Shown here: positions 1-64,000 of the stretch, piece after piece | How positions within the stretch are numbered: position 1 is the first letter of the stretch | Layout: the number at the start of each line of letters is the position of its first letter | NCBI GenBank assembly: GCA_964016885.1 | Contig: OZ024742.1 | Coordinates: forward strand, 59,148,001 to 59,212,000 | From: Eledone cirrhosa | Taxonomy: Eukaryota | Length of the DNA: 64,000 nucleotides | Direction: 5' to 3' | The notes under the pieces: generated by a model | The model's database searches: none | Told to the model about the DNA's origin: nothing | The model's input: only the letters and a program-made list of their open reading frames with translations | Program-made: the position numbers and the translations under genes

Positions 1-49
1 CAGCCTATTCCCTACTATATATATATATACATATATATATACGCACATG

Positions 50-86
<37 letters not shown>

Positions 87-163
87 GCACACATATACAT
101 GCATTATATATATATATATATATATAAACATGCAAAAATAAATATACATATACACACGCACAC

Positions 164-212
<49 letters not shown>

Positions 213-284
213 CACACACGCACACACACAAACACACACACATACACACACACACATACACACACATACACACACACACACACA

Positions 285-352
<68 letters not shown>

Positions 353-1729
353 TCCACACATATATACACATATATATTCATTAAACCTGCACCAGATATT
401 ACAATTATACATAGTACTACATTCCTCGAAGCTCTGCACAATGTAGTGTATCCTTTTCTTCACTTTAAATTCCACCACCATAACAATAATATTTAATATT
501 TCAAGGTTCATTTCATTTCACTTACGTAGACAATCCATAGCTTTTGAGAAACGCGTGAATGACAACCAATCTGACTTCAAAGTGACAACAACATTGAGGG
601 CGTGGATGGAACTCTGTAACTAACAGAATATTTAAGCTGTGTGGCAATCGCCCAGGAGTAAACATAAGCTTCTTTTAAACCGTAGCTCTAATGCCGTTTT
701 TATCCCGACTGTAGTTAATAGAAAAAACCTATTCTAGGCCAGCGGTTACCAATGTTGTTACTACCAAGGGCCCCGTTTTTATTGAAATACATTTTTGCCA
801 CAGATCGCGAAGCTTTGAAAGTGGTGTTTATTTATGAAGTTGATTTCATTAAGTTCCAACAACCTCGTTTTCTCAGTTTCGCGTCTCAATTGAAAAATAT
901 ATCTAACTAAATATTCAGTTAAGCAAATAGCAGTATTAAACACAAATCTTGCTTAATCTTTTCATTATAATATTTATGATGGAAGACACTACTTAAAATT
1001 ATAAATTAATTCATGGATAAATTTAAGGATAATAATGAATTTCAACATTATTAAGCTGCTGTTTGGAGCATATCAAAATTTTATTTCACAAAATCGTGAT
1101 GGAATGCTTAAATGTAAACACTAAAACAATTAGTTTTGTATCATAAAAGCAGGGCATGGTTTCAGGGATTTTGAAAACAAATAACTTAATGAGATGGCTG
1201 ATGCTGCTTTGTTGATACTAAGTTCAACAGCAAACAATTTTGAGCTTAGATCAGGTTCGAAGAAACATTAAAATATATTCGGCTATTCCAGTAGAATTGG
1301 AAACAATCATGAGTACGTAAACATTTTACACTGCAGCCTCTGGAAAGTTAAAACTTAGCTCACGATTCCCATTACTCACTCTGTGGATTTTCAAAGATTC
1401 TTCAATCACAGTCGATAGATTACCAGGAAACAGAATAAGGGGCAGATACTCGTCGAAGCCCAAGTTTAACCGCCACTTTTCTCTTTTGTCTGTGGCCTAT
1501 GTCACACAATTTTCAACAGACAAGTCAGCCTAGAAACTATAATGGCTTTTGCTGTAAGCAGTGACAACACTGTAAAATTGAAGCCGTTCAACACTTAGTA
1601 GTCCAGATAAAGGTCACAGTTCTTCAGAGGATAGTGGGTTGTCGAGGGGGATAGTGGGTTGTCCCCTATCATGGCACTTTCAACATTGCAAAATTCAAAA
1701 TAAAATATTAAATTCATGAGAAAGCAAAT

Positions 1730-1912
1730 AGTTGTTTCTACTTTTGGCACAAGGCCAGCAATTGTTCCAATGCATTACTGGTACTTTATTTTATCGACCC
1801 CGTAAGGATGAATGGCAAAGCTAACTCCGACGGGATTTGAACTCAGACCGTAAAGGGCCGTAACTCTATGCTGCAAAGCATGGCGTCCAACTCTCTACTG
1901 ATACTGCCAATT
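1730..1912 (-). mobile_element. tRNA-derived SINE (major family in window)
   Basis: Reverse complement has A-box TGGCAGTATCAG, B-box GAGTTCAAATCC and the CATCCTTACGGGGTCGATAAAATAAAGTACCAG core shared by >12 copies in the window. Confidence 0.85.
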
Positions 1913-2749
1913 CACCTACGCCAATATTAATAATAAGTATGGATGAGGTGTAAAATAGCAATCTAGGGCTAACAGATCTATTTGAACGTCGGATGAAATG
2001 CTTTATAATGGTTCAGCTCTTTGTATTCTGAGTTCAAATTCCGCACTGGAGTGGCCCATTGAACAATAGACAATCTAATATCCAGCTTAAAACCAACATC
2101 TGGCACTTGGGTGACTTAAACGGAATTCAATTTGACACGCATTTGGGCCAGGTCTTTGAGTTTACGAAACCTCCTCCCACTGGATCATGGAAATGGACAT
2201 GACCTATGCCTTTTCGTTACTGACTAAACTAAAACAAAGGTTCTTAAAATATCTGATATCGTAAGACATCTTTATAAACTCAAGTAACTTTAATACATAA
2301 TTAAATAAACAAACAGTTACTATGCCGAGTCATGAATAATTTTGTTTCGATTATTAGCACAAACCGATTGACCTTGCTTATATATTTTATATCATTTGGA
2401 AATAGCTGTACTAACCAATATCTCATTCCTCCGACAAATGTGTGACAATCAGCTTTGTGAAAATCAATCCAGCCCATACATAAAATAATTAGGAACCCTT
2501 TATTTAATCGCACCAATTTAACACTTATCCCTATCCTCTCTCCTTGCAACCTGATATAGTCCCTTAAGATCTGTAGTCATTTCAGAAAGAACTACACACA
2601 CAAATTACGATATAAATTATATTGTATAGCAAAGAAAGAAATCAAAACAAATTTCTTACAAGCAATTACTCAAACTGACGTTTATTTTTCCAATTTTTTG
2701 GGGGTTTTGATTTCTTCGTCCTTCGAGTATTTTTTTGAGGCATGGGTGA

Positions 2750-3570
2750 TTAATGTCAGGTATAGACACAAATTGTATCAAATTATGAGGTTAAGTATCC
2801 GACTTAATTTTTATTAATCGTGAGAAGTAATGACGTTAAAGAGACAAAGGCGTGCAGAGTAGAGTTGCATATATTCATGCTTATGTGTGGTTTGTGGTGA
2901 GCCCACTGGATGAGTCAGTTACTGTTAGGCAGCAGCATGTGAGGGTCTGTATTACTCGTTGCATTTTCTTTTCGTTGAGTTCTTGAATATCATCATAATT
3001 GGAGATGAGACATAGGTGCACAAAACAAACCCGGAAGCCCAAGCTCAGCCAACAGAGTGGAATTATCTAACGCCGCCAAAGCCCAACAAAAGCACGGCCG
3101 GTGCGGAGCAAAACCAAGGTGATGCTAACTATTTTCTTCAACTATCAAGGAGGTGTGCATCACAAATACACACCAGAATGACAAAGAGTCACAAAGAAGT
3201 ACTATTATAAAATGCTCTAACGTATTAGTGATGCAGTTCGTCACAAGGGACCGTCTGTGAGCCTTGCAAAGCTAGTATCTACATCATAACAACTCTCCCG
3301 CTCATTCAGCGCAGCTGATTCATGATTTCTTGACAAAGAAAGGCATTTTGTTCTTTCACCAGGCACCATACTCTCTAGCAATGGCACCTGCTGACTTCTT
3401 TGAGGTCTAGAGGACATCAGGCGAACTGCAACGGCGAAGTTGAAAGCCATTTGAGAAGAAACATTCAAGATGTACTTCGGACAGTGAAATTATCGCTGGG
3501 TTAAGTGTGTGGAGGTACAAAGGACCTACTTCAAAAAGGATTCGCAACTGAACCTCATCAAGTACATGAT
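2750..3570 (+). mobile_element. Degenerate mariner transposase remnant
   Basis: Translated fragments IIIGDET*VHKTNPEAQAQPTEW and HNNSPAHSA...APYSLAMAPADFF resemble mariner TGDETW, HDNAPAH and YSPDLAP motifs; boundaries approximate. Confidence 0.75.
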
Positions 3571-3589
3571 TTGATCAAGGATAAATTGC

Positions 3590-3870
3590 TTTTTGGGCCT
3601 TGACGATTTTGTTGCTTCCCCTGTGATGACTGGGCTTTGGTTTTTGGGTTGTACCGGCATACTCATGCCTAATCTCCAGACTTATGGAACTCAGGATCCT
3701 TGTGGGCAATAACGAGCTAAATGAAAAGGCCACGAGTAAGTAACACCGAATCTCACAATGAGGCTACTTGATAGCGACTGCCATTTCATGTTCGCTCGCC
3801 AAAACCACGCATTCACATGAATGTATGCGACTTCACCTTCACTCTGTATACATTTGTACACCTAACGTTA
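3590..3870 (-). mobile_element. Mariner remnant, opposite orientation
   Basis: Minus strand YNPKTKAQSSQGK resembles mariner YDPETKxQSSQW. Confidence 0.55.
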
Positions 3871-4009
3871 TAACATCGAATATACCTATATGCATACACA
3901 CATACATCCATGCATACATGCATACATACATACATACACACATACATACACACATACATACATACATACATACATACATACATACACACATACACACAGA
4001 CATACATAG

Positions 4010-4930
4010 AAAGGCTGCCTTCTTCTTGGGCTACTATCCTAAGGTTAAAGACAGAGAGGGAGGACTCTATTTTCACTGATAAAATAAAATATCACAGGGG
4101 TATATTTCAGGGGGACAGTCTCTTTGTGATATTATTCATCTTGTCATTAAACCCCCTGTCCTTTTTGCTCAAGAAATGTGAGGGATACATCATTTTGGCT
4201 CACAGGAGGACAGAAATACGAATCTAACCCATAATTTCTTTGTGGACGATCTGAAACTCTGTGCCAAGAACATGGATGGGATGAAGAAAAATCTTGACCT
4301 GGTCACAACGTTCTCAAAGGATATAGGAAAGGAGTTTGGCCAAGATAAATGCTCATACATGACTGTAAAGCGGGGAAAAACAACAACCCAATCTAGCAAC
4401 ATTGTCATCAATGGCCTAACTGTTTCATCGATATATGATGAGGACTGTTACAGATACCTGGGGATAGATGAGAACATGGTATTTGAAATAAGGAACGCGT
4501 AACCAGGGAATACTACACCCGATTAAGAAAGATTTGGTCATCGGAACTCTCTGCGCAAAACAAAACAAGTGGCTCACAATGTGTTTTTTGTTTCTGTCCT
4601 AACACCAACGTTTGGAATACTCAATTGGACGATAGACGAAATCCGAGCAGTTGATGTTGCAATTCGAAAAACACTAAACAACACCGGAAACTTCCACATC
4701 AACAGTGACATAGACAGCCTTTACTTGAAACGTAAGCAAGGAGGCAAAAGCCTAACATCAGTCCAGACAGCATTTGAATGTCGCATCATATCTCTCCGAC
4801 AACATCTACGAACCTCGAAGCGTAGTAGCCCGTCTCTCGTGCAAGTCTATCTGCATGAAACAGATAATATCATGAGAGTTGGGAAGGAACTCCTCGAGAC
4901 ATATTCCCTGTGTGATAATCAAAAACTCAC
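4010..4930 (+). mobile_element. Non-LTR retrotransposon RT fragment (R4/Dong-like), frameshifted
   Basis: GIFQGDSL...LNPLSFLL, FVDDLKL, YRYLG and LYLKRKQGG motifs across ORFs 3910-4227, 4242-4502, 4569-5024; preceded by (CATA)n. Confidence 0.8.
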
Positions 4931-4936
4931 AATAGC

Positions 4937-4978
4937 ACCACTGAAGATGTTGCAGATGTGCAACGAAAGAACTTTGAT
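4937..4978 (+). ncRNA. Type I hammerhead motif, slightly decayed
   Basis: ca CTGAAGA t gttgca gatg tgcaac GAAA gaac TT tg; perfect 6-bp helix II, weak helix I. Confidence 0.55.
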
Positions 4979-5266
4979 AGACTATATATATGTGTTTGTG
5001 TCTATATTGTGTCAGTATTTTTGACCGTTGGTCAGTCAATGGCAACATTGAGGGCCGAATAAATTAAATTAACCGATATAAAAGACACAGAAGCGAAAAG
5101 CGAAAACCAACCAGACAGTGAGTGTGTTCTGTTATTAATTCTGGCAATATTACACAAATATGACCCTCACCAAGTATAACAATATTTGTTTCGACATACG
5201 ATTTCATATAAAAAACCTCGCAAAACTAATTCATCGCAGTTATATATATATATATATATATATATA

Positions 5267-5465
5267 TAGGAAAAGAATCATGACTCCGACGACTGAGCTC
5301 CGGCCGTTTCGACAGCTAGATCTAAACTAAAGTTGGTATTTGTCGAAACGGCCGGAGCTCAGACGTCGGGGTCTTGACTCTTTTCCTATTACCCACTCTA
5401 CTACCCAAAGTATTGACTACTCTGATACGTTATGGTCGACCTGGTTCCTTACCGCATTTCCTTCG

Positions 5466-5469
<4 letters not shown>
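5267..5469 (+). mobile_element. Family A (TA)n-inserted fold-back fragment with hammerhead 3' half
   Basis: GAAAC-ggccggagctcagac-GTC ggggtc with inverted partner 5267-5315; homologous to 8441, 15220, 25008, 46875, 47870 and 54393 inserts. Confidence 0.7.
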
Positions 5470-5551
<82 letters not shown>

Positions 5552-5563
5552 CGAAGGAAATGC

Positions 5564-5616
<53 letters not shown>

Positions 5617-5621
<5 letters not shown>

Positions 5622-6242
5622 CCTCCGCTATGTCGCGGTTCACTTTTCGCGGTCCTGCTACATCACCGAATTTTCTTTGGAACGTATCTAATTCCCTCTC
5701 GAGGTAATCCTTGCTACATCGTGGATTTTTCGTTAGAACATATCTATTTTCTTATCGCAGTACGTATGTCTGAATAAGAAAATTTTAAAATTTAAACTTA
5801 TTAAATAAGTTTCGATGTGATTGAAGTGTATAGCGTAAGGAAGGGGAATTTTGAAAATAATTTTAAAATTATAAAAAGTATGTTTTTGTTTTACATTCCA
5901 TTACTGTTTTACTGACTGTATTTTTCTCTCTCTAACCTACTACAAACACTTCATCGATTGACGGGAGATATCCAGTGTATCACCATGGCTGGTAATGGCC
6001 GTCATTGGTAACTAGTGATACGATCGTCGGTAGTAGTTTCTATACGGACGTTACCGGCTGATTTTGGAGTTTAAATACAAAAGTGTGTTTTAATGAGTTT
6101 ATATGTATTTAAAGCGTGTAGGAGAGGTATTTAAGGCTTAAACTATGAAAACAACGGTTGATTTTATGGTCTCTCTGTATCACGGATTTTCATTTATCGC
6201 GGTTGGTTCTGGAACGTACCGCCCGCGATAAACGGGGATTAC

Positions 6243-6243
<1 letters not shown>
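5617..6243. mobile_element. Tigger/pogo-like MITE, copy 1
   Basis: Imperfect TIRs caatcctccgctatgtcgcgg / ccgcgataaacggggattac in TA context; no ORF. Confidence 0.7.
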
Positions 6244-6310
<67 letters not shown>

Positions 6311-6314
<4 letters not shown>

Positions 6315-6930
6315 CCCCCGCTATATCGCGGTTCACTTTTCGCGGTCCTGCTACATCACCGAATTTTCTTTGGAACGTATCTAATTACCTCTCGAGGTAA
6401 TCCTTGCTACATCGTGGATTTTTCGTTAGAACATATCTATTTTCTTATCGCGGTACGTATGTCTGAATAAGAAAATTTTAAAATTTAAACTTATTAAATA
6501 AGTTTCGATGTGATTGAAGTGTATAGCGTAAGGAAGGGGAATTTTGAAAATAATTTTAAAATTATAAAAAGTGTTTTTGTTTTACATTCCATTACTGTTT
6601 TACTGACTGTATTTTTCTCTCTCTCACCTACTACAAACACTTCATCGATTGACGGGAGATATCCAGTGTATCACCATGGCTGGTAATGGCCGTCATTGGT
6701 AACTAGTGATACGATCGTCGGTAGTAGTTTCTATACGGACGTTACCGGCTGATTTTGGAGTTTAAATACAAAAGTGTGTTTTAATGAGTTTATATGTATT
6801 TAAAGCGTGTAGGAGAGGTATTTAAGGCTTAAACTATGAAAACAACGGTTGCTTTTATGGTCTCTCTGTATCACGGATTTTCATTTATAGCGGTTGGTTC
6901 TGGAACGTATCCCCCGCGATAAACGGGGAT

Positions 6931-6934
<4 letters not shown>
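6311..6934. mobile_element. Tigger/pogo-like MITE, copy 2 (tandem near-identical copy)
   Basis: Near-identical to 5617-6243, separated by a (TA)n tract. Confidence 0.7.
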
Positions 6935-7002
<68 letters not shown>

Positions 7003-7108
7003 ATAATAATAAAATTTAAGACTAAAATCCAAAGAGGGCTCGATAAGGAAAATATATATCAAATATATAAGAACCGTAGAGCAAATATTTATTAAAATAA
7101 CAGATTAA

Positions 7109-7159
7109 AGTTTAAGCAAAGAATCGCTGCTTTCACCCTTAACGGGATCTTCTGAAACT
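7109..7159 (-). ncRNA. Type I hammerhead, U4A core (family B)
   Basis: agttt CAGAAGA t ccc gttaa ggg t GAAA gca gcgattctt tgc TT aaact. Confidence 0.7.
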
Positions 7160-8087
7160 AACAAAGTCAATCTGTAAACGGAGAACTGGATATTTCAAAA
7201 AACGTTGCAACCGGAGAAAGACAGGAAGACGATACTTTGGTTCGTGGAAACGTTCGCTGGCAAAGAACGGGAAAAAACGAATATAATACGTCATTAATAG
7301 GAGCGGTGAAAAACAATTACGCGCAAAGACAGAACCACGTTTATGGTATAAAAGAGGTCGTAGACTAATGTTCTCTTAGGTTGTGCATAGAGACGTTCTC
7401 TGGCAATGAACGAAAAAACGAAGATAATAAGTCATATGTGGAGCGTGGAGAACAATAACACGCAAAGACAAAACCACGTAAATGGTATAGCAGAAGTTGT
7501 AGACTAAAATTCTAACTAGGAGACCAAATAAATCTCCGCTACAGAGTTAAGAACAAAGTAAATAAATACAATACAGAAGTAATAGAAACAAATAAATACA
7601 TACACGCAAACCGATACGTACATACACAAGCATACGCAAAACCATACCATAGGTATACAAAACCACGCACATATAAATATGTGTGTGTGTATGCTTGTGT
7701 ACAAATAAATAAATAATTATATAAACGTATATAAGTAAATAAATACGTATATAACAAGCGCACACACATACATACAAATAAATACACGAAAGTTCGGAGA
7801 CGTAAGTCAACTAAAACAAGAAGTACACATATACACACACCCACCATACGTACGAACCTGTATACTCCCGCAGACGCAAAACTCCGGTATACACATAGCC
7901 AAACCCTAAATACCAGAATATGTAAAAATTATACGTAATAACAGTCAAATATACGTACGAGAAGGTATACATACCTTCACAAAACATACGGGTAATATAT
8001 ACTTACCTATGCAAATGAGTAAAGGAATAAACAAAACATATTCTTAGCTCCCACATCAAGACGTAAAATATCCACGTATAGATCGTG

Positions 8088-8384
8088 CTATCCGTTAGGG
8101 TATAACGTGGGGCTGTAATACAGGAAAGTTTTGTGCAATTTATGTTTACAAGCCGAAATTGCCTCAGATTTTTTGTTTAAGATGTGGTCTGTGGCGTAGA
8201 GTATTTCCAGGGCCTCAGCGGCGCAGAGGTCACATGGTCTTTTATTTCCGTTATACGATCTAGCCCTAGCTAGGATCTCCCAGTGTAACTTATATTGGAT
8301 GTGGTTGTCTTTTAGACTCCAGATATAAGCTGAAAGTGACGTCATATTCCTTCTTAAAGGGTAACGAAAAGAATGGGTATGCAT
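8088..8384 (-). pseudogene. C-terminal half of PLE GIY-YIG endonuclease
   Basis: TSLSAYIWSLK...LHWEIL...SY...CDLCAAE...LNKKSE...CKH aligns by eye with the C-terminus of ORF 26676-27971. Confidence 0.85.
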
Positions 8385-8440
8385 TCTTTGCTTAAACTTT
8401 AATCTGTTATTTTAATAAATATATATATATATATATATAT

Positions 8441-8590
8441 ACTAAATGTGGTAAGGAACCAGGTGGACCATAACGCACCAAAGTACTCAATACTTAGGGT
8501 AGTAGAGTGGGTAATAGGAACGAGTAGGACCCCGACGGCTGAGCTCAAGCCGTTTCGATGGCTAATTCTGGACTCAGTCCAGAATTAGCC

Positions 8591-8594
<4 letters not shown>
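8441..8594 (-). mobile_element. Family A fold-back insert
   Basis: Reverse complement of the family A 3' end; terminal hairpin gctaattctggac-tca-gtccagaattagc; flanked by (TA)n. Confidence 0.7.
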
Positions 8595-8644
<50 letters not shown>

Positions 8645-9463
8645 TATATATGTATGCATATATGTATGTTAGAAATAATAGTTAGAAGGCATTTTTCTTG
8701 TGGTGGAGAATAGAAACTTTTTGTCAATTAAATAAGATATTATAATGGAAGGGTCCAGTGGGATTTTAGATTAGTTGAAGAAATGAAATAATAAATTTGA
8801 TCGGAACTGTGTTGCTTTATGTAACCAATAGCAGCAGTATTTTCACATTTATAGCAGAGTACGAGTGATTTTTTTTATATTCCTGTCATACATTTTTTTT
8901 TATAAAACAATAACAGACTGCATACCAAACAAAGACATACACGTGAGATGTGTGTGTGTATATGTGTGTGTATGTGTGTCTGTGTATGCGTGTTTTCTCG
9001 CGTGTGTGTGTGCATGCGTGTGCATATGTGTGCGAATGTGAGTGTGTGTAACCTGTTTTAGTGGATTCGGGTTATTTGACTCATGCCACGGTGGAATAGC
9101 TCCATAATGTGTTTGGGTCATAGCTCATGCTATTTGGTGAAATATTTTCATGCATCTAGTTTTGTCTGTACCTGATAGTGCGATCAACCCATCATCCTAT
9201 CTGTCTATCTCTTAGATATAAGAAAGTAAAATGTTAAAACTACAGATACGTCGTCCCAAAACACTGTTCACCCAGAACATTGATAGAATCTCAAACAACT
9301 TAGTGAACACAATGAAAAGAAAAGCGCAGATATAAGTAATACACATAGAAAATAATAGTTGGATATGCATGTATGCACACACACAAACACAAACACACAC
9401 ATACACACACATATATCTACAGATAGATAGATATATAGATATATACACATATTTATACACACA

Positions 9464-9496
<33 letters not shown>

Positions 9497-9498
<2 letters not shown>

Positions 9499-9565
9499 AG
9501 AGTCGATCGACTTTCGTCAAATTGGATCGAGGGAACAATGTTTCCATTGGTCTTTCAAATTGCTA
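9497..9565 (-). mobile_element. Family E (TA)n insert with hammerhead 3' half
   Basis: Minus strand GAAA gtcgatcgac TC; homologue at 40565-40640 on +. Confidence 0.5.
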
Positions 9566-9611
9566 TATATATATAGATATATACATATATATATATATAT
9601 ATATACACACG

Positions 9612-9696
<85 letters not shown>

Positions 9697-9769
9697 GTAT
9701 ATATATATATTTACATATATACACACATATGTATATATATATATATATATATATGTATATGGAATTGGT

Positions 9770-10095
9770 AACAAATTTATTATAGAAGTAAGAAAGAATG
9801 CCAAGGAAAAATAGGACAACCATATGTCAAAATGAAAGATCACAAAACGCCCAATTGTAGATTAATCATCCCAGGAGAAGGCGAATTAAACGTAACGATC
9901 CAAACAATCTTAAAAGATTCAAAGAGCAAAATTTAACAAGCGATAATATTAATATAATGGTACAACAGTACATCCATCATCGACTGGTTCAACAACTCAT
10001 AAAATAACACGTTGTACAAAATCGCACAATTCAACATTCTAAGATTCTACGCACAATTAAAAAATCTCCTAATAAAGCACTGAACCTTTGAAATA
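9770..10095 (+). pseudogene. Degenerate PLE reverse transcriptase fragment
   Basis: KDHK..CRLIIP..GEL and W.NSTSIIDWF...QFNI..FY...LLIKAL match segments of the 28018-29139 RT; several stops. Confidence 0.65.
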
Positions 10096-10685
10096 ATGTT
10101 TTTACCATCAATAAGTAAAATATTGTACTTGGGAAAAATGTCTTTTGTTCAAGATCAACGCAGTCTGTTTAAATAAAGTAACTAAGAGCTTTTCGACATA
10201 AGCATGGTTGCTACAATGAAACAGAGACACGTGAACGTCGGAGCATTCGATATATATTCTGCGATTCTGCGATTTGATTTCAAATCCTGCTGAGGTCCAC
10301 ATTGCCAATAGTCGGATAAGCAAAATATTGTACTTGGAAAAAATGTATTTTGTTCAAAATCAATGCATTCTGTTAAAGAAAGTAACCAGCAGCTTTTGCT
10401 ACAACGACACAGAGACACGTGAACGTCGGAGCACACGATATTTATTCCTTGATTCTGCGATCAAGTTCAAATCCTGCCATGGTCCACATTGCCTTTCCTC
10501 CTTTCGGAAGGGACATTTTGATATTCTGCTGAATCAAGGGAGTGAGGGTTGAGAGAGTGTCAGTGTCTGTAAGAAAATACATGGATACCTAAAACCCTTA
10601 GTGAAATCATTGTATATATTATCAAGGCATTTACAATTGCGAGTGAAGGCTGTATTCCCCCCACTCCCTCATCCCGCATATGTAC

Positions 10686-10729
<44 letters not shown>

Positions 10730-10731
<2 letters not shown>

Positions 10732-11743
10732 AAGGTATATATTGAGTTAGGAACTCAAAATAGTCTCTTATATATATCCGATAACGAACTTTCATATGCA
10801 TTTTACTTGGACAGAATTGACCAGCACTTTAACCACTTACACTCTCATTTCCATACAGTTTATCTTCCTTGTGTATTTTTTGTTATATTTTCTCATATGT
10901 TATCTCATACATGTCTCCTCTCTCATTTTGCATATATGTATGTTCTTTTTGTTTTGATTCATGTGATAGAAGAAGATATTAACTAATTATTTGCCTAATT
11001 ACTACGTTTCATACTGTAATTCACCCTCCGTTTTACAGTGCGGTGCTGTCGTTCAATGTGTGGATAAATATATCTATAATATTGATCCCTCTTTCAAAAC
11101 TTCCTACTATAATTTAAACATCTCCCTAGAATTAGCTATTATATATATATATTTTTATTTATTTTTTTATTTACTTCAATCGAGATTTTAACTTGAACAT
11201 TTTTTTTAATTTCTAATTTTCAATCATAATATCCACTGTGAAACCGTAACACCTAGAATTAAGCTAGATTCTCTTAGCGGTTGATGGCAAATTCTATTGT
11301 CCAAGCGGAATGTAGTGGGAGTCGAAAGGCCCATTGAGAGTCATACTCTGTCACTACCACTGGGTTTCGGTCAACCGCAACTACCAGGACAGCTAGCAGC
11401 AAACTATAGCTGTCTCATATTACAGACCTGGATGGGGATAAATTTCGTATAGATTGGGGTAGTGGATGGTCAACTTCCTCCGCACTTGCGCCTGCGCAAA
11501 CCAGTGGGGGTGAATTGGGACTCACAAGGAACGGACGAAAAACTCAAGAACACCTGTTTTGTCCGTTCCATTGTCGATTCAATTTCGATTACCTCGGGAA
11601 CATAATCTGATTATGTAAGAAGCTGTCTGATGATGTCACGGCACTGGGTACACCGAAGAGTGTCGCCACTGTCATCATTGAAATATGTATCACAGCATTA
11701 TCATTAAAGGACTTTAACATCTGAAACTACTTTGGATTTTTTT

Positions 11744-11748
<5 letters not shown>
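10730..11748 (+). mobile_element. Non-coding (TA)n insert ending shortly after a hammerhead (probable PLE 3' end)
   Basis: Bounded by (TA)n on both sides; hammerhead ~50 nt before the 3' junction. Confidence 0.55.
11622..11696 (+). ncRNA. Type I hammerhead, canonical core
   Basis: gctgt CTGATGA [~46-nt helix II domain] GAAA tatgta TC acagc; 5-bp helix I. Confidence 0.8.
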
Positions 11749-11782
<34 letters not shown>

Positions 11783-11958
11783 ATAATAACAATATTTATA
11801 CTTATATATGTTTAATATACAATTATAAATATGTAGGGTAGTACTAAGTACTAGCCGGTTTCCGGTATGACAAATGGCTCAATGCAAATTATCAAGTGTA
11901 TTACAGAGCCGAGATACAAAGTGTTAAAACAATTAAATCTTAGTTTATTACATTTATT

Positions 11959-12005
11959 TGCTGACAATTGTTTCTTCCAGAGGGATGTCTGGAATTATCG
12001 GAGCA
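11959..12005 (-). ncRNA. Type I hammerhead, U4C core with G8A (probably inactive)
   Basis: tgct CCGATAA ttccaga catccc tctggaa GAAA caattg TC agca; paralog at 14324 keeps G8. Confidence 0.7.
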
Positions 12006-12103
12006 TAGGGAATGTCTAAACAGGTGATTAAAATCCTAGTCTTCAGAACATTCAGGTAGATACAGAAGTGTTGTTAGTGTCCTAAACATCATATAATTAT
12101 AGA

Positions 12104-12144
<41 letters not shown>

Positions 12145-12310
12145 CATATACCTTCTGCTATTTCAAGAGTTAACCTAATATATTCCTTCTATACACTGTG
12201 CCGATTGTGTTATTATTTCTGTTTACCTTTCACACACACACACACACACACAGACACACGCGCGCGCGCGCGTGAGCTCCTGACTCTTTTCCTATATATA
12301 TATATTTATA

Positions 12311-12790
12311 TCTAAACTATAATAAAGTAAGAAGCGCGGGACTGTGTACGGTTTATAATTGTTTATCGCCTTAGTAAAATAAGTTGGATTACTTTGAATA
12401 AATAATGGATAAATATTACATAATTTTCTACTAAATTTCGTGGCTGTTCATTAAATATATTTTATTATTTATTTAAAGATTCACTTCTTTCAAATTTTCA
12501 AATGTCAACACTTCCGGTGGCGATCGCTTAAATAAACATATTAATTTTCTGTCACTAATTTTCTCCTAATGCAGTTTATATATAATATCGTCTTTTTTTA
12601 ATGTATAATGGATTACGTTACTGATTACATAAGACAGTGTAACACAGTCTTCGTTCAATTTCTGTGTATATTGTCAATTACGATTTTATTTGATGTATCA
12701 TATCTACATGTATATATAATTGTGTATAATATCAATATACACACTACACATGCTAGCAGAAAACCACCCTAAGGGTGGTTTTTCTGCTAG
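12311..12790 (+). mobile_element. Candidate non-autonomous Helitron
   Basis: Starts A|TC (tctaaactataataaag), ends with hairpin accaccc-taa-gggtggt and CTAG|T; no TSD. Confidence 0.5.
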
Positions 12791-12857
12791 TATATATAAT
12801 TATTGAATAAAATGACAGGAGGCAGGAAAGTTGAGATTCCTTTCAAGTATTTATTTC

Positions 12858-12914
12858 TGCTGACACTTTATATATTTCAATGGCCAGTAGAATTCCAGTA
12901 GCATCATCAGTTGC
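12858..12914 (-). ncRNA. Decayed hammerhead motif
   Basis: CTGATGA...GAAA tat ataaa gtg TC agc; helix I poorly paired. Confidence 0.4.
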
Positions 12915-13084
12915 ATTGCATAACAATCATAAAAAATTCATGCTAACACAAACTATGCACACGTAGACAAAAAATAAAAAAAATAAAATTGGAGATACTT
13001 CATTCAGAGGCAGCCTACGTCCGTTCGTTTAGACTGACCGTTTATATATGTTTATATGTAAGCATATGTATATGCATATGTATG

Positions 13085-13125
<41 letters not shown>

Positions 13126-13226
13126 AGATATATATGTTTATATGTAAGCATATGTATATGCATATGTATGGTGTATATATATATATATGTTTATATGTAA
13201 GCATATGTATATGCATATGCATGGTG

Positions 13227-13258
<32 letters not shown>

Positions 13259-13365
13259 GAACAGGTTAAAGCTTAAGCAATGAATAGGTGCTTTCACCCT
13301 TAACGGGATATATATATATAATCTTTATCGAGCCCTCGTCGAATTTTATTCTTCACATTTATTAT

Positions 13366-13458
<93 letters not shown>

Positions 13459-13562
13459 ATAATAAATTTGAAGACTAAAATCCAAAGAGGGCTCGATAAG
13501 GATAAATATATATCAAATATATAAGAACCGTAGAGCAAATATTTATTAAAATAGCAGATTAA

Positions 13563-13613
13563 AGTTTAAGTAAAGGATCGCTGCTTTCACCCTTAATGGG
13601 ATCTTCTGAAACT
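13563..13613 (-). ncRNA. Type I hammerhead, U4A core (family B copy in insert 13455-13630)
   Basis: Near-identical to 7109-7159. Confidence 0.65.
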
Positions 13614-13629
13614 AAAAAAGTCAATCTGT

Positions 13630-13760
<131 letters not shown>

Positions 13761-14033
13761 GTGTTTCCGTAGGAAAGGTAAAGGAAGGTGACGATTGTGA
13801 AACTGACATCAGTTTGACAATCGCCACCGACGAATGCGAGAAATTTCTCCAGGAAAGTTAACCAGGAATCTTTAAAAATCTTCCCACAGAAGTTAACAAA
13901 GAATTTACTAGATCTACCAACTCATAATATTATAATATTATAAAACGAAATCAAATTGTTTAGAACTACAAGTGAAGTCATTCATTTCCTTTTTTTCAAA
14001 TATACCTAACTCTACCAAGGATCTCACACATTT

Positions 14034-14112
<79 letters not shown>

Positions 14113-14323
14113 ATATGTAGTAATAAACACAGTAAATCGTGTGTTTGTTTGAAATATTTAACCATGAAACAACAACCCTCGTAATTTTAAACACACGATT
14201 TACTGTGTTTATTACTATATATATTATTATTATTATAATGCTCAGTATTTATACTTTGAGCTTGTTAATTACAGGGTTTCAGTATGAGTTATTAACTCAA
14301 ATTTTAGTTTAGAACATGTATTA

Positions 14324-14368
14324 GCTGACAATTGTTTCTTCCAGAGGGAAATCTGGAATCATCGGAAC
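14324..14368 (-). ncRNA. Type I hammerhead, U4C core
   Basis: gtt CCGATGA ttccaga tttccc tctggaa GAAA caattg TC agc; inside (TA)n insert 14098-15200. Confidence 0.7.
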
Positions 14369-15219
14369 ATAAGAAATGTCGAAACGTGTAACTAGAATCC
14401 TAGTCATTTAGAACATTTAGGGTTCATAGTTGTTATTAGTGTCAAAGGCATCATGTGGAGATTCAGGAGTTAAAAAGATGTTCTGCTTGAAATAACACAA
14501 TTACAGGCAGCACTGATTGGAAGTGTAAGTAAAAGTAAGTAAAAAGCACAAGCAATAGAAAATAACAAGCAAAAGAAATCACAGCCAAAAAAACACAGGG
14601 AAAGAAGTTATAAGCAAGGACAATGGATGTACAATGCAGGATTCAATACAGTCAATAATTCATGTATGATGAAAGAGTTATAATGCAGTTGAAATAAACA
14701 TATTTTGTGTGGGGTGTTAAAGCATGTTATATTTGTTATAAACATTTAAGATAGTGTGGAATTTGTTAGAGAGGCGTATGGTGATAATGTAGGTATTTTT
14801 TATGTAAGGTGTAATGTAAAGCACGTGATAGAGTTGGGTATGTGATTTTCATTTAAGTGTTTTTGTGTTGTAGTTCGTATTTTTGTGCATGTGTTGTTTG
14901 TTACTCACAGCTATTAACCATTGGATTATTTAAAGTTTTTTATAGTCAATAGGTGTTTGTTAGTTAAATTAAATTCCTCCGAATTACTGGTCATGTTGTT
15001 ATTGTAGGTATAGTATCTTATGCATTTTTTATCTGTAAATTATCTTTTCTAAGGTTTGTATTAACCGTTATTAAGCTGTTGGTAAACGGTTTACCAACAG
15101 CTCGAAAATTTGCATTGAGCCATTTTTCATACCGGTAACCGGCTAGTACTCAGTACTACCCTCCATATTTATAGTTATATCAAACATATATAAATATTAC
15201 TATATATATACATATATAT

Positions 15220-15388
15220 ATAGGAAAAGAGTCAGGACCCCGACGGCTGAGCTCCGACCGTTTCGACAGCTAGATCCGAACTAAGCCGTCGGGGTCCTGA
15301 CTCTTTTCCTATTACCCACTCTTCTTCTCTAAGTATTGAGTACTCTGGTGCGTTATGGTCCACCTGGTATCTTACCACACCCTCTTTG

Positions 15389-15391
<3 letters not shown>
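15220..15391 (+). mobile_element. Family A fold-back insert
   Basis: Inverted arm taggaaaagagtcaggaccccgacggc pairs with gccgtcggggtcctgactcttttccta; (TA)n flanks. Confidence 0.7.
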
Positions 15392-15457
<66 letters not shown>

Positions 15458-16129
15458 CGTGTGTGTGTGTGTGTATAGAAGCCCGTCGTAGGGATTGTGC
15501 ATTGTACTTGTGATTAAAACGGCCAGCCTTGTCATACCTCGTGTCTCGTTGAATGTCCATCAGAATTACGTTGAACATAAGCGTGTTAGTCGGATACTGT
15601 CACTTATACACGTTACTTCCTGAGCTGTTTTGTTAAACGTACAATTTTGGTGCTCATAGTAGAAATTGACTGAGATCCATTCCATTTTATTTATTATAAA
15701 TATATAGGGTAGTACGCTATAACCACTCACACGCTCACAGATCAGACCCAAGGGAAAAATATTTAGCTGACTGGCAAAATATCATCCATTAGTACTTTAT
15801 AAACATGGCTTACATATTTGCTAAAAGTGAACTAGTACACTGTAGAAATTATTCAATCGCCGTAGGGATTACAGCGTCTAAACAATTCAAACATTTATTA
15901 TTCAACAAGGAGTTAGATCATAAGATCCCACATTTTTTAATCTTCTAGATTCCTCGCAGACTTACATAATCTTCATCGGACGCCAATTACTAATTATGTA
16001 TGTATGCACGTATGTACGTAATTTGTACGGATGTACGTATGCATGTATACATACATACGTATGTATGTATGTATGTATGTATGTATGTATGTATGTATGT
16101 ATGTATGTATGTATGTATGTATGTATGTA

Positions 16130-16710
16130 TGCAAAACAACTCTTTTATGGAGAGTTGGTTAAAGGAAAACGACCGCCACATAAACCAAAAAAGAGGTATA
16201 AGGATTCCTTGAAAGTCTCTTTGAAAGACGCTAACATCTCTGCTGATACATGGGAAAATATTGCTGCTGATCGTAATAAATGGAGAAAGACTGTATATGA
16301 GGGAAAAGTTGCCTTTGAGGCATCTCGAATCGCATACGAGAAAGTAAAGCGGGATGTGAGGAAGGGCATTGTTGTTGCACTTCCAGACGGCGAGGGTCCT
16401 CCTATGGTGCTGACATGCAGCGTCTGTGCGAGACTCTGCCTAAGCAAAGCTGGACTCGAAAGTCATCTTCGCAATCATAAAGTAAGACCAGTGGTTGACT
16501 ACCAGGCTGCTGTTGGAGATGCTACTCATCATGCTTGCCAAACGTGTGGTAGAGAATGTAAATCAGCAGGAGGGCTCAAACGACATGCAAAAGTACAAGA
16601 ACTCCAACCACAGCCGGCTATTCCCAGTGAATGTTTTGGTTGCCGACTCTGTGCAAACATTTTAGATCATTGGCTGGGCTAAAAAGACACATTCGATCGC
16701 AGCGCTGTTA
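16130..16710 (+). mobile_element. RTE-clade LINE 3' ORF fragment with C2H2-like zinc fingers
   Basis: KQLFYGEL..GKRPPHKPKKRYKDSLK..WE..A.DR..WR, then CSVC..SKAGLESH and CQTC..SAGGLKRH; 3' stem-loop at 16970-17003; preceded by (TATG)n. Confidence 0.85.
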
Positions 16711-16795
16711 GTTGCTATCGTGTGTGTGTGTGTGTATAGATATGTTTATGTGCGCGCGTGTGTGTGTATATATATGTATATGTATATTATTATTG

Positions 16796-16827
<32 letters not shown>

Positions 16828-17044
16828 GTTATTAATGTATATGTGTGTATGTACATATATATGTGTGTATATATGTATATGTATGTGTGTATATATATAT
16901 ATATATATTTATTTTTTATTATTTTATTTTATTTTTTATTTATCTATTAATATTTTTTTTTCTCCTCGTTCAATGGCCATACTCGATAACGAGGGGGCAG
17001 CCATCATGTATGCATATATGTACGTATATATATGTATATGTTAG

Positions 17045-17560
17045 TTCGCTTTCGGGTGCTACTGGTAACAGTACAACCTGTCTCATGGTCGGGTCGTCGG
17101 CGACTAAACCAGCAACCTCACCAAGCTTGCTTGGTGAGGAGGATGATATTTGGACGCCCTGCAGGAAAATACAAGATCCGGCAAAGGGAGGAGGAACTCA
17201 GTAGAGTCAATGGCCATCCAAATAGTACTTTTTTTATTTTTTTTTTTACCTGGGAGTGAAAGGCCCCAGTTCTTGTCACAACACCTTTCTAGGAAGGAAA
17301 CCCAGAAAAAAAAAACCTGCGGTTTTGGAAGCATCCGATGATGTTGACCAGTTCTCCTTTTCGGGTAGTGTTTTCGATTCTCAAAGAGTGGGATTTGTCG
17401 AGTGGTAGGCCTTTCCCTATTTAAAAAAAAATCCAAAGCACAGGCATTGCTTGTTCAGGATATGTTACAGGTTCGTGTGGCTGGCCGTAGCCTAAACGTG
17501 CACCAAACTCTATAATCTTACAAGCCATTGCAATACTCTTACCAGAGTTTACAGCCATCA
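17045..17560 (+). mobile_element. RTE-like 5' region fragment
   Basis: 17045-17225 homologous to the 5' part of 59783-60391. Confidence 0.6.
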
Positions 17561-17645
17561 TATACATATATATGTATGTATGCGCAGATTAGTGCCTTAG
17601 AGCACAGTTAGCCTTCCGGGAGTGAGTCACCTCGGGTCCTTGTTA

Positions 17646-17717
<72 letters not shown>

Positions 17718-17865
17718 TCATAAGTAAGAATATAGTAAGACAAACAGAATCCTGTATGAAATTTGTATATATATATATATCTCCAGGTTCATATTCTGTG
17801 GTGACAGTCAAGTTTGCAATTTTCAACTGTCAGTTGAAAATTGCAAAGTTGACTGTCACCACAGA

Positions 17866-17910
17866 ATTTGAACCTGAAGATTGCGAAAGCATGAAAGTAC
17901 TCGTTCAAAT
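17866..17910 (+). ncRNA. Minimal type I hammerhead, canonical core
   Basis: atttgaac CTGAAGA t tgc gaaa gca t GAAA gtac TC gttcaaat; 8-bp helix I, GAAA-capped helix II, palindromic AGTACT helix III. Confidence 0.9.
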
Positions 17911-18026
17911 AACACTTAACATTTAATATTCTACCATACTATTTCATTCTAATACCATTATAATTTTAAAGGATTGTAAATAAAACGAGTAAATCAGACA
18001 AAGTTGGAATTCTTTTTATTAATATA

Positions 18027-18202
18027 TTGGCAGTATCGGTGGAGGGTCGCACGCCATGCTTTCCAGCATAGTTACGTCCCTTTACGATCTGAGTTCAAAT
18101 CCCGCCGAGGTTGACTTTGCCTTTCATCCTTACGGGGTCGATAAAATAAAGTACCAGTAATGCACTGGGTAATTGCTGGCCTTGTGCCTGAAGTAGAAAC
18201 AA

Positions 18203-18204
<2 letters not shown>
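18027..18204 (+). mobile_element. tRNA-derived SINE
   Basis: A-box TGGCAGTATCGG, B-box GAGTTCAAATCC, shared core and tail. Confidence 0.85.
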
Positions 18205-18254
<50 letters not shown>

Positions 18255-18454
18255 GAACATATATGTAATTATATTCAAGAAATATATTCTATAAATATCA
18301 TTCTATCTTTAATGCCGTCAATGTGTCAATAATAAAGTATAGAGCTTCTCTTATGCAAACAATTAATTCATCAAAATACTATTTTCTAAATTTGTATGAA
18401 TGTCCATATATCTAGTAACCTTCCAATATATGGTATATATATATATATAAATAT

Positions 18455-18681
18455 ATCACCGTGACCGACCAGACTGTCGGGCGCCAATCGGCTCCGCTGG
18501 TCGTGCTGTTTTAGCCATAAGATAACGCCATCCCACTGGTTGCGCGGGCAGGCTGGTACTCATTTCTAGAGCTGAGTAAACTGGAGAAACATGAAATAAA
18601 ATGTCTTGCTCAAGGAAACAACACATCAACCGGTCCTAGAATTGAACTCACAACCTTTCGGTTGCAACCACTAAGCCATGC

Positions 18682-18690
<9 letters not shown>
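18455..18690 (-). mobile_element. Second SINE family (CORE-like)
   Basis: Reverse complement gttgtgagttcaattc...ccttgagcaagacattttatttc; partial + copy at 40460-40535. Confidence 0.6.
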
Positions 18691-18741
<51 letters not shown>

Positions 18742-19493
18742 ATTATATTATTAATACAATAACAGAGATAGTTTAAAGCTAATCTCTGACTGGTAACCAT
18801 CTCACTCAACAAACATTAGGTTATATTTTAATATAAACCCAATTTAAGTGTTTGGGGTGCTAACAATATGTATTATGTGGAAAAGCCAGTTGTATTATTT
18901 TATGAGATATAATTAAAGTTAAAATATATCTCTCTTTCCAAACAATTGTTTCATTATAAGTTTTCTACAAATTCGGAGAATGTTTCCAGTTTATGTAGAA
19001 GCCTAATATACATTCATGTAAGAATATATTTAGGTGGGCGCTTATAAATCATCAGTGGAAGCCCATTAAACCTTGATATAAGAAAAACATTTCTTACCAC
19101 AGTTAAAAATCGTGTCTGTTAAGTTGCTCCCTCCCGCATCGAATGACCGGCAAATTTGAAATTCCAGCAGTTTTTGACTGAGGAAGTATTATAGCGTCAC
19201 TAAGCGGGAAGGGGAGACAACTACGATCCACGAAAGGAGGAAAAAAAAAAATATACACGCGGGTTAATCAGTTTTTTCGAAAACATTATCAATCCAACGT
19301 GTTAAGAACTCAATTGAAATTAAAAGAATAAATATATGCGTGTATGAATTACAGATGTAATATATATATATATATATATGGGTTTATCGAACATTTATTA
19401 TAATGCTCGGTGTGTTTGTAAACAAACATCCCGAATTAAGCCGTACAGTGTTTAGCAACCATCGTTGCCCTTTTGTTCAACACTGACAAAGGA

Positions 19494-19536
19494 ACGATGT
19501 ACTAGTTTCAAGCTTACTAGCTATCGTCAGCATCGT
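19494..19536 (-). ncRNA. Minimal type I hammerhead, canonical core
   Basis: acgatg CTGACGA t agct agta agct t GAAA ctag TA catcgt. Confidence 0.9.
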
Positions 19537-20125
19537 ATACCATCCTGCCAGATGATTGAACGTCTGAAAGTATATACTTTCCTTATGCATATTAACGGCT
19601 GAGCAGCCTAATTTGCATATCGAGTGAGTTAGTCGGCCGGGCGCACCGAAAACGATAAATGGAAAAATGAAACGAAATTTCATTTCTCACTCTTAGTACG
19701 GCTGTTACTTAAATATAAGTATGTATACGTACATATATATGTGTATACAGACGTACAGTAGTATGTACATATATACATACATGCACACATATATATATAT
19801 GTACGTATGGGTTTATTTACAAACAAACCGAGCATTATAATAAATGTTCGATAAACCCATACGTACATATATATATGTGTGCATGTATGTATATATATAC
19901 ATACTACTGTACGTCTGTATACATTTATGTACGTATACATACTTATATTTAAGTAACAGCCGTACTATGAGTGAGAAATGAAATTTCGTTTCATTTTTTC
20001 CATTTATCGTTTCCGGTGCGCCCGGCCGACTAACTCACTCGATATGCAAATTAGGCTGCTCAGCCGTTAATATGCATAAGGAAAGTATATACTTTCAGAC
20101 GTTCAATCATATGGCAGGAAGGTAT

Positions 20126-20168
20126 ACGATGCTGACGATAGCTAAAAAGCTTGAAACTAGTATATCGT
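20126..20168 (+). ncRNA. Minimal type I hammerhead, canonical core
   Basis: acgatg CTGACGA t agct aaaa agct t GAAA ctag TA tatcgt. Confidence 0.85.
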
Positions 20169-20442
20169 TCCTTTGTCAGTGTTGAACAAAGGGCAACGAT
20201 GGTTGCTAAACACTGTACGGCTTAATCCTGGCATTATAATAAATGTTCGATAAACCCATACGTACATATATATATGTGTGCATGTATGTATATATATACA
20301 TACTACTGTACGTCTGTATACATATATGTATGTACGTATACATACTTATATTTAAGTAACAGCCGTACTACGAGTGAGAAATGAAATTTCGTTTCATATT
20401 TTTCCATATATATACATACATATATATATATATAAATATATA

Positions 20443-20531
<89 letters not shown>

Positions 20532-20835
20532 ATAAACCAATCCTGCACTCCAAATATTCAATACGTTCAACATTATTCAACGGGTTCACTTGTAGTTACA
20601 TAAAACTGTTATCAGGTATTCCTGCACTGGATTTTTCAGTTAGTGAATATTACCCACTGTTATGAATAAAGACACGGGTTACACATAATTTGAACTCATA
20701 ACTGAAGTATCAATTAAGATTAAACCTTTGGTAGTGTAATATATATATATATAGAATTACCCACCAAATGAATGAAGCATATAAAAACTACATATATTTT
20801 TTATTAAGTCCCTTCGTGATTAAAATTATTTTATC

Positions 20836-20880
<45 letters not shown>

Positions 20881-20983
20881 TGTGTGCGCGTGTGTATGTA
20901 TATATGTGTGTCTGTGTATAAATATATACACATAAATTTATGCATATATACATATGAGTGTGTGTACATACATATATGTGTAT

Positions 20984-22705
20984 TAGGGCGTTTCATTTTG
21001 CAGACTATTTGTCAATCGTCTCATGTCGATTACACCCGTATTTAAATTGATAAAATAACGGTGTCTTTCGAATTATCGGTCAATCGAATAATACTTACAA
21101 GCTGCACATTTTCACATGTTTTTATTTATGACTATTTCTTTTTATCAGGCCTGTGGTGTATTGTCCTTTCTGTTCACGTGACTGAATCTAATGAGGACAC
21201 CACACGACCGAGCGAAATGAAAGGAAAATAAGTAGGAGGAATATGTCTGAATACACTATAATATTGAGGTTAAAGAGAGAAAGATCTTTTATGAATGAAA
21301 TTTGTAACCAGAAATGACGTTTTGTAGATCTCTTGAGTTACATAGTACAAGCTGAGATTATTAAATGTTCAGAACTATCTTGATCACATATATGACCTTA
21401 GCCCTCCAACGAACCTGGTGGTAAAATCCTGGGACCAAGAAGGAGAACTGGGGAGATAGCCAACAACCAAGATATAGAAGGGAGAGTTTTATGAATTCAG
21501 CATTATCACCTCAGGGATGATCTCCAGGAAGCGGTACAGTCAGTAGAAATTCAAGTATCTCACTCTTTTGCTTGTAAAAACCTTTCACAGACTTTCAACA
21601 TCCCCGAAACGTTTAGAACAATGGAATACTGAGACCAGATGATGGGAAAAAGATCTGAAAGACTTTCGTCAAAATCAGTTCAAGAATGTGATGGCAAACT
21701 AGCCACAACAGGCATTTTTTTCAGAGGCGTTTTAATGTTTGTACTGGCTCCTTGGTGCATGCCGGTGTTACTTGTAGCGGTGGCGAAGGACATATCAACT
21801 ATTCTATTTTCAATTTTAACTCTTTGAATTTCCTTCAAAGCAACTGCAGCAACTTATCGTCCTGTTCCATCTCTTGCATTAGGAACACATAAGAGCTTCT
21901 TTCCTTTTTCAGTAATGAAACTTGCAACCCTTCGAGTGTGCTGGATCAGGAAGCCGAGAGTAATATTTCTCCATCTCAGTGGAAGACTAACCAGGATCTG
22001 TTCAGATGGGAAAGCGGATAACTCAAGTTCCTGAGCCATCATCTCACAATGACTAGATCTTGCTCGATAAACAGTTGAGGGAGAAATGGAAAATTCAGAC
22101 ACATCATGACCAGACTCTCCGCATGTTTTGCATCAACACCAGCCAGCGATGAATGAAGACATCCGATATTTCTGCTGTGTCTCAAGGAAAGCTTTGTCTT
22201 CAGATGGGACATCCTTTCGTTCCAGAACGTTCTGGTTTGCAATGTCAAACATTTCCTCGAGATCACCTTTCCAAACTTCACGCTTCCGTCTACAATTTGT
22301 CGATTGAAATGCGGATGTTTTTTTTTCCATTTTGGTTGGGATAGTTGCTTTTCTCCACTCCTGCATCTTTTGGCTAGGGTTTTTTTTACGGCAACTGAAA
22401 TTGTCTCCCCGAGTTCGACGAGATGGTAGAAAAAACACGACAGCACATGTTGTTTGGAGGAGAGCCGTGTCTTAGGCAACTCCCCTTCAGGCTTTTTCTC
22501 AAGCAGCCAATTAGCCTTTCTGGTTTCCATTTTCTTATTCACTGTGAAAGATGAAGAGCAAAATCAATCAGTGCAACCTCTAAATATATTTGTATCTCCT
22601 CGTGTCTTCGTCAGTATAGATTTTATGTAAAATGAATTCGGAGCAAAATCGACAGGAGGTGATTTCAACTAAATAAATCTTTCCCTATAAAAATGAAACA
22701 CACTA
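20984..22705 (-). mobile_element. Degenerate hAT-superfamily (hATm-like) DNA transposon
   Basis: TIRs tagggcgtttcatttt / aaaatgaaacacacta; flanks atgtgtat / atgtgtgt resemble an 8-bp TSD; fragments SFATATSNTGMHQGA, LLWLVCHHILELI, VLSCFFYH..W.KATIPTK. Confidence 0.65.
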
Positions 22706-22725
22706 ATGTGTGTATATTATTACAC

Positions 22726-23107
22726 GGTGGTTGGCAGTATCGGTAGAGAGTCAGACGCCATGCTTTGCAGTACAGAGTTTCGGCCCTTTACTGTCTGAGC
22801 TCAAATCCCGCCTAGGTTAACTTTGCTTTTCATCCTTACGGGGTCGATAAAATAAAGTACCAGTAATGTACTGGGAAATTGCTGGCCTTGTGCCAAAAAG
22901 TAGAAACAATTATTACACGGTGGATTGGCAGTATCGGTAGAGGGTCGGACGCCATGCTTTGCAGTACAGAGTTTCGGCCCTTTACTGTCTTAGCTCAAAT
23001 CCCGCTGAGGTTAACTTTGCGTTTCATCCTTACGGGGTCGGTAAAATAAAATACCAGTAATGCACTGGTATAATTGTTGGCCCTGTGCCAAAAGTAGAAA
23101 CAATTAT
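22726..23107 (+). mobile_element. Two tandem tRNA-derived SINE copies
   Basis: ~190-bp unit repeated head to tail with A/B boxes. Confidence 0.85.
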
Positions 23108-23437
23108 TGCATACATTATTATGCAGATATTACTTAAACGAAGTGAGATTTCACGCGTGTGGGACAGGAGGTAGCATATATATGTGACTGTGGAGCGAGA
23201 GACGGAGAGAAAGAGAGAATGAGAAAAAGAAAGAGAGAGAGATTGGGAAAAGTGAACATGCTTAATGGAATTTAATTTGACGCCTTACATTTCTATGTTC
23301 AATTCCCGCTGGGGGCTTATTCTATGCTCAATCCCTCATACCCTATAGCTAACATAATTAATGTTATTTTACTGACTCCAGTGTGATATCCCCTACAAAA
23401 TTGACTTGGGTTATTAACACATGTATATATATATATG

Positions 23438-23468
<31 letters not shown>

Positions 23469-23522
23469 GAATATGTATGTATATGTAAATATTTATATGT
23501 TTATGTATATATATATGTACAC

Positions 23523-23599
<77 letters not shown>

Positions 23600-23949
23600 T
23601 ACATGTGTGTGTGTATATAGATATATTTGTATACACACACACATATATATACAATAAAATTATTTATACCTTTTGCTTCTTTATATATTTTCTGCCTCTT
23701 TTAATTTCAAATATTTTCTTAATTATAGAGATTGGTAAATAATTGCCAGAAAAGCAGGTTTTTTACTTGACCTAGTGGAACATCTGTTTCCAATTGCTTT
23801 GTTCTTTCTCGCCTGGATGTGGACAAATACACTCATATCGCAGCTGTACTTTTTTTCATTTATCAACGCCCCGCTCCCTTCTTTTTTACTGACGGAGATA
23901 TTGGACATACAATAGGCAACAGATTTTGTAATATACATTTTTATTAATG

Positions 23950-24555
23950 GATTGGCAGAATCGTTAAGGAGTCGGAGAAAATGCTTTGTTGCATGTGTTC
24001 TGGAAATTTACGTTCTGAGTTCGAATCTCTCTGAGGTTAACTTTGCCTTTCATCCTTCCAGTCAGATCGCTATGATAACGTACCATTCAAGTACTGTGGA
24101 TGGCCGGGGGGGTGGTATAATTGACTTTCCACTTCCCTTCAAATCCGCTGGGTTTGTGCTTAATTTAGAAACCTTATTAGAACCAGGAAGTTGTTTGCTT
24201 TTATATTATGTGTTCATGTTTCGCCAATATTAGATTTACCTTTCATCCTTTGGGATTGATAACATGATGTCAACCAACAGCACCCATGAGGGCATCTTTG
24301 ATAAACGTTATATGCTTGTCATGGAGTCGTCGTGAGAGAACGGATTTTGTTCCAGCGAAGTATAGATAGTGATAGGGAGTAAGTGTGAATGAGATATATA
24401 TAGAAATAAACGACCTAGTACTGGACTGATACATTTTTTTATCGACCTCAAAAGGATGACCTCGGTGGGATTTGAACTCAGAGGGAGAATAGAGCCTGAA
24501 CGAATACCACAAAGCATTCTATCAGACGCTCTAACGATTTTGCCAATTCGCCGCC
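23950..24555. mobile_element. Older SINE copies (23950-24180 +, 24405-24555 -)
   Basis: Diverged A/B boxes and shared core. Confidence 0.65.
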
Positions 24556-24950
24556 AGTACGTGTCATTAAGTTCAGATAAAATGTATATTGTTCAGATTT
24601 GTGTTCAGTATACTACTGAAGACAGAAAGGGTTTGGAGTATCTTTAGTATTTATATATTTATATTTATTTTTTTACAAAGGAGGATAGCTTTAAGCTAGT
24701 CATTAAACAGCTGCAAAAGATTATTATTGTTTTTCTTTGGGGGAGAAGTGGGGGTTTGTTCATGGTTTTCCTCTCCTGAAAGGACCACAAAAAGCAAAAG
24801 TTATTTAATAGACAACCTTGATGTTAACAATATAATGTTTTGGTTTTTTGCCATGTATATGAATCTTACACTCGTATTTTAAACTTTGGTTTAGAGTGTA
24901 TGTTTCTTTCTGTCGTCTCGACTGGCGCGCACACACATGTAAATAAATAA

Positions 24951-25007
<57 letters not shown>

Positions 25008-25011
<4 letters not shown>

Positions 25012-25123
25012 GAAGGAATTGTGGTAAGGAACCAGATGGACCATAACGCACCAAAGTACTCAATACTTGAGTCCAGAAATAGCCGTCGAAACGGCTTGAG
25101 CTCTGCCGTCGGGGTCTTACTTA
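25008..25123. mobile_element. Family A inverted insert next to the large PLE
   Basis: Family A 3' end on minus joined to TGAgtccagaaatagccgtcGAAACggcttgagctctgccGTCggggtc on plus. Confidence 0.7.
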
Positions 25124-25140
25124 TATATATATATATATAT

Positions 25141-25916
25141 ATATGAAATATAAGAATCAAAGAACTGTTCAAAACATTATTGTGCTTACAGCTGTTTCCT
25201 CCAAACCGAGGTTTGGATTCTTCGGAGCAATTTATTAATGCATGGACAGTTATATGACCTCCTTTTCAGCCGAGAGACATACCAATACATATTCAAACAT
25301 TGATACATATTCAAACATTGTGGGTCAACATTCATTACAAAATTTAGAGTGGCAGTACACACTTCGAGATTACATTTATATTAATAGGTACAATCAAAAA
25401 TCAAAGATATAGGTTAAAGTACAACATGAAGATAAGTGGTTATATAGTGCAAATGTTATATGTGTGGCACGCATGTGCGTCTTGTTTATATAGTGTGGCA
25501 GAGAGATATATGTGTGGTAGAGGCACTTAGGTAGGTAAATAAGAGTGTTAGGTTGGTAGATCTGGTGGCAAAGTCTTTATATGATTGATGTAGTCTGTGT
25601 GTGGAGAAATATTATAAGCATTAAAGATAGTGCAAGCATTAAAAGTGTTATAAGTATTGGAGAAGCACAACGCAGGGATGTCAAGTAATTCATGTACTTC
25701 GGCATTTTCATGGTCAAGGGAGTGTATATTTCGATTATATGCCTTTCACATAATCCACGACAATCCAGTTAGAGATCGTAGTCTGGTGCTCTTTAGTTCG
25801 ATACAGGAGGTTGTTACGTTTCGAGAGACGCCATTGAATACCGGAAGTGTGTGTGTGGCTAAGGGGAGTTAATGCATGCGGGGAGGTAACTCTGGGGTTT
25901 CTATATCTAGCCATTA
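25141..25916 (-). repeat. 3' pseudo-LTR
   Basis: Identical by eye to 29347-30115 except a 7-bp indel. Confidence 0.9.
25183..25229 (-). ncRNA. pLTR type I hammerhead, U4C core
   Basis: tgct CCGAAGA a tccaaacc tc ggtttgga g GAAA cagctg TA agca. Confidence 0.85.
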
Positions 25917-26675
25917 AAATGTGTCCCAATATGGACCCTAAATTCTATGGTGAGGTGCACCTTCCAAGAGAGACTTTTAAAGCATGAAGTGTACTAACTA
26001 TAGAGTAGTTTAACTAAATTATGCTGAAGGTGATCATATTATTATTAAGGTGGATTAACCCATCTTAAGGTGCTACAAATGGAAATTATAGATGATGAGC
26101 GAGGATTCTAAATTAATGATCTCTGTGGTTGTAGTCTGCTCATATGACCAGGCGCGGTGATTGCAGGATTGCTTCAGGACCCAATGATCTCTGGTAAGAT
26201 CTGGGTCATCGCTTGCTACATTGGATGTCGAAAGATAATCGTCCCCAGGCAGGCCAAAAGGTCAATCCGCAGTCCTCGCGACCCCTCTCTGACCATCAGA
26301 TCATCCATATACGTACAACCCGCACGGCAGTTGCATTGCATTCACTCACTGCGCTCAGCAGCCCGGTCCTACTGGTCAACAGCGCTACTCGATTAAATCA
26401 TTTTACATCTGTCTAAGGAAGGTGTTTCCTCTGCCCAACACCATCCAACCGATCAATTCATGCTCAAATTACCCTTAGAGCGGTGTAGTGCCGTCCAGGT
26501 GGGTGGATGTTGTCACACCTGCCGTAGAGGTATAAATGGGTATTTTCCCTGCGAAGGGTTCCAGAGGGATGTCGTTGTTTGTGTTATAATGGATCAGCTA
26601 GTGTTGGGTATGTAGTATAGGGTGTGTCTCTGGTGTTTGATGCTAGATGTGGTGTTAGGTTCCAGTCCGACATTG

Positions 26676-27971
26676 CTATATATAGGGCTTAAAGTTTTGG
26701 AAGGAATGTCTGAGGCGGTGCTGGCAAGTTGCAAACACCTCAGATTTTTTGTTAAGTAGGTTACGGTTGGAGAAGATAATATTGTGTGTCTCTAGTATAC
26801 AGAGGTTACAGAATTTATTAGGTGGTTTGTACGAGGTCGCGCTGCCTATCACTTCCCATTTGAGTGTGTATGGTTTATTTTTAGATTTTAGATAGTGTAT
26901 GTAGCTAGAAAGTGAGGTGGAGTTGGCTAGGCTGTGCTTTTTGAACGAGTGGATGTGCGAGTTATATCTAATTTTGAAGCAGTTAGAAGTGGAGCCTACA
27001 TAGGTTTCTGAAGAGTTATTAGTCGTGACTGTGCATGAGTATATGACATCCTTGGTTAGGCATTTTTTATCTAAAGGGCAGGTTCTATTAGCTCTACAGT
27101 TACACTTATTCTGTGCGTTAGTCCGCTGGTTATAATGCAATGCGGAAGTCTGTGTGGTGGATATAGGATTTTGGGTGTTCAGGTTGACAACCCTGGTGTT
27201 ATTACTTATACTAGTGTTATTTCTATTGTTACTGCCGTTGCTATTGTTGCTTGCTACAGTGGTATTTAGAGGGTTTGCATCCCGTTGTGATTTTGTTTGT
27301 TGGAAGTAAGAACTAATTTTACTATTATTGCTGCTAGCTATGTGGTATGCTAAGTTAGGCGTCGTAGAGTATGAGATTTTAATGGTGTTTTTGTTTAAGA
27401 GGTTGTGGTACTTGTGTCCTAGAGGGAAGTTTTTATCTAGTAGTGAGAAGAAAGCCCTAGGTATGTTGGTGGAGACATTTAGGTTGAAAGGAGGGTTGAA
27501 AAATGTATTATTTCTTCTTCTATTTTTGCTTTTAGTGTTTGGTGTGTTGCTTCCTCCTAAGGCCTCACAGTAGTTTCCATGGTAATGGTTACTTCCGGTG
27601 GCACCCTCCGCTTTGGTGTACTTGTGGTTGCTATTCCTATTATTAGATTTCCTCATGGACATGTTGTGCGAGATGATGTTGTAGCTATGTGTTTTCTTAG
27701 GTAGGAACTCTATTTCTATATTATGGCCGGAGCTAGCTAATGCTTGATTGTAATATTGTGAGTTTTTGCTAAATATGTTTGCGTCATAGGACAGACTAGA
27801 GATTCTATTGGACACCCCCTTAGAGATAGAGTTTAATATTGATCTAGGGTGATTAGACTTGGTATCTACGTAAATAAGTTTCTCATTAGGCTTATGGAAA
27901 GGTGTATATATTTTTGAGTCTAGGTATAGTGTGGCGTCTAGGAAGTTAACATTTTTAGTGTTTTTGTCCAT
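26676..27971 (-). CDS. PLE polyprotein, C-terminal part: RT thumb, Asn-rich linker, CxCx5C motif, GIY-YIG endonuclease
   Basis: VNFLD, YVDTKSNHP, FNPPF, CNCRANRTC, VIY...YVG...RYNSH, CNLCILE; in frame with the RT if one A of the A10 run at 28038-28047 is removed. Confidence 0.9.
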   Translation of the reverse strand: MDKNTKNVNFLDATLYLDSKIYTPFHKPNEKLIYVDTKSNHPRSILNSISKGVSNRISSLSYDANIFSKNSQYYNQALASSGHNIEIEFLPKKTHSYNIISHNMSMRKSNNRNSNHKYTKAEGATGSNHYHGNYCEALGGSNTPNTKSKNRRRNNTFFNPPFNLNVSTNIPRAFFSLLDKNFPLGHKYHNLLNKNTIKISYSTTPNLAYHIASSNNSKISSYFQQTKSQRDANPLNTTVASNNSNGSNNRNNTSISNNTRVVNLNTQNPISTTQTSALHYNQRTNAQNKCNCRANRTCPLDKKCLTKDVIYSCTVTTNNSSETYVGSTSNCFKIRYNSHIHSFKKHSLANSTSLSSYIHYLKSKNKPYTLKWEVIGSATSYKPPNKFCNLCILETHNIIFSNRNLLNKKSEVFATCQHRLRHSFQNFKPYI

Positions 27972-28017
27972 GGTGATACTAAGGTTAAAGTTTTTGAATG
28001 TCTTATGCAGTTGTTTT

Positions 28018-29139
28018 CTAGTTCTTTCTATATAAAATTTTTTTTTTATATTCTATGAGTAGAAGTGCATCATCGCGGTACAAACCACCGTTGAGGTAAG
28101 GGAGGTCTTTATGGATTTCATTGAGGAGGTATAGGCCGACCAAATCAGTGACCTGCGCCGAATCACTAGATCCCATGGTTATGTCGAAGTTGTTGTGCGT
28201 ATCCTTGCGTGTCCATAGTTGGTCCTCGAAGGTGATTATGGTTTTACGGGCCGCAAGGATGACATCAACCTGGGCTCTAGTCAGGTCGCTATTGGTCATG
28301 GCCATGATAAGTGCCTTATTTAATAGGATAGGGGAAATAGAGGTGTAGTATGAATTGATATCAAATTGAATAAATTTTTTGTTCTTATTATTCTTGATAT
28401 CCTTAAACCATTCAATTACTTCACCCGTATTTCCCCATTGTTTAAGGTGTATCTTGTGTTTAATTTGTGGGATGATTTTATCCAAAATCTTCTTGCTGAT
28501 AATACCAATGTCGGACTTGGAAGGGCAGATAAGTCTTATCGTGGGGTTGCTGATGAAGTTCTCCTTATGGTCCTTCAGAGAGAATCTAGGGGGGTTCGGA
28601 GTGAAAGGTTGTGTATGCCTCTGTAGTCCTAGTTTAGACACTATATTATAACCCTCTACATTAATATCTTCTAAGTTTTTCAAGGTGGTTTTTTTGTAGC
28701 TTTTATGTAGTTCATTATATATAAACTTTCTATAAGTAATATAATCTAGGCTGTATATGTTATTAGTTTTATCTGCGTGTACAATAATTTTATTACTAGT
28801 TTTGAATCCACTAATAGAAGTGTTAAGTTTGTTTAAGAAGGTGTTGCTTCTAATATGGTGCTTATTGTATTTAATGTTCTTAACTAGTTTAACTAGGTCA
28901 TTTTCAAAGGAGTTAAGTAGAGTGTTATGAGGGGGGCTTTTAAAGGTTTTAAAGCCGAAGGAGTCAAAATTGTTAGTATTATTCAAGTTGTTAGATTTGT
29001 TTCTATCATAATGGAATGTCCTCCATCTCACTCTATTGATAAATGAATTTACACTGTTGATCAGCAATTTCTCATATGTATTCCTGGATGGTATTGGTAT
29101 GTTCTTGGTTGACATGGGGAGTTGGTCTTTGATTAGCAT
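28018..29139 (-). CDS. PLE polyprotein, N-terminal part: reverse transcriptase
   Basis: ADKT, KDHK..P.IRLI, QFDINSYYTSI, TMGS, YRDD catalytic motif. Confidence 0.92.
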   Translation of the reverse strand: MLIKDQLPMSTKNIPIPSRNTYEKLLINSVNSFINRVRWRTFHYDRNKSNNLNNTNNFDSFGFKTFKSPPHNTLLNSFENDLVKLVKNIKYNKHHIRSNTFLNKLNTSISGFKTSNKIIVHADKTNNIYSLDYITYRKFIYNELHKSYKKTTLKNLEDINVEGYNIVSKLGLQRHTQPFTPNPPRFSLKDHKENFISNPTIRLICPSKSDIGIISKKILDKIIPQIKHKIHLKQWGNTGEVIEWFKDIKNNKNKKFIQFDINSYYTSISPILLNKALIMAMTNSDLTRAQVDVILAARKTIITFEDQLWTRKDTHNNFDITMGSSDSAQVTDLVGLYLLNEIHKDLPYLNGGLYRDDALLLIEYKKKILYRKN

Positions 29140-29346
29140 ATTGGCAATATTATATGTCAGCTCAACGATATGGAGCAGTTAATAGTATTAGTTATACTAT
29201 TTATGGTTATGTAAACACAAAACCTTAAGCAGTTGTAAGTATTTTACACACACCCTAAATAGTGGTAGGCAGTAATGTATTACTACCTTATTACCAGTAA
29301 GTTAAGTAGCTCAATGTAAAAACATCAGATGATTTACAGAGCAGTT

Positions 29347-30115
29347 ATATGAAATATAAGAATCAAAGAACTGTTCAAAACATTATTGTGCTTACAGCTG
29401 TTTCCTCCAAACCGAGGTTTGGATTCTTCGGAGCAATTTATTAATGCATGGACAGTTATATGACCTCCTTTTCAGCCGAGAGACATACCAATACATATTC
29501 AAACATTGATACATATTCAAACATTGTGGGTCAACATTCATTACAAAATTTAGAGTGGCAGTACACACTTCGAGATTACATTTATATTAATAGGTACAAT
29601 CAAAAATCAAAGATATAGTACAACATGAAGATAAGTGGTTATATAGTGCAAATGTTATATGTGTGGCACGCATGTGCGTCTTGTTTATATAGTGTGGCAG
29701 AGAGATATATGTGTGGTAGAGGCACTTAGGTAGGTAAATAAGAGTGTTAGGTTGGTAGATCTGGTGGCAAAGTCTTTATATGATTGATGTAGTCTGTGTG
29801 TGGAGAAATATTATAAGCATTAAAGATAGTGCAAGCATTAAAAGTGTTATAAGTATTGGAGAAGCACAACGCAGGGATGTCAAGTAATTCATGTACTTCG
29901 GCATTTTCATGGTCAAGGGAGTGTATATTTCGATTATATGCCTTTCACATAATCCACGACAATCCAGTTAGAGATCGTAGTCTGGTGCTCTTTAGTTCGA
30001 TACAGGAGGTTGTTACGTTTCGAGAGACGCCATTGAATACCGGAAGTGTGTGTGTGGCTAAGGGGAGTTAATGCATGCGGGGAGGTAACTCTGGGGTTTC
30101 TATATCTAGCCATTA
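29347..30115 (-). repeat. 5' pseudo-LTR
   Basis: Direct repeat of 25141-25916. Confidence 0.9.
29389..29435 (-). ncRNA. pLTR type I hammerhead, U4C core (second copy)
   Basis: Identical to 25183-25229, 4206 bp away. Confidence 0.85.
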
Positions 30116-30287
30116 TATTTCATATAACTGCTCTGTAAATCATCTGATGTTTTTACATTGAGCTACTTAACTTACTGGTAATAAGGTAGTAATACATTAC
30201 TGCCTACCACTATTTAGGGTGTGTGTAAAATACTTACAACTGCTTAAGGTTTTGTGTTTACATAACCATAAATAGTATAACTAATAC

Positions 30288-30345
<58 letters not shown>

Positions 30346-30408
30346 TGAGATTCGACAGGACTAAAACTGTTTCATTCTTTAGAATATATATAAATATATA
30401 TGTATAAT

Positions 30409-30443
<35 letters not shown>

Positions 30444-30656
30444 GTACATATGTATACGAATATATATGTATACAAATATGTTCTCTTCCCTCATTGTCAG
30501 TTGGGATACATTTTCATCTATATTGTTTAATTCGCCTAAAGGCATAACTTTTCTCTATTTGTTTTGTTATGTCCCAATGTTCATTGGAATGAATGGCTTC
30601 AACCTATATATACCGAAATCGTAGTGAATTCCAGAGGTTGAATGAGAAGGTGAGAC

Positions 30657-30692
<36 letters not shown>

Positions 30693-30802
30693 AATCACGT
30701 TATATAAGGAAAATGATTTATTAAAAAAAAGGTTTGAAAAGCGCACCTGTTATATATATAAAGGATCTTTATAACATGCACGAAAACTGATGCTAAAAAT
30801 TG

Positions 30803-30847
30803 ATGTTTAGCAAAGTCTGCTTTCACCGTATTGGATTATCAAAACAT
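30803..30847 (-). ncRNA. Type I hammerhead, U3-A8 covariant core
   Basis: atgtt TTGATAA t cc aatac gg t GAAA gca gactt tgc TA aacat. Confidence 0.7.
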
Positions 30848-31409
30848 TTGTTATTAGATTGTTTTTTATTGTTAAATCTCCTGCATGCTGATTGACGACC
30901 ACATGGGTTTGGTTGCTTCTGTTCTTGTTAAAGTAAGGGATACAAGTGCTTTTTTCGTTGTCGCTTGTGTGTAGAAAAGTTATAATTTGTGACAGATGTA
31001 TACATAATTATTTATAAATCTACACAAATATATATAAATATAAAAGTTACTGATGTTATTTCCACGATCTCCGGCCATGACTCAATGATTACAGTAGTAA
31101 AACTGCATCTCGATGTTCATAGTGTACACATATTAGTTAATAGCAAGTGCAGTAGCTGTGTTTTGTTAAAGATACATTATGTATCTCCTGGATGGGTTCC
31201 ATTTCTGTAGAATATTTTTCACAACTACAGTTATTAGAAGTACAGTGTGCAGAAAATTGTGTATTATCAGCAGATACTACGCAATTGGGCAATTGCACGT
31301 CCTCAGGAGGTGATGCCCAAATCAATACATCGGTCGTTGTAGTGTGTGTGCAAGCGCATATTGCTCCGATAATGCCTCTAGCAGTTCTCTCTCCCTCTCT
31401 ATATAAATA

Positions 31410-32640
31410 TATATAATAACTGCCACTTCTTTTTTGAAGATGGTCATCTCTTCAATGTTGTGCTGAACGGCCATGAGCCCGTAAATGATTCCACAAACCT
31501 GCTCTGCTTCTGCACACTGTTTTACAGATATGACGCACATGTGGTTCCGGACATTCCTGAACGTACCTTCCTCCTTATGCACTCTCATATGATGCTTGAT
31601 CCCAGCAGCAGACATACAGGCTTTGTTGCAGGGAGGGAACCAACAAAATCGGCCCCAGACAACTGATAAATCTGAACTCTTTTAAATGATTTGCAAGCCT
31701 GGCACGCGAAAGAACAACCTTTTCGCAGATGTAACATTCACGCTCTGACCGGATATCCTCCGGAACTGAGTCTACATCATCTTTTCCGAGTGCTCTTTTA
31801 AACACTGTATGTTCCATCCCTTTGACCTCAAAACCATCACAACCATTATAAACCAGACTTCTCCAGTCAGATCTACTCTCTGCCTCACCTTTCCAATCCT
31901 CAACACTAATACCAAGTGTCTTCAGGTTGCCTTTGACGACATCCCTGAAACGTTTCTTGGGTTAGTGACTGCTGCGTTTACCAAGAGTTAACTTTCCATA
32001 TCAAATTCGCTTAGACAACCTCTCATCCCCCATTCACCCTAAATTCCCCTACTTAACTCTATTTCGATGGATATGGGTTCAGACAGAAAACCATTGAAGT
32101 TAAACCTCCATTTCATACTTCAATGTAGCTGCTTGAAAACTCTCATAAAACCCGGAAGGCATCACACCTTACCAAGTATGGTCCACGAGTCAAAAGCTTT
32201 GGTGAGGTCAACAAAAACCTGGTACAAAGCCATGCGATGTTCTAAGCATTTCTCCTGCAGCTTGCGAGCCGAGGGGATCATGTCCATTGTGCCTCGACCT
32301 AAAACATCATTGTGTTTCCGGAATTCGAGGGCAAATCGACTTAGTAAGCGTACTAAGCAGAAGTTTTGCAAAAACATTTACTCACTGCCCCAAGAGGGCA
32401 TATTTCTCGATAGTTGCCATCCACCGACTTTGATCCCTTTTTCTTGAACAAGGAAACAAGGATCGTATCAATCCAGTCTTAAGGAACAGGAGTATTCAAC
32501 CAAAAATAAAGCAAATGGTAAATCTCTACAGCAATTTTGTCATCCCCATGAAGCATGACCTTGAGAAGAATACTATCAAGACCCGGTCCCTTCCCAGTAT
32601 TAATCTTCCTTACACTCTCTTGAACATTTGTCAGAGTAAA
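31410..32640 (-). mobile_element. Degenerate RTE LINE
   Basis: RGTMDMIPSARKLQEKCLEH..LYQVFVDLTKAFDS; C-terminal CYICEK..SRARLANH and SAAGIKHH zinc-finger remnants. Confidence 0.8.
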
Positions 32641-34264
32641 ACCTGTTTCATGGCTGGATCTTTACTTTATAAGGTCAAAACCTCTGCCTTTCATCCATCC
32701 GAGATTGATAAAATAATGTACTAATCAAGTACTGGGATCGATATGATATCCGCTTATGTCCGTAGAACTTAGATATGGCACCAATCAAGTATTGTGAGAA
32801 ATGTAAACAATTTTCGAATCAGTCAATATACTTATGTAAAGGTACTATTTATACTTAAAATCATTCTATTCATTTAATGTCAACAAACACCTAAAGTCTT
32901 CATATTAACCCTTTCATTACCACATTTTTAATGTAAAACACTGCCTATATTTTTCAAACCATTTTGAAAATTAATATTTTAGAGGGATTTCGTAATACAA
33001 CTTTCTCATTAAGCTGGGTTTTGGAACATGACTTGATTCTTATATAAAATTGTTTGATATAAATACTTTGAATTAACAGTTTTACTTAATACAACCATGG
33101 GTAATTTTGTGTGCTTCGTTATCAAAAAGGTTAATATTGCCGCTAAAACTGAAATCAACTCTACTCGTTACTGAGGAAAATTTCACTCTTATTACTCTGT
33201 TATTCCATACTTTTCTTAATCTCGGCTAGAAATTTCATACAGAAGTAAGGTGTTCAAGATAACTTTGAAACAGTATTGAGTTACTAGCGGAATAAATCAA
33301 TTTATCTGATGGATATATATAATTTCTCTCCGTCGCGCTTGTGTATATATGTATAGACAGATGTGGGTATATATATTATATATATATATATATATGCTTG
33401 TGTGTGTATGCATTATCTTTACATCTGTCAATATTTAAGTGTATATGTGTATATATAAGTATATATAAATAAAAATTATATATGCGTACGTGTAGCTATA
33501 TGGAGAGAGAGAGAGAGAGAGAGATGACAGGCATAAAGTATATGTTGTTATTTTAGTAGTTTCCTCTCTGCATTTTACATATTCCACTGTTTATCTTATA
33601 TCAATGAGTGTATTCCCAAATCACAGGCAGAAATCCGAGAAAACGCCACATTATTCACATTATCCCTAATGAAACGTGTACCGATTCCTAACATTGGCAT
33701 TATGCCCCATATTTTCGGATGAAATATATAGTTATTTCAAATGGTATATGTTTACTGAAGGCGGCGAATTGGTAGTCATTATGACGTTGAATGAAAAATA
33801 CCTCAGTATTTGTATGGACTATTTTGCTTTTCACTCTTTCGAGCTCAATAATAAAGTACTCAATATGCTGTGCTGGGGTAGATTCTTTTTCTTCCTTTCT
33901 CTGAAGAGGAATTGGTTCCGCAAGGTTTAAAATGCCCTTGTTTTTTCTACTCGCTTCGTTATTTATTTAGAAGACAGTATGGCATTTAGTACTCCATGGT
34001 CAATACAAAACGTACCAGTCAAGTACTGGTTTCAATTTAATGATTAACTGCACCGGACCTACCCCATAAAAAATATTGCTTGCATTGTTTTTAAATAAAA
34101 AACGACAATTATTAATTTGGTGAATTCAAATTGAAGAATCGAAATCAAATTGCTGAATTCACTCAGTGAATCGTATCTATGGTTCTTGTTCAAAGTATTT
34201 AATTAAAAATTAAATTGCTTTTTATTTTATTCTTTCATTCTCTCTCTTTTTCCCTCTAATGATT

Positions 34265-34475
34265 TCTGATTTAGGCAGAAGGCCGGCAATTTTAGAGAGA
34301 ATGGAAAGTAAATTATATCCACCCCAGTACTTGCTTACTACATTATTTTATCAACCTCGGGTAGATGAAAGGCAGAAATAGTCTCGGTGGGATTTGACCT
34401 TATAAAGTAAAGAACCGGCGCACATACTGTTAAGCATTTATCTGAAGCTCTAACGACTGTGCCAAACCATCGCCC
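34265..34475 (-). mobile_element. Diverged tRNA-derived SINE
   Basis: Reverse complement resembles the major SINE family. Confidence 0.6.
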
Positions 34476-34754
34476 TTTTTACTTTCTAAAGAAAAATCAA
34501 CTAACGTTATATTGTCATTAGTTTATAATATATATTTGACCACCTATATATATATATATATATATACATATATATATAAAGATATAAAGAATTAGTATAT
34601 CTAGTAACATATATATACACAGATGCATACTTATGCTAGCAAATATATAGGTTTTGTCTTAGTAAATTGTGGTTCAATGCATGGGATGCAGAACAATAAT
34701 ATGAGAGACGTAAAATAAGAAAATTATAAAATTAACTTACTTACTAAAATTTCA

Positions 34755-34837
34755 CTCCAACTAATTAGTTTCTGAAGGGAATAAACATAGTTTCCGAAGA
34801 AACGTACGGAGAAGCCTTTCGTTTCGTCATCAGGGAA
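34755..34837 (-). ncRNA. Type I hammerhead with long helix II domain
   Basis: ttcc CTGATGA ... GAAA ctaattag TT ggag. Confidence 0.65.
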
Positions 34838-35391
34838 GTCTATTCTCAGCTAAGTTTCCAGGCAATACGTGGACACAGGGAACTTATACAAAAATAATTC
34901 AGTGGATGGAAAAAAGCAAAGCGTGGACTAAATTCCAAGCCATTGAAAAAATCACTGCCTACTGCGTCGGTGGCAAATTCAAAAGAATCAGTCACGTGAC
35001 AACGAGGTCAATCAGTGAAGAGTGGTTTGTTAAGAAGACAGCAACCGGACCGTTACTATAGTAGCAGTTTTGGCCAATTTTTGCTCGACAAAATAATTTG
35101 GAGATAATTATAAAGAATTAGTATATCTAGTAACATATATATACACAGATGCATACTTATGCTAGCAAATATATAGGTTTTGTCTTAGTAACTTTGTGGT
35201 TCAATGCATGGGGATGCAGAACAATAATATGAGAGACGTAAAATAAGAAAATTATAAAATTAGGCAGTAGGCAGTGATTTTTTCAATGGCTTGGAATTTA
35301 GTCCACGCTTTGCTTTTTTCCATCCACTGAATTATTTTTGTATAAGTTCCCTGTGTCCACGTATTGCCTGGAAACTTAGCTGAGAATAGAC

Positions 35392-35470
35392 TTCCCTGAT
35401 GACGAAAGGCTTCTCCGTACGTTTCTTCGGAAACTATATTTATTCCCTTTCAGAAACTAATTAGTTGGAG
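35392..35470 (+). ncRNA. Type I hammerhead with long helix II domain
   Basis: ttcc CTGATGA c gaaagg [loop] cctttc a GAAA ctaattag TT ggag. Confidence 0.75.
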
Positions 35471-35564
35471 TTAAATTTTAGTAAGTAAGTTAATTTTATA
35501 ATTTTCTTATTTTACGTCTCTCATATATAAAGATATATATATATATATATGCATATGTATATAC

Positions 35565-35598
<34 letters not shown>

Positions 35599-35745
35599 AT
35601 ATGACCAAAAGTTTATATGGTTCGTTGATTATTCAACGAATTAAATTTTACAATAGATTAGAAGCACTAGACCAAATTTATCTGGAGTATCTATAATATT
35701 CAAAATATTAATAAATGAGAAATACTTTCATAACCAAAGTATATA

Positions 35746-35804
35746 TTTTATTATACATATTTCAAGGGTACAGTGGATTTTGAGTACGCTTTCATCAGAT
35801 AAAA
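35746..35804 (-). ncRNA. Type I hammerhead (family C)
   Basis: ttttat CTGATGA aagc gtac tcaaaatccact gtac cctt GAAA tatgta TA ataaaa. Confidence 0.85.
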
Positions 35805-36534
35805 CATAAGAGATCCTTAAATCCCTGTAGTGGCAGTAAGTTACTTCCTCAACACTCAACATTTATATGCCACAAATAATATGTTAACTTAAAGAAGAAG
35901 ACGCAAAGCAACAAAGAAATATAGAAGGGAAGTTGAAAAGGAAGATGCGGAGAGAAAAAAAGAAGAAAAGAAGAGGATAAAAACAACAACCGTTGTATTC
36001 AGACCCTATACACAAATTTAAAAATTATTCTTATTAGTTATCAATGAATGCCGCTTGCATTGGATTAAGCTTTAATTAATTTATAGGTTTATAATATACT
36101 AATATACCTAGATTATTGGGCATAGATTAATTTCTACGGCAATCGAATATTTAAGTTCTTACACATTTATATGCTTAGATTAATTCCTTCGAGGTTATGA
36201 CAATGTTTTATTATAAGGTTTTATTATATTGTTATATATTCTATGTAGCATTATAATGTATATTTAAACACTTTATCTTTAATGTTTATTAAATATCTAC
36301 TAAATATGTATTAAATATGCGTATATCCACATCAATATATAATACATCTAAATTAATTCAAAATTCCTTTTCAACTTCCCTTCTATATTTCTTTGTTGCT
36401 TTACGTCTTCTTCTCTAAGTGAACATATTATTTGTGGTATATAAATGTTGAGTGTTGAGGAAGTAACTTACTACCACTATTGGGATTGAAGGATCAAGAC
36501 CTTAGGGCTATGTCGAATAACCAATCTCTTGTGT

Positions 36535-36591
36535 TTTATCTGATGAAAGCGTACTCAAAAACCACTGTACCATTGAAATATGTATAATAAA
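36535..36591 (+). ncRNA. Type I hammerhead (family C, inverted arm of insert 35602-36645)
   Basis: tttat CTGATGA aagc gtac tcaaaaaccact gtac catt GAAA tatgta TA ataaa. Confidence 0.8.
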
Positions 36592-36637
36592 TTATATACT
36601 TTAGTTATGAAAGTATTTCTCATTTATTAATATTTTG

Positions 36638-36681
<44 letters not shown>

Positions 36682-36683
<2 letters not shown>

Positions 36684-36892
36684 TGGGAAATGTGTAAAAT
36701 TCTTGGTACAGTAAGGTACTTTTAAAAAAAGAAAAGAATGACTTCACTTGTAGTTCTAAACAATTTAATTTAATTTTGTAATATTATGATTTTACAATTT
36801 GGTTTTGAAGATCTAGTAAGTTCTTTGTTAACTTCGGTGGGGAGATTTTTAAAAGTTCCTGGTTAACTTTCCTGGAGAACTTTCTCGCATAG
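36682..36892 (-). repeat. (TA)n insert homologous to 13830-14038
   Basis: Reverse complement matches 13830-14038 with substitutions. Confidence 0.7.
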
Positions 36893-37044
36893 TTATATAT
36901 ATATTATGTGTGTGTGTGTGTGTCTGATGGTAGCTAAGATGCTTCCATAGGAGGTATGCCGGTTGAGCACTCTATGCTCTTACAGATCAGAGTATGATAG
37001 AATAGAAAACGAAAAATCAGTGATGCATCTGAACTCAATTTATT

Positions 37045-37120
37045 GTGTGTTACAATTGTTTCGCCGGCGGACAGCTCGAGACGCGAGAGTGAGAGAATAT
37101 GGTCCGAAATCATTAGACGT
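37045..37120 (-). ncRNA. Decayed hammerhead within inverted repeat 36998-37255
   Basis: gt CTAATGA ... gccggc GAAA caattg TA ac; G5A substitution; 3' half repeated on + at 37185-37208. Confidence 0.5.
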
Positions 37121-37251
37121 GTCCGTCGAACCCGTGGGTCTATAATCAGACGGATCCACACAATGATCGCGCCTCGAGCTGTCCGCCGGCGAAACAATTG
37201 TAACACACAATAAATTGAGTTCAGATGCATCACTGATTTTTCGTTTTCTAT

Positions 37252-37340
<89 letters not shown>

Positions 37341-37356
37341 TAAAATAACAGATTAA

Positions 37357-37407
37357 AGTTTAAGCAAATAATTGCTGCTTTCACCCTTAACGGGATCTTC
37401 TGAAACT
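37357..37407 (-). ncRNA. Type I hammerhead, U4A core (family B), near-minimal insert
   Basis: ~75-bp island between (TA)n tracts consisting of little more than the motif. Confidence 0.7.
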
Positions 37408-38503
37408 ATATATATATATATAACTATGCAAATAGAAGTGGTCAAATTAGTTAATTTCCTGTTTACATGAGGTAAAGGTTGTCTTCAAATATTTGAAACC
37501 CTCCCCTCTAAAAAAAGATTAAAAGTCTTAATTAAAAGATTTAATCGCCCCCCCCCCCCCAACACACACACACACCAATATTATATCTCTGCTTACATTA
37601 GAAACCATGACTGGTGGATTGGCAAAAATCATAAAAAACATCGAAGTGCAACCTGGTATTTGTTTTGGCTGTTTATTTTATCATTTAAAATCAGGCCAAG
37701 GTCAACATCTAACCGGTGTCGATAAAATAAAGTAACACTCAACGAATTGGGGTCCATATTATCGAATTTCCCCTCCCCCAAATTGCTGACCTTGTGCTAA
37801 CGTTAGAAAAACAATATTAATGAATCAATTACACTGCAAATATAATTTACTAGGATATTTTCTCACATCATTTGTTATTCACTGAAAATATTTTCATGCA
37901 TGCTTTCCAAGATGTACGTAATTCTCTTTGATGTAAGAATAGGGATACTCTTGATGTTATCTCCAAAGCTTATACCATAATAAAAATAATAATAATAGTC
38001 TGGGTGTTGGGGTTATATAGTAGAGTGGTGTCAGCCATGATCGTTTTAAACAGATGTTGGCAAAACGTTTGAATAATACCGTTGGGGTAATTTTCTAAAT
38101 ATGTTAAGAACGCCAACACAAAAACAACTACAAGAAAAAAATATACTTCAGCGCTGTCATAATTGTCTTTATAAGGAAAGACGGTGGAATGGCAAGAGTG
38201 TAGAATATAGCACCAAACAAAAATTGAAAAAAAGAAAGGAAAGGTCCCTAAACCACAAATGAAGTCGTCATGACGCCGTTTTGAAACATGGCGTGTCTTG
38301 GGGATTTTAAACCTCATGGGTATGTCCCTTACCACATATATATATATATATTTAGGTTTGAAGGTTAACCACTGGCTAGAGCTGGTCAATTCCGTACGAT
38401 TTAGGGGGACGGGGTTTCAAATATTTGAAGACTACCTTTAACTTATGTAAACAGGAAATTAACTAATTTGACCACTTCTATTTGCATAGTTATATATATA
38501 TAT

Positions 38504-40399
38504 ATTGACCAGCTCTATCCAGTGGTGAACCTTCAAACCTAAATAAATAATGCTCCTGAAATGTTGAGCACTTCTAGATGTAATAATGAACAGCGGCATG
38601 GGACTGACTCGATCTAATCACCATTCGGATTTTGGTTACTCTGCGCTTTGTCTACCGCCCACCTGGTCCAATACTACTTACCTCTGGGAATATTCAGACT
38701 TCGACAACATTCTACGGATTATACCATAACCTGTATTGTACTGTACTGTATTGATTAAATTCTCTACCCTATACTTCAGGGCCTTTGTAATTCACACTGA
38801 ATTCTCAGACTCGAACACATACTGATTCCATTTCCATATCTATATGCATTATCTGACTGCAACTTGAACTATATTGTATTTCTCCTGTGTTTTGATTTCT
38901 CCGTTTTACTCCACCACCACTCTAGTTATTTTTATTTGTTTATTTATATATTTCTACCTTTTTACTTTATTAATGTGTTTTTATTTACGTATTCTACTTT
39001 TATCTATCCATGTATTTTTTATTCCTTTTATTCGGATTTTTACTCGCTTGTACCCATTAGCACACGACACTAGAATATCTCCCTCTGAGAACAACGATAC
39101 CTATACCCGGACTATCCGGGGACCTTGATATAGTCTATTTGCGCTTTTCATCGAGTTTTACAATTGATTACACGCGATGATCCGACTGTTGTGTTGGTTT
39201 TCCTGGCTGCGAGACCGGCCTCCTGATGCATAGGCCTACCTTGAGTAGTTGGAAAAATAAATTTCCCCTTCTTTCGGTAAATGAAATTACTCGGAGCGGA
39301 TTGATTCGCCCCGGGGCCCGCTGCGCAGCCGTTTTTTGACCGCCATATAGTACCTTTAAATTCTAGGCCTAATCATAACTATTAGCTGTATCATGCCTCC
39401 CTCTACTTAAACAAATCCCCTCCTGTGTAAATTAATAGTACTCGTTTGGTATAACGATGGCCTAACGACGATGGCTGACTTCCCACTAGCACACCTGAAG
39501 CCTGGAATACACTCCTAGAGTACTTGGAAAAATTGAATTCCATATCTTTCGCTAGGCGATCTCACTCGGAATGGCTGACACGTGGTTAGGATGGGCTGGC
39601 CGGAGTCTGCAGTCGCCGCATGCTGTTTGACTGCTAAACAAGGACATAATCTTTACTTTACATCCCACTTGGATAACTTATCGAGGATCTCTATAATACA
39701 ATTAAAGTTTCTTCATAAAAGACTCTTTCTTTAACTAAACCTCGCAACCCAAAACCATAAAAAAATTTTTTTAAACTGTTTAATTTTCAATTTTCTAATT
39801 TTTTAATTTTATAATGTTAATCTTTAATTTTTTTAACTTCATCCTATAAATCTAAACACAATTTAACGTTCCAATCTTCTGTTCACACATTATACCATGT
39901 AGACCCCCACTATATATACCTCTGTTATAATATATACCTCTGTTAAGATACGGGTCCTTTAGAATAACTTTTTTCGCGGCAATTCCTGGCCTGACTGTAC
40001 CATGACATTAATACTGACTTTTCTTCCTCTTTCTTTCTGTATTTTTTCTTGTAGCATGACATTAACGCTGACCTTTCTTCCTCTTCCTTTCTGTTTTTCT
40101 TCTCTTTGACCGGGAGGTTAGTAGCACACTATAAGTTTTAGCCCCCTCACCAGATAGCCTTAAGTAGGCCGAATGGCCAGCACTTGAGGGCGACCGGCTA
40201 AAGTGGAAGATGCTAGATGGTCGGTCGTCCTCAGGTCTTTGATTTTCAGCCCCATGTATTTTATCTGTTACATTCATTTATTATATTTCGAATACCTGAT
40301 GATATCACCGGATTCATACGGAACCCGGTCATTGAAATGATCATAGTATAATAACCCTTTCAAGGATTTACACAAGTTCAGCCTCCTGTTATTTTATTA

Positions 40400-40410
<11 letters not shown>
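38504..40410 (+). mobile_element. Long non-coding (TA)n insert ending after a hammerhead (probable PLE 3' UTR/pLTR)
   Basis: (TA)n at both ends; hammerhead ~60 nt from the 3' junction; first 40 bp inverted at 38350-38390. Confidence 0.55.
40292..40349 (+). ncRNA. Type I hammerhead, canonical core
   Basis: atac CTGATGA tatc accgg...ccggt catt GAAA tgatca TA gtat. Confidence 0.8.
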
Positions 40411-40463
<53 letters not shown>

Positions 40464-42230
40464 GTTGTGAGTTCGATTCCTGGACCGGGCGATGCGTTAT
40501 GTCCTTGAGCAAGACACTTTATTTCACGTTGCTCCTTCTACCTGGAGTTGCGACCGATAGATAGTACTAGCAATTGGAAAGACCAACGGAAACATTGTTT
40601 CCTCGGTCCGATTTGACGAAAGTCGATCGACTGTCGATATATATATATATATAGAGAGAGAAAGAGAATCTACTAAAGTACAGCACAGGTATTTTATTTA
40701 TCGATTTCGAAAAGATGAAATTCAAAGTTGACCTTGGTGCGATTTGAATTCAGAGCAACCAAATGGCCTGCGGTATTTAGTGACGGATTCCTCCGTGGTT
40801 AGTTCAAATGCTACTGAAATCAACTTTATATATAATTCTTTTACTCTCGATAAAATAAAGTACTAATTAAATACATGTTTAAATATAATTGGCTACCTCA
40901 TCCCTATAATAAATTATAGCCTTGGTACTAGGGTAGAATTAATTGTTATTGACTCCAGTGCTGGATATGCTTGAGTGGTACTACGTCCACTCTGCGCAGT
41001 TCACTCATGACCATTGTTTATCGTGTCCTTTTATCGGCGGAGAATTTAGAGAGTCGTTAGAGCGTCAGAAACAAGCCTTGTGGAATTTTTATCGGCTCTC
41101 TGCACCCTGGCTTAGTGACCAACTTTGCATTTCATCCTTTTAGTGTCGATAGAATAAAGTATCAGTGCATGTAGGTACATTGTTGAAGGTACTACAGCGC
41201 CAAACGACATGACTTGTTGACATAATCCGCCACCCTGTTTAACACCACGACCTGGCATTTAGGTACCATTAGCGGATGCACTGTATCGAATTCAAAGTGT
41301 CAACTTTATCAAACTCTGTGTATCGCTAAGAATTACGTTAAAGGTGCACGTTTTTGTGGAATGCTCATTCACTTAAGTTAATTTAAATAGTAAGCCATGT
41401 ACCTTTTACCTTAGTTGTTATTGAATTCACAAATACATATATATGTAATTTCATTTTTGCATAATTGTATAAACAAGGAAGATTAATTTACCTTTGACCC
41501 ATGTCATTATTCAATCCATTACTACATGCTCTTTATAATTTATTTTATAGTCAATAAGATTTCGTTGACATTGTCCGATGCCTTTCTTAGGTCGTTCATT
41601 AATGGAGATTGCCCAACTTATTGTTTCAGGTGACGCGACACTGTATGGTGAAGGCAGGTTTGAAATAAATATTTCTACGATCTTGAATAAAAGTTTTATC
41701 CAATGAGTATAATCAGAAGGACGAAGGTGGTAAATTGATTGAGTCGTTAGAGTGCCGGATACAATGTTTTACGATATATTTCGTATCTCAGTTCTGCATT
41801 GAATTCAAATTCCGATCGACTTTATTGCCAACTTATGTCTGTGTCGAAGAAGTGGTCATACTTAGACACGTAAGTTTACTTTCACCGTGTGTCTACATTA
41901 CACTTTTTTTTATATATAAAGTACGTAGGTTTTTTTTCTATGCACGAATGTATTTATGTATGTACATGCTTATGCAGATGCCAGTGAATGCATATCTACT
42001 TGACACTATGCAAATGAACCAGACTACGCCTTTTGATCTATGTATGTATATATGGATGTTAACATGAAAATGTATTGTTATATATGTATACACTATATAT
42101 TAATATTTGTATATACGTATTTTTCTATTTATGTACATGTTTATAAGTATGAATAACTGTATCTGCGCGTGTGTCCATGTATGTATGCATGCATGTTTGT
42201 ATGTATGTATGTATGTATGTATGTATGTAT

Positions 42231-42590
42231 GTCAAGGCAGAATTCTAGGAGAAGGAAAACTTTGATATAACACCTGCAACCCTGATGGTATCCATTGATG
42301 TTGACGTGTTCTTCTTTTTGGTAAATATCATCTTGGTTAAGAGAGTGGGACTGGCTTTGTGCAGTGCCTTTGCTCACTATAAAAGCTTCACGGCACAGGC
42401 ATTGCTTTATATCTGGAGATATCTCTGTACTTGTCATCATATGGTACCATGTCACAAGTGTAGTGTTTGTACCAGAGATTTCAAGTCGCTGGCTGGACTA
42501 AAAAGTCACACTCGTTCAGCGCATCGGTAGGGGTTCTCCTACATGGATATAAAGTAGTGGCCGTACTCGAAAACGAGTTGGCAGCCACCA
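42231..42590 (+). mobile_element. 5'-truncated RTE-derived non-autonomous element
   Basis: Matches 60006-60391; (TATG)n on both sides. Confidence 0.8.
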
Positions 42591-42727
42591 TGTATGTATG
42601 TATGTATGTATGTATGTATGTACCTTCCTTCTATTTTTTCTTCCTCAACATTCTTCTCATCTCTTTGTTTCACGTTCCATTCTATTTCTTGCATTTCCTG
42701 TTTATATTCCTTTCTTCTTGTATATAA

Positions 42728-42764
<37 letters not shown>

Positions 42765-42816
42765 TATGTATATATATATTTATATATATATATATGTATA
42801 CATTCTGGGGGACATC

Positions 42817-42851
<35 letters not shown>

Positions 42852-42896
42852 TATATCAATATATATATATACATATATATATATAAATATATATCA

Positions 42897-43024
<128 letters not shown>

Positions 43025-43582
43025 GTATGCACGTATGCACGTATGTATGTAATTCACAAATTAAAAAAAAAACAATCTTCTTTTTAAATGTGTTTGTTAA
43101 AAATTTATTTGTATATAGGTGGGTGTAAAAGCATCACAGAGACTTTGGTAAAATTACAACATGTGTTAGAAGTCAAGAATATTGCTGTTGACATATAATT
43201 TCTAACAAACATCTAGGACACATCTCAACTACAAGAACCAGCACGATGTTTTTATATTTCCTACCACCTTCATTATTGTTGTTATTGTTCTTCTGGTTCT
43301 TATTATTTTTGTTGTTGTTGTTGTTCGTTCCTTCATATCATTTAGTATTTCATTTTCAGAAGACCAATAAAATAAATATACAAATAAATATTTTCACAAA
43401 TACATTTTAAAAGGTTTTTTACGAATTGTACACACACACACGCACGCACACACACACACGCACACACACATACACACACACACACATACACACACATAGA
43501 ATCTCTCTTTCTCTCTCTCTCTCTATATATATATATAAACTGTACATATATATATATATATATACTGTATATATACTGTATA

Positions 43583-43646
<64 letters not shown>

Positions 43647-43685
43647 CATATATATATAGACATATATATATATATGTATATATAC

Positions 43686-43721
<36 letters not shown>

Positions 43722-44293
43722 CATACAGTGTATGTATATATATATATATATATATAATGTATATATATATATATACGGACTCTCACACACACACACATAT
43801 ACATATATATATATATGTATATACAGTGTATGTATATATATATATAATGTATATATATATATATATATACGGACTCTCTACACAAACACACTTTTTACAA
43901 AATGTTTTTTTTCTTAAAAAAATCGTGATACATAATATAAAACATGTTTGTCCTCCAATCTACATATTACACTAAGTCCTAAGTCCTATATTTAAATTTG
44001 TAAAAAAATAATTTGCTAATAAATCAAGTTAACCATTTAATTTTAGTTCTATTGTCTACATCGTGTTTTGTTGGAATGACGTCTTGGCCCGTCACATTGT
44101 GTCGTCAGCAAAACATTAAAAATACACCTTTTTTCTTCTTTCTATTTTTCTTTATCGTTGTCGTCGTTGTAATACTGGTGGTAAATAGGTGACGAGATAG
44201 AAGAAAATGAACATTATCACATTAATTTAATATAATGTATTACAATGGATGTTTTTCATTTGTATGCCAGATACATACATAAAACTACCATTT

Positions 44294-44328
<35 letters not shown>

Positions 44329-44330
44329 TG

Positions 44331-44405
<75 letters not shown>

Positions 44406-44476
44406 ATTGCATAAAAATGAAAAAAAAAACATCCATACATAGATATATATATGTACATATATATATATGTATATAC

Positions 44477-44522
<46 letters not shown>

Positions 44523-44901
44523 GCTCGTGTTAATGTATTGTTATATAATTATGTGAGTAATTCAATGTTTATGCCCCTGAAAGATTATATAAGCTTTTCT
44601 TGAACAATGCATTTTTAATTAGCATGTACTTCTCTATCGCATCTGGTAATCATCATCATCATCGTAATCCTCATCTTTATCATCACCACCCCACCATCAT
44701 CATCATCACCACCACCACAACTAGCAACATAACCACCATCCCCACTACTACCATAATCATCACCATCCTGACTACCATCAACATGACAACTACTATTATC
44801 GAACTCAGAAAGTTAAGAGCTGGAACAAATACTGCTAAGCACTTGTTCGTTGCCTTAACGATTTTGCCAATCTACCGTCCTAACTGACAGTAATAATAAT
44901 A

Positions 44902-45125
44902 ATTATTTCTACTTTAGGCACAAGGCCTGCAATTTGAAAGGAAGGGGAAAGTCGATTAAATCGACCACAGTACGTTATTGGTATTTTATTTTATTGACCC
45001 CGTAATTTATTTTATTGAGGGCGAAATGCAATGCTAACCTCGGCGGGATTTAAACTAAGAACGAAAATGGACGTAACTCTATGCTGCAAAGCATGTTGTC
45101 CGACGCTCTACCGATACTGCCAAAT
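44902..45125 (-). mobile_element. tRNA-derived SINE
   Basis: Reverse complement of the major family. Confidence 0.75.
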
Positions 45126-45526
45126 CACTTAATAATATGTGTTATTAGTCATAAGAACCCGAGACTTTGCGGACGATACGACCACGATAAAGAACAGAAT
45201 GGGATTTACATCGAGTAATAAGAAGGGGACTTAATGTATGTAACAAAATCATTAATTGTAATAAAATAAAAATAAGAAGAGAAAACAACAAATGTCAACA
45301 TGACTATTCTGTCTCCCCAGGAGCATCGACTGTGTGATCTACTGGTTCAGTGTAGGCCCATTCAGCCTCACCAATCTCGCTGCCCTCAATCATTTATCAT
45401 AAAACATTGTAAGGCCGCATCCCCGATTACACTTATGCCTTATTTGTTAATAGTCGTTGAGACCATCATCTTGTTCTTTGACCATTTGTTACTGACCTTG
45501 TTCACACAGAGCCAGTTGTATCAATC

Positions 45527-45609
45527 TTAAAGAGTGGCGTTACGTACAGATGTATTTATGATTGACCAGTCACTGTCCGTCGTGAGGTGTAGTTTACTGG
45601 CGTCTGGGT
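45527..45609 (-). CDS. Possible terminal coding exon of a host gene
   Basis: Polypyrimidine tract plus ttttaacag acceptor, then phase-1 frame PDASKLHLTTDSDWSIINTSVRNATL-stop in non-repetitive DNA; no homology recognised. Confidence 0.3.
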
Positions 45610-46627
45610 CTGTTAAAAGAGACAAGAGAGAGATAGAGAGTATATAGGAAAAGGTGAAAATTAGTGCAATATATGATATTTATAGGAGAGGAGAATAAAG
45701 ATTTTCAGGTAAAGGAAGAGATGAAAGATTAAAGATAGGTAATATGATGATAAAGTAGTTGATAGCTATATTTTAGACTGGCCGGTGGGACCATTCAGGA
45801 TATAGAAAAAGAGTAGATTGTCGACACGTTGAAATAAAGAGATATGTGGCTGCAATAAAAGTGAGTTAATGTGAATGTATATAGATACTAGAATTATCCT
45901 AAAATAGATGCAGAGATGTGGTATCGAATCTTATATAGTAGTTGTGATAGTTGGTGTTGAGAATACCTGTTTAACCCTTTAGTATTCACATTACTCTATA
46001 TATATACTATATTTTCATGGTAAAGGCTTTACCTCGCATAATTATCTCACATAATATCGAATCTATGAGATTTTGAAAGTATTTATTTTGAGAACAATAC
46101 CTTAACATCAGTTTGAGCGACCAGTTACAGCCAGTTTCAACAGAACGAGGTAGAGAATTCTGGCCGATTTTGGCCGGTTTGAACATTAAGTTTAATATGC
46201 TGGTGTGTCTATTATCTAAAGGGTAATGCAATATTAACTATACTATAAATTAGTTATGGTTGCACGAGTGTGAAAGTGAGATGTGTATATTACCTATGGT
46301 GACGTTATAGAAAATATATAATGGTATGTGGATTGATTTCCGCAAGTCCGGGTTTGTAAACGTGAAATTGTTACAAAATGCGGATACCTCTATTTTGTCT
46401 TACACACACACATACATATATTGATACCCATATTTTTCTGTTCAGTGGGATTATATGCTCCATAGTCATAATAATACGGTGAAGCTTCTATTTCTATTTC
46501 AAAGTGAGGTTTTTTCCAAAATGAAAAATAACCGAGGTGTCCTAGTGAAAGTATAAAGAAAAAAAGATGAAATCGAAAATGCAACTGGAGTCTTATTTAA
46601 AAAAATATATATATATTTATTTGGTTC

Positions 46628-46663
46628 CTTTACCGGTTTCGCAGTTCTTCTGCTTTTCAAAAG
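46628..46663 (-). ncRNA. Minimal hammerhead, U3-A8 core (left palindrome arm)
   Basis: Mirror image of 46741-46776. Confidence 0.65.
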
Positions 46664-46740
46664 TAGAGTTGAGATGGAGGGTCTGTGGTTTTTCCCACAT
46701 CTGATGAGAGAAAAACCACAGACCCTCCATCTCAACTCTA

Positions 46741-46776
46741 CTTTTGAAAAGCAGAAGAACTGCGAAACCGGTAAAG
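46741..46776 (+). ncRNA. Minimal hammerhead, U3-A8 core
   Basis: ctt TTGAAAA gcag aagaa ctgc GAAA ccgg TA aag. Confidence 0.65.
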
Positions 46777-46843
46777 GAACCAAATAAATATATATATATT
46801 TTTAAAATAAGACTCCAGTTGCATTTTCGATTTCATCTTTTTT

Positions 46844-46878
<35 letters not shown>

Positions 46879-46949
46879 AAAATGTATGACCCCGACGGCA
46901 GAGCTCAAGCCGTTTCGACGGCTATTTATATATATGCGCAGGCGTCATC

Positions 46950-47800
46950 CTCACTCTCGGAAGACCTCCTGTTCCTTCTTCTACAGTCCCATCACGAAAT
47001 TTGCCAACTCCTCCTTCATAATTCTGTGTTAATTCAAGTCTTATTCCCGTTAAGCTACTTTCATGCACGGGAACAAGAAATCAGAATTAGCCAGCTCGTG
47101 GCTGTAGGGTGGGAGTTCTACCACTTTCATGTGCTTGTTGGTCATCCAGGTGCTCACCAACACTGACTTATGGCACGGGGCATTGTCCTCGTGGAACCAC
47201 TATTCTCCACTGCTCCACTGCTGTGGAATCTTTTCCCCCATCTTCTCCCTTGAACTTTCCAGAACTCTTTATTGACGGTTTCGTCCCCAGGAACCCATTC
47301 AACGTGAATAAGACCCTGGGAATCGAAGAAAAGATGACCATAGCCTTCTCTTGTGACCTGCTCATCTTTGCCTTCTTGGACCTAAGAAAGGACACGTGAT
47401 TCCACTGGGTACGCTGACATTTACCCTTAGGGTATACTTAGGTGAATACTCAACTCTCGTCGCAAGACATTACTTTATTCAGGAAACCAGAATCAGCCTC
47501 TATCATATCGAGAATGTCAGTTCTATACGAAACTGCGTCTGGTCGTCGGAGAGGATCTTTGGCATGAAATTGGCTCAGACTTTGTGGAGCCCCGGATCTT
47601 TCGCCAGAATTGTCTTCACTGTGCCAATACTAATAGTGACAGCTTCAGATATCATCCTCACAGTAGCTCAACGCTCATGACAAATCGGCGAACCGGATCA
47701 CATTGGTTCCACAACGCGCACTGCTGCGCTGCAACCGAGGCAGATAGGAAGTTGCCAATTAATCACTTTATACATTATATGTAAGTTTACTTCACACTGA
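46950..47800 (-). mobile_element. Degenerate mariner transposase
   Basis: HEDNAPCHKS...ELPPYSHELANSDFLFP on the minus strand; frameshifted. Confidence 0.8.
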
Positions 47801-47919
47801 AGTAGTATTCTAATTGAATGATATTTAATGCCTCTCCTGATATTTTCACATTACTTATTGAACACACCACGGATCTAGCTGTCGGAACGGCCGGAGCTCA
47901 GCCGCGTCGGGGTCCTGAC

Positions 47920-48470
<551 letters not shown>

Positions 48471-48754
48471 CTCGAGTGTATGTTATCTGTGCGTGTATGG
48501 GTGTGTGTAAACATTCTGACAGCATCTCAACCAGGAAAATGACATCTTGTCAAGAGTAGATCCCTTTAGGATAAGCCCTTCACTATTATCTAGCTTGGGT
48601 TTATCAGATCCCTCACTCGTCCCCCTCATTTTCATTTTCCCCACTCATTCCTTCAGTCATGACTATTTACCATTAACCTGTCTATTTTCTATTTATGCCA
48701 CTCTTGTGGCAAATGAAAGAATCATGAGGATTATTATTATTATTAGATAGACCG

Positions 48755-48973
48755 GTGGTTTGGCAGTATCAGTAGAGCGTCAGATACCATACTTTGCAGC
48801 ATAGGCGTTATGGCCCTTGACGTTCTGAGCTCAAATCCCGTTAGGTTAACTTTTCCTTTCATCCTTACAGGGTCGATCAAATAAAGTACCAATAATGAAT
48901 TGGGGGTCATTTTAATCAACTTTTCTCCTTCTTTTAAATCGTTACTCGTGTGCCAAAAGTAAAAACAATTATT
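48755..48973 (+). mobile_element. tRNA-derived SINE
   Basis: A/B boxes and shared core. Confidence 0.8.
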
Positions 48974-49216
48974 ATAGAACGTGTTATAAAGTTTATCTAT
49001 TTATTTTTATTCTCTTAAAGATGATATTAGTATTCATATATTACACATATTTCTGGTCGTCTCGTTTATGTTGCGTTTTGTTTCTTTCATTAAAAGAATA
49101 CATAACTTAACACTATAAATTAGATATATACAATCATAATCCCTCTCTTTTTACACGCGAAACATTAAGAGTTCAAATCTGACATGGATATCTATTGAAG
49201 TATCTGGATATATATA

Positions 49217-49565
49217 CAGATGTCCCCCAGTATTCGTGGGGGTTACGTTCCTAGAGCATCCGCGAAAAGTGGAAAACCGCGAATATTGGACTTTGTTAAT
49301 AAAAATGCCTTTAAACGTCAAAATATAACGTAAAATATAGGCCGGCAAATACGGCATATTGTTATTAATTTTTATTAATTTAGCGTTAAAAAGCGTGAAA
49401 AATATGTATTGCCACGAAAAAAGCCATAAAAAAATCGCAGAAGATATTTACGATTCCGCGAATATGCGGTGGTTTCCACAAACAATTATTAGTTAGGTTC
49501 TCAGGAAAATTCAGCGAATTATCGGGACCGCGAATGTAGGGACCGCAAATTTCGGGGGTACACTG
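49217..49565. mobile_element. Tigger/pogo-like MITE
   Basis: TA|cagatgtcccccagtattcg ... caaatttcgggggtacactg|TA. Confidence 0.75.
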
Positions 49566-50254
49566 TATTTTGTTTTCAGTATATTTTAATGTTTAACTGC
49601 ACACATATTTCTGTTTATATGTATGTCTGTATGAAAAATAAATAAACGATTGGATGGGAAGTAAGATTTATCAATCGATAATAAGAAAATTGAATAATGG
49701 ATATGTTGATAAATAGATAGCTAAACTGAATTATTCATTGATTGTCACAAAATAACATTGGGTATAGTTTGATTCTATGTCCCAGGTCAGCTCTGGCGCA
49801 ACATATTTATGTTCAAAGGTATTCCGGCTGGGATAATCCGGTTTATTTATATATATAGGGATGTGTATATGGGCCCACAATTCTTGATAAAGTTTTGTGT
49901 GTGTGAGGATGGAGGGCAAAGTGAAATAGTGTAGAGAGTCGGAAGGAATATTGCAAAACATTCTATCCGACGTTCTAACGAATGCCAATTCGCCCTTATA
50001 TAGGAATACATTATCTAAGAAATATAACTACTTTTTCAATACTGTCAGGTTTAATTTGAGGAATATTTGGCTACGATTTTCTCCGGATTATGTGACTACA
50101 TAGTCTTTGTTGTCGTGTGATAAATAGTTATATAAATAGTGAGAGCATTTGTGTGAGAAATTGAGGTGTTGAACGAGTAACCGAGTGAGTGATTATGTGG
50201 GTGAAAGGATGAGTGGATGAGAAACATACAGATCCTACTAGCTGAATGAAAGAA

Positions 50255-50524
50255 ATAGGGAGAGGAGATGAGAGAGAGAGAGGGGGGAATGAAAGGGAAA
50301 AAAGAGAGACTAGCTCTCTGAGAGTGAGAGAGAGTGGGAAAATGAGAGAGAGAGTGTGAGAGATAGTGAGAGAGGGTGGGAGAGAGAGAGAGAGAAAAAG
50401 AGAGAGGGGGCGGGTAGAGAAAGAAAATGGCTGACTCGGAAAGAGTGAAAAAAATGACTGACTAGGATAGAGTGAGGTGGGGGGGATGATAGAGATATAA
50501 AAGATTGAGAATTGTTTTCAGAGA

Positions 50525-50565
<41 letters not shown>

Positions 50566-50701
50566 TGAGAGAGAGAGAGAGGGAGTGATAGGGGGGGGGG
50601 GGTAGAGAAAGAAAATGGCTGACTCGGAAAGAGTGAGGTGGGGGGAGAGGATGATAAAGATATAAAAGATTGAGAATTGTTTTCAGAGAGTAAGAGAGAG
50701 T

Positions 50702-50766
<65 letters not shown>

Positions 50767-50837
50767 CGAGAAAGTGAAAATAAATCTCAAAGAAGAAAAG
50801 CGACAGACGTAATGAGAGAGAGAGAAAGAAAATGGCT

Positions 50838-50911
<74 letters not shown>

Positions 50912-50980
50912 AGAGAAAGAGAGAGAGGGGGAGGGAGAGAATAATATATCAAAGAGAAAAAGCGACAGAGGGAAAGAGAA
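50255..50980. repeat. (GA)n-rich low-complexity tract with internal duplication
   Basis: 50408-50530 largely repeated at 50598-50700. Confidence 0.9.
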
Positions 50981-51564
50981 GCGTCTATTGCATATATAAA
51001 ACTAAAATAACTTTTCGGGGACTGATGTCTTGATTCCTGAACAGAGGTTACTACAGCTGACACATATCTATGGAACACCCCAGCTGTCACGCTACCTCAA
51101 AATAGTTGTTTACTCCACATTTCGGCACTTTCTTAACTCCCCTCCTGTTTATCTAAACTATATCAACATCTTTGTAGGGATGCCACGCCCCCTTATTCCC
51201 TTATCCACCCCACCGGCGAAAGCTTGTTTCGTATGGATCTAATTTTATTGAGTCTGCAACACTATATTTCAAGGATCAAATGCAAATCCTAACTTTTTGA
51301 AAATCACAGGAAATAATTTTTAAAAATAATTCTGCAGGAGATATTTCTTTACTTTTTAGTCAAGAAAGAATGGCAATATACATGACCCTTTTCAAGGTCT
51401 CTGAGAAAGGTGAGAACATGGGTAAGGTATTTCTCAAACGGAAGACTGAGTCCGAATGCGTGCAACAGTGGTCTCCTCTAAAGACATCGAACAACGCCGG
51501 AACAAATGCCGCAATGCATTCTATCTGATGTTCTAATGACTCTACCATTTCTCCACATTTATAT

Positions 51565-52260
51565 ACACGAGGTCAGTCGATAAGGTATCCAACTTTAGGT
51601 TGGGAAAGACATTATGTACTTGGTTGGGTTCAATTGTTAATCACCCTCGAAGTAGGCTCAGTGTGCTTCCAAACACTTAGCCCAATGATCCTTCCAGTGT
51701 TAGAAGCACACTTGGAATGCTTTTTCTGGAATGGCTCTCTACTCCACCGTCTCGGTCTGCACGATGTCCCTTCGCTCTCAAATGAGTGAGAAGGAACTAT
51801 GTCTGGAGAGTAGGGAGCCTCGCACTGAGCGAAATACCTTTCTTTGCCAAGAAACAGTGTATTAGCTGCGAAGACTGAGCCGAGGTGTTGTCATGATGCC
51901 TCTGCTAGGTTTTGGTGTTACTTCTTTCTAACTGTTTGTCCTTTATGTGCGTATCCATGATGCACAATACTCCCGGTAGTCGAAGAATCACGTTGATTTT
52001 ACTTCGCACCTGACGCGCATTTGGGGCCCTGCCGACGTTGGATGCTTCCACTGTGATGATTTTCCGGATTGTATTCGTACATCCCTGTTTAATCTCCAGT
52101 TATAATTTTCTGGAACTTAGGATCTTTGTTGGTAGTTTTGGGTGAAATGAAAATACCTCACTGGCTGTCTGAAAGCGACTAACGTCTGCGACTTCACCAA
52201 AAAGCTACATGTGAACAGTAATGCACCATATCAAAATCCTATTTTAGATGAAACACGTGT
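51565..52260 (-). mobile_element. Mariner remnant
   Basis: KIITGD*TGMYEYNPE..SSQWKH on minus; mariner-like end cgaggtcagtcgataag. Confidence 0.6.
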
Positions 52261-52827
52261 CCAAGGTCCAGGTTGTGTTAAAGTGGGTGACGGATTAAGT
52301 CTCCCACGAAAGCTGGCAACAGTGCGATTTGAATTCAACGCAAAGAACGGTAAAATACTGCAAAACGAATATATTATCCTACGCTCTAATAATTCTGCCA
52401 GTTCAACACTCTCATCTTCTATATTCAGCAACCCAAAATAGGATGAATTCAGAACGCAGACAGCCTAACCAAACACTACAAGACATTTTGTAATACGCTC
52501 TAACAATTCCGCCACTACTATTTTATTTATCAACTCAGAAAGGATGAAAGACAAAGTTGATCTTGACTGGATTTGAACTTTTTCTACGTATTAACGATTC
52601 TGCTAGTTCGAAGCGTATTGGCATAGAGCGGTGAAATAATATGAAAGGCTTACTGGGATTTGAATTCAGAGCATATAAATAAAAATCCTAAATGAATATC
52701 GTAAGACAACTCTTCTAGTTCGGCACCTAGAATGATAGGATACTACGAAAGGTAAAATTTATCTCAGCATGATTTCAACTCACAACTTGAAGAGTCGAAG
52801 CAAATAAGGAAGAGCATTTTTTCTTAC

Positions 52828-52854
52828 ACGATCTACTGCTTGTTTGCTGCATAC
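52828..52854 (-). CDS. Possible 27-nt microexon
   Basis: ttcttgtatttcag acceptor and gtaaga donor; open in phase 1 (MQQTSSRS). Confidence 0.2.
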
Positions 52855-53259
52855 CTGAAATACAAGAACCAATTTCTAAGCAGGATTTGAACTTGGATCG
52901 GTGAAATAATTTGGTTTGGTCTTATAAATTCCTTCTTTTTCCTCTTCGTATCTCTGAACCTGTTGTAACTTTGTACGCCCCTCCCCTTTCTAATTCCGGC
53001 TATCAGCTGTCAGTTATCAATGTCTGCCATATTAAATCTTAAACAGAATTTAGATTGTGATGAAAGGTAAAAAACAACAAAAAAAAACTATCTTTTGCAA
53101 ATAAACAATTGATGTAAGCATGACTGTGTTCAGGAGTTAACTTCGCAGCTACGTATTTTCGGGTTCAGTCCTACTACATGAAACTTCGAGGTCTCTAATC
53201 AATTTGTTGCTATTTTAAGATTTCAGAGGTGCAACTGGAGAAGAATAAAGACCCTAGAC

Positions 53260-53605
53260 TTCGCGGAATACGTTGTAAAGTAACCTTGTATTGTTGGCAT
53301 CAACTGCAGCCTGGATTTCCTTCGTTTTACTTCTCCACTATGCATCATGCATGCTAAGGAGCTTGCACTATAAGTTAGCCTTCACCTCCTTCAACAACAT
53401 TTTACGCCTTCCAGCATCTTGCCCTCCTGTAATCATTCTCCTCATGGCTGTTTTCTTTTCATTAAGTAGCACTTGAATTACTTCATCACTTTCATCAAAA
53501 CAATCTTGATGTTTCCAAACAGCTGCCGAAGGATCATAAACTGAAGTTTTGAAATCTTCCCACGTGTCTTTGCATTGGATCTTGTCTAACCTTATCACCA
53601 GCTCA
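53260..53605 (-). mobile_element. Degenerate RTE-like LINE fragment
   Basis: KHQDCFDESDEVIQVLLNEK resembles the RTE KHQDWFDEN segment. Confidence 0.6.
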
Positions 53606-53737
53606 CCATATATACATATATACATATATACATGTATATATATATATATGTATATATATATAAAGGTTTACATATATATATATACATATATAAAGGTTTA
53701 CATATATATATATACATATATATATATAAAGGTTTAC

Positions 53738-53851
<114 letters not shown>

Positions 53852-53908
53852 TTTGTAACGGGTCACTTTGTGGCTCAATGAAGAATTAATAAATTAAATA
53901 ATCAGAGC

Positions 53909-54150
53909 TATATATCATAAAACATGTCTATAGAATCACCAGATAAAATATATACCATTTCCTCTCCCAATTAGTATAATTAACCATATAAAAAATCGAT
54001 TAGACCAAGCTATAAGAATAAAGGCTTCTATGAAGTAATCTCCGACAAATAACCGAAAGCAGTCCTAATCGATTTTTTATATGGTTAATTATGCTAATTG
54101 GGAGAGGAAATGGTATATATTTTATCTGGTGATTCTATAGACATGTTTTA

Positions 54151-54157
<7 letters not shown>
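53909..54157. repeat. Inverted repeat, ~95-bp arms, in (TA)n
   Basis: 53909-54003 is the reverse complement of 54065-54157. Confidence 0.85.
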
Positions 54158-54200
<43 letters not shown>

Positions 54201-54203
<3 letters not shown>

Positions 54204-54363
54204 TGGTTACACAACAGTTAGTTCACCATACCGAGAACAATTGTTTCACCTTAGCAGAATTGTTCTCGGTATGATGAACTAACTGTTGTGTAACCACTTC
54301 TACATAACTCGTCCCATGGACTGAGTGCTCTACCACTACGGATATTACCTTCCAGTGTTCTAC

Positions 54364-54370
<7 letters not shown>
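54201..54370 (+). mobile_element. Family D fold-back insert with hammerhead 3' half
   Basis: Hairpin 54201-54299; minus strand GAAA caattg TT; homologue at 58771-58875. Confidence 0.55.
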
Positions 54371-54392
<22 letters not shown>

Positions 54393-54394
<2 letters not shown>

Positions 54395-54579
54395 GGAACA
54401 AGTAAGACCCCAACGGCTGAGCTCAAGCCGTTTCGACGGCTAAGTCCAGAATTAGCCGTCGAAACGGCTTGAGCTCAGCCGTAGGGGTCTTACTTGTTCC
54501 TATTACCCACTCTACTACCCTAAGTATTGAGTACTTTGGGGCGTTATGGTCCACTTGGTTCCTTACCACATTTCCTTCG

Positions 54580-54582
<3 letters not shown>
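54393..54582 (+). mobile_element. Family A fold-back insert (best preserved)
   Basis: ~50-bp arms around gtccagaa; GAAAC ggct tgagctc agcc GTA ggggtc. Confidence 0.75.
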
Positions 54583-54646
<64 letters not shown>

Positions 54647-54709
54647 TATATGTATATATATATATATATATGTATGGATATATATATGTATGGATATATA
54701 TATGTATGA

Positions 54710-54771
<62 letters not shown>

Positions 54772-54928
54772 GTTTGTATATGTATGTATATATATATATA
54801 TATATATATATGCATATATATATGTATATATTTAAAGGTTAAACAAGGTTCGATGAATAAATCAAAGAATTAGTTTTACAATAGATTGGAAGCACTCAAC
54901 AGTAATAGAACTTCATTGTGATCAAGTA

Positions 54929-54994
54929 TATTTTATTATACATATTTCAGAGGTACTGAGTTAACTTCAACTGACGTCCTCATCAGATAAAATA
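54929..54994 (-). ncRNA. Type I hammerhead (family C-related)
   Basis: tattttat CTGATGA ggacgtcagttgaagttaactcagtacctct GAAA tatgta TA ataaaata. Confidence 0.85.
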
Positions 54995-55408
54995 AGATGA
55001 TGCATGACATACCCTGACATAGTAGATGGTTAAGATCCAGTCATGGTAGTGAGTAATATATGACAAAACTCAATATTTATATACCTTAATATTGAGACAT
55101 GAAAAAACTTACACATAACACATATAATACAGAGGGTGCGTGTGAGAAAGCTTAAAAATACATAACAATAATTTACATAACTGTTAGAGATTCAAATAAT
55201 TATTGAAGAAAGAGGAAAGAAAAAAGACAGAGAGAAAACATATGAGGGGAAACTATAGATAGTAGAGGTATAGAGAGCAAAGGAAAATTGATCTAGGAAA
55301 GAGAGACAAAGAGGAATAATTATAATTATAGGGAGAGATGTATAGTTATGTATGATATATATCCATACACAACTATACATTTGGGCATAGGTATGCGATA
55401 GAGTAAAC

Positions 55409-55457
<49 letters not shown>

Positions 55458-55486
55458 TATATATATACATATATATATATATATAC

Positions 55487-55547
<61 letters not shown>

Positions 55548-55554
55548 TAAATAC

Positions 55555-55587
<33 letters not shown>

Positions 55588-55591
55588 CATA

Positions 55592-56202
55592 TGGTGGCTG
55601 CCAACTCGTTTTCGAGTACGGCCACTACTTTATATCCATGTAGGAGAACCCCTACCGATGCGCTGAACGAGTGTGAATTTTTAGTCCAGCCAGCGACTTG
55701 AAAACTCTGGTACAAACGCTACACTTGTGACAATTATTGACACATAGTGCTGGGCCCATGGTACCATATGATGACAAGTGCAGAGATATCTCCAGATATA
55801 AAGCAATGCCTGTGCCGTGAAGCTTTTATAGTGAGCAAAGTCACTGCACAAAGCCAGTCCCACTCTCTTAACCAAGATGATATTTACCAAAAAGAAGAAC
55901 AAGTCAACATCATTGGATACCATGAGGGTTGCAGGTGTTATATCAGAGTTTTCCTTCTCCTAGAATTCTGCCTTGACAAAGGTTAAGGGGTCATCTCTCC
56001 CGGTGATTTTGGATGGCTATTGACTCTTAAGAGCTCCTTTGCCTTTTGACAGGTTTTGTTTTTAGTCCTGCAGATGTCCAAAGTCACCCCCCCCCTCACC
56101 AAGAAACCTTGGTGGGGTTGCCAGTTTAGTCGCCAACGACACGACCATGAGACAGGTTGTACTGGGATACATGTTACCAGTAGCACCAACTGGTGACCTG
56201 AC
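55592..56202 (-). mobile_element. Full-length ~610-bp RTE-derived non-autonomous element
   Basis: Reverse complement of 59783-60391. Confidence 0.85.
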
Positions 56203-56253
<51 letters not shown>

Positions 56254-56258
<5 letters not shown>

Positions 56259-56436
56259 GAAATATATGTTCATATAACTGCTCTGTAAATCATCTGATGT
56301 TTTTACATTGAGCTACTTAACTTACTGGTAATAAGGTAGTAATACATTACTGCCTACCACTATTTAGGGTGTATATAAAACATACTTATAACTGCATAAG
56401 GTTTTGTATTTACATAACCATAAATAGTATAACTAA

Positions 56437-56441
<5 letters not shown>
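56254..56441 (+). mobile_element. Minimal insertion of the large-PLE family (tail segment only)
   Basis: Matches 30119-30290 and ends at the same base; preceded by inverted atatgaaatata. Confidence 0.85.
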
Positions 56442-56475
<34 letters not shown>

Positions 56476-56503
56476 TATATATATATATGTATGTATATAT
56501 GTA

Positions 56504-56590
<87 letters not shown>

Positions 56591-56636
56591 GTATATATAA
56601 TATAAGATCAAAAGATGGTTAAAGGAGTTCCATATA

Positions 56637-56703
56637 TTTTATTATGCGCATTTCAAAAACAAACATCATCAAGCAATAATATTTGTGTTTTCATCAGATA
56701 AAA
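56637..56703 (-). ncRNA. Type I hammerhead (family C-related)
   Basis: ttttat CTGATGA aaacacaaatattattgcttgatgatgtttgttttt GAAA tgcgca TA ataaaa. Confidence 0.85.
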
Positions 56704-57188
56704 CAGGAGAACATGATATGAAGGCTAAAAAAAACACTTGTTGATAGTGCAGTTTTAAATCAACATATGCGCGCGCGTGTGTGTATAAAGCGGCGAATAA
56801 CTAGATTCGTTAGAACGTCGTATAGAATGCTTTGCGGTATTGGTTTTCGGCTCTCTGCTCACTGAGTTCAAATCCCACCGAGGCCAACTTTGCCTTTCAT
56901 CCATTCGAGGTAGATAAAAAGTGACAGTCCAGGGGTTTATTCTTTCTCTATTTCTCTTTCTCATTTCCTTTCTCTCTCTCTTTCTCTAGAAGAATTCCGT
57001 TTGTATTCAAAACTGGAGAGGAGATGGGTTTCGACAGGTCTAAAAATACAGGCCCTAAGAAAAGCCGTAGTCATCCCTGACTACCCCAGGAGTTATGAGA
57101 CCATGAAGGAATGTGCTTATATATGTGTACATATATATGCGTGTATATATACATGTATATATACATGTATATAAATATATATATGTAT

Positions 57189-58620
57189 CTTCTTCTTCTT
57201 CTTCTTCTTCTTCTTCTTCTTCTTCTTCTTCTTCTTCTTCTTCTTCTTCTTCGTACGTTTATTCCTGGGAGGGTCGTGGGGGAAGAATTTTCAAACACCC
57301 TTTCAGCGGGTTCTGTCAGAAGTAACCGCTTCCAGCTGATCCAGCTGGATCGCCAAATGAGACCAGCCAAGCTCATGGATGTTATCCAACCATCTTCTTC
57401 GGGGTCTATCCATGGGTCTCAAGCCGGTTGGCTTTGCTCGTAAAATCTGTCCAGTGATTCTTTCCTGAAACATTCTAACCACATGCACATAGTATCGGAG
57501 CTGCGATCTCTCAATTCGGAGAAGTAGCGGCTCTACCTGGAGCGACTCTCTAATCTCCGAGCAACGGACACTATCAAGTAACGTTACTCCAAAGACCCTT
57601 CGGAAGAACCCCATTTCGGCTGCTTGTACTCGCAATCGTATTCTGTCGGTCATTACCCAAGATTCATGACCATATGTAAGGGTTGGCACGAATACCGATT
57701 TGAAGATCTACTGATTACCTAATGCTGAAGCTTGCGCATTTTTGCACCAGCTCCTATAATTCTTGCACTTAAATCAGTCTTCTGCCTTCCATCACTCGTG
57801 AACAGGACACTGAGATAATTGAACTGCTCCACCTGCTTCAGTGAGCCTAAAAATGTTCATTCCGTTTCAAGGTCCTCAGTTTTCTCAGGAAGGTCTCTCA
57901 ATTTGGATGCAATAATATCAGCATACCTGGTTTTGACTTCCTTATGTTCCAACTCTTTCCACTGTATCCTATAGATCGACCTGGACTTGCCAGTTTTGTG
58001 GGCTTCTTTGTCTTTAAGTAGTCACAAGTTACAGGTAACTAGATGGTGAACAGTTGACAGTTCATCCCCTCTTTTAACAGGAACATCCAGCATAGAATCG
58101 AACAGATCAGATATAATAACAAACTCAATTATTGATCTCTGCGCCTAATTCACCTTATACCATGTATGTTTATGGATGTCTTTGTGCTGGAAGAAGGTGT
58201 TCATAATAGAGAGCTCATTATTAAATTGGCAGTATTGGTAGAGGGTCGGACACAATGCTTTGACGCATAGAGTTACGGCCCTTGCCATTCTGAGTTCAAA
58301 CCCCGCCGAGGTTAACTTTGCCTTTTATCCTTACGGGGTCGATAAAATAAAGTAATAGTAATGTACTGGGTAATTGCTGGCCTTGTACCAAAAGTAGAAA
58401 CAATTTTTAGAGCAGAAGGGCCTCTCCATTCGTATTTTATTTGGGATCGTGTTCCTTCCAATCACTTCTTTCCATGTCAGGTAGTCAGTGACAACATGTG
58501 CATTAGAATCTCTCATTAGGATATATGACTCAGGCTTAACTACGTCTAACACTGCAGTGACATTACCAAGGAAGGGTCTGTATTCAGACTCCTTATTTTG
58601 TGCATAGACTTGCTATAGTA
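57189..58620 (-). mobile_element. Degenerate RTE (Expander-like) LINE with (GAA)n tail, interrupted by a SINE at 58225-58404
   Basis: PTLTYGHESWVMT..RVQAAEMGF..VEPLLLRIERSQLR; endonuclease remnants near 58100-58600. Confidence 0.85.
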
Positions 58621-58707
58621 TACGAACACAAACACGTGGACGATTTCAAATTTGGGAATTGAAACCTTGGGTAGCTTTTTTGTTCCGTGTATGAACATAA
58701 ATAAATA

Positions 58708-58771
<64 letters not shown>

Positions 58772-58914
58772 TAGTAGAACACTGGAGGGTTATGTCCGTA
58801 GTAGTAGAGCACTCATTCCATGGGACAAGTTTGATATAAGTAGTTCCACAACAGTGGAACTACTTATAGTTCCATATATATATGTGTGTGTGAGTATATA
58901 TATATATATACATT

Positions 58915-58967
<53 letters not shown>

Positions 58968-58976
58968 TTCTCTGTT

Positions 58977-59010
<34 letters not shown>

Positions 59011-59015
<5 letters not shown>

Positions 59016-59718
59016 TATGAAGAGAGAAGAAACATTTAGATATAATTAGTAATAAAATGTATCATACCTAAACTGCTCCTAGATTCCTCGACTACGTAGT
59101 TTCGTGGCATAAACAAAACCAATACATCATAAAGATATAGAGTCCTTGCGAGGTCTGCCGACTTATCAAGAGGATACCTCATTTTACTAGTCTCAAGAAC
59201 GCGTCTACACGACGTGAGAAAGAATCCCAAAAGGAGGAGGGGGAGATAGTCACGCGATATAACGGTCGAGAAACAGAGCTAAGCCTCTTATAACCCCGAA
59301 GAAAATACCACGGAGGCGGAGGGGGTATTTATATCGAAGCCGTAGAAGAGGTGGTGAAGGGGGCGAGAAGTATGAGTAATGGAAGCTTTCCAGCAGTCCC
59401 CACACTTCAAAGATTGCTCGACCAGAGGGAGTTATTAACAATATATTTAGAAACACACAGGTACATGCGAACACACACATATACATGAATGCATCCGCAC
59501 CCAACCGTGAGTTAAGGGTGCCAACTTCACCGATGTTGCTCAATGAATGACTGGGACAGACCAATCCGGTTGAACCAGACTGAACCAGTATCAGAGTTAA
59601 AAATACATTATGAAGAGAGAAGAAACATTTAGATATAATTAGTAATAAAATGGTTGGGTGCGGATGCATTCATGTATATGTGTGTGTTCGCATGTATCTG
59701 TGTGTTTCTAAATATATT
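59011..59718. mobile_element. Retrozyme-like non-coding element, ~593-nt monomer plus inverted arm
   Basis: ~48-bp direct repeat at 59011/59604; 59652-59718 is the reverse complement of ~59439-59506; hammerhead at 59085-59174. Confidence 0.75.
59085..59174 (-). ncRNA. Type I hammerhead, U3-A8 core, long helix II
   Basis: tcctc TTGATAA gt c ggca [~44 nt] tgcc ac GAAA ctacgtag TC gagga. Confidence 0.75.
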
Positions 59719-59782
59719 ATATATATATATATATATATCCTTCTCTGTTTGTGTATATATATATATATATATACACACATAT

Positions 59783-60391
59783 GTCAGGTCACCAGTTGGT
59801 GCTACTGGTAACATGTATCCCAGTACAACCATTCCCATGGTCGGGTCGTTGGCGACTAAACGGGCAACCCCACCAAGGTTTCTTGGTGAGGGGGGTGACT
59901 TTGGACATCCTGCAGGACTAAAAACAAAACCTGTCAAAGGGCAAAGGAGCTCTTAAGAGTCAATGGCCATCCAAAATCACCGGGAGAGATGACCCCATAG
60001 CCTTTGTCAAGGCAGAATTCTAGGAGAAGGAAAACTCTGATATAACACCTGCAACCCTGATGGTATCCAATGATGTTGACTTGTTATTCTTTTTGGTAAA
60101 TATCATCTTGGTTAAGAGAGTGCGACTGGCTTTGTGCAGTTCCTTTGCTCACTATAAAAGCTTCACGGAACAGGCATTGCTTCATATCTGGAGATCTCTC
60201 TGCACTTGTCATTACATGGTACTATGGGCCCAGCACTATGTGTCAATAATTGTCACAAGTGTAGTGTTTGTACCAGAGTTTTCAAGTCGCTGGCTGGACT
60301 AAAAAGTCACACTCGTTCAGCGCATCGGTAGGGGTTCTCCTACATGGATATAAAGTAGTGGCCGTACTCGAAAACGAGTTGGCAGCCACCA
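59783..60391 (+). mobile_element. Full-length ~610-bp RTE-derived non-autonomous element
   Basis: 5' part matches 17045-17225; 3' part carries a zinc-finger remnant (KSLAGLKSH) and stem-loop ctcg-aaaa-cgag like 16970-17003. Confidence 0.85.
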
Positions 60392-60955
60392 TATATATAT
60401 ATATGTGTGTGTATGTCTGTGCATATATTTATTCTGTGCTATTTTCTAAGTATATTACATTTACAGCCAAATCTTCAACAGCTACCACTCTACTATTCCG
60501 TATCAACACCATCACTCTGATTAACAATAACACCATTTAATGGCGTTCTTTTGTAAACATTTAACAGCAAAGCTTTAATAAAATTAATTGTTCCATCATT
60601 TATCAGTGTCATCACTCTTGTTCTTATCGTTCTCACTGATACCAATGCCACAAATACCCCCCTGCAAAATTTCCATTAACATTTTTTTAAAACAGTATCC
60701 ATAGACTGAACAACAGAGTCAACGAGCCTTTTGACATGGCTCAACGCACACACACAAACACACGCAACACACGCACGCATTCATTCACACACAAACACAC
60801 ACGCGCGCACACACACGCAGGCACACAAACTCCCTCTCTTTTTCTGTCTCTCACTCACACACAAATATATATATATAAAACGTTTACGAGTATACATTTG
60901 CGTATATATACATACACAAAAATGTATGTATGTATATATATAGATTGATTGTTTT

Positions 60956-61006
60956 AGTTTCAGAAGATCCCGTTAAAGGTGAAAGCAGCGATTCTTTGCT
61001 TAAACT
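60956..61006 (+). ncRNA. Type I hammerhead, U4A core (family B)
   Basis: agttt CAGAAGA tcccgttaaaggt GAAA gca gcgattctt tgc TT aaact. Confidence 0.65.
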
Positions 61007-61022
61007 TTAATCTGTTATTTTA

Positions 61023-61053
<31 letters not shown>

Positions 61054-61109
61054 CGTAAATGAGTGTATGTGTGCATATATGTATATATACATCTCTCTAT
61101 CTATCTCTC

Positions 61110-61147
<38 letters not shown>

Positions 61148-61309
61148 GAGAGATAGATAGAGAGATGTATATATATATATATACAGAGAGAGATAGATAG
61201 AGAGATGTATATATATACATATATGCACACATACACTCATTTACGTATATATATATATATATATATTTAATAAAATAACAGATTAAATATATATATACAA
61301 TATATTAAC

Positions 61310-61483
61310 TGTTTCTACGTTAGGCACAAGGCCAGCAATTACCCAGTGCATTACTGGTACTTTATTTTATCCACCCCGTAAGGATGAAAGGCAAAGTCAA
61401 CCTCGGCGGGATTTGAACTCAGATCGTAAAGGGACGTAACTATGCTGGAAAGCATGGTGTCCGACTCTCTACCGATACTGCCA
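61310..61483 (-). mobile_element. tRNA-derived SINE nested in a palindrome arm
   Basis: Close match to 18027-18204; flanked by attaac direct repeats. Confidence 0.85.
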
Positions 61484-61520
61484 ATTAACAAATGGAAACT
61501 ATATTTATAAAACCATATTT

Positions 61521-61582
61521 ATTTCATTATACATATTTCAAGGACACCAAAGCAAATTATAGTGCGCTTCATCAGATAAAAT
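61521..61582 (-). ncRNA. Type I hammerhead (family C-related, left arm)
   Basis: Mirror image of 61738-61799. Confidence 0.8.
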
Positions 61583-61737
61583 ATAATATAGATCAGTTTT
61601 ATAAACAAATATTGACATACCCTTAAAGAATGCGACCATATCGGTTGGAAGCTCCCACTATCCGGGAGCTTCCAACCGATATGGTCGCATTCTTTAAGGG
61701 TATGTCAATATTTGTTTATAAAACTGATCTATATTAT

Positions 61738-61799
61738 ATTTTATCTGATGAAGCGCACTATAATTTGCTTTGGTGTCCTTGAAATATGTATAATGAAAT
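61738..61799 (+). ncRNA. Type I hammerhead (family C-related, right arm)
   Basis: attttat CTGATGA agcgcactataatttgctttggtgtcctt GAAA tatgta TA atgaaat. Confidence 0.8.
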
Positions 61800-61927
61800 A
61801 AATATGGTTTTATAAATGTAGTTTCCATTTGTTAATATATTGTATTTTTACTCCATTAATTTGTTGAGTGCTTTATATCAGTTATAAAAATATTTGCTTG
61901 TATCCCAACAAATTAAATATAACTTCT

Positions 61928-62017
<90 letters not shown>

Positions 62018-62050
62018 ATGTGTGTAACATCATGTTCAATATAGAAATGG

Positions 62051-62097
62051 CTTTTATAGGACTAGAACTGTTTCATTCAAAACAAATCATCAGAAAA
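62051..62097 (-). ncRNA. Type I hammerhead (family F)
   Basis: tttt CTGATGA tttgttttgaat GAAA cagttctagtccta TA aaag; partial inverted copy at 62104-62128; related 3' half with GTC at 30345-30385. Confidence 0.6.
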
Positions 62098-62177
62098 TTT
62101 CTTTTGAATGAAACAGTTCTAGTTCTGTGGTTACCCTGATTGAATCCGACACACACACACACACATATATACGTACG

Positions 62178-62300
<123 letters not shown>

Positions 62301-62511
62301 ACGTACACATGTATAATGTGTGTTAGTGTATTCGTATATCAATAGAGCGTTCAGGTTTCTCTTGCTTTATCTAAATTCTCTTGTTTATTCCAGAAGATAA
62401 CTTAAACACATAACAAATACAGACAATATGTCTGCCCTGACTATTCTTCTTTCTATCATTCTATTGTATCTACATTGTTACATCAGATTTTGGGGTTATT
62501 CGTTTTCATTA

Positions 62512-62950
62512 TTGGCAGAATCGGTAGAGCGTCGGAAAACATGCTTAGTGGCATAGCGTTACCGCCTTTACGTTCTGAGTTCAAATCCCGTCGAGGTTAG
62601 CTTTGCCTTTCATACTTACGGGGTCGATAAAATATGGTACCAGTAATGCGCTGAGGTCGATATAATCGACTTTCTCCTTGTCCGAAATTGTGGCTTGTAC
62701 TTAAATCAGAAACAGTTATTAAATAAATCTTGATGACAATGGATTGGCCGTATCGGTAGAGCGTCGGATAGCATGTTTGTGGCATATAGTTACCTCATTT
62801 TATATTCTGAGTTCAAATCCCGCTGAGGTTAGGTTTGCCTTTCATCCTTACGGGGTCGATAAAATAAAGTACCAGTAACGCACTGGGGTCGCTTTAATCG
62901 GCTCCCACCCCGCCCACAAAATTGTTGGCCTTGTCCCAAAATCTGAAATA
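62512..62950 (+). mobile_element. Two adjacent tRNA-derived SINE copies
   Basis: A/B boxes and shared core at 62512-62718 and 62742-62950. Confidence 0.8.
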
Positions 62951-63094
62951 ATATAAAAGAGAGATGTTTATTGGTTTGTTGGTTGGCTGAATCACACGAA
63001 AATCCCCCCCCCCCCTACACACATATATATATATGTATATATATATACATACACACACATCTAAAGAGAGAGAGTGAGAGAGACTCAGAGGGAG

Positions 63095-63134
<40 letters not shown>

Positions 63135-64000
63135 GTCCCACAAAAGTCTACAATCGGCTTAAACTATAGATCAAAGTATCAGTTGAAGGTTTAACAATAT
63201 TGTGTTAGCTTTTATAAAGTTGTTTTACACCAGTCTTTGATTTTACAGAACAAAAAAAACGATACTATTTGAAACTAATCTATGGTGTATATTAATTTAG
63301 CTTTTTTAGGATAGTGTCATATGTTATTATTGACCTAATTCGGATGATAGAGTGTCAACCTATTCTCTAAGGCTGCTATTTGCATTTATTTCTATTTTTT
63401 TTAAATATTGCTTTGTATTGTTTTTTTTTCACGATATTTTCCAAGAAAATTAATTTCATTATGTCACCAAAACACTGCTCATCTATCGGGGGAGTTGCAA
63501 TGTCCGCTAAACGGTTGAAATCTTCAACCGAAAGAGAAACTCACGAACAATATAAAACTTGGGAATAAAGGGACAAGTCAATATTGTGGCATTCAGCAGA
63601 ATATGAGACGGGAAACAGAAAGATTATGACAACAAGAAAGACGATCCCAACCTTCTGAAAGTGTACAGATCTTGAGAGAGGAAACAGAAATATTAAGGCA
63701 AGAAGAAAGACTATCGCAACAAACAGAGGCTCTATATGAAAATCACCAAGAGGCAATGACAGTTGCGATGCAAACTCGACCAGCACAAACAACTCTTCAA
63801 GGCAGAATAAACTGGCTAAGAGCTGCGTTTTCATATGACCCATTGAAGAATTATAAAAATGATCCTAAAGTCGTGATTGGTAGTATGGATATTACACTTG
63901 GCATGTGTTGCTTAGGAGGAAAGGTAAGACTTCCACTGATAGAGGACCATCCAGCTTTTATCCATATACTACTTACAGACCGTACTAACGAAGCTAAACA

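What the first reader, a model, noticed from the sequence alone, without database searches (positions are those of the whole stretch)
19377..20407. Retrozyme-like ~430-nt monomer inserted as an inverted monomer plus a 1.4-mer
Seen: a non-coding unit with one canonical hammerhead. Both arms run past unit length, and they differ by several substitutions and a ~25-nt deletion. Established: metazoan non-LTR retrozymes are small hammerhead-bearing tandem units that yield circular RNAs. Inference: reverse transcription around a circular or multimeric RNA by a PLE RT primed from both strands of a (TA)n cut. I do not know of this family being described, but have not searched.
Basis: partly seen in the sequence, partly recalled or inferred. 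Interest (0 to 1): 0.82.

Follow-up and report, generated by a model that had tools for sequence, protein, structure and literature searches.

The report
Ribozyme retroelement with Penelope insertion footprint
This is one aged copy of a roughly 13,000-copy family of 430-base non-coding repeats carrying a hammerhead ribozyme motif, whose back-to-back insertions end at two fixed points exactly as a protein-coding Penelope-like retrotransposon in the same genome does, so that enzyme likely copies them, probably from a circular RNA.

Summary
Observation confirmed: a 1.03-unit inverted arm joined to a 1.44-unit arm of a 429-430-nt unit, between (TA)n runs. The hammerhead core pattern has 12,938 exact genome matches (control 0). 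Arms have variable 5' ends but fixed 3' ends at two sites ~57 nt apart (A, B). In back-to-back pairs the arms use different sites: 36 A/B, 1 A/A, 0 B/B of 51 pairs (14 with an unclassed end). A sister family (7,800 matches) and a young autonomous Hydra-clade Penelope-like element (PLE) obey the same rule, which is the published PLE 'tail on one end' footprint. Young two-armed arrays are identical in every monomer, one with a haplotype found nowhere else in the assembly, as rolling-circle reverse transcription predicts; some loci mix haplotypes, and the longest arrays grew at DNA level. The window's arm differences are age. No sequence homology to four Hydra families was found, so the partner is unidentified. 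Self-cleavage and circular RNA are untested (no RNA data). The class and the PLE hypothesis are published; this family and this footprint were not found in print. New member of a known kind, with unusually direct mechanistic evidence.

The parts
19377..19816 (-). Left arm, 1.03 units; its 3' end lies at unit position ~10, an exception to the usual site A (2 of 51 pairs are of this kind)
19816..20411 (+). Right arm, 1.44 units, from unit position ~394 to site B (~162); last templated base 20407-20411
19811..19816 (.). 5'-to-5' junction of the arms; 1 nt perfect, 6 nt imperfect microhomology
   Evidence: sequence
19494..19536 (-). Type I hammerhead motif, left arm (core 19530-19524; predicted cleavage after GUA at 19500)
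   Evidence: stem I covariation
20126..20168 (+). Type I hammerhead motif, right arm (core 20132-20138; predicted cleavage after 20162; first stem I pair changed to G.U)
19940..19955 (+). Site A hairpin, read through here; in other copies arms end in its loop
20352..20411 (+). 'Tail' between site A and site B, present on this end only
   Evidence: term from 10.1101/2021.04.23.441226
19958..20222 (+). Predicted long-range helix 19958-19965 with 20215-20222; the sister family keeps it through two double changes; RNAalifold on this family alone chose another pairing
20044..20051 (+). Octamer-like motif (also 19611-19618 on minus), kept in most of the sister family but changed in its youngest lineage; promoter role untested
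20226..20227 (+). 24-nt deletion in the second unit copy of the right arm
19360..19376 (.). (TA)n target remnant, left
20412..20526 (.). (TA)n target remnant, right
25136..30290 (-). Not part of the element: two-armed Hydra-clade PLE copy (RT plus GIY-YIG, frameshift near 28040), candidate type of mobiliser

Best explanation
The element is a non-coding retrozyme repeat that is likely copied in trans by a Penelope-like (probably Hydra-clade) reverse transcriptase-endonuclease, which would cut a (TA)n repeat and prime DNA synthesis from both strands at two fixed internal sites of the RNA, probably going round a circular monomer. Shown: the family, its copy number, two fixed 3' ends, their A/B pairing, TA flanks, and identical monomers in young arrays. 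Inferred: multimeric transcripts self-cleave through dimeric hammerheads and ligate to a ~430-nt circle; one protein-RNA complex places one DNA end at site A and the other at site B; each cDNA runs from part of a turn to many turns; the two cDNA ends join at short or self-complementary matches; later mutation, unequal crossover and probably array collapse give aged forms such as this 1.03 + 1.44 copy.
For: 12,938 core matches. 123 of 140 arms end at A or B; 134 of 178 3' ends but 16 of 52 free 5' ends abut TA repeats. Back-to-back pairs: 36 A/B, 1 A/A, 0 B/B, 14 with an unclassed end, of 51 (p = 5.5e-10); sister family 15 A/B of 17 pairs, 2 unclassed; autonomous Hydra element 10 A/B of 10 pairs with both ends in view, among 21 stretches (counted by eye). 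That element has the DKT and CxCx5C motifs and many intact 832-aa copies. PMC11167929 shows a PLE extending both strands from two internal sites that delimit the tail. Rolling circle: L233 (3.7x + 5.0x) has 1 variable column in 7 monomers, L234 11 singleton and 0 shared columns in 8; both L233 variants are in 9 of 9 copies, and 8 of 13 genome matches of the first lie there, the other five lacking that haplotype; a sister array has 18 identical monomers. Paired changes across subfamilies in stem I (A-U 46, G-U 25, U-G 65 of 145) and at long range.
Against: No homology to the flanks of four Hydra families; best match 23 nt at E = 1.8, so the partner is not identified and other PLE clades were not searched. 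Neighbouring monomers or arms sometimes differ by subfamily-diagnostic indels (L032, L036, L047, L088; first monomer of L257), and L031 has variants shared by non-adjacent monomers: a pure monomer circle does not give these. The partner arm was the strictly nearest sequence in only 3 of 27 loci. The youngest sister lineage is identical across 7 loci, so it cannot separate circle from a long linear master. PMC11167929 found uncleaved RNA the main substrate and no start-site difference between strands in vitro. 8 of 9 predicted Xenopus retrozymes did not cleave in vitro (10.64898/2026.07.22.740005). The window's own left arm does not end at A.
Confidence: 0.62

Rival explanations
1. Same PLE machinery and same two priming sites, but the template is a linear, uncleaved multimeric transcript of existing arrays; the hammerhead is incidental to copying.
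For: Mixed-haplotype neighbours; long genomic arrays exist (31-, 35- and 60-mers); 5' starts cluster at unit 384-405 (16 of 140, 7.2 expected), a possible transcription start; PMC11167929 in vitro result.
Against: Long old arrays are mosaics, young two-armed arrays are star-like; no multimeric source for the L233 haplotype in the assembly; repeated truncation would shorten arrays unless something regenerates them (inference).
Confidence: 0.27
2. The copies are solo or tandem pseudo-LTR remnants of an autonomous PLE, not an independent element.
For: Identical architecture to the Hydra PLE; a preprint finds retrozymes homologous to PLE termini in Xenopus.
Against: No shared adjoining 5' flank among 52 free 5' ends except one duplicated locus; PLE hits in flanks are nested or opposite in sense; arrays are pure head-to-tail units with own subfamilies and a paralogous family.
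Confidence: 0.06
3. A satellite spread by DNA-level mechanisms, with inversions by fold-back or recombination.
For: L034 (ABAB), and the 31-, 35- and 60-mer arrays show unequal-crossover mosaics.
Against: Dispersed copies with fixed 3' and variable 5' ends, TA flanks, A/B pairing and mostly non-palindromic junctions.
Confidence: 0.05

Closest known systems
Metazoan non-LTR retrozymes (coral, mussel, axolotl; PMC7229834: parts 2-3, discussion and passages read; supplement unreadable)
   Same: Short low-GC tandem units, one type I hammerhead each, self-paired fold; U.U at the base of stem II as in axolotl HHR_Amex2 and a palindromic helix III as in HHR_Amex1
   Different: The words 'inverted' and 'microsatellite' do not occur in that main text; here two-armed insertions and two fixed priming sites are counted; circles are not shown here
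Retrozymes as non-autonomous PLE derivatives (bioRxiv 10.64898/2026.07.22.740005, parts 1-3 of 5 read)
   Same: Same conclusion on dependence on PLEs
   Different: Their evidence is co-occurrence and pLTR homology, mainly in vertebrates; here it is the insertion footprint, and no pLTR homology was found
Hydra-clade PLEs (10.1101/2021.04.23.441226, passages)
   Same: (TA)n target, partial tandems, adjacent inverted truncated copy, tail on one end, hammerhead
   Different: No ORF; unit 430 nt against ~4.2 kb; tail ~57 nt against 169 nt in the window's Hydra family and 30-40 bp in the paper
Anolis Poseidon PLE in vitro (PMC11167929, parts 1-2 of 4 read)
   Same: Two internal start sites delimiting the tail; both strands extended; AT-rich target
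   Different: In vitro no strand bias in start site; here the two arms of one insertion almost never use the same site
Newt satellite 2 (only via passages in PMC2220036 and PMC7229834; primary paper not held)
   Same: Hammerhead repeat with palindromic helix III; an internal snRNA-type promoter is reported there, and an octamer-like motif lies here
   Different: Promoter untested here; octamer-as-promoter-element is recalled

Membership tests
Metazoan non-LTR retrozyme | Type I hammerhead motif in each unit | tested here: met
   no Rfam gathering hit
Metazoan non-LTR retrozyme | Units of 150-450 bp in tandem, dimers to multimers | tested here: met
   429-430 nt; arrays to 60 units
Metazoan non-LTR retrozyme | Non-coding, low GC | tested here: met
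   no ORF of 120 aa or more; core 133 of 324 G+C; PBS/PPT not searched
Metazoan non-LTR retrozyme | Stable self-paired RNA fold | tested here: met
   z -7.2 and -6.9; opposite strand -4.3; covariation; prediction only
Metazoan non-LTR retrozyme | Two consecutive hammerhead units (the preprint's 'active' criterion), this locus | tested here: not met
   one hammerhead per arm in the window; met by other loci
Metazoan non-LTR retrozyme | Self-cleavage | not testable with these tools
   needs in vitro transcription
Metazoan non-LTR retrozyme | Expressed as linear and circular monomers | not testable with these tools
   no RNA holder listed
Metazoan non-LTR retrozyme | Target-site duplication longer than 4 bp when present | tested here: inconclusive
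   hidden in (TA)n; a ~9-bp duplication seen by eye at L045
PLE-mobilised element | Partial tandem with adjacent inverted 5'-truncated copy | tested here: met
   31 of 60 chromosome-order loci two-armed
PLE-mobilised element | Tail on one end only | tested here: met
   36 of 37 fully classed pairs
PLE-mobilised element | (TA)n target as in Hydra/Naiad | tested here: met
   134 of 178 3' ends
Derivative of a named autonomous PLE | Sequence homology to its pseudo-LTR | tested here: not met
   four Hydra families, best E 1.8; other clades not tested
Autonomous PLE | RT plus GIY-YIG ORF joined to the unit | tested here: not met

The most novel reading that the evidence does not exclude
The genome records rolling-circle, double-primed reverse transcription of a circular RNA by a Hydra-clade PLE: one complex primes the two DNA strands at two different fixed sites on the same circle, recognising a structure rather than shared sequence, giving mirror arrays of up to 25 identical monomers. 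This would tie animal retrozyme circles to their copying enzyme and explain PLE tandem/inverted architecture in general.
Probability: 0.45. Interest if true: 0.72.

Novelty: new member of a known kind. Interest (0 to 1): 0.52.

Why it matters
Which enzyme copies animal retrozymes, and whether the circle is the template, are stated hypotheses in PMC7229834 and PMC4209133. Here a 430-nt RNA with mapped priming sites, a sister family with matching structure and a young PLE with intact ORFs sit in one genome, which makes both questions testable in one in vitro system. The A/B rule constrains how PLEs build inverted insertions. About 20,000 hammerhead copies in two families also make this a notable repeat class for this genome.

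Tried and rejected
RNA evidence: no RNA holder listed; contigs of four runs of unrecorded kind were laid and say nothing on expression, ends or circles. Rfam: no hit. Pfam did not name the PLE domains (GIY-YIG E 0.19). Earlier scan notes: none. L034's ABAB pattern first looked like a circular dimer, but fits unequal crossover. A variant taken as private to L031 no longer separated it from L233, L234 and L238 in the larger set and was dropped. The C21 60-mer was tested as source of the L233 haplotype and rejected: the two variants lie in adjacent monomers 17-21 differences away. A-to-I editing signature not supported: A>G 5 against T>C 3, and 9 against 6. No pile-up of 5' ends at the cleavage site (5 of 140, 5.5 expected), but the sample was chosen on hammerhead-bearing copies. 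The dimer cofold did not give the double-hammerhead fold. Fold-back copying of one arm does not fit L031. Literature: 7 searches found no cephalopod retrozyme and no report of this footprint for a retrozyme; subscription journals and the supplements of PMC7229834 and of the preprints were not seen and may bear on this.

Full report
Observation. The region holds a 429-nt unit as a minus-strand arm (19377-19816) joined 5'-to-5' to a plus-strand arm (19816 to about 20411) between (TA)n runs. The arms differ by a 24-nt deletion, small indels and about 11 substitutions. Each carries a type I hammerhead motif: conserved core, 6-bp stem I, U.U then a 4-bp stem II, and a palindromic helix III that does not pair in a monomer fold. 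PMC4209133 (passages) describes such short palindromic helices as the usual metazoan form that works as a dimer. Rfam found nothing at gathering score. The unit folds far better than shuffles, also without its TA-rich part. The host looks like an octopod from its repeat landscape; that is recalled and was not tested.

Family. The core pattern has 12,938 exact matches; the best 40 candidates scored gave mostly 95-97% identity. I mapped arms in 89 loci (29 best hits, 60 in chromosome order) and 19 further loci chosen for several hits of a young subfamily. Several subfamilies exist, and the arms of a locus share one in most cases. Stem I keeps its pair through A-U, G-U and U-G (142 of 145 fall in these or one U-U class: 46, 25, 65, and 5 U-U); 11 of 83 predicted pairs show a double change. 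These are few events, counted on related sequences. A paralogous 466-470-nt family, 64% identical over 253 nt, has 7,800 exact core matches and the same predicted layout.

Footprint. Of 140 arms, 65 end at site A (unit ~103-106, a hairpin loop) and 58 at site B (~162); 134 of 178 3' ends abut TA repeats against 16 of 52 free 5' ends. 5' ends vary. In back-to-back pairs the arms use different sites: 36 A/B, 1 A/A, 0 B/B, and 14 with one unclassed end, of 51 after dropping overlapping junctions and one duplicate. The sister family gives 15 A/B of 17 pairs in 28 stretches and 3 of 4 more. A PLE 5 kb away in the window has the DKT and CxCx5C motifs of the Hydra clade and many intact 832-aa copies among the 150 scored; it gives 10 A/B of 10 pairs with both ends in view. 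This is the 'tail usually on one end' of 10.1101/2021.04.23.441226 and the two internal start sites of PMC11167929. The window's locus is one of two B/'position 10' exceptions; loss of the TA-rich segment or a minor start site would both explain it.

Partner. Flanks of four Hydra families show no homology to the unit; the best is 23 nt at site A, E = 1.8. No copy continues into a PLE ORF through a shared junction. So the element works like a non-autonomous PLE, but is not shown to derive from a named one.

Template. Young two-armed arrays are star-like: L233 has 1 variable column in 7 monomers, L234 11 singletons and none shared in 8; a sister array has 18 identical monomers. Both L233 variants are in 9 of 9 copies; the first has 13 genome matches, 8 at L233, and the other five loci lack the haplotype. 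This is what copying round one circular monomer predicts, though an unassembled or lost source array and assembly smoothing are not excluded. Against a pure circle: mixed-haplotype neighbours, shared variants in L031, and a sister lineage identical at 7 loci that cannot decide. The 31-, 35- and 60-unit arrays and L034 are mosaics grown at DNA level. Within-locus divergence runs from 0 to 6.5% in 50 loci, 3.25% here, and falls with array length (rho -0.42; confounded by how the young loci were chosen). The window's arm differences are therefore age.

Known versus new. The class, its circles in coral, mussel and axolotl, and the PLE and tandem-cDNA hypotheses are in PMC7229834; a 2026 preprint argues PLE origin from co-occurrence and homology. 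Seven searches found neither this family nor this footprint for a retrozyme; supplements were not readable.

Verdict. Real; new member of a known kind. PLE mobilisation about 0.9, circular template about 0.65-0.7 given that, Hydra clade as partner about 0.65. Cleavage and circles are untested. Interest 0.52.

Noticed in passing
window 25136-30290: Very young Hydra-clade PLE, two-armed with a 169-nt tail and a hammerhead-like motif in its pseudo-LTR; many intact 832-aa copies identical over the 187-aa query.
   Followed up: yes
L180:1275-1900; G000:C1:30.83 Mb; G000:C18:30.95 Mb: Sister retrozyme family (466-470 nt, 7,800 core matches) with G-C at the base of stem II; mirror arrays of 6.9+12.9 and 17.6+8.0 near-identical units.
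   Followed up: yes
L216:1160-1170: The youngest sister lineage (69 matches, 7 loci) carries three A>G changes inside the octamer-like motif; no family-wide editing signal.
   Followed up: partly
unit positions 285-289 (L034, L044, L047, L070): 5' ends recur at the stem I/core border (8 of 140, 1.6 expected; window chosen after seeing data); could be a stall at a stem I paired to another monomer.
   Followed up: no
window 25010-25125, 46850-46920, 54421-54580: A third TA-flanked family of short, often back-to-back copies with a hairpin; unit and possible ribozyme not worked out.
   Followed up: no
window 7250-8408: Fragment of a second, older Hydra family (713-aa ORF elsewhere); at least two more Hydra families occur in fetched flanks.
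   Followed up: partly
L045:60-2610: A retrozyme inserted into a Hydra ORF with a ~9-bp duplication, and part of the composite repeated in inverted form nearby.
   Followed up: partly
G000:C21:33.956-33.981 Mb: 60-unit satellite-like array of this family with higher-order periodicity.
   Followed up: partly
window 18026-18188, 22716-23108: Copies of a common short interspersed repeat, one pair in tandem.
   Followed up: no

Follow-up and report, generated by a model that had tools for sequence, protein, structure and literature searches.

A Penelope-like element (PLE) with a 4,206-nt unit, assigned by its motifs to the Hydra clade, sits within a (TA)n tract of Eledone cirrhosa as two opposite arms, one of 4,975 nt and an inverted one of 178 nt, at positions 25141–30290 of the window (the whole 64,000-nt stretch that was analysed). 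Each of its two target junctions lies 7–8 nt before one of two bulged hairpins that occur throughout the clade; this association is new here, and the available parts of Craig et al. (2021; PMC8557442) make no mention of such a pair. The insertion is probably the product of twin target-primed reverse transcription, started at the two hairpin-marked sites of one longer-than-unit RNA. Because each junction falls just before a conserved hairpin, both cut ends of the target likely began to copy RNA there.

Layout of the insertion and identity of the element

The left (TA)n tract (25122–25144) meets the element at site 1 with 5 nt of TA microhomology to the internal template, and the right tract (30288–30343) meets it at site 2 with 3 nt (TAT). 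Any target-site duplication would be masked by the pure (TA)n target. On the minus strand, the long arm comprises a 3′ pseudo-LTR (pLTR) copy whose element 3′ end is site 1 (25141–25916), the unique part of a long 3′ UTR (25917–26675), the open reading frame (ORF), an internal copy of the 165-nt “tail” that separates the two sites (29182–29346), and an upstream pLTR (29347–30115) that is a 5′-truncated second pass through the unit. The two pLTRs form a direct repeat of 99.1% identity, differing by no substitutions and by a single 7-nt indel, a private deletion of the upstream copy near 29617. They share differences from most other copies at 29546, 29789, 29863 and 29869. The inverted arm (30113–30290, plus strand) ends at site 2 and is a perfect reverse complement of 29182–29359 (178/178). 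The original prediction took this arm as the 177 nt that follow the pLTR; only 165 nt do so, and the remainder is overlap with the pLTR end. That overlap, put at about 13 nt, is present and measures 10–13 nt, the inner junction being placed only to within a 3-nt TTA microhomology.

The two-arm geometry is real, with element 3′ ends on opposite strands at both (TA)n junctions, as had been proposed. It is not a chance arrangement, since a second insertion of the same family (56250–56442, plus strand), composed of an approximately 13-nt site-1 arm and a tail arm of 95.6% identity, has the same two junctions, and since a Logan contig of run X1 has its first base exactly at 29182. (TA)n flanks both copies of the family in the window. 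The general layout of pLTR, inverted arm and “tail” has already been described: in the available parts of PMC3846280 and of the legend to Figure 2 of Craig et al. (2021), a typical Penelope insertion likewise has two direct pLTRs, an adjacent inverted 5′-truncated copy and a tail at one end. That tail is 30–40 nt long, compared with 165 nt here, and the inverted arm here is nearly all tail. Antisense self-priming or endonuclease resolution, rather than twin priming, is invoked in these portions of the two papers.

The ORF (26676–29139, minus strand) starts with an ATG at 29139 and stops at 26676, and its translation points to a Hydra-clade reverse transcriptase (RT) with a C-terminal GIY-YIG-type endonuclease (EN). 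The RT motifs and the VIY…YVG endonuclease fall in two frames, with one frameshift between them at an A-run near 28030–28050, and the ORF aligns end to end with single-ORF homologues of about 700–800 aa. Identity to homologues is 36–46%. The translation contains RWR (RWK-like) and DKT motifs (D123-K124 is unchanged across 89 sequences), a CNC-X5-C linker (CxCX5C), CxxC…E and N…CxH, without CCHH. In the available parts of Craig et al. (2021), the Hydra clade of C-terminal EN+ PLEs, which includes Hydra-1_Obim, is described with the same features (RWK-like, DKT, CxCX5C, CxxC/CxH around E and N, no CCHH), as well as a (TA)n target and a pLTR hammerhead. An initial assignment to Neptune or Naiad was dropped on motif grounds: Naiad and Chlamys need an N-terminal EN, whereas the EN here is C-terminal, and Neptune and Nematis need a CX2-5CxxC linker and CCHH. 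The cysteine pair inside the GIY-YIG core is absent from the translated ORF. Neither a Pfam search of the ORF (no significant match) nor a PDB sequence search returned anything meaningful, and 73 pattern matches in viral contigs included no relatives. The unit exceeds the “generally <3 kb” given for the clade because of its long 3′ UTR and N-rich linkers; in the available part of PMC8557442 this length is a tendency and not diagnostic.

Two type-I hammerhead-like motifs lie on the minus strand, with core starts at 25225 and 29431. The downstream motif (25183–25228) is minimal, with a CCGAAGA core, a palindromic stem III and predicted cleavage at 25186/25187, while the upstream one (29358–29469) has an extended stem I and predicted cleavage at 29392/29393. 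Their 4,206-nt spacing and the extension of the long arm past the 5′ edge of the upstream motif, by about 680 nt in the original prediction, were confirmed. The hammerheads had also been called uncut: the DNA copy does cross both sites, and lack of cutting is a supposition drawn from this. The fold has a z score of −2.9, and Rfam at its gathering score gave no matches, so that the hammerheads were not called. The CCGAAGA core is also found in the X1 contigs that cover it. A CTGA start is present in 26/26 Hydra rows in the available part of Craig’s file S2 and in 17/19 hammerhead matches from relatives. From the predicted cleavage site to the hairpin at site 1 the distance is 50 nt, within a range of 36–64 nt across 40 cases.

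Paired bulged hairpins at the junctions

Hairpin 1 (29306–29342, minus strand; GCTC, a 6-bp upper stem, a TT bulge and GAGC) lies 7 nt past the first base of the TA junction at site 1; a copy of it is found at 30130–30166 inside the inverted arm. Hairpin 2 (29157–29176, minus strand; GCTC, a C-G pair, a TT bulge and GAGC) lies 8 nt past the first base of the TA junction at site 2, about 24 nt upstream of the ATG. Only two places in the sense unit match the full hairpin pattern, and three match a loose one. A hairpin was found within 12 nt in 19/56 continuations of (TA)n junctions, against a background of 1.26% of positions, where the 19 include same-family repeats (four of family F, two of family A and three of this element’s family) and the loose GCTC…GAGC pattern was defined after the junctions of this locus were known.

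The signal extends to relatives. GAGCACT occurs no more than 250 nt upstream of the ORF in 34/37 related loci, and twice in 27 (shuffle control: mean 0.24, maximum 3); it occurs inside the ORF in 0/37, and the reverse motif in 1/37. GCTC lies upstream of the motif in 81/88 cases. Among 69 distinct hairpins, counted with fixed anchors because a MAFFT cross-family alignment was uninformative, Watson-Crick pairing holds at the inner positions in 68/69, 47/68 and 31/41, compared with shuffle means of 38, 18 and 11.5 (maxima 51, 31 and 22) and far lower counts in slid registers. The hairpin covaries among relatives. G-U and A-C counts (6 vs 4) do not tell action as RNA from action as DNA. TAT or ATA stands ahead of the hairpin in 58/69, compared with 28% at random. 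Consensus sequences of the Hydra clade share the hairpins: in Hydra-1_Ajap the sequence starts 2 nt ahead of hairpin 1, and in Hydra-1_Crog the hairpin takes the form GCCC/GGGC. Hairpin spacing in relatives is 53–82 nt, shorter than the 165-nt tail here.

Priming and template

The earlier proposal that a palindromic (TA)n target primed twice, once from each end, is supported, and both junctions are element 3′ ends at fixed, signal-marked sites. The element protein, perhaps as two copies, would bind both hairpins, its endonuclease would cut both (TA)n strands, and each target 3′ end would pair with a short TA-like stretch 5′ of one hairpin. The polymerase at site 1 would have run 4,975 nt over two hammerhead sites, thereby producing the pLTR, while that at site 2 would have copied the 165-nt tail and halted at the foot of hammerhead stem I; the cDNA ends would then have been joined at the 3-nt microhomology. 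Since the overlap ends at the foot of the extended stem I, and likewise in the second copy, it may reflect a structural stall rather than a collision. In other copies the site-2 polymerase would halt sooner, or displace its way far beyond site 1.

The original prediction that many fold-backs of the window share the plan of this insertion was borne out, in a set made up of 33 pairs less 5 redundant or SINE pairs, plus 56250; four matches were dropped as chance or artefact (62058, 19435, a long-loop match at 5269 and the left match at 54395). A usable hairpin call is missing in 17/29 fold-back pairs. At 37423/38490 the pairing of sites is ambiguous, and 8442–8593 terminates within the hammerhead. 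An apparent same-site pair (13321/13503) proved to be two separate insertions back to back. The outer ends of insertions are fixed and the inner breakpoints variable. A fixed pLTR length, which would have spoken against the prediction, is not seen, as long arms measure 13, about 87, 357, 770 and 4,975 nt. The claim that the arms copy adjacent parts did not hold as a rule: the tail-side arm may stop short of the other junction, by 26 and 30 nt in the window and by about 100–135 nt in reads, or run past site 1 with overlaps of 30–1,300 nt, so the adjacency seen here is one outcome among several. Passage of the tail arm through site 1 on one RNA would require strand displacement.

Gaps were seen at 13251–13370 and 25012–25122, where non-overlapping opposite arms have both TA ends visible. 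Among the read joints listed, 29213/29433, 29222/29704 and 29246/30110 also point to gaps; the shorter side of each of the first two, at 30 and 42 nt, matches the distance to site 2. These joints come from restriction-based libraries with one or two start points each, the outer TA ends being out of view; position 29433 adjoins an AATT site, and joint 27249/30110, with one run and one start, was given no weight. A contig depth peak at 29280–29419 in runs X2 and X1 sums sister subfamilies and so gives no copy number. Single-arm insertions at 37335–37408, 60942–61028 and 46875–46927 indicate that twin priming is not obligatory.

Gapped arms fit two separate primings better than the main competitor. 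In that model a cDNA primed once folds back to copy a stretch it has already made, and an endonuclease cut or TA microhomology then resolves it at the second hairpin-marked site, where it joins the other target end. This route fits the locus too, since the long arm contains the whole of the short arm at 100% identity, and in most fold-backs of the window the tail arm crosses site 1 and one arm lies within the other. The gaps at 13251–13370, at 25012–25122 and in the three read joints could, however, arise in this way only if up to several hundred bases had been deleted on one side, and in vitro the RT of PAc (Poseidon of Anolis) initiates on RNA at each boundary of the tail; fold-back is an unlikely origin. 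Still less likely is two-ended priming on two separate RNAs, one per polymerase, in which case the short arm says nothing about the template of the long arm and only the 1.18 units of the latter are required. The 30–1,300-nt overlaps would then be explained without strand displacement; free choice of site would yield same-site pairs, whereas in hairpin-bearing fold-backs one arm stops at a site and its partner passes that arm’s hairpin. The two tail copies are moreover identical over 178 nt, although only 28% of mapped X18 reads (6,492/23,094) are at least 99% alike to the reference. Antisense-transcript self-priming (Arkhipova, 2013), which was put forward for palindrome-bearing head-to-head PLE junctions (PMC3846280), two independent back-to-back insertions, which fit the clustering of insertions in shared (TA)n tracts, and an assembly artefact, which fits a locus that no read or contig spans as a whole, are together very improbable given an inner junction with 3-nt microhomology but no (TA)n or palindromic spacer, the same design at 56250–56442, in other families and in another host, and hairpins that lie 3′ of junctions in sense orientation only (reverse motif 1/37).

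The long arm needs a template of more than one unit, about 1.2 units by the original prediction and 1.18 as found. An uncleaved tandem or read-through transcript is the favoured template. A circle of 4,206 nt, cut by the hammerhead, re-ligated and copied 1.18 times around, is a weaker candidate, and template jumping weaker again. Circular templates were proposed for PLEs in 2014 (PMC4209133), circle and tandem ideas are already present in PMC4209133 and PMC11167929, and circles have been demonstrated for retrozymes (PMC7229834). The locus resembles that model (see also bioRxiv 10.64898/2026.07.22.740005) in its hammerheads one unit apart and more-than-unit reverse transcription. The absence of substitutions between pLTRs that share differences from most other copies fits a circle, as do longer-than-unit arms in the 526-nt and 593-nt non-coding units of the window. 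However, a 7-nt deletion separates the pLTRs, the CCGAAGA core departs from CTGA, and the minimal hammerheads of metazoan PLEs cleave poorly (PMC4209133). Cleavage is dispensable for PAc, whose hammerhead site coincides with no RNA read end. A source copy with a long arm from site 2, as at 34579–35532, would give a linear pLTR-ORF-pLTR-tail transcript without the need for a circle. Known circles belong to 170–400-nt retrozymes with canonical ribozymes, and not to a 4.2-kb autonomous PLE such as this one. A joint from 30110 to 25920 (556 and 510 reads) was set aside as tandem or circle evidence, being an artefact of where the unit was cut.

Relation to known systems and meaning

The closest biochemical comparison is PAc, for which cleavage and extension of both DNA strands were reported in vitro (Frangieh et al., 2024; PMC11167929). 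Its two start sites on the RNA are internal, adjacent to one another and placed at the boundaries of the tail, and its templates include uncut hammerhead RNA and multi-copy mRNA. Start sites on the top and bottom strands are alike and priming occurs at non-homologous sequence, which counts against site-specific twin priming here. In PAc, synthesis begins in a single AC-rich stem-loop of the ORF, without target homology, whereas here the 5′ UTR holds both sites, and each lies 5′ of a separate hairpin and has 3–5 nt of TA homology; the two start sites were not linked to inverted arms in that study. As in L1 twin priming (PMC2912911), both target ends would prime on one RNA, and the L1-type hallmarks are present: two opposite arms, target-joined 3′ ends and microhomology at the inversion junction. 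In L1-type products the arms come from adjacent parts of one RNA; the short overlap at this locus would fit this, while other copies have gaps and long overlaps. In L1 one primer sits at the poly(A) end and the other at a variable internal site, while here each junction maps to a fixed internal site with a conserved structure as its mark, and wide overlap between the arms is common. The same plan recurs in a locus from another host (L073), with (TA)n, an inverted arm from site 2 and then a longer-than-unit arm.

More tentatively, twin priming may be programmed in Hydra-clade PLEs, with two RT/endonuclease copies on the two hairpins of one RNA, possibly a hammerhead-made circle, extending both (TA)n break ends from fixed internal sites. 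A single reaction would then yield pLTR, inverted arm and “tail” alike, and hairpin spacing would set tail length. In the available part of PMC8557442, the origin of tandem and inverted PLE insertions and of one-sided tails is posed as an open question. A short clade-wide cis signal, one per junction, makes this question directly testable by experiment in the closest relatives of telomerase RT. The hairpin pair also provides a rule for calling the boundaries of Hydra elements and of the many small non-coding units that depend on them, and the hairpin itself may serve RTs of this type as a minimal RNA handle.

Element identity and insertion layout

The element at 25141-30290 has a 4,206-nt unit and its sense strand is the minus strand. 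At E≤1e-3, 757 longer homologues are found among 7,141 candidates, the best of them at 36-46% identity, and the motifs, which agree with the Hydra-clade definition in section 11 of PMC8557442, place it putatively in the Hydra clade of Penelope-like elements (PLEs). Self-comparison of the window returned a direct repeat of 777 nt (25140-25916 versus 29346-30115; 99.1% identity, with a 7-nt indel as the sole difference) and an exact inverted repeat of 178 nt (29182-29359 and 30290-30113). The long arm (25141-30115) measures 4,975 nt, or 1.18 units, and together with the 165-nt tail it covers 1.22 units, in line with the original prediction of about 1.2. Also borne out were the two hammerhead-like motifs, which lie 4,206 nt apart (the upstream one has a type-I fold, and its long stem I ends at 29358), and the (TA)n at both outer ends, which has 5 and 3 nt in common with the internal template. 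The overlap of the arms described in the note is present, but because of a 3-nt microhomology at the inner junction it amounts to 10-13 nt rather than about 13. The outer junctions are shared by a second copy (56250-56442), whose long arm is only about 13 nt. In both window copies the overlap ends at the foot of hammerhead stem I, probably reflecting a stall there. The 770-nt pseudo-LTR (pLTR) of the element extends far past the hammerhead 5′ edge.

This architecture is already known, since the accessible portions of earlier papers describe as typical of PLEs a pair of pLTRs next to an inverted copy, with a tail on one side only (PMC3846280, PMC8557442), propose that reverse transcription of more than one unit uses a circular template (PMC4209133, restated in PMC6765202), and report a system in which two adjacent internal start sites bound the tail, both DNA strands are extended and uncut RNA serves as template (PMC11167929). 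Elsewhere in the window, two tandem 625-nt elements (5618-6242 and 6311-6933; 98% alike), with inverted-looking ends and lying between (TA)n tracts, look like MITEs. Other retroelement ORFs are present as fragments (4527-5024, 9817-10239, 15924-16682), namely C-terminal ends resembling those of LINEs and a degraded piece of a PLE-like RT.

A paired hairpin upstream of the ORF

A scan of metagenome contigs retained at least 78 related loci; the ORF start could be placed in 39, and 37 of these have 100 nt or more upstream. The top upstream 7-mer is GAGCACT, present in 34/37 loci (shuffle mean, 0.24; inside-ORF control window, 0) and doubled in 27, near −90 and −27. GCTC precedes 81 of the 88 motifs, giving a GCTC/GAGC stem under a 2-nt 3′ bulge (TT 44, TC 16, TA 9). 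Anchored counting over 69 distinct hairpins finds covarying pairs beyond the bulge that are Watson-Crick in 68/69, 47/68 and 31/41 cases, more than in all 2,000 shuffles and slid registers; these counts are inflated by sequence relatedness, and the first pair partly reflects the split between hairpin 1 and hairpin 2, which lie 3′ of site 1 and site 2, the left and right (TA)n junctions. TAT or ATA occurs within the 12 nt before the stem in 58/69. Only two sense positions in the element fit the hairpin: 29342, which is 7 nt from the first TA base of its junction, and 29176, which is 8 nt from that of its own. Hairpin 1 comes 50 nt after the predicted hammerhead cut site (36-64 nt in 40 cases among relatives).

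For 56 of 159 junction probes, a copy elsewhere runs on into sequence other than TA, and the hairpin falls within 12 nt in 19 of these (background, 1.2%); the 56 take in unrelated repeats and 5′ junctions, and the 19 take in repeated families. In ten of 29 window fold-back pairs a fully paired hairpin immediately follows the end of the partner arm, and in two more a 3-of-4 version does so (background, 2%). Hydra consensus sequences in the accessible part of the PMC8557442 supplement also carry the hairpin, and the whole insertion plan recurs at L073, a related locus from another host.

Related insertions in the window and contigs

The non-coding 526-nt unit at 34579-35532 has a hammerhead-like core, carries both hairpins in a GTTC/GAAC variant and is a retrozyme-like dependant of a Hydra element; the arm from site 2 measures 684 nt (1.3 units) and that from site 1 268 nt, and a 13-14-nt target duplication is possible. 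Another longer-than-unit non-coding insertion (59013-59717) has a 593-nt unit, a 640-nt arm and a 66-nt inverted arm. The short family at 5269-5466, 8442-8593, 15223-15389, 25010-25121, 46875-46927 and 54395-54580 combines hammerhead stem III with a compensatory ACTC/GAGT hairpin, and its arms often end about 60 nt upstream of site 1. In a second Hydra-type family (6999-8420, 13251-13370, 13452-13620, 37335-37408, 60942-61028), one arm is 1.4 kb long and extends to the end of the endonuclease coding region (tblastn 8402-8118), the tail measures 86 nt, and several short copies have one or two arms. The perfect fold-back at 46560-46846 encloses a hammerhead whose stem II is very long, with an internal (TA)6; the fold-back has a junction without the GCTC hairpin and possibly represents another PLE clade. 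Fold-backs flanked by (TA)n at 35580-36642, 54824-55412, 56591-56700 and 61298-61943 contain minimal hammerheads whose stem I is TTTTAT; in the last of these a SINE-like repeat is inserted in an arm (61310-61484).

The long-arm 5′ end lies at the hammerhead 5′ edge in L058 (2280), L073 (761) and read joint 29433, a position where transcription may start or RT may stop. In Hydra copies at L014 (965), L039 (664) and L010 (455-472), the sense-orientation 5′ end abuts (TA)n near the hairpin site; these near one-unit insertions are compatible with a single turn around a circle or with 5′ ends joined through TA microhomology.

Priming and template

The 4,206-nt unit was compared with four of the 20 listed runs: two contig sets and the raw reads of two restriction-based DNA libraries. 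A contig of X1, a Logan contig run, starts exactly at 29182. Among the 15 of 20 joints that were listed, six join opposite strands: 29213/29433 (55 and 65 reads), 29222/29704 (8 reads), 29246/30110 (9 and 2), 29521/30110 (11 and 5), 29526/30110 (15 and 6) and 27249/30110 (59 reads, one run). Each rests on one or two start points, one adjoining an AATT site, and microhomology of 5-6 nt occurs at 29246 and 29521/6. With the site-2 end assumed fixed, the joints would give inverted tail arms of 32, 41, 65 or about 340 nt (both window copies have 178 nt), so that the tail arm can end before site 1 or go beyond it. The adjacency of the arms holds at the main locus and is not supported as a rule, the joints implying gaps or overrun. 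Hundreds of reads depart from the reference at 29350 and 29436, which suggests either a sister subfamily whose hammerhead region has diverged or numerous copies inverting at the hammerhead 5′ edge.

Two (TA)n target ends probably prime at two programmed sites, in a manner comparable to L1 twin priming (accessible text of PMC2912911). One RNA would be engaged at both hairpin-marked sites, with one priming at each, a reading favoured by the hairpin-bearing fold-backs, in which one arm stops at a site and the other goes on beyond its hairpin. Fold-back of a single cDNA in place of a second priming is compatible with the main locus taken alone, but two window insertions have opposite-orientation arms separated by gaps of 26 and 30 nt, which fold-back alone could not produce. 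Counting against twin priming, overlapping arms require strand displacement, and single-arm insertions occur. The twin-priming reading may further involve protein bound to the hairpins, possibly as a dimer, and hairpins that act as RNA or as DNA.

A template longer than one unit is required, and an uncleaved tandem transcript is the likelier source. Insertions with the long arm starting at site 2 (34579-35532) would be a source of linear transcripts in which the tail follows the 3′ pLTR. A circle, comparable to retrozyme circles (accessible text of PMC7229834), is a doubtful candidate, and a template jump is unlikelier still. The CCGAAGA hammerhead core, common to the element and the X1 contigs covering it, departs from 26/26 published Hydra rows in the accessible Craig supplement (PMC8557442), where pairs other than G-C are common below stem II. 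Another CCGAAGA-core hammerhead lies in a neighbouring element (L019, 2928), so this core also occurs outside the family.

Neither twin priming for PLEs nor the hairpin pair appears in the accessible portions of the literature searched, including PLE papers from 2024 onward; subscription papers and Repbase reports may bear on this. The words “hairpin”, “stem” and “tail” are absent from the accessible text of a bioRxiv retrozyme paper. The element class and layout are known; the addition is the paired hairpin, apparently a previously undescribed cis signal, which makes the insertion mechanism testable.
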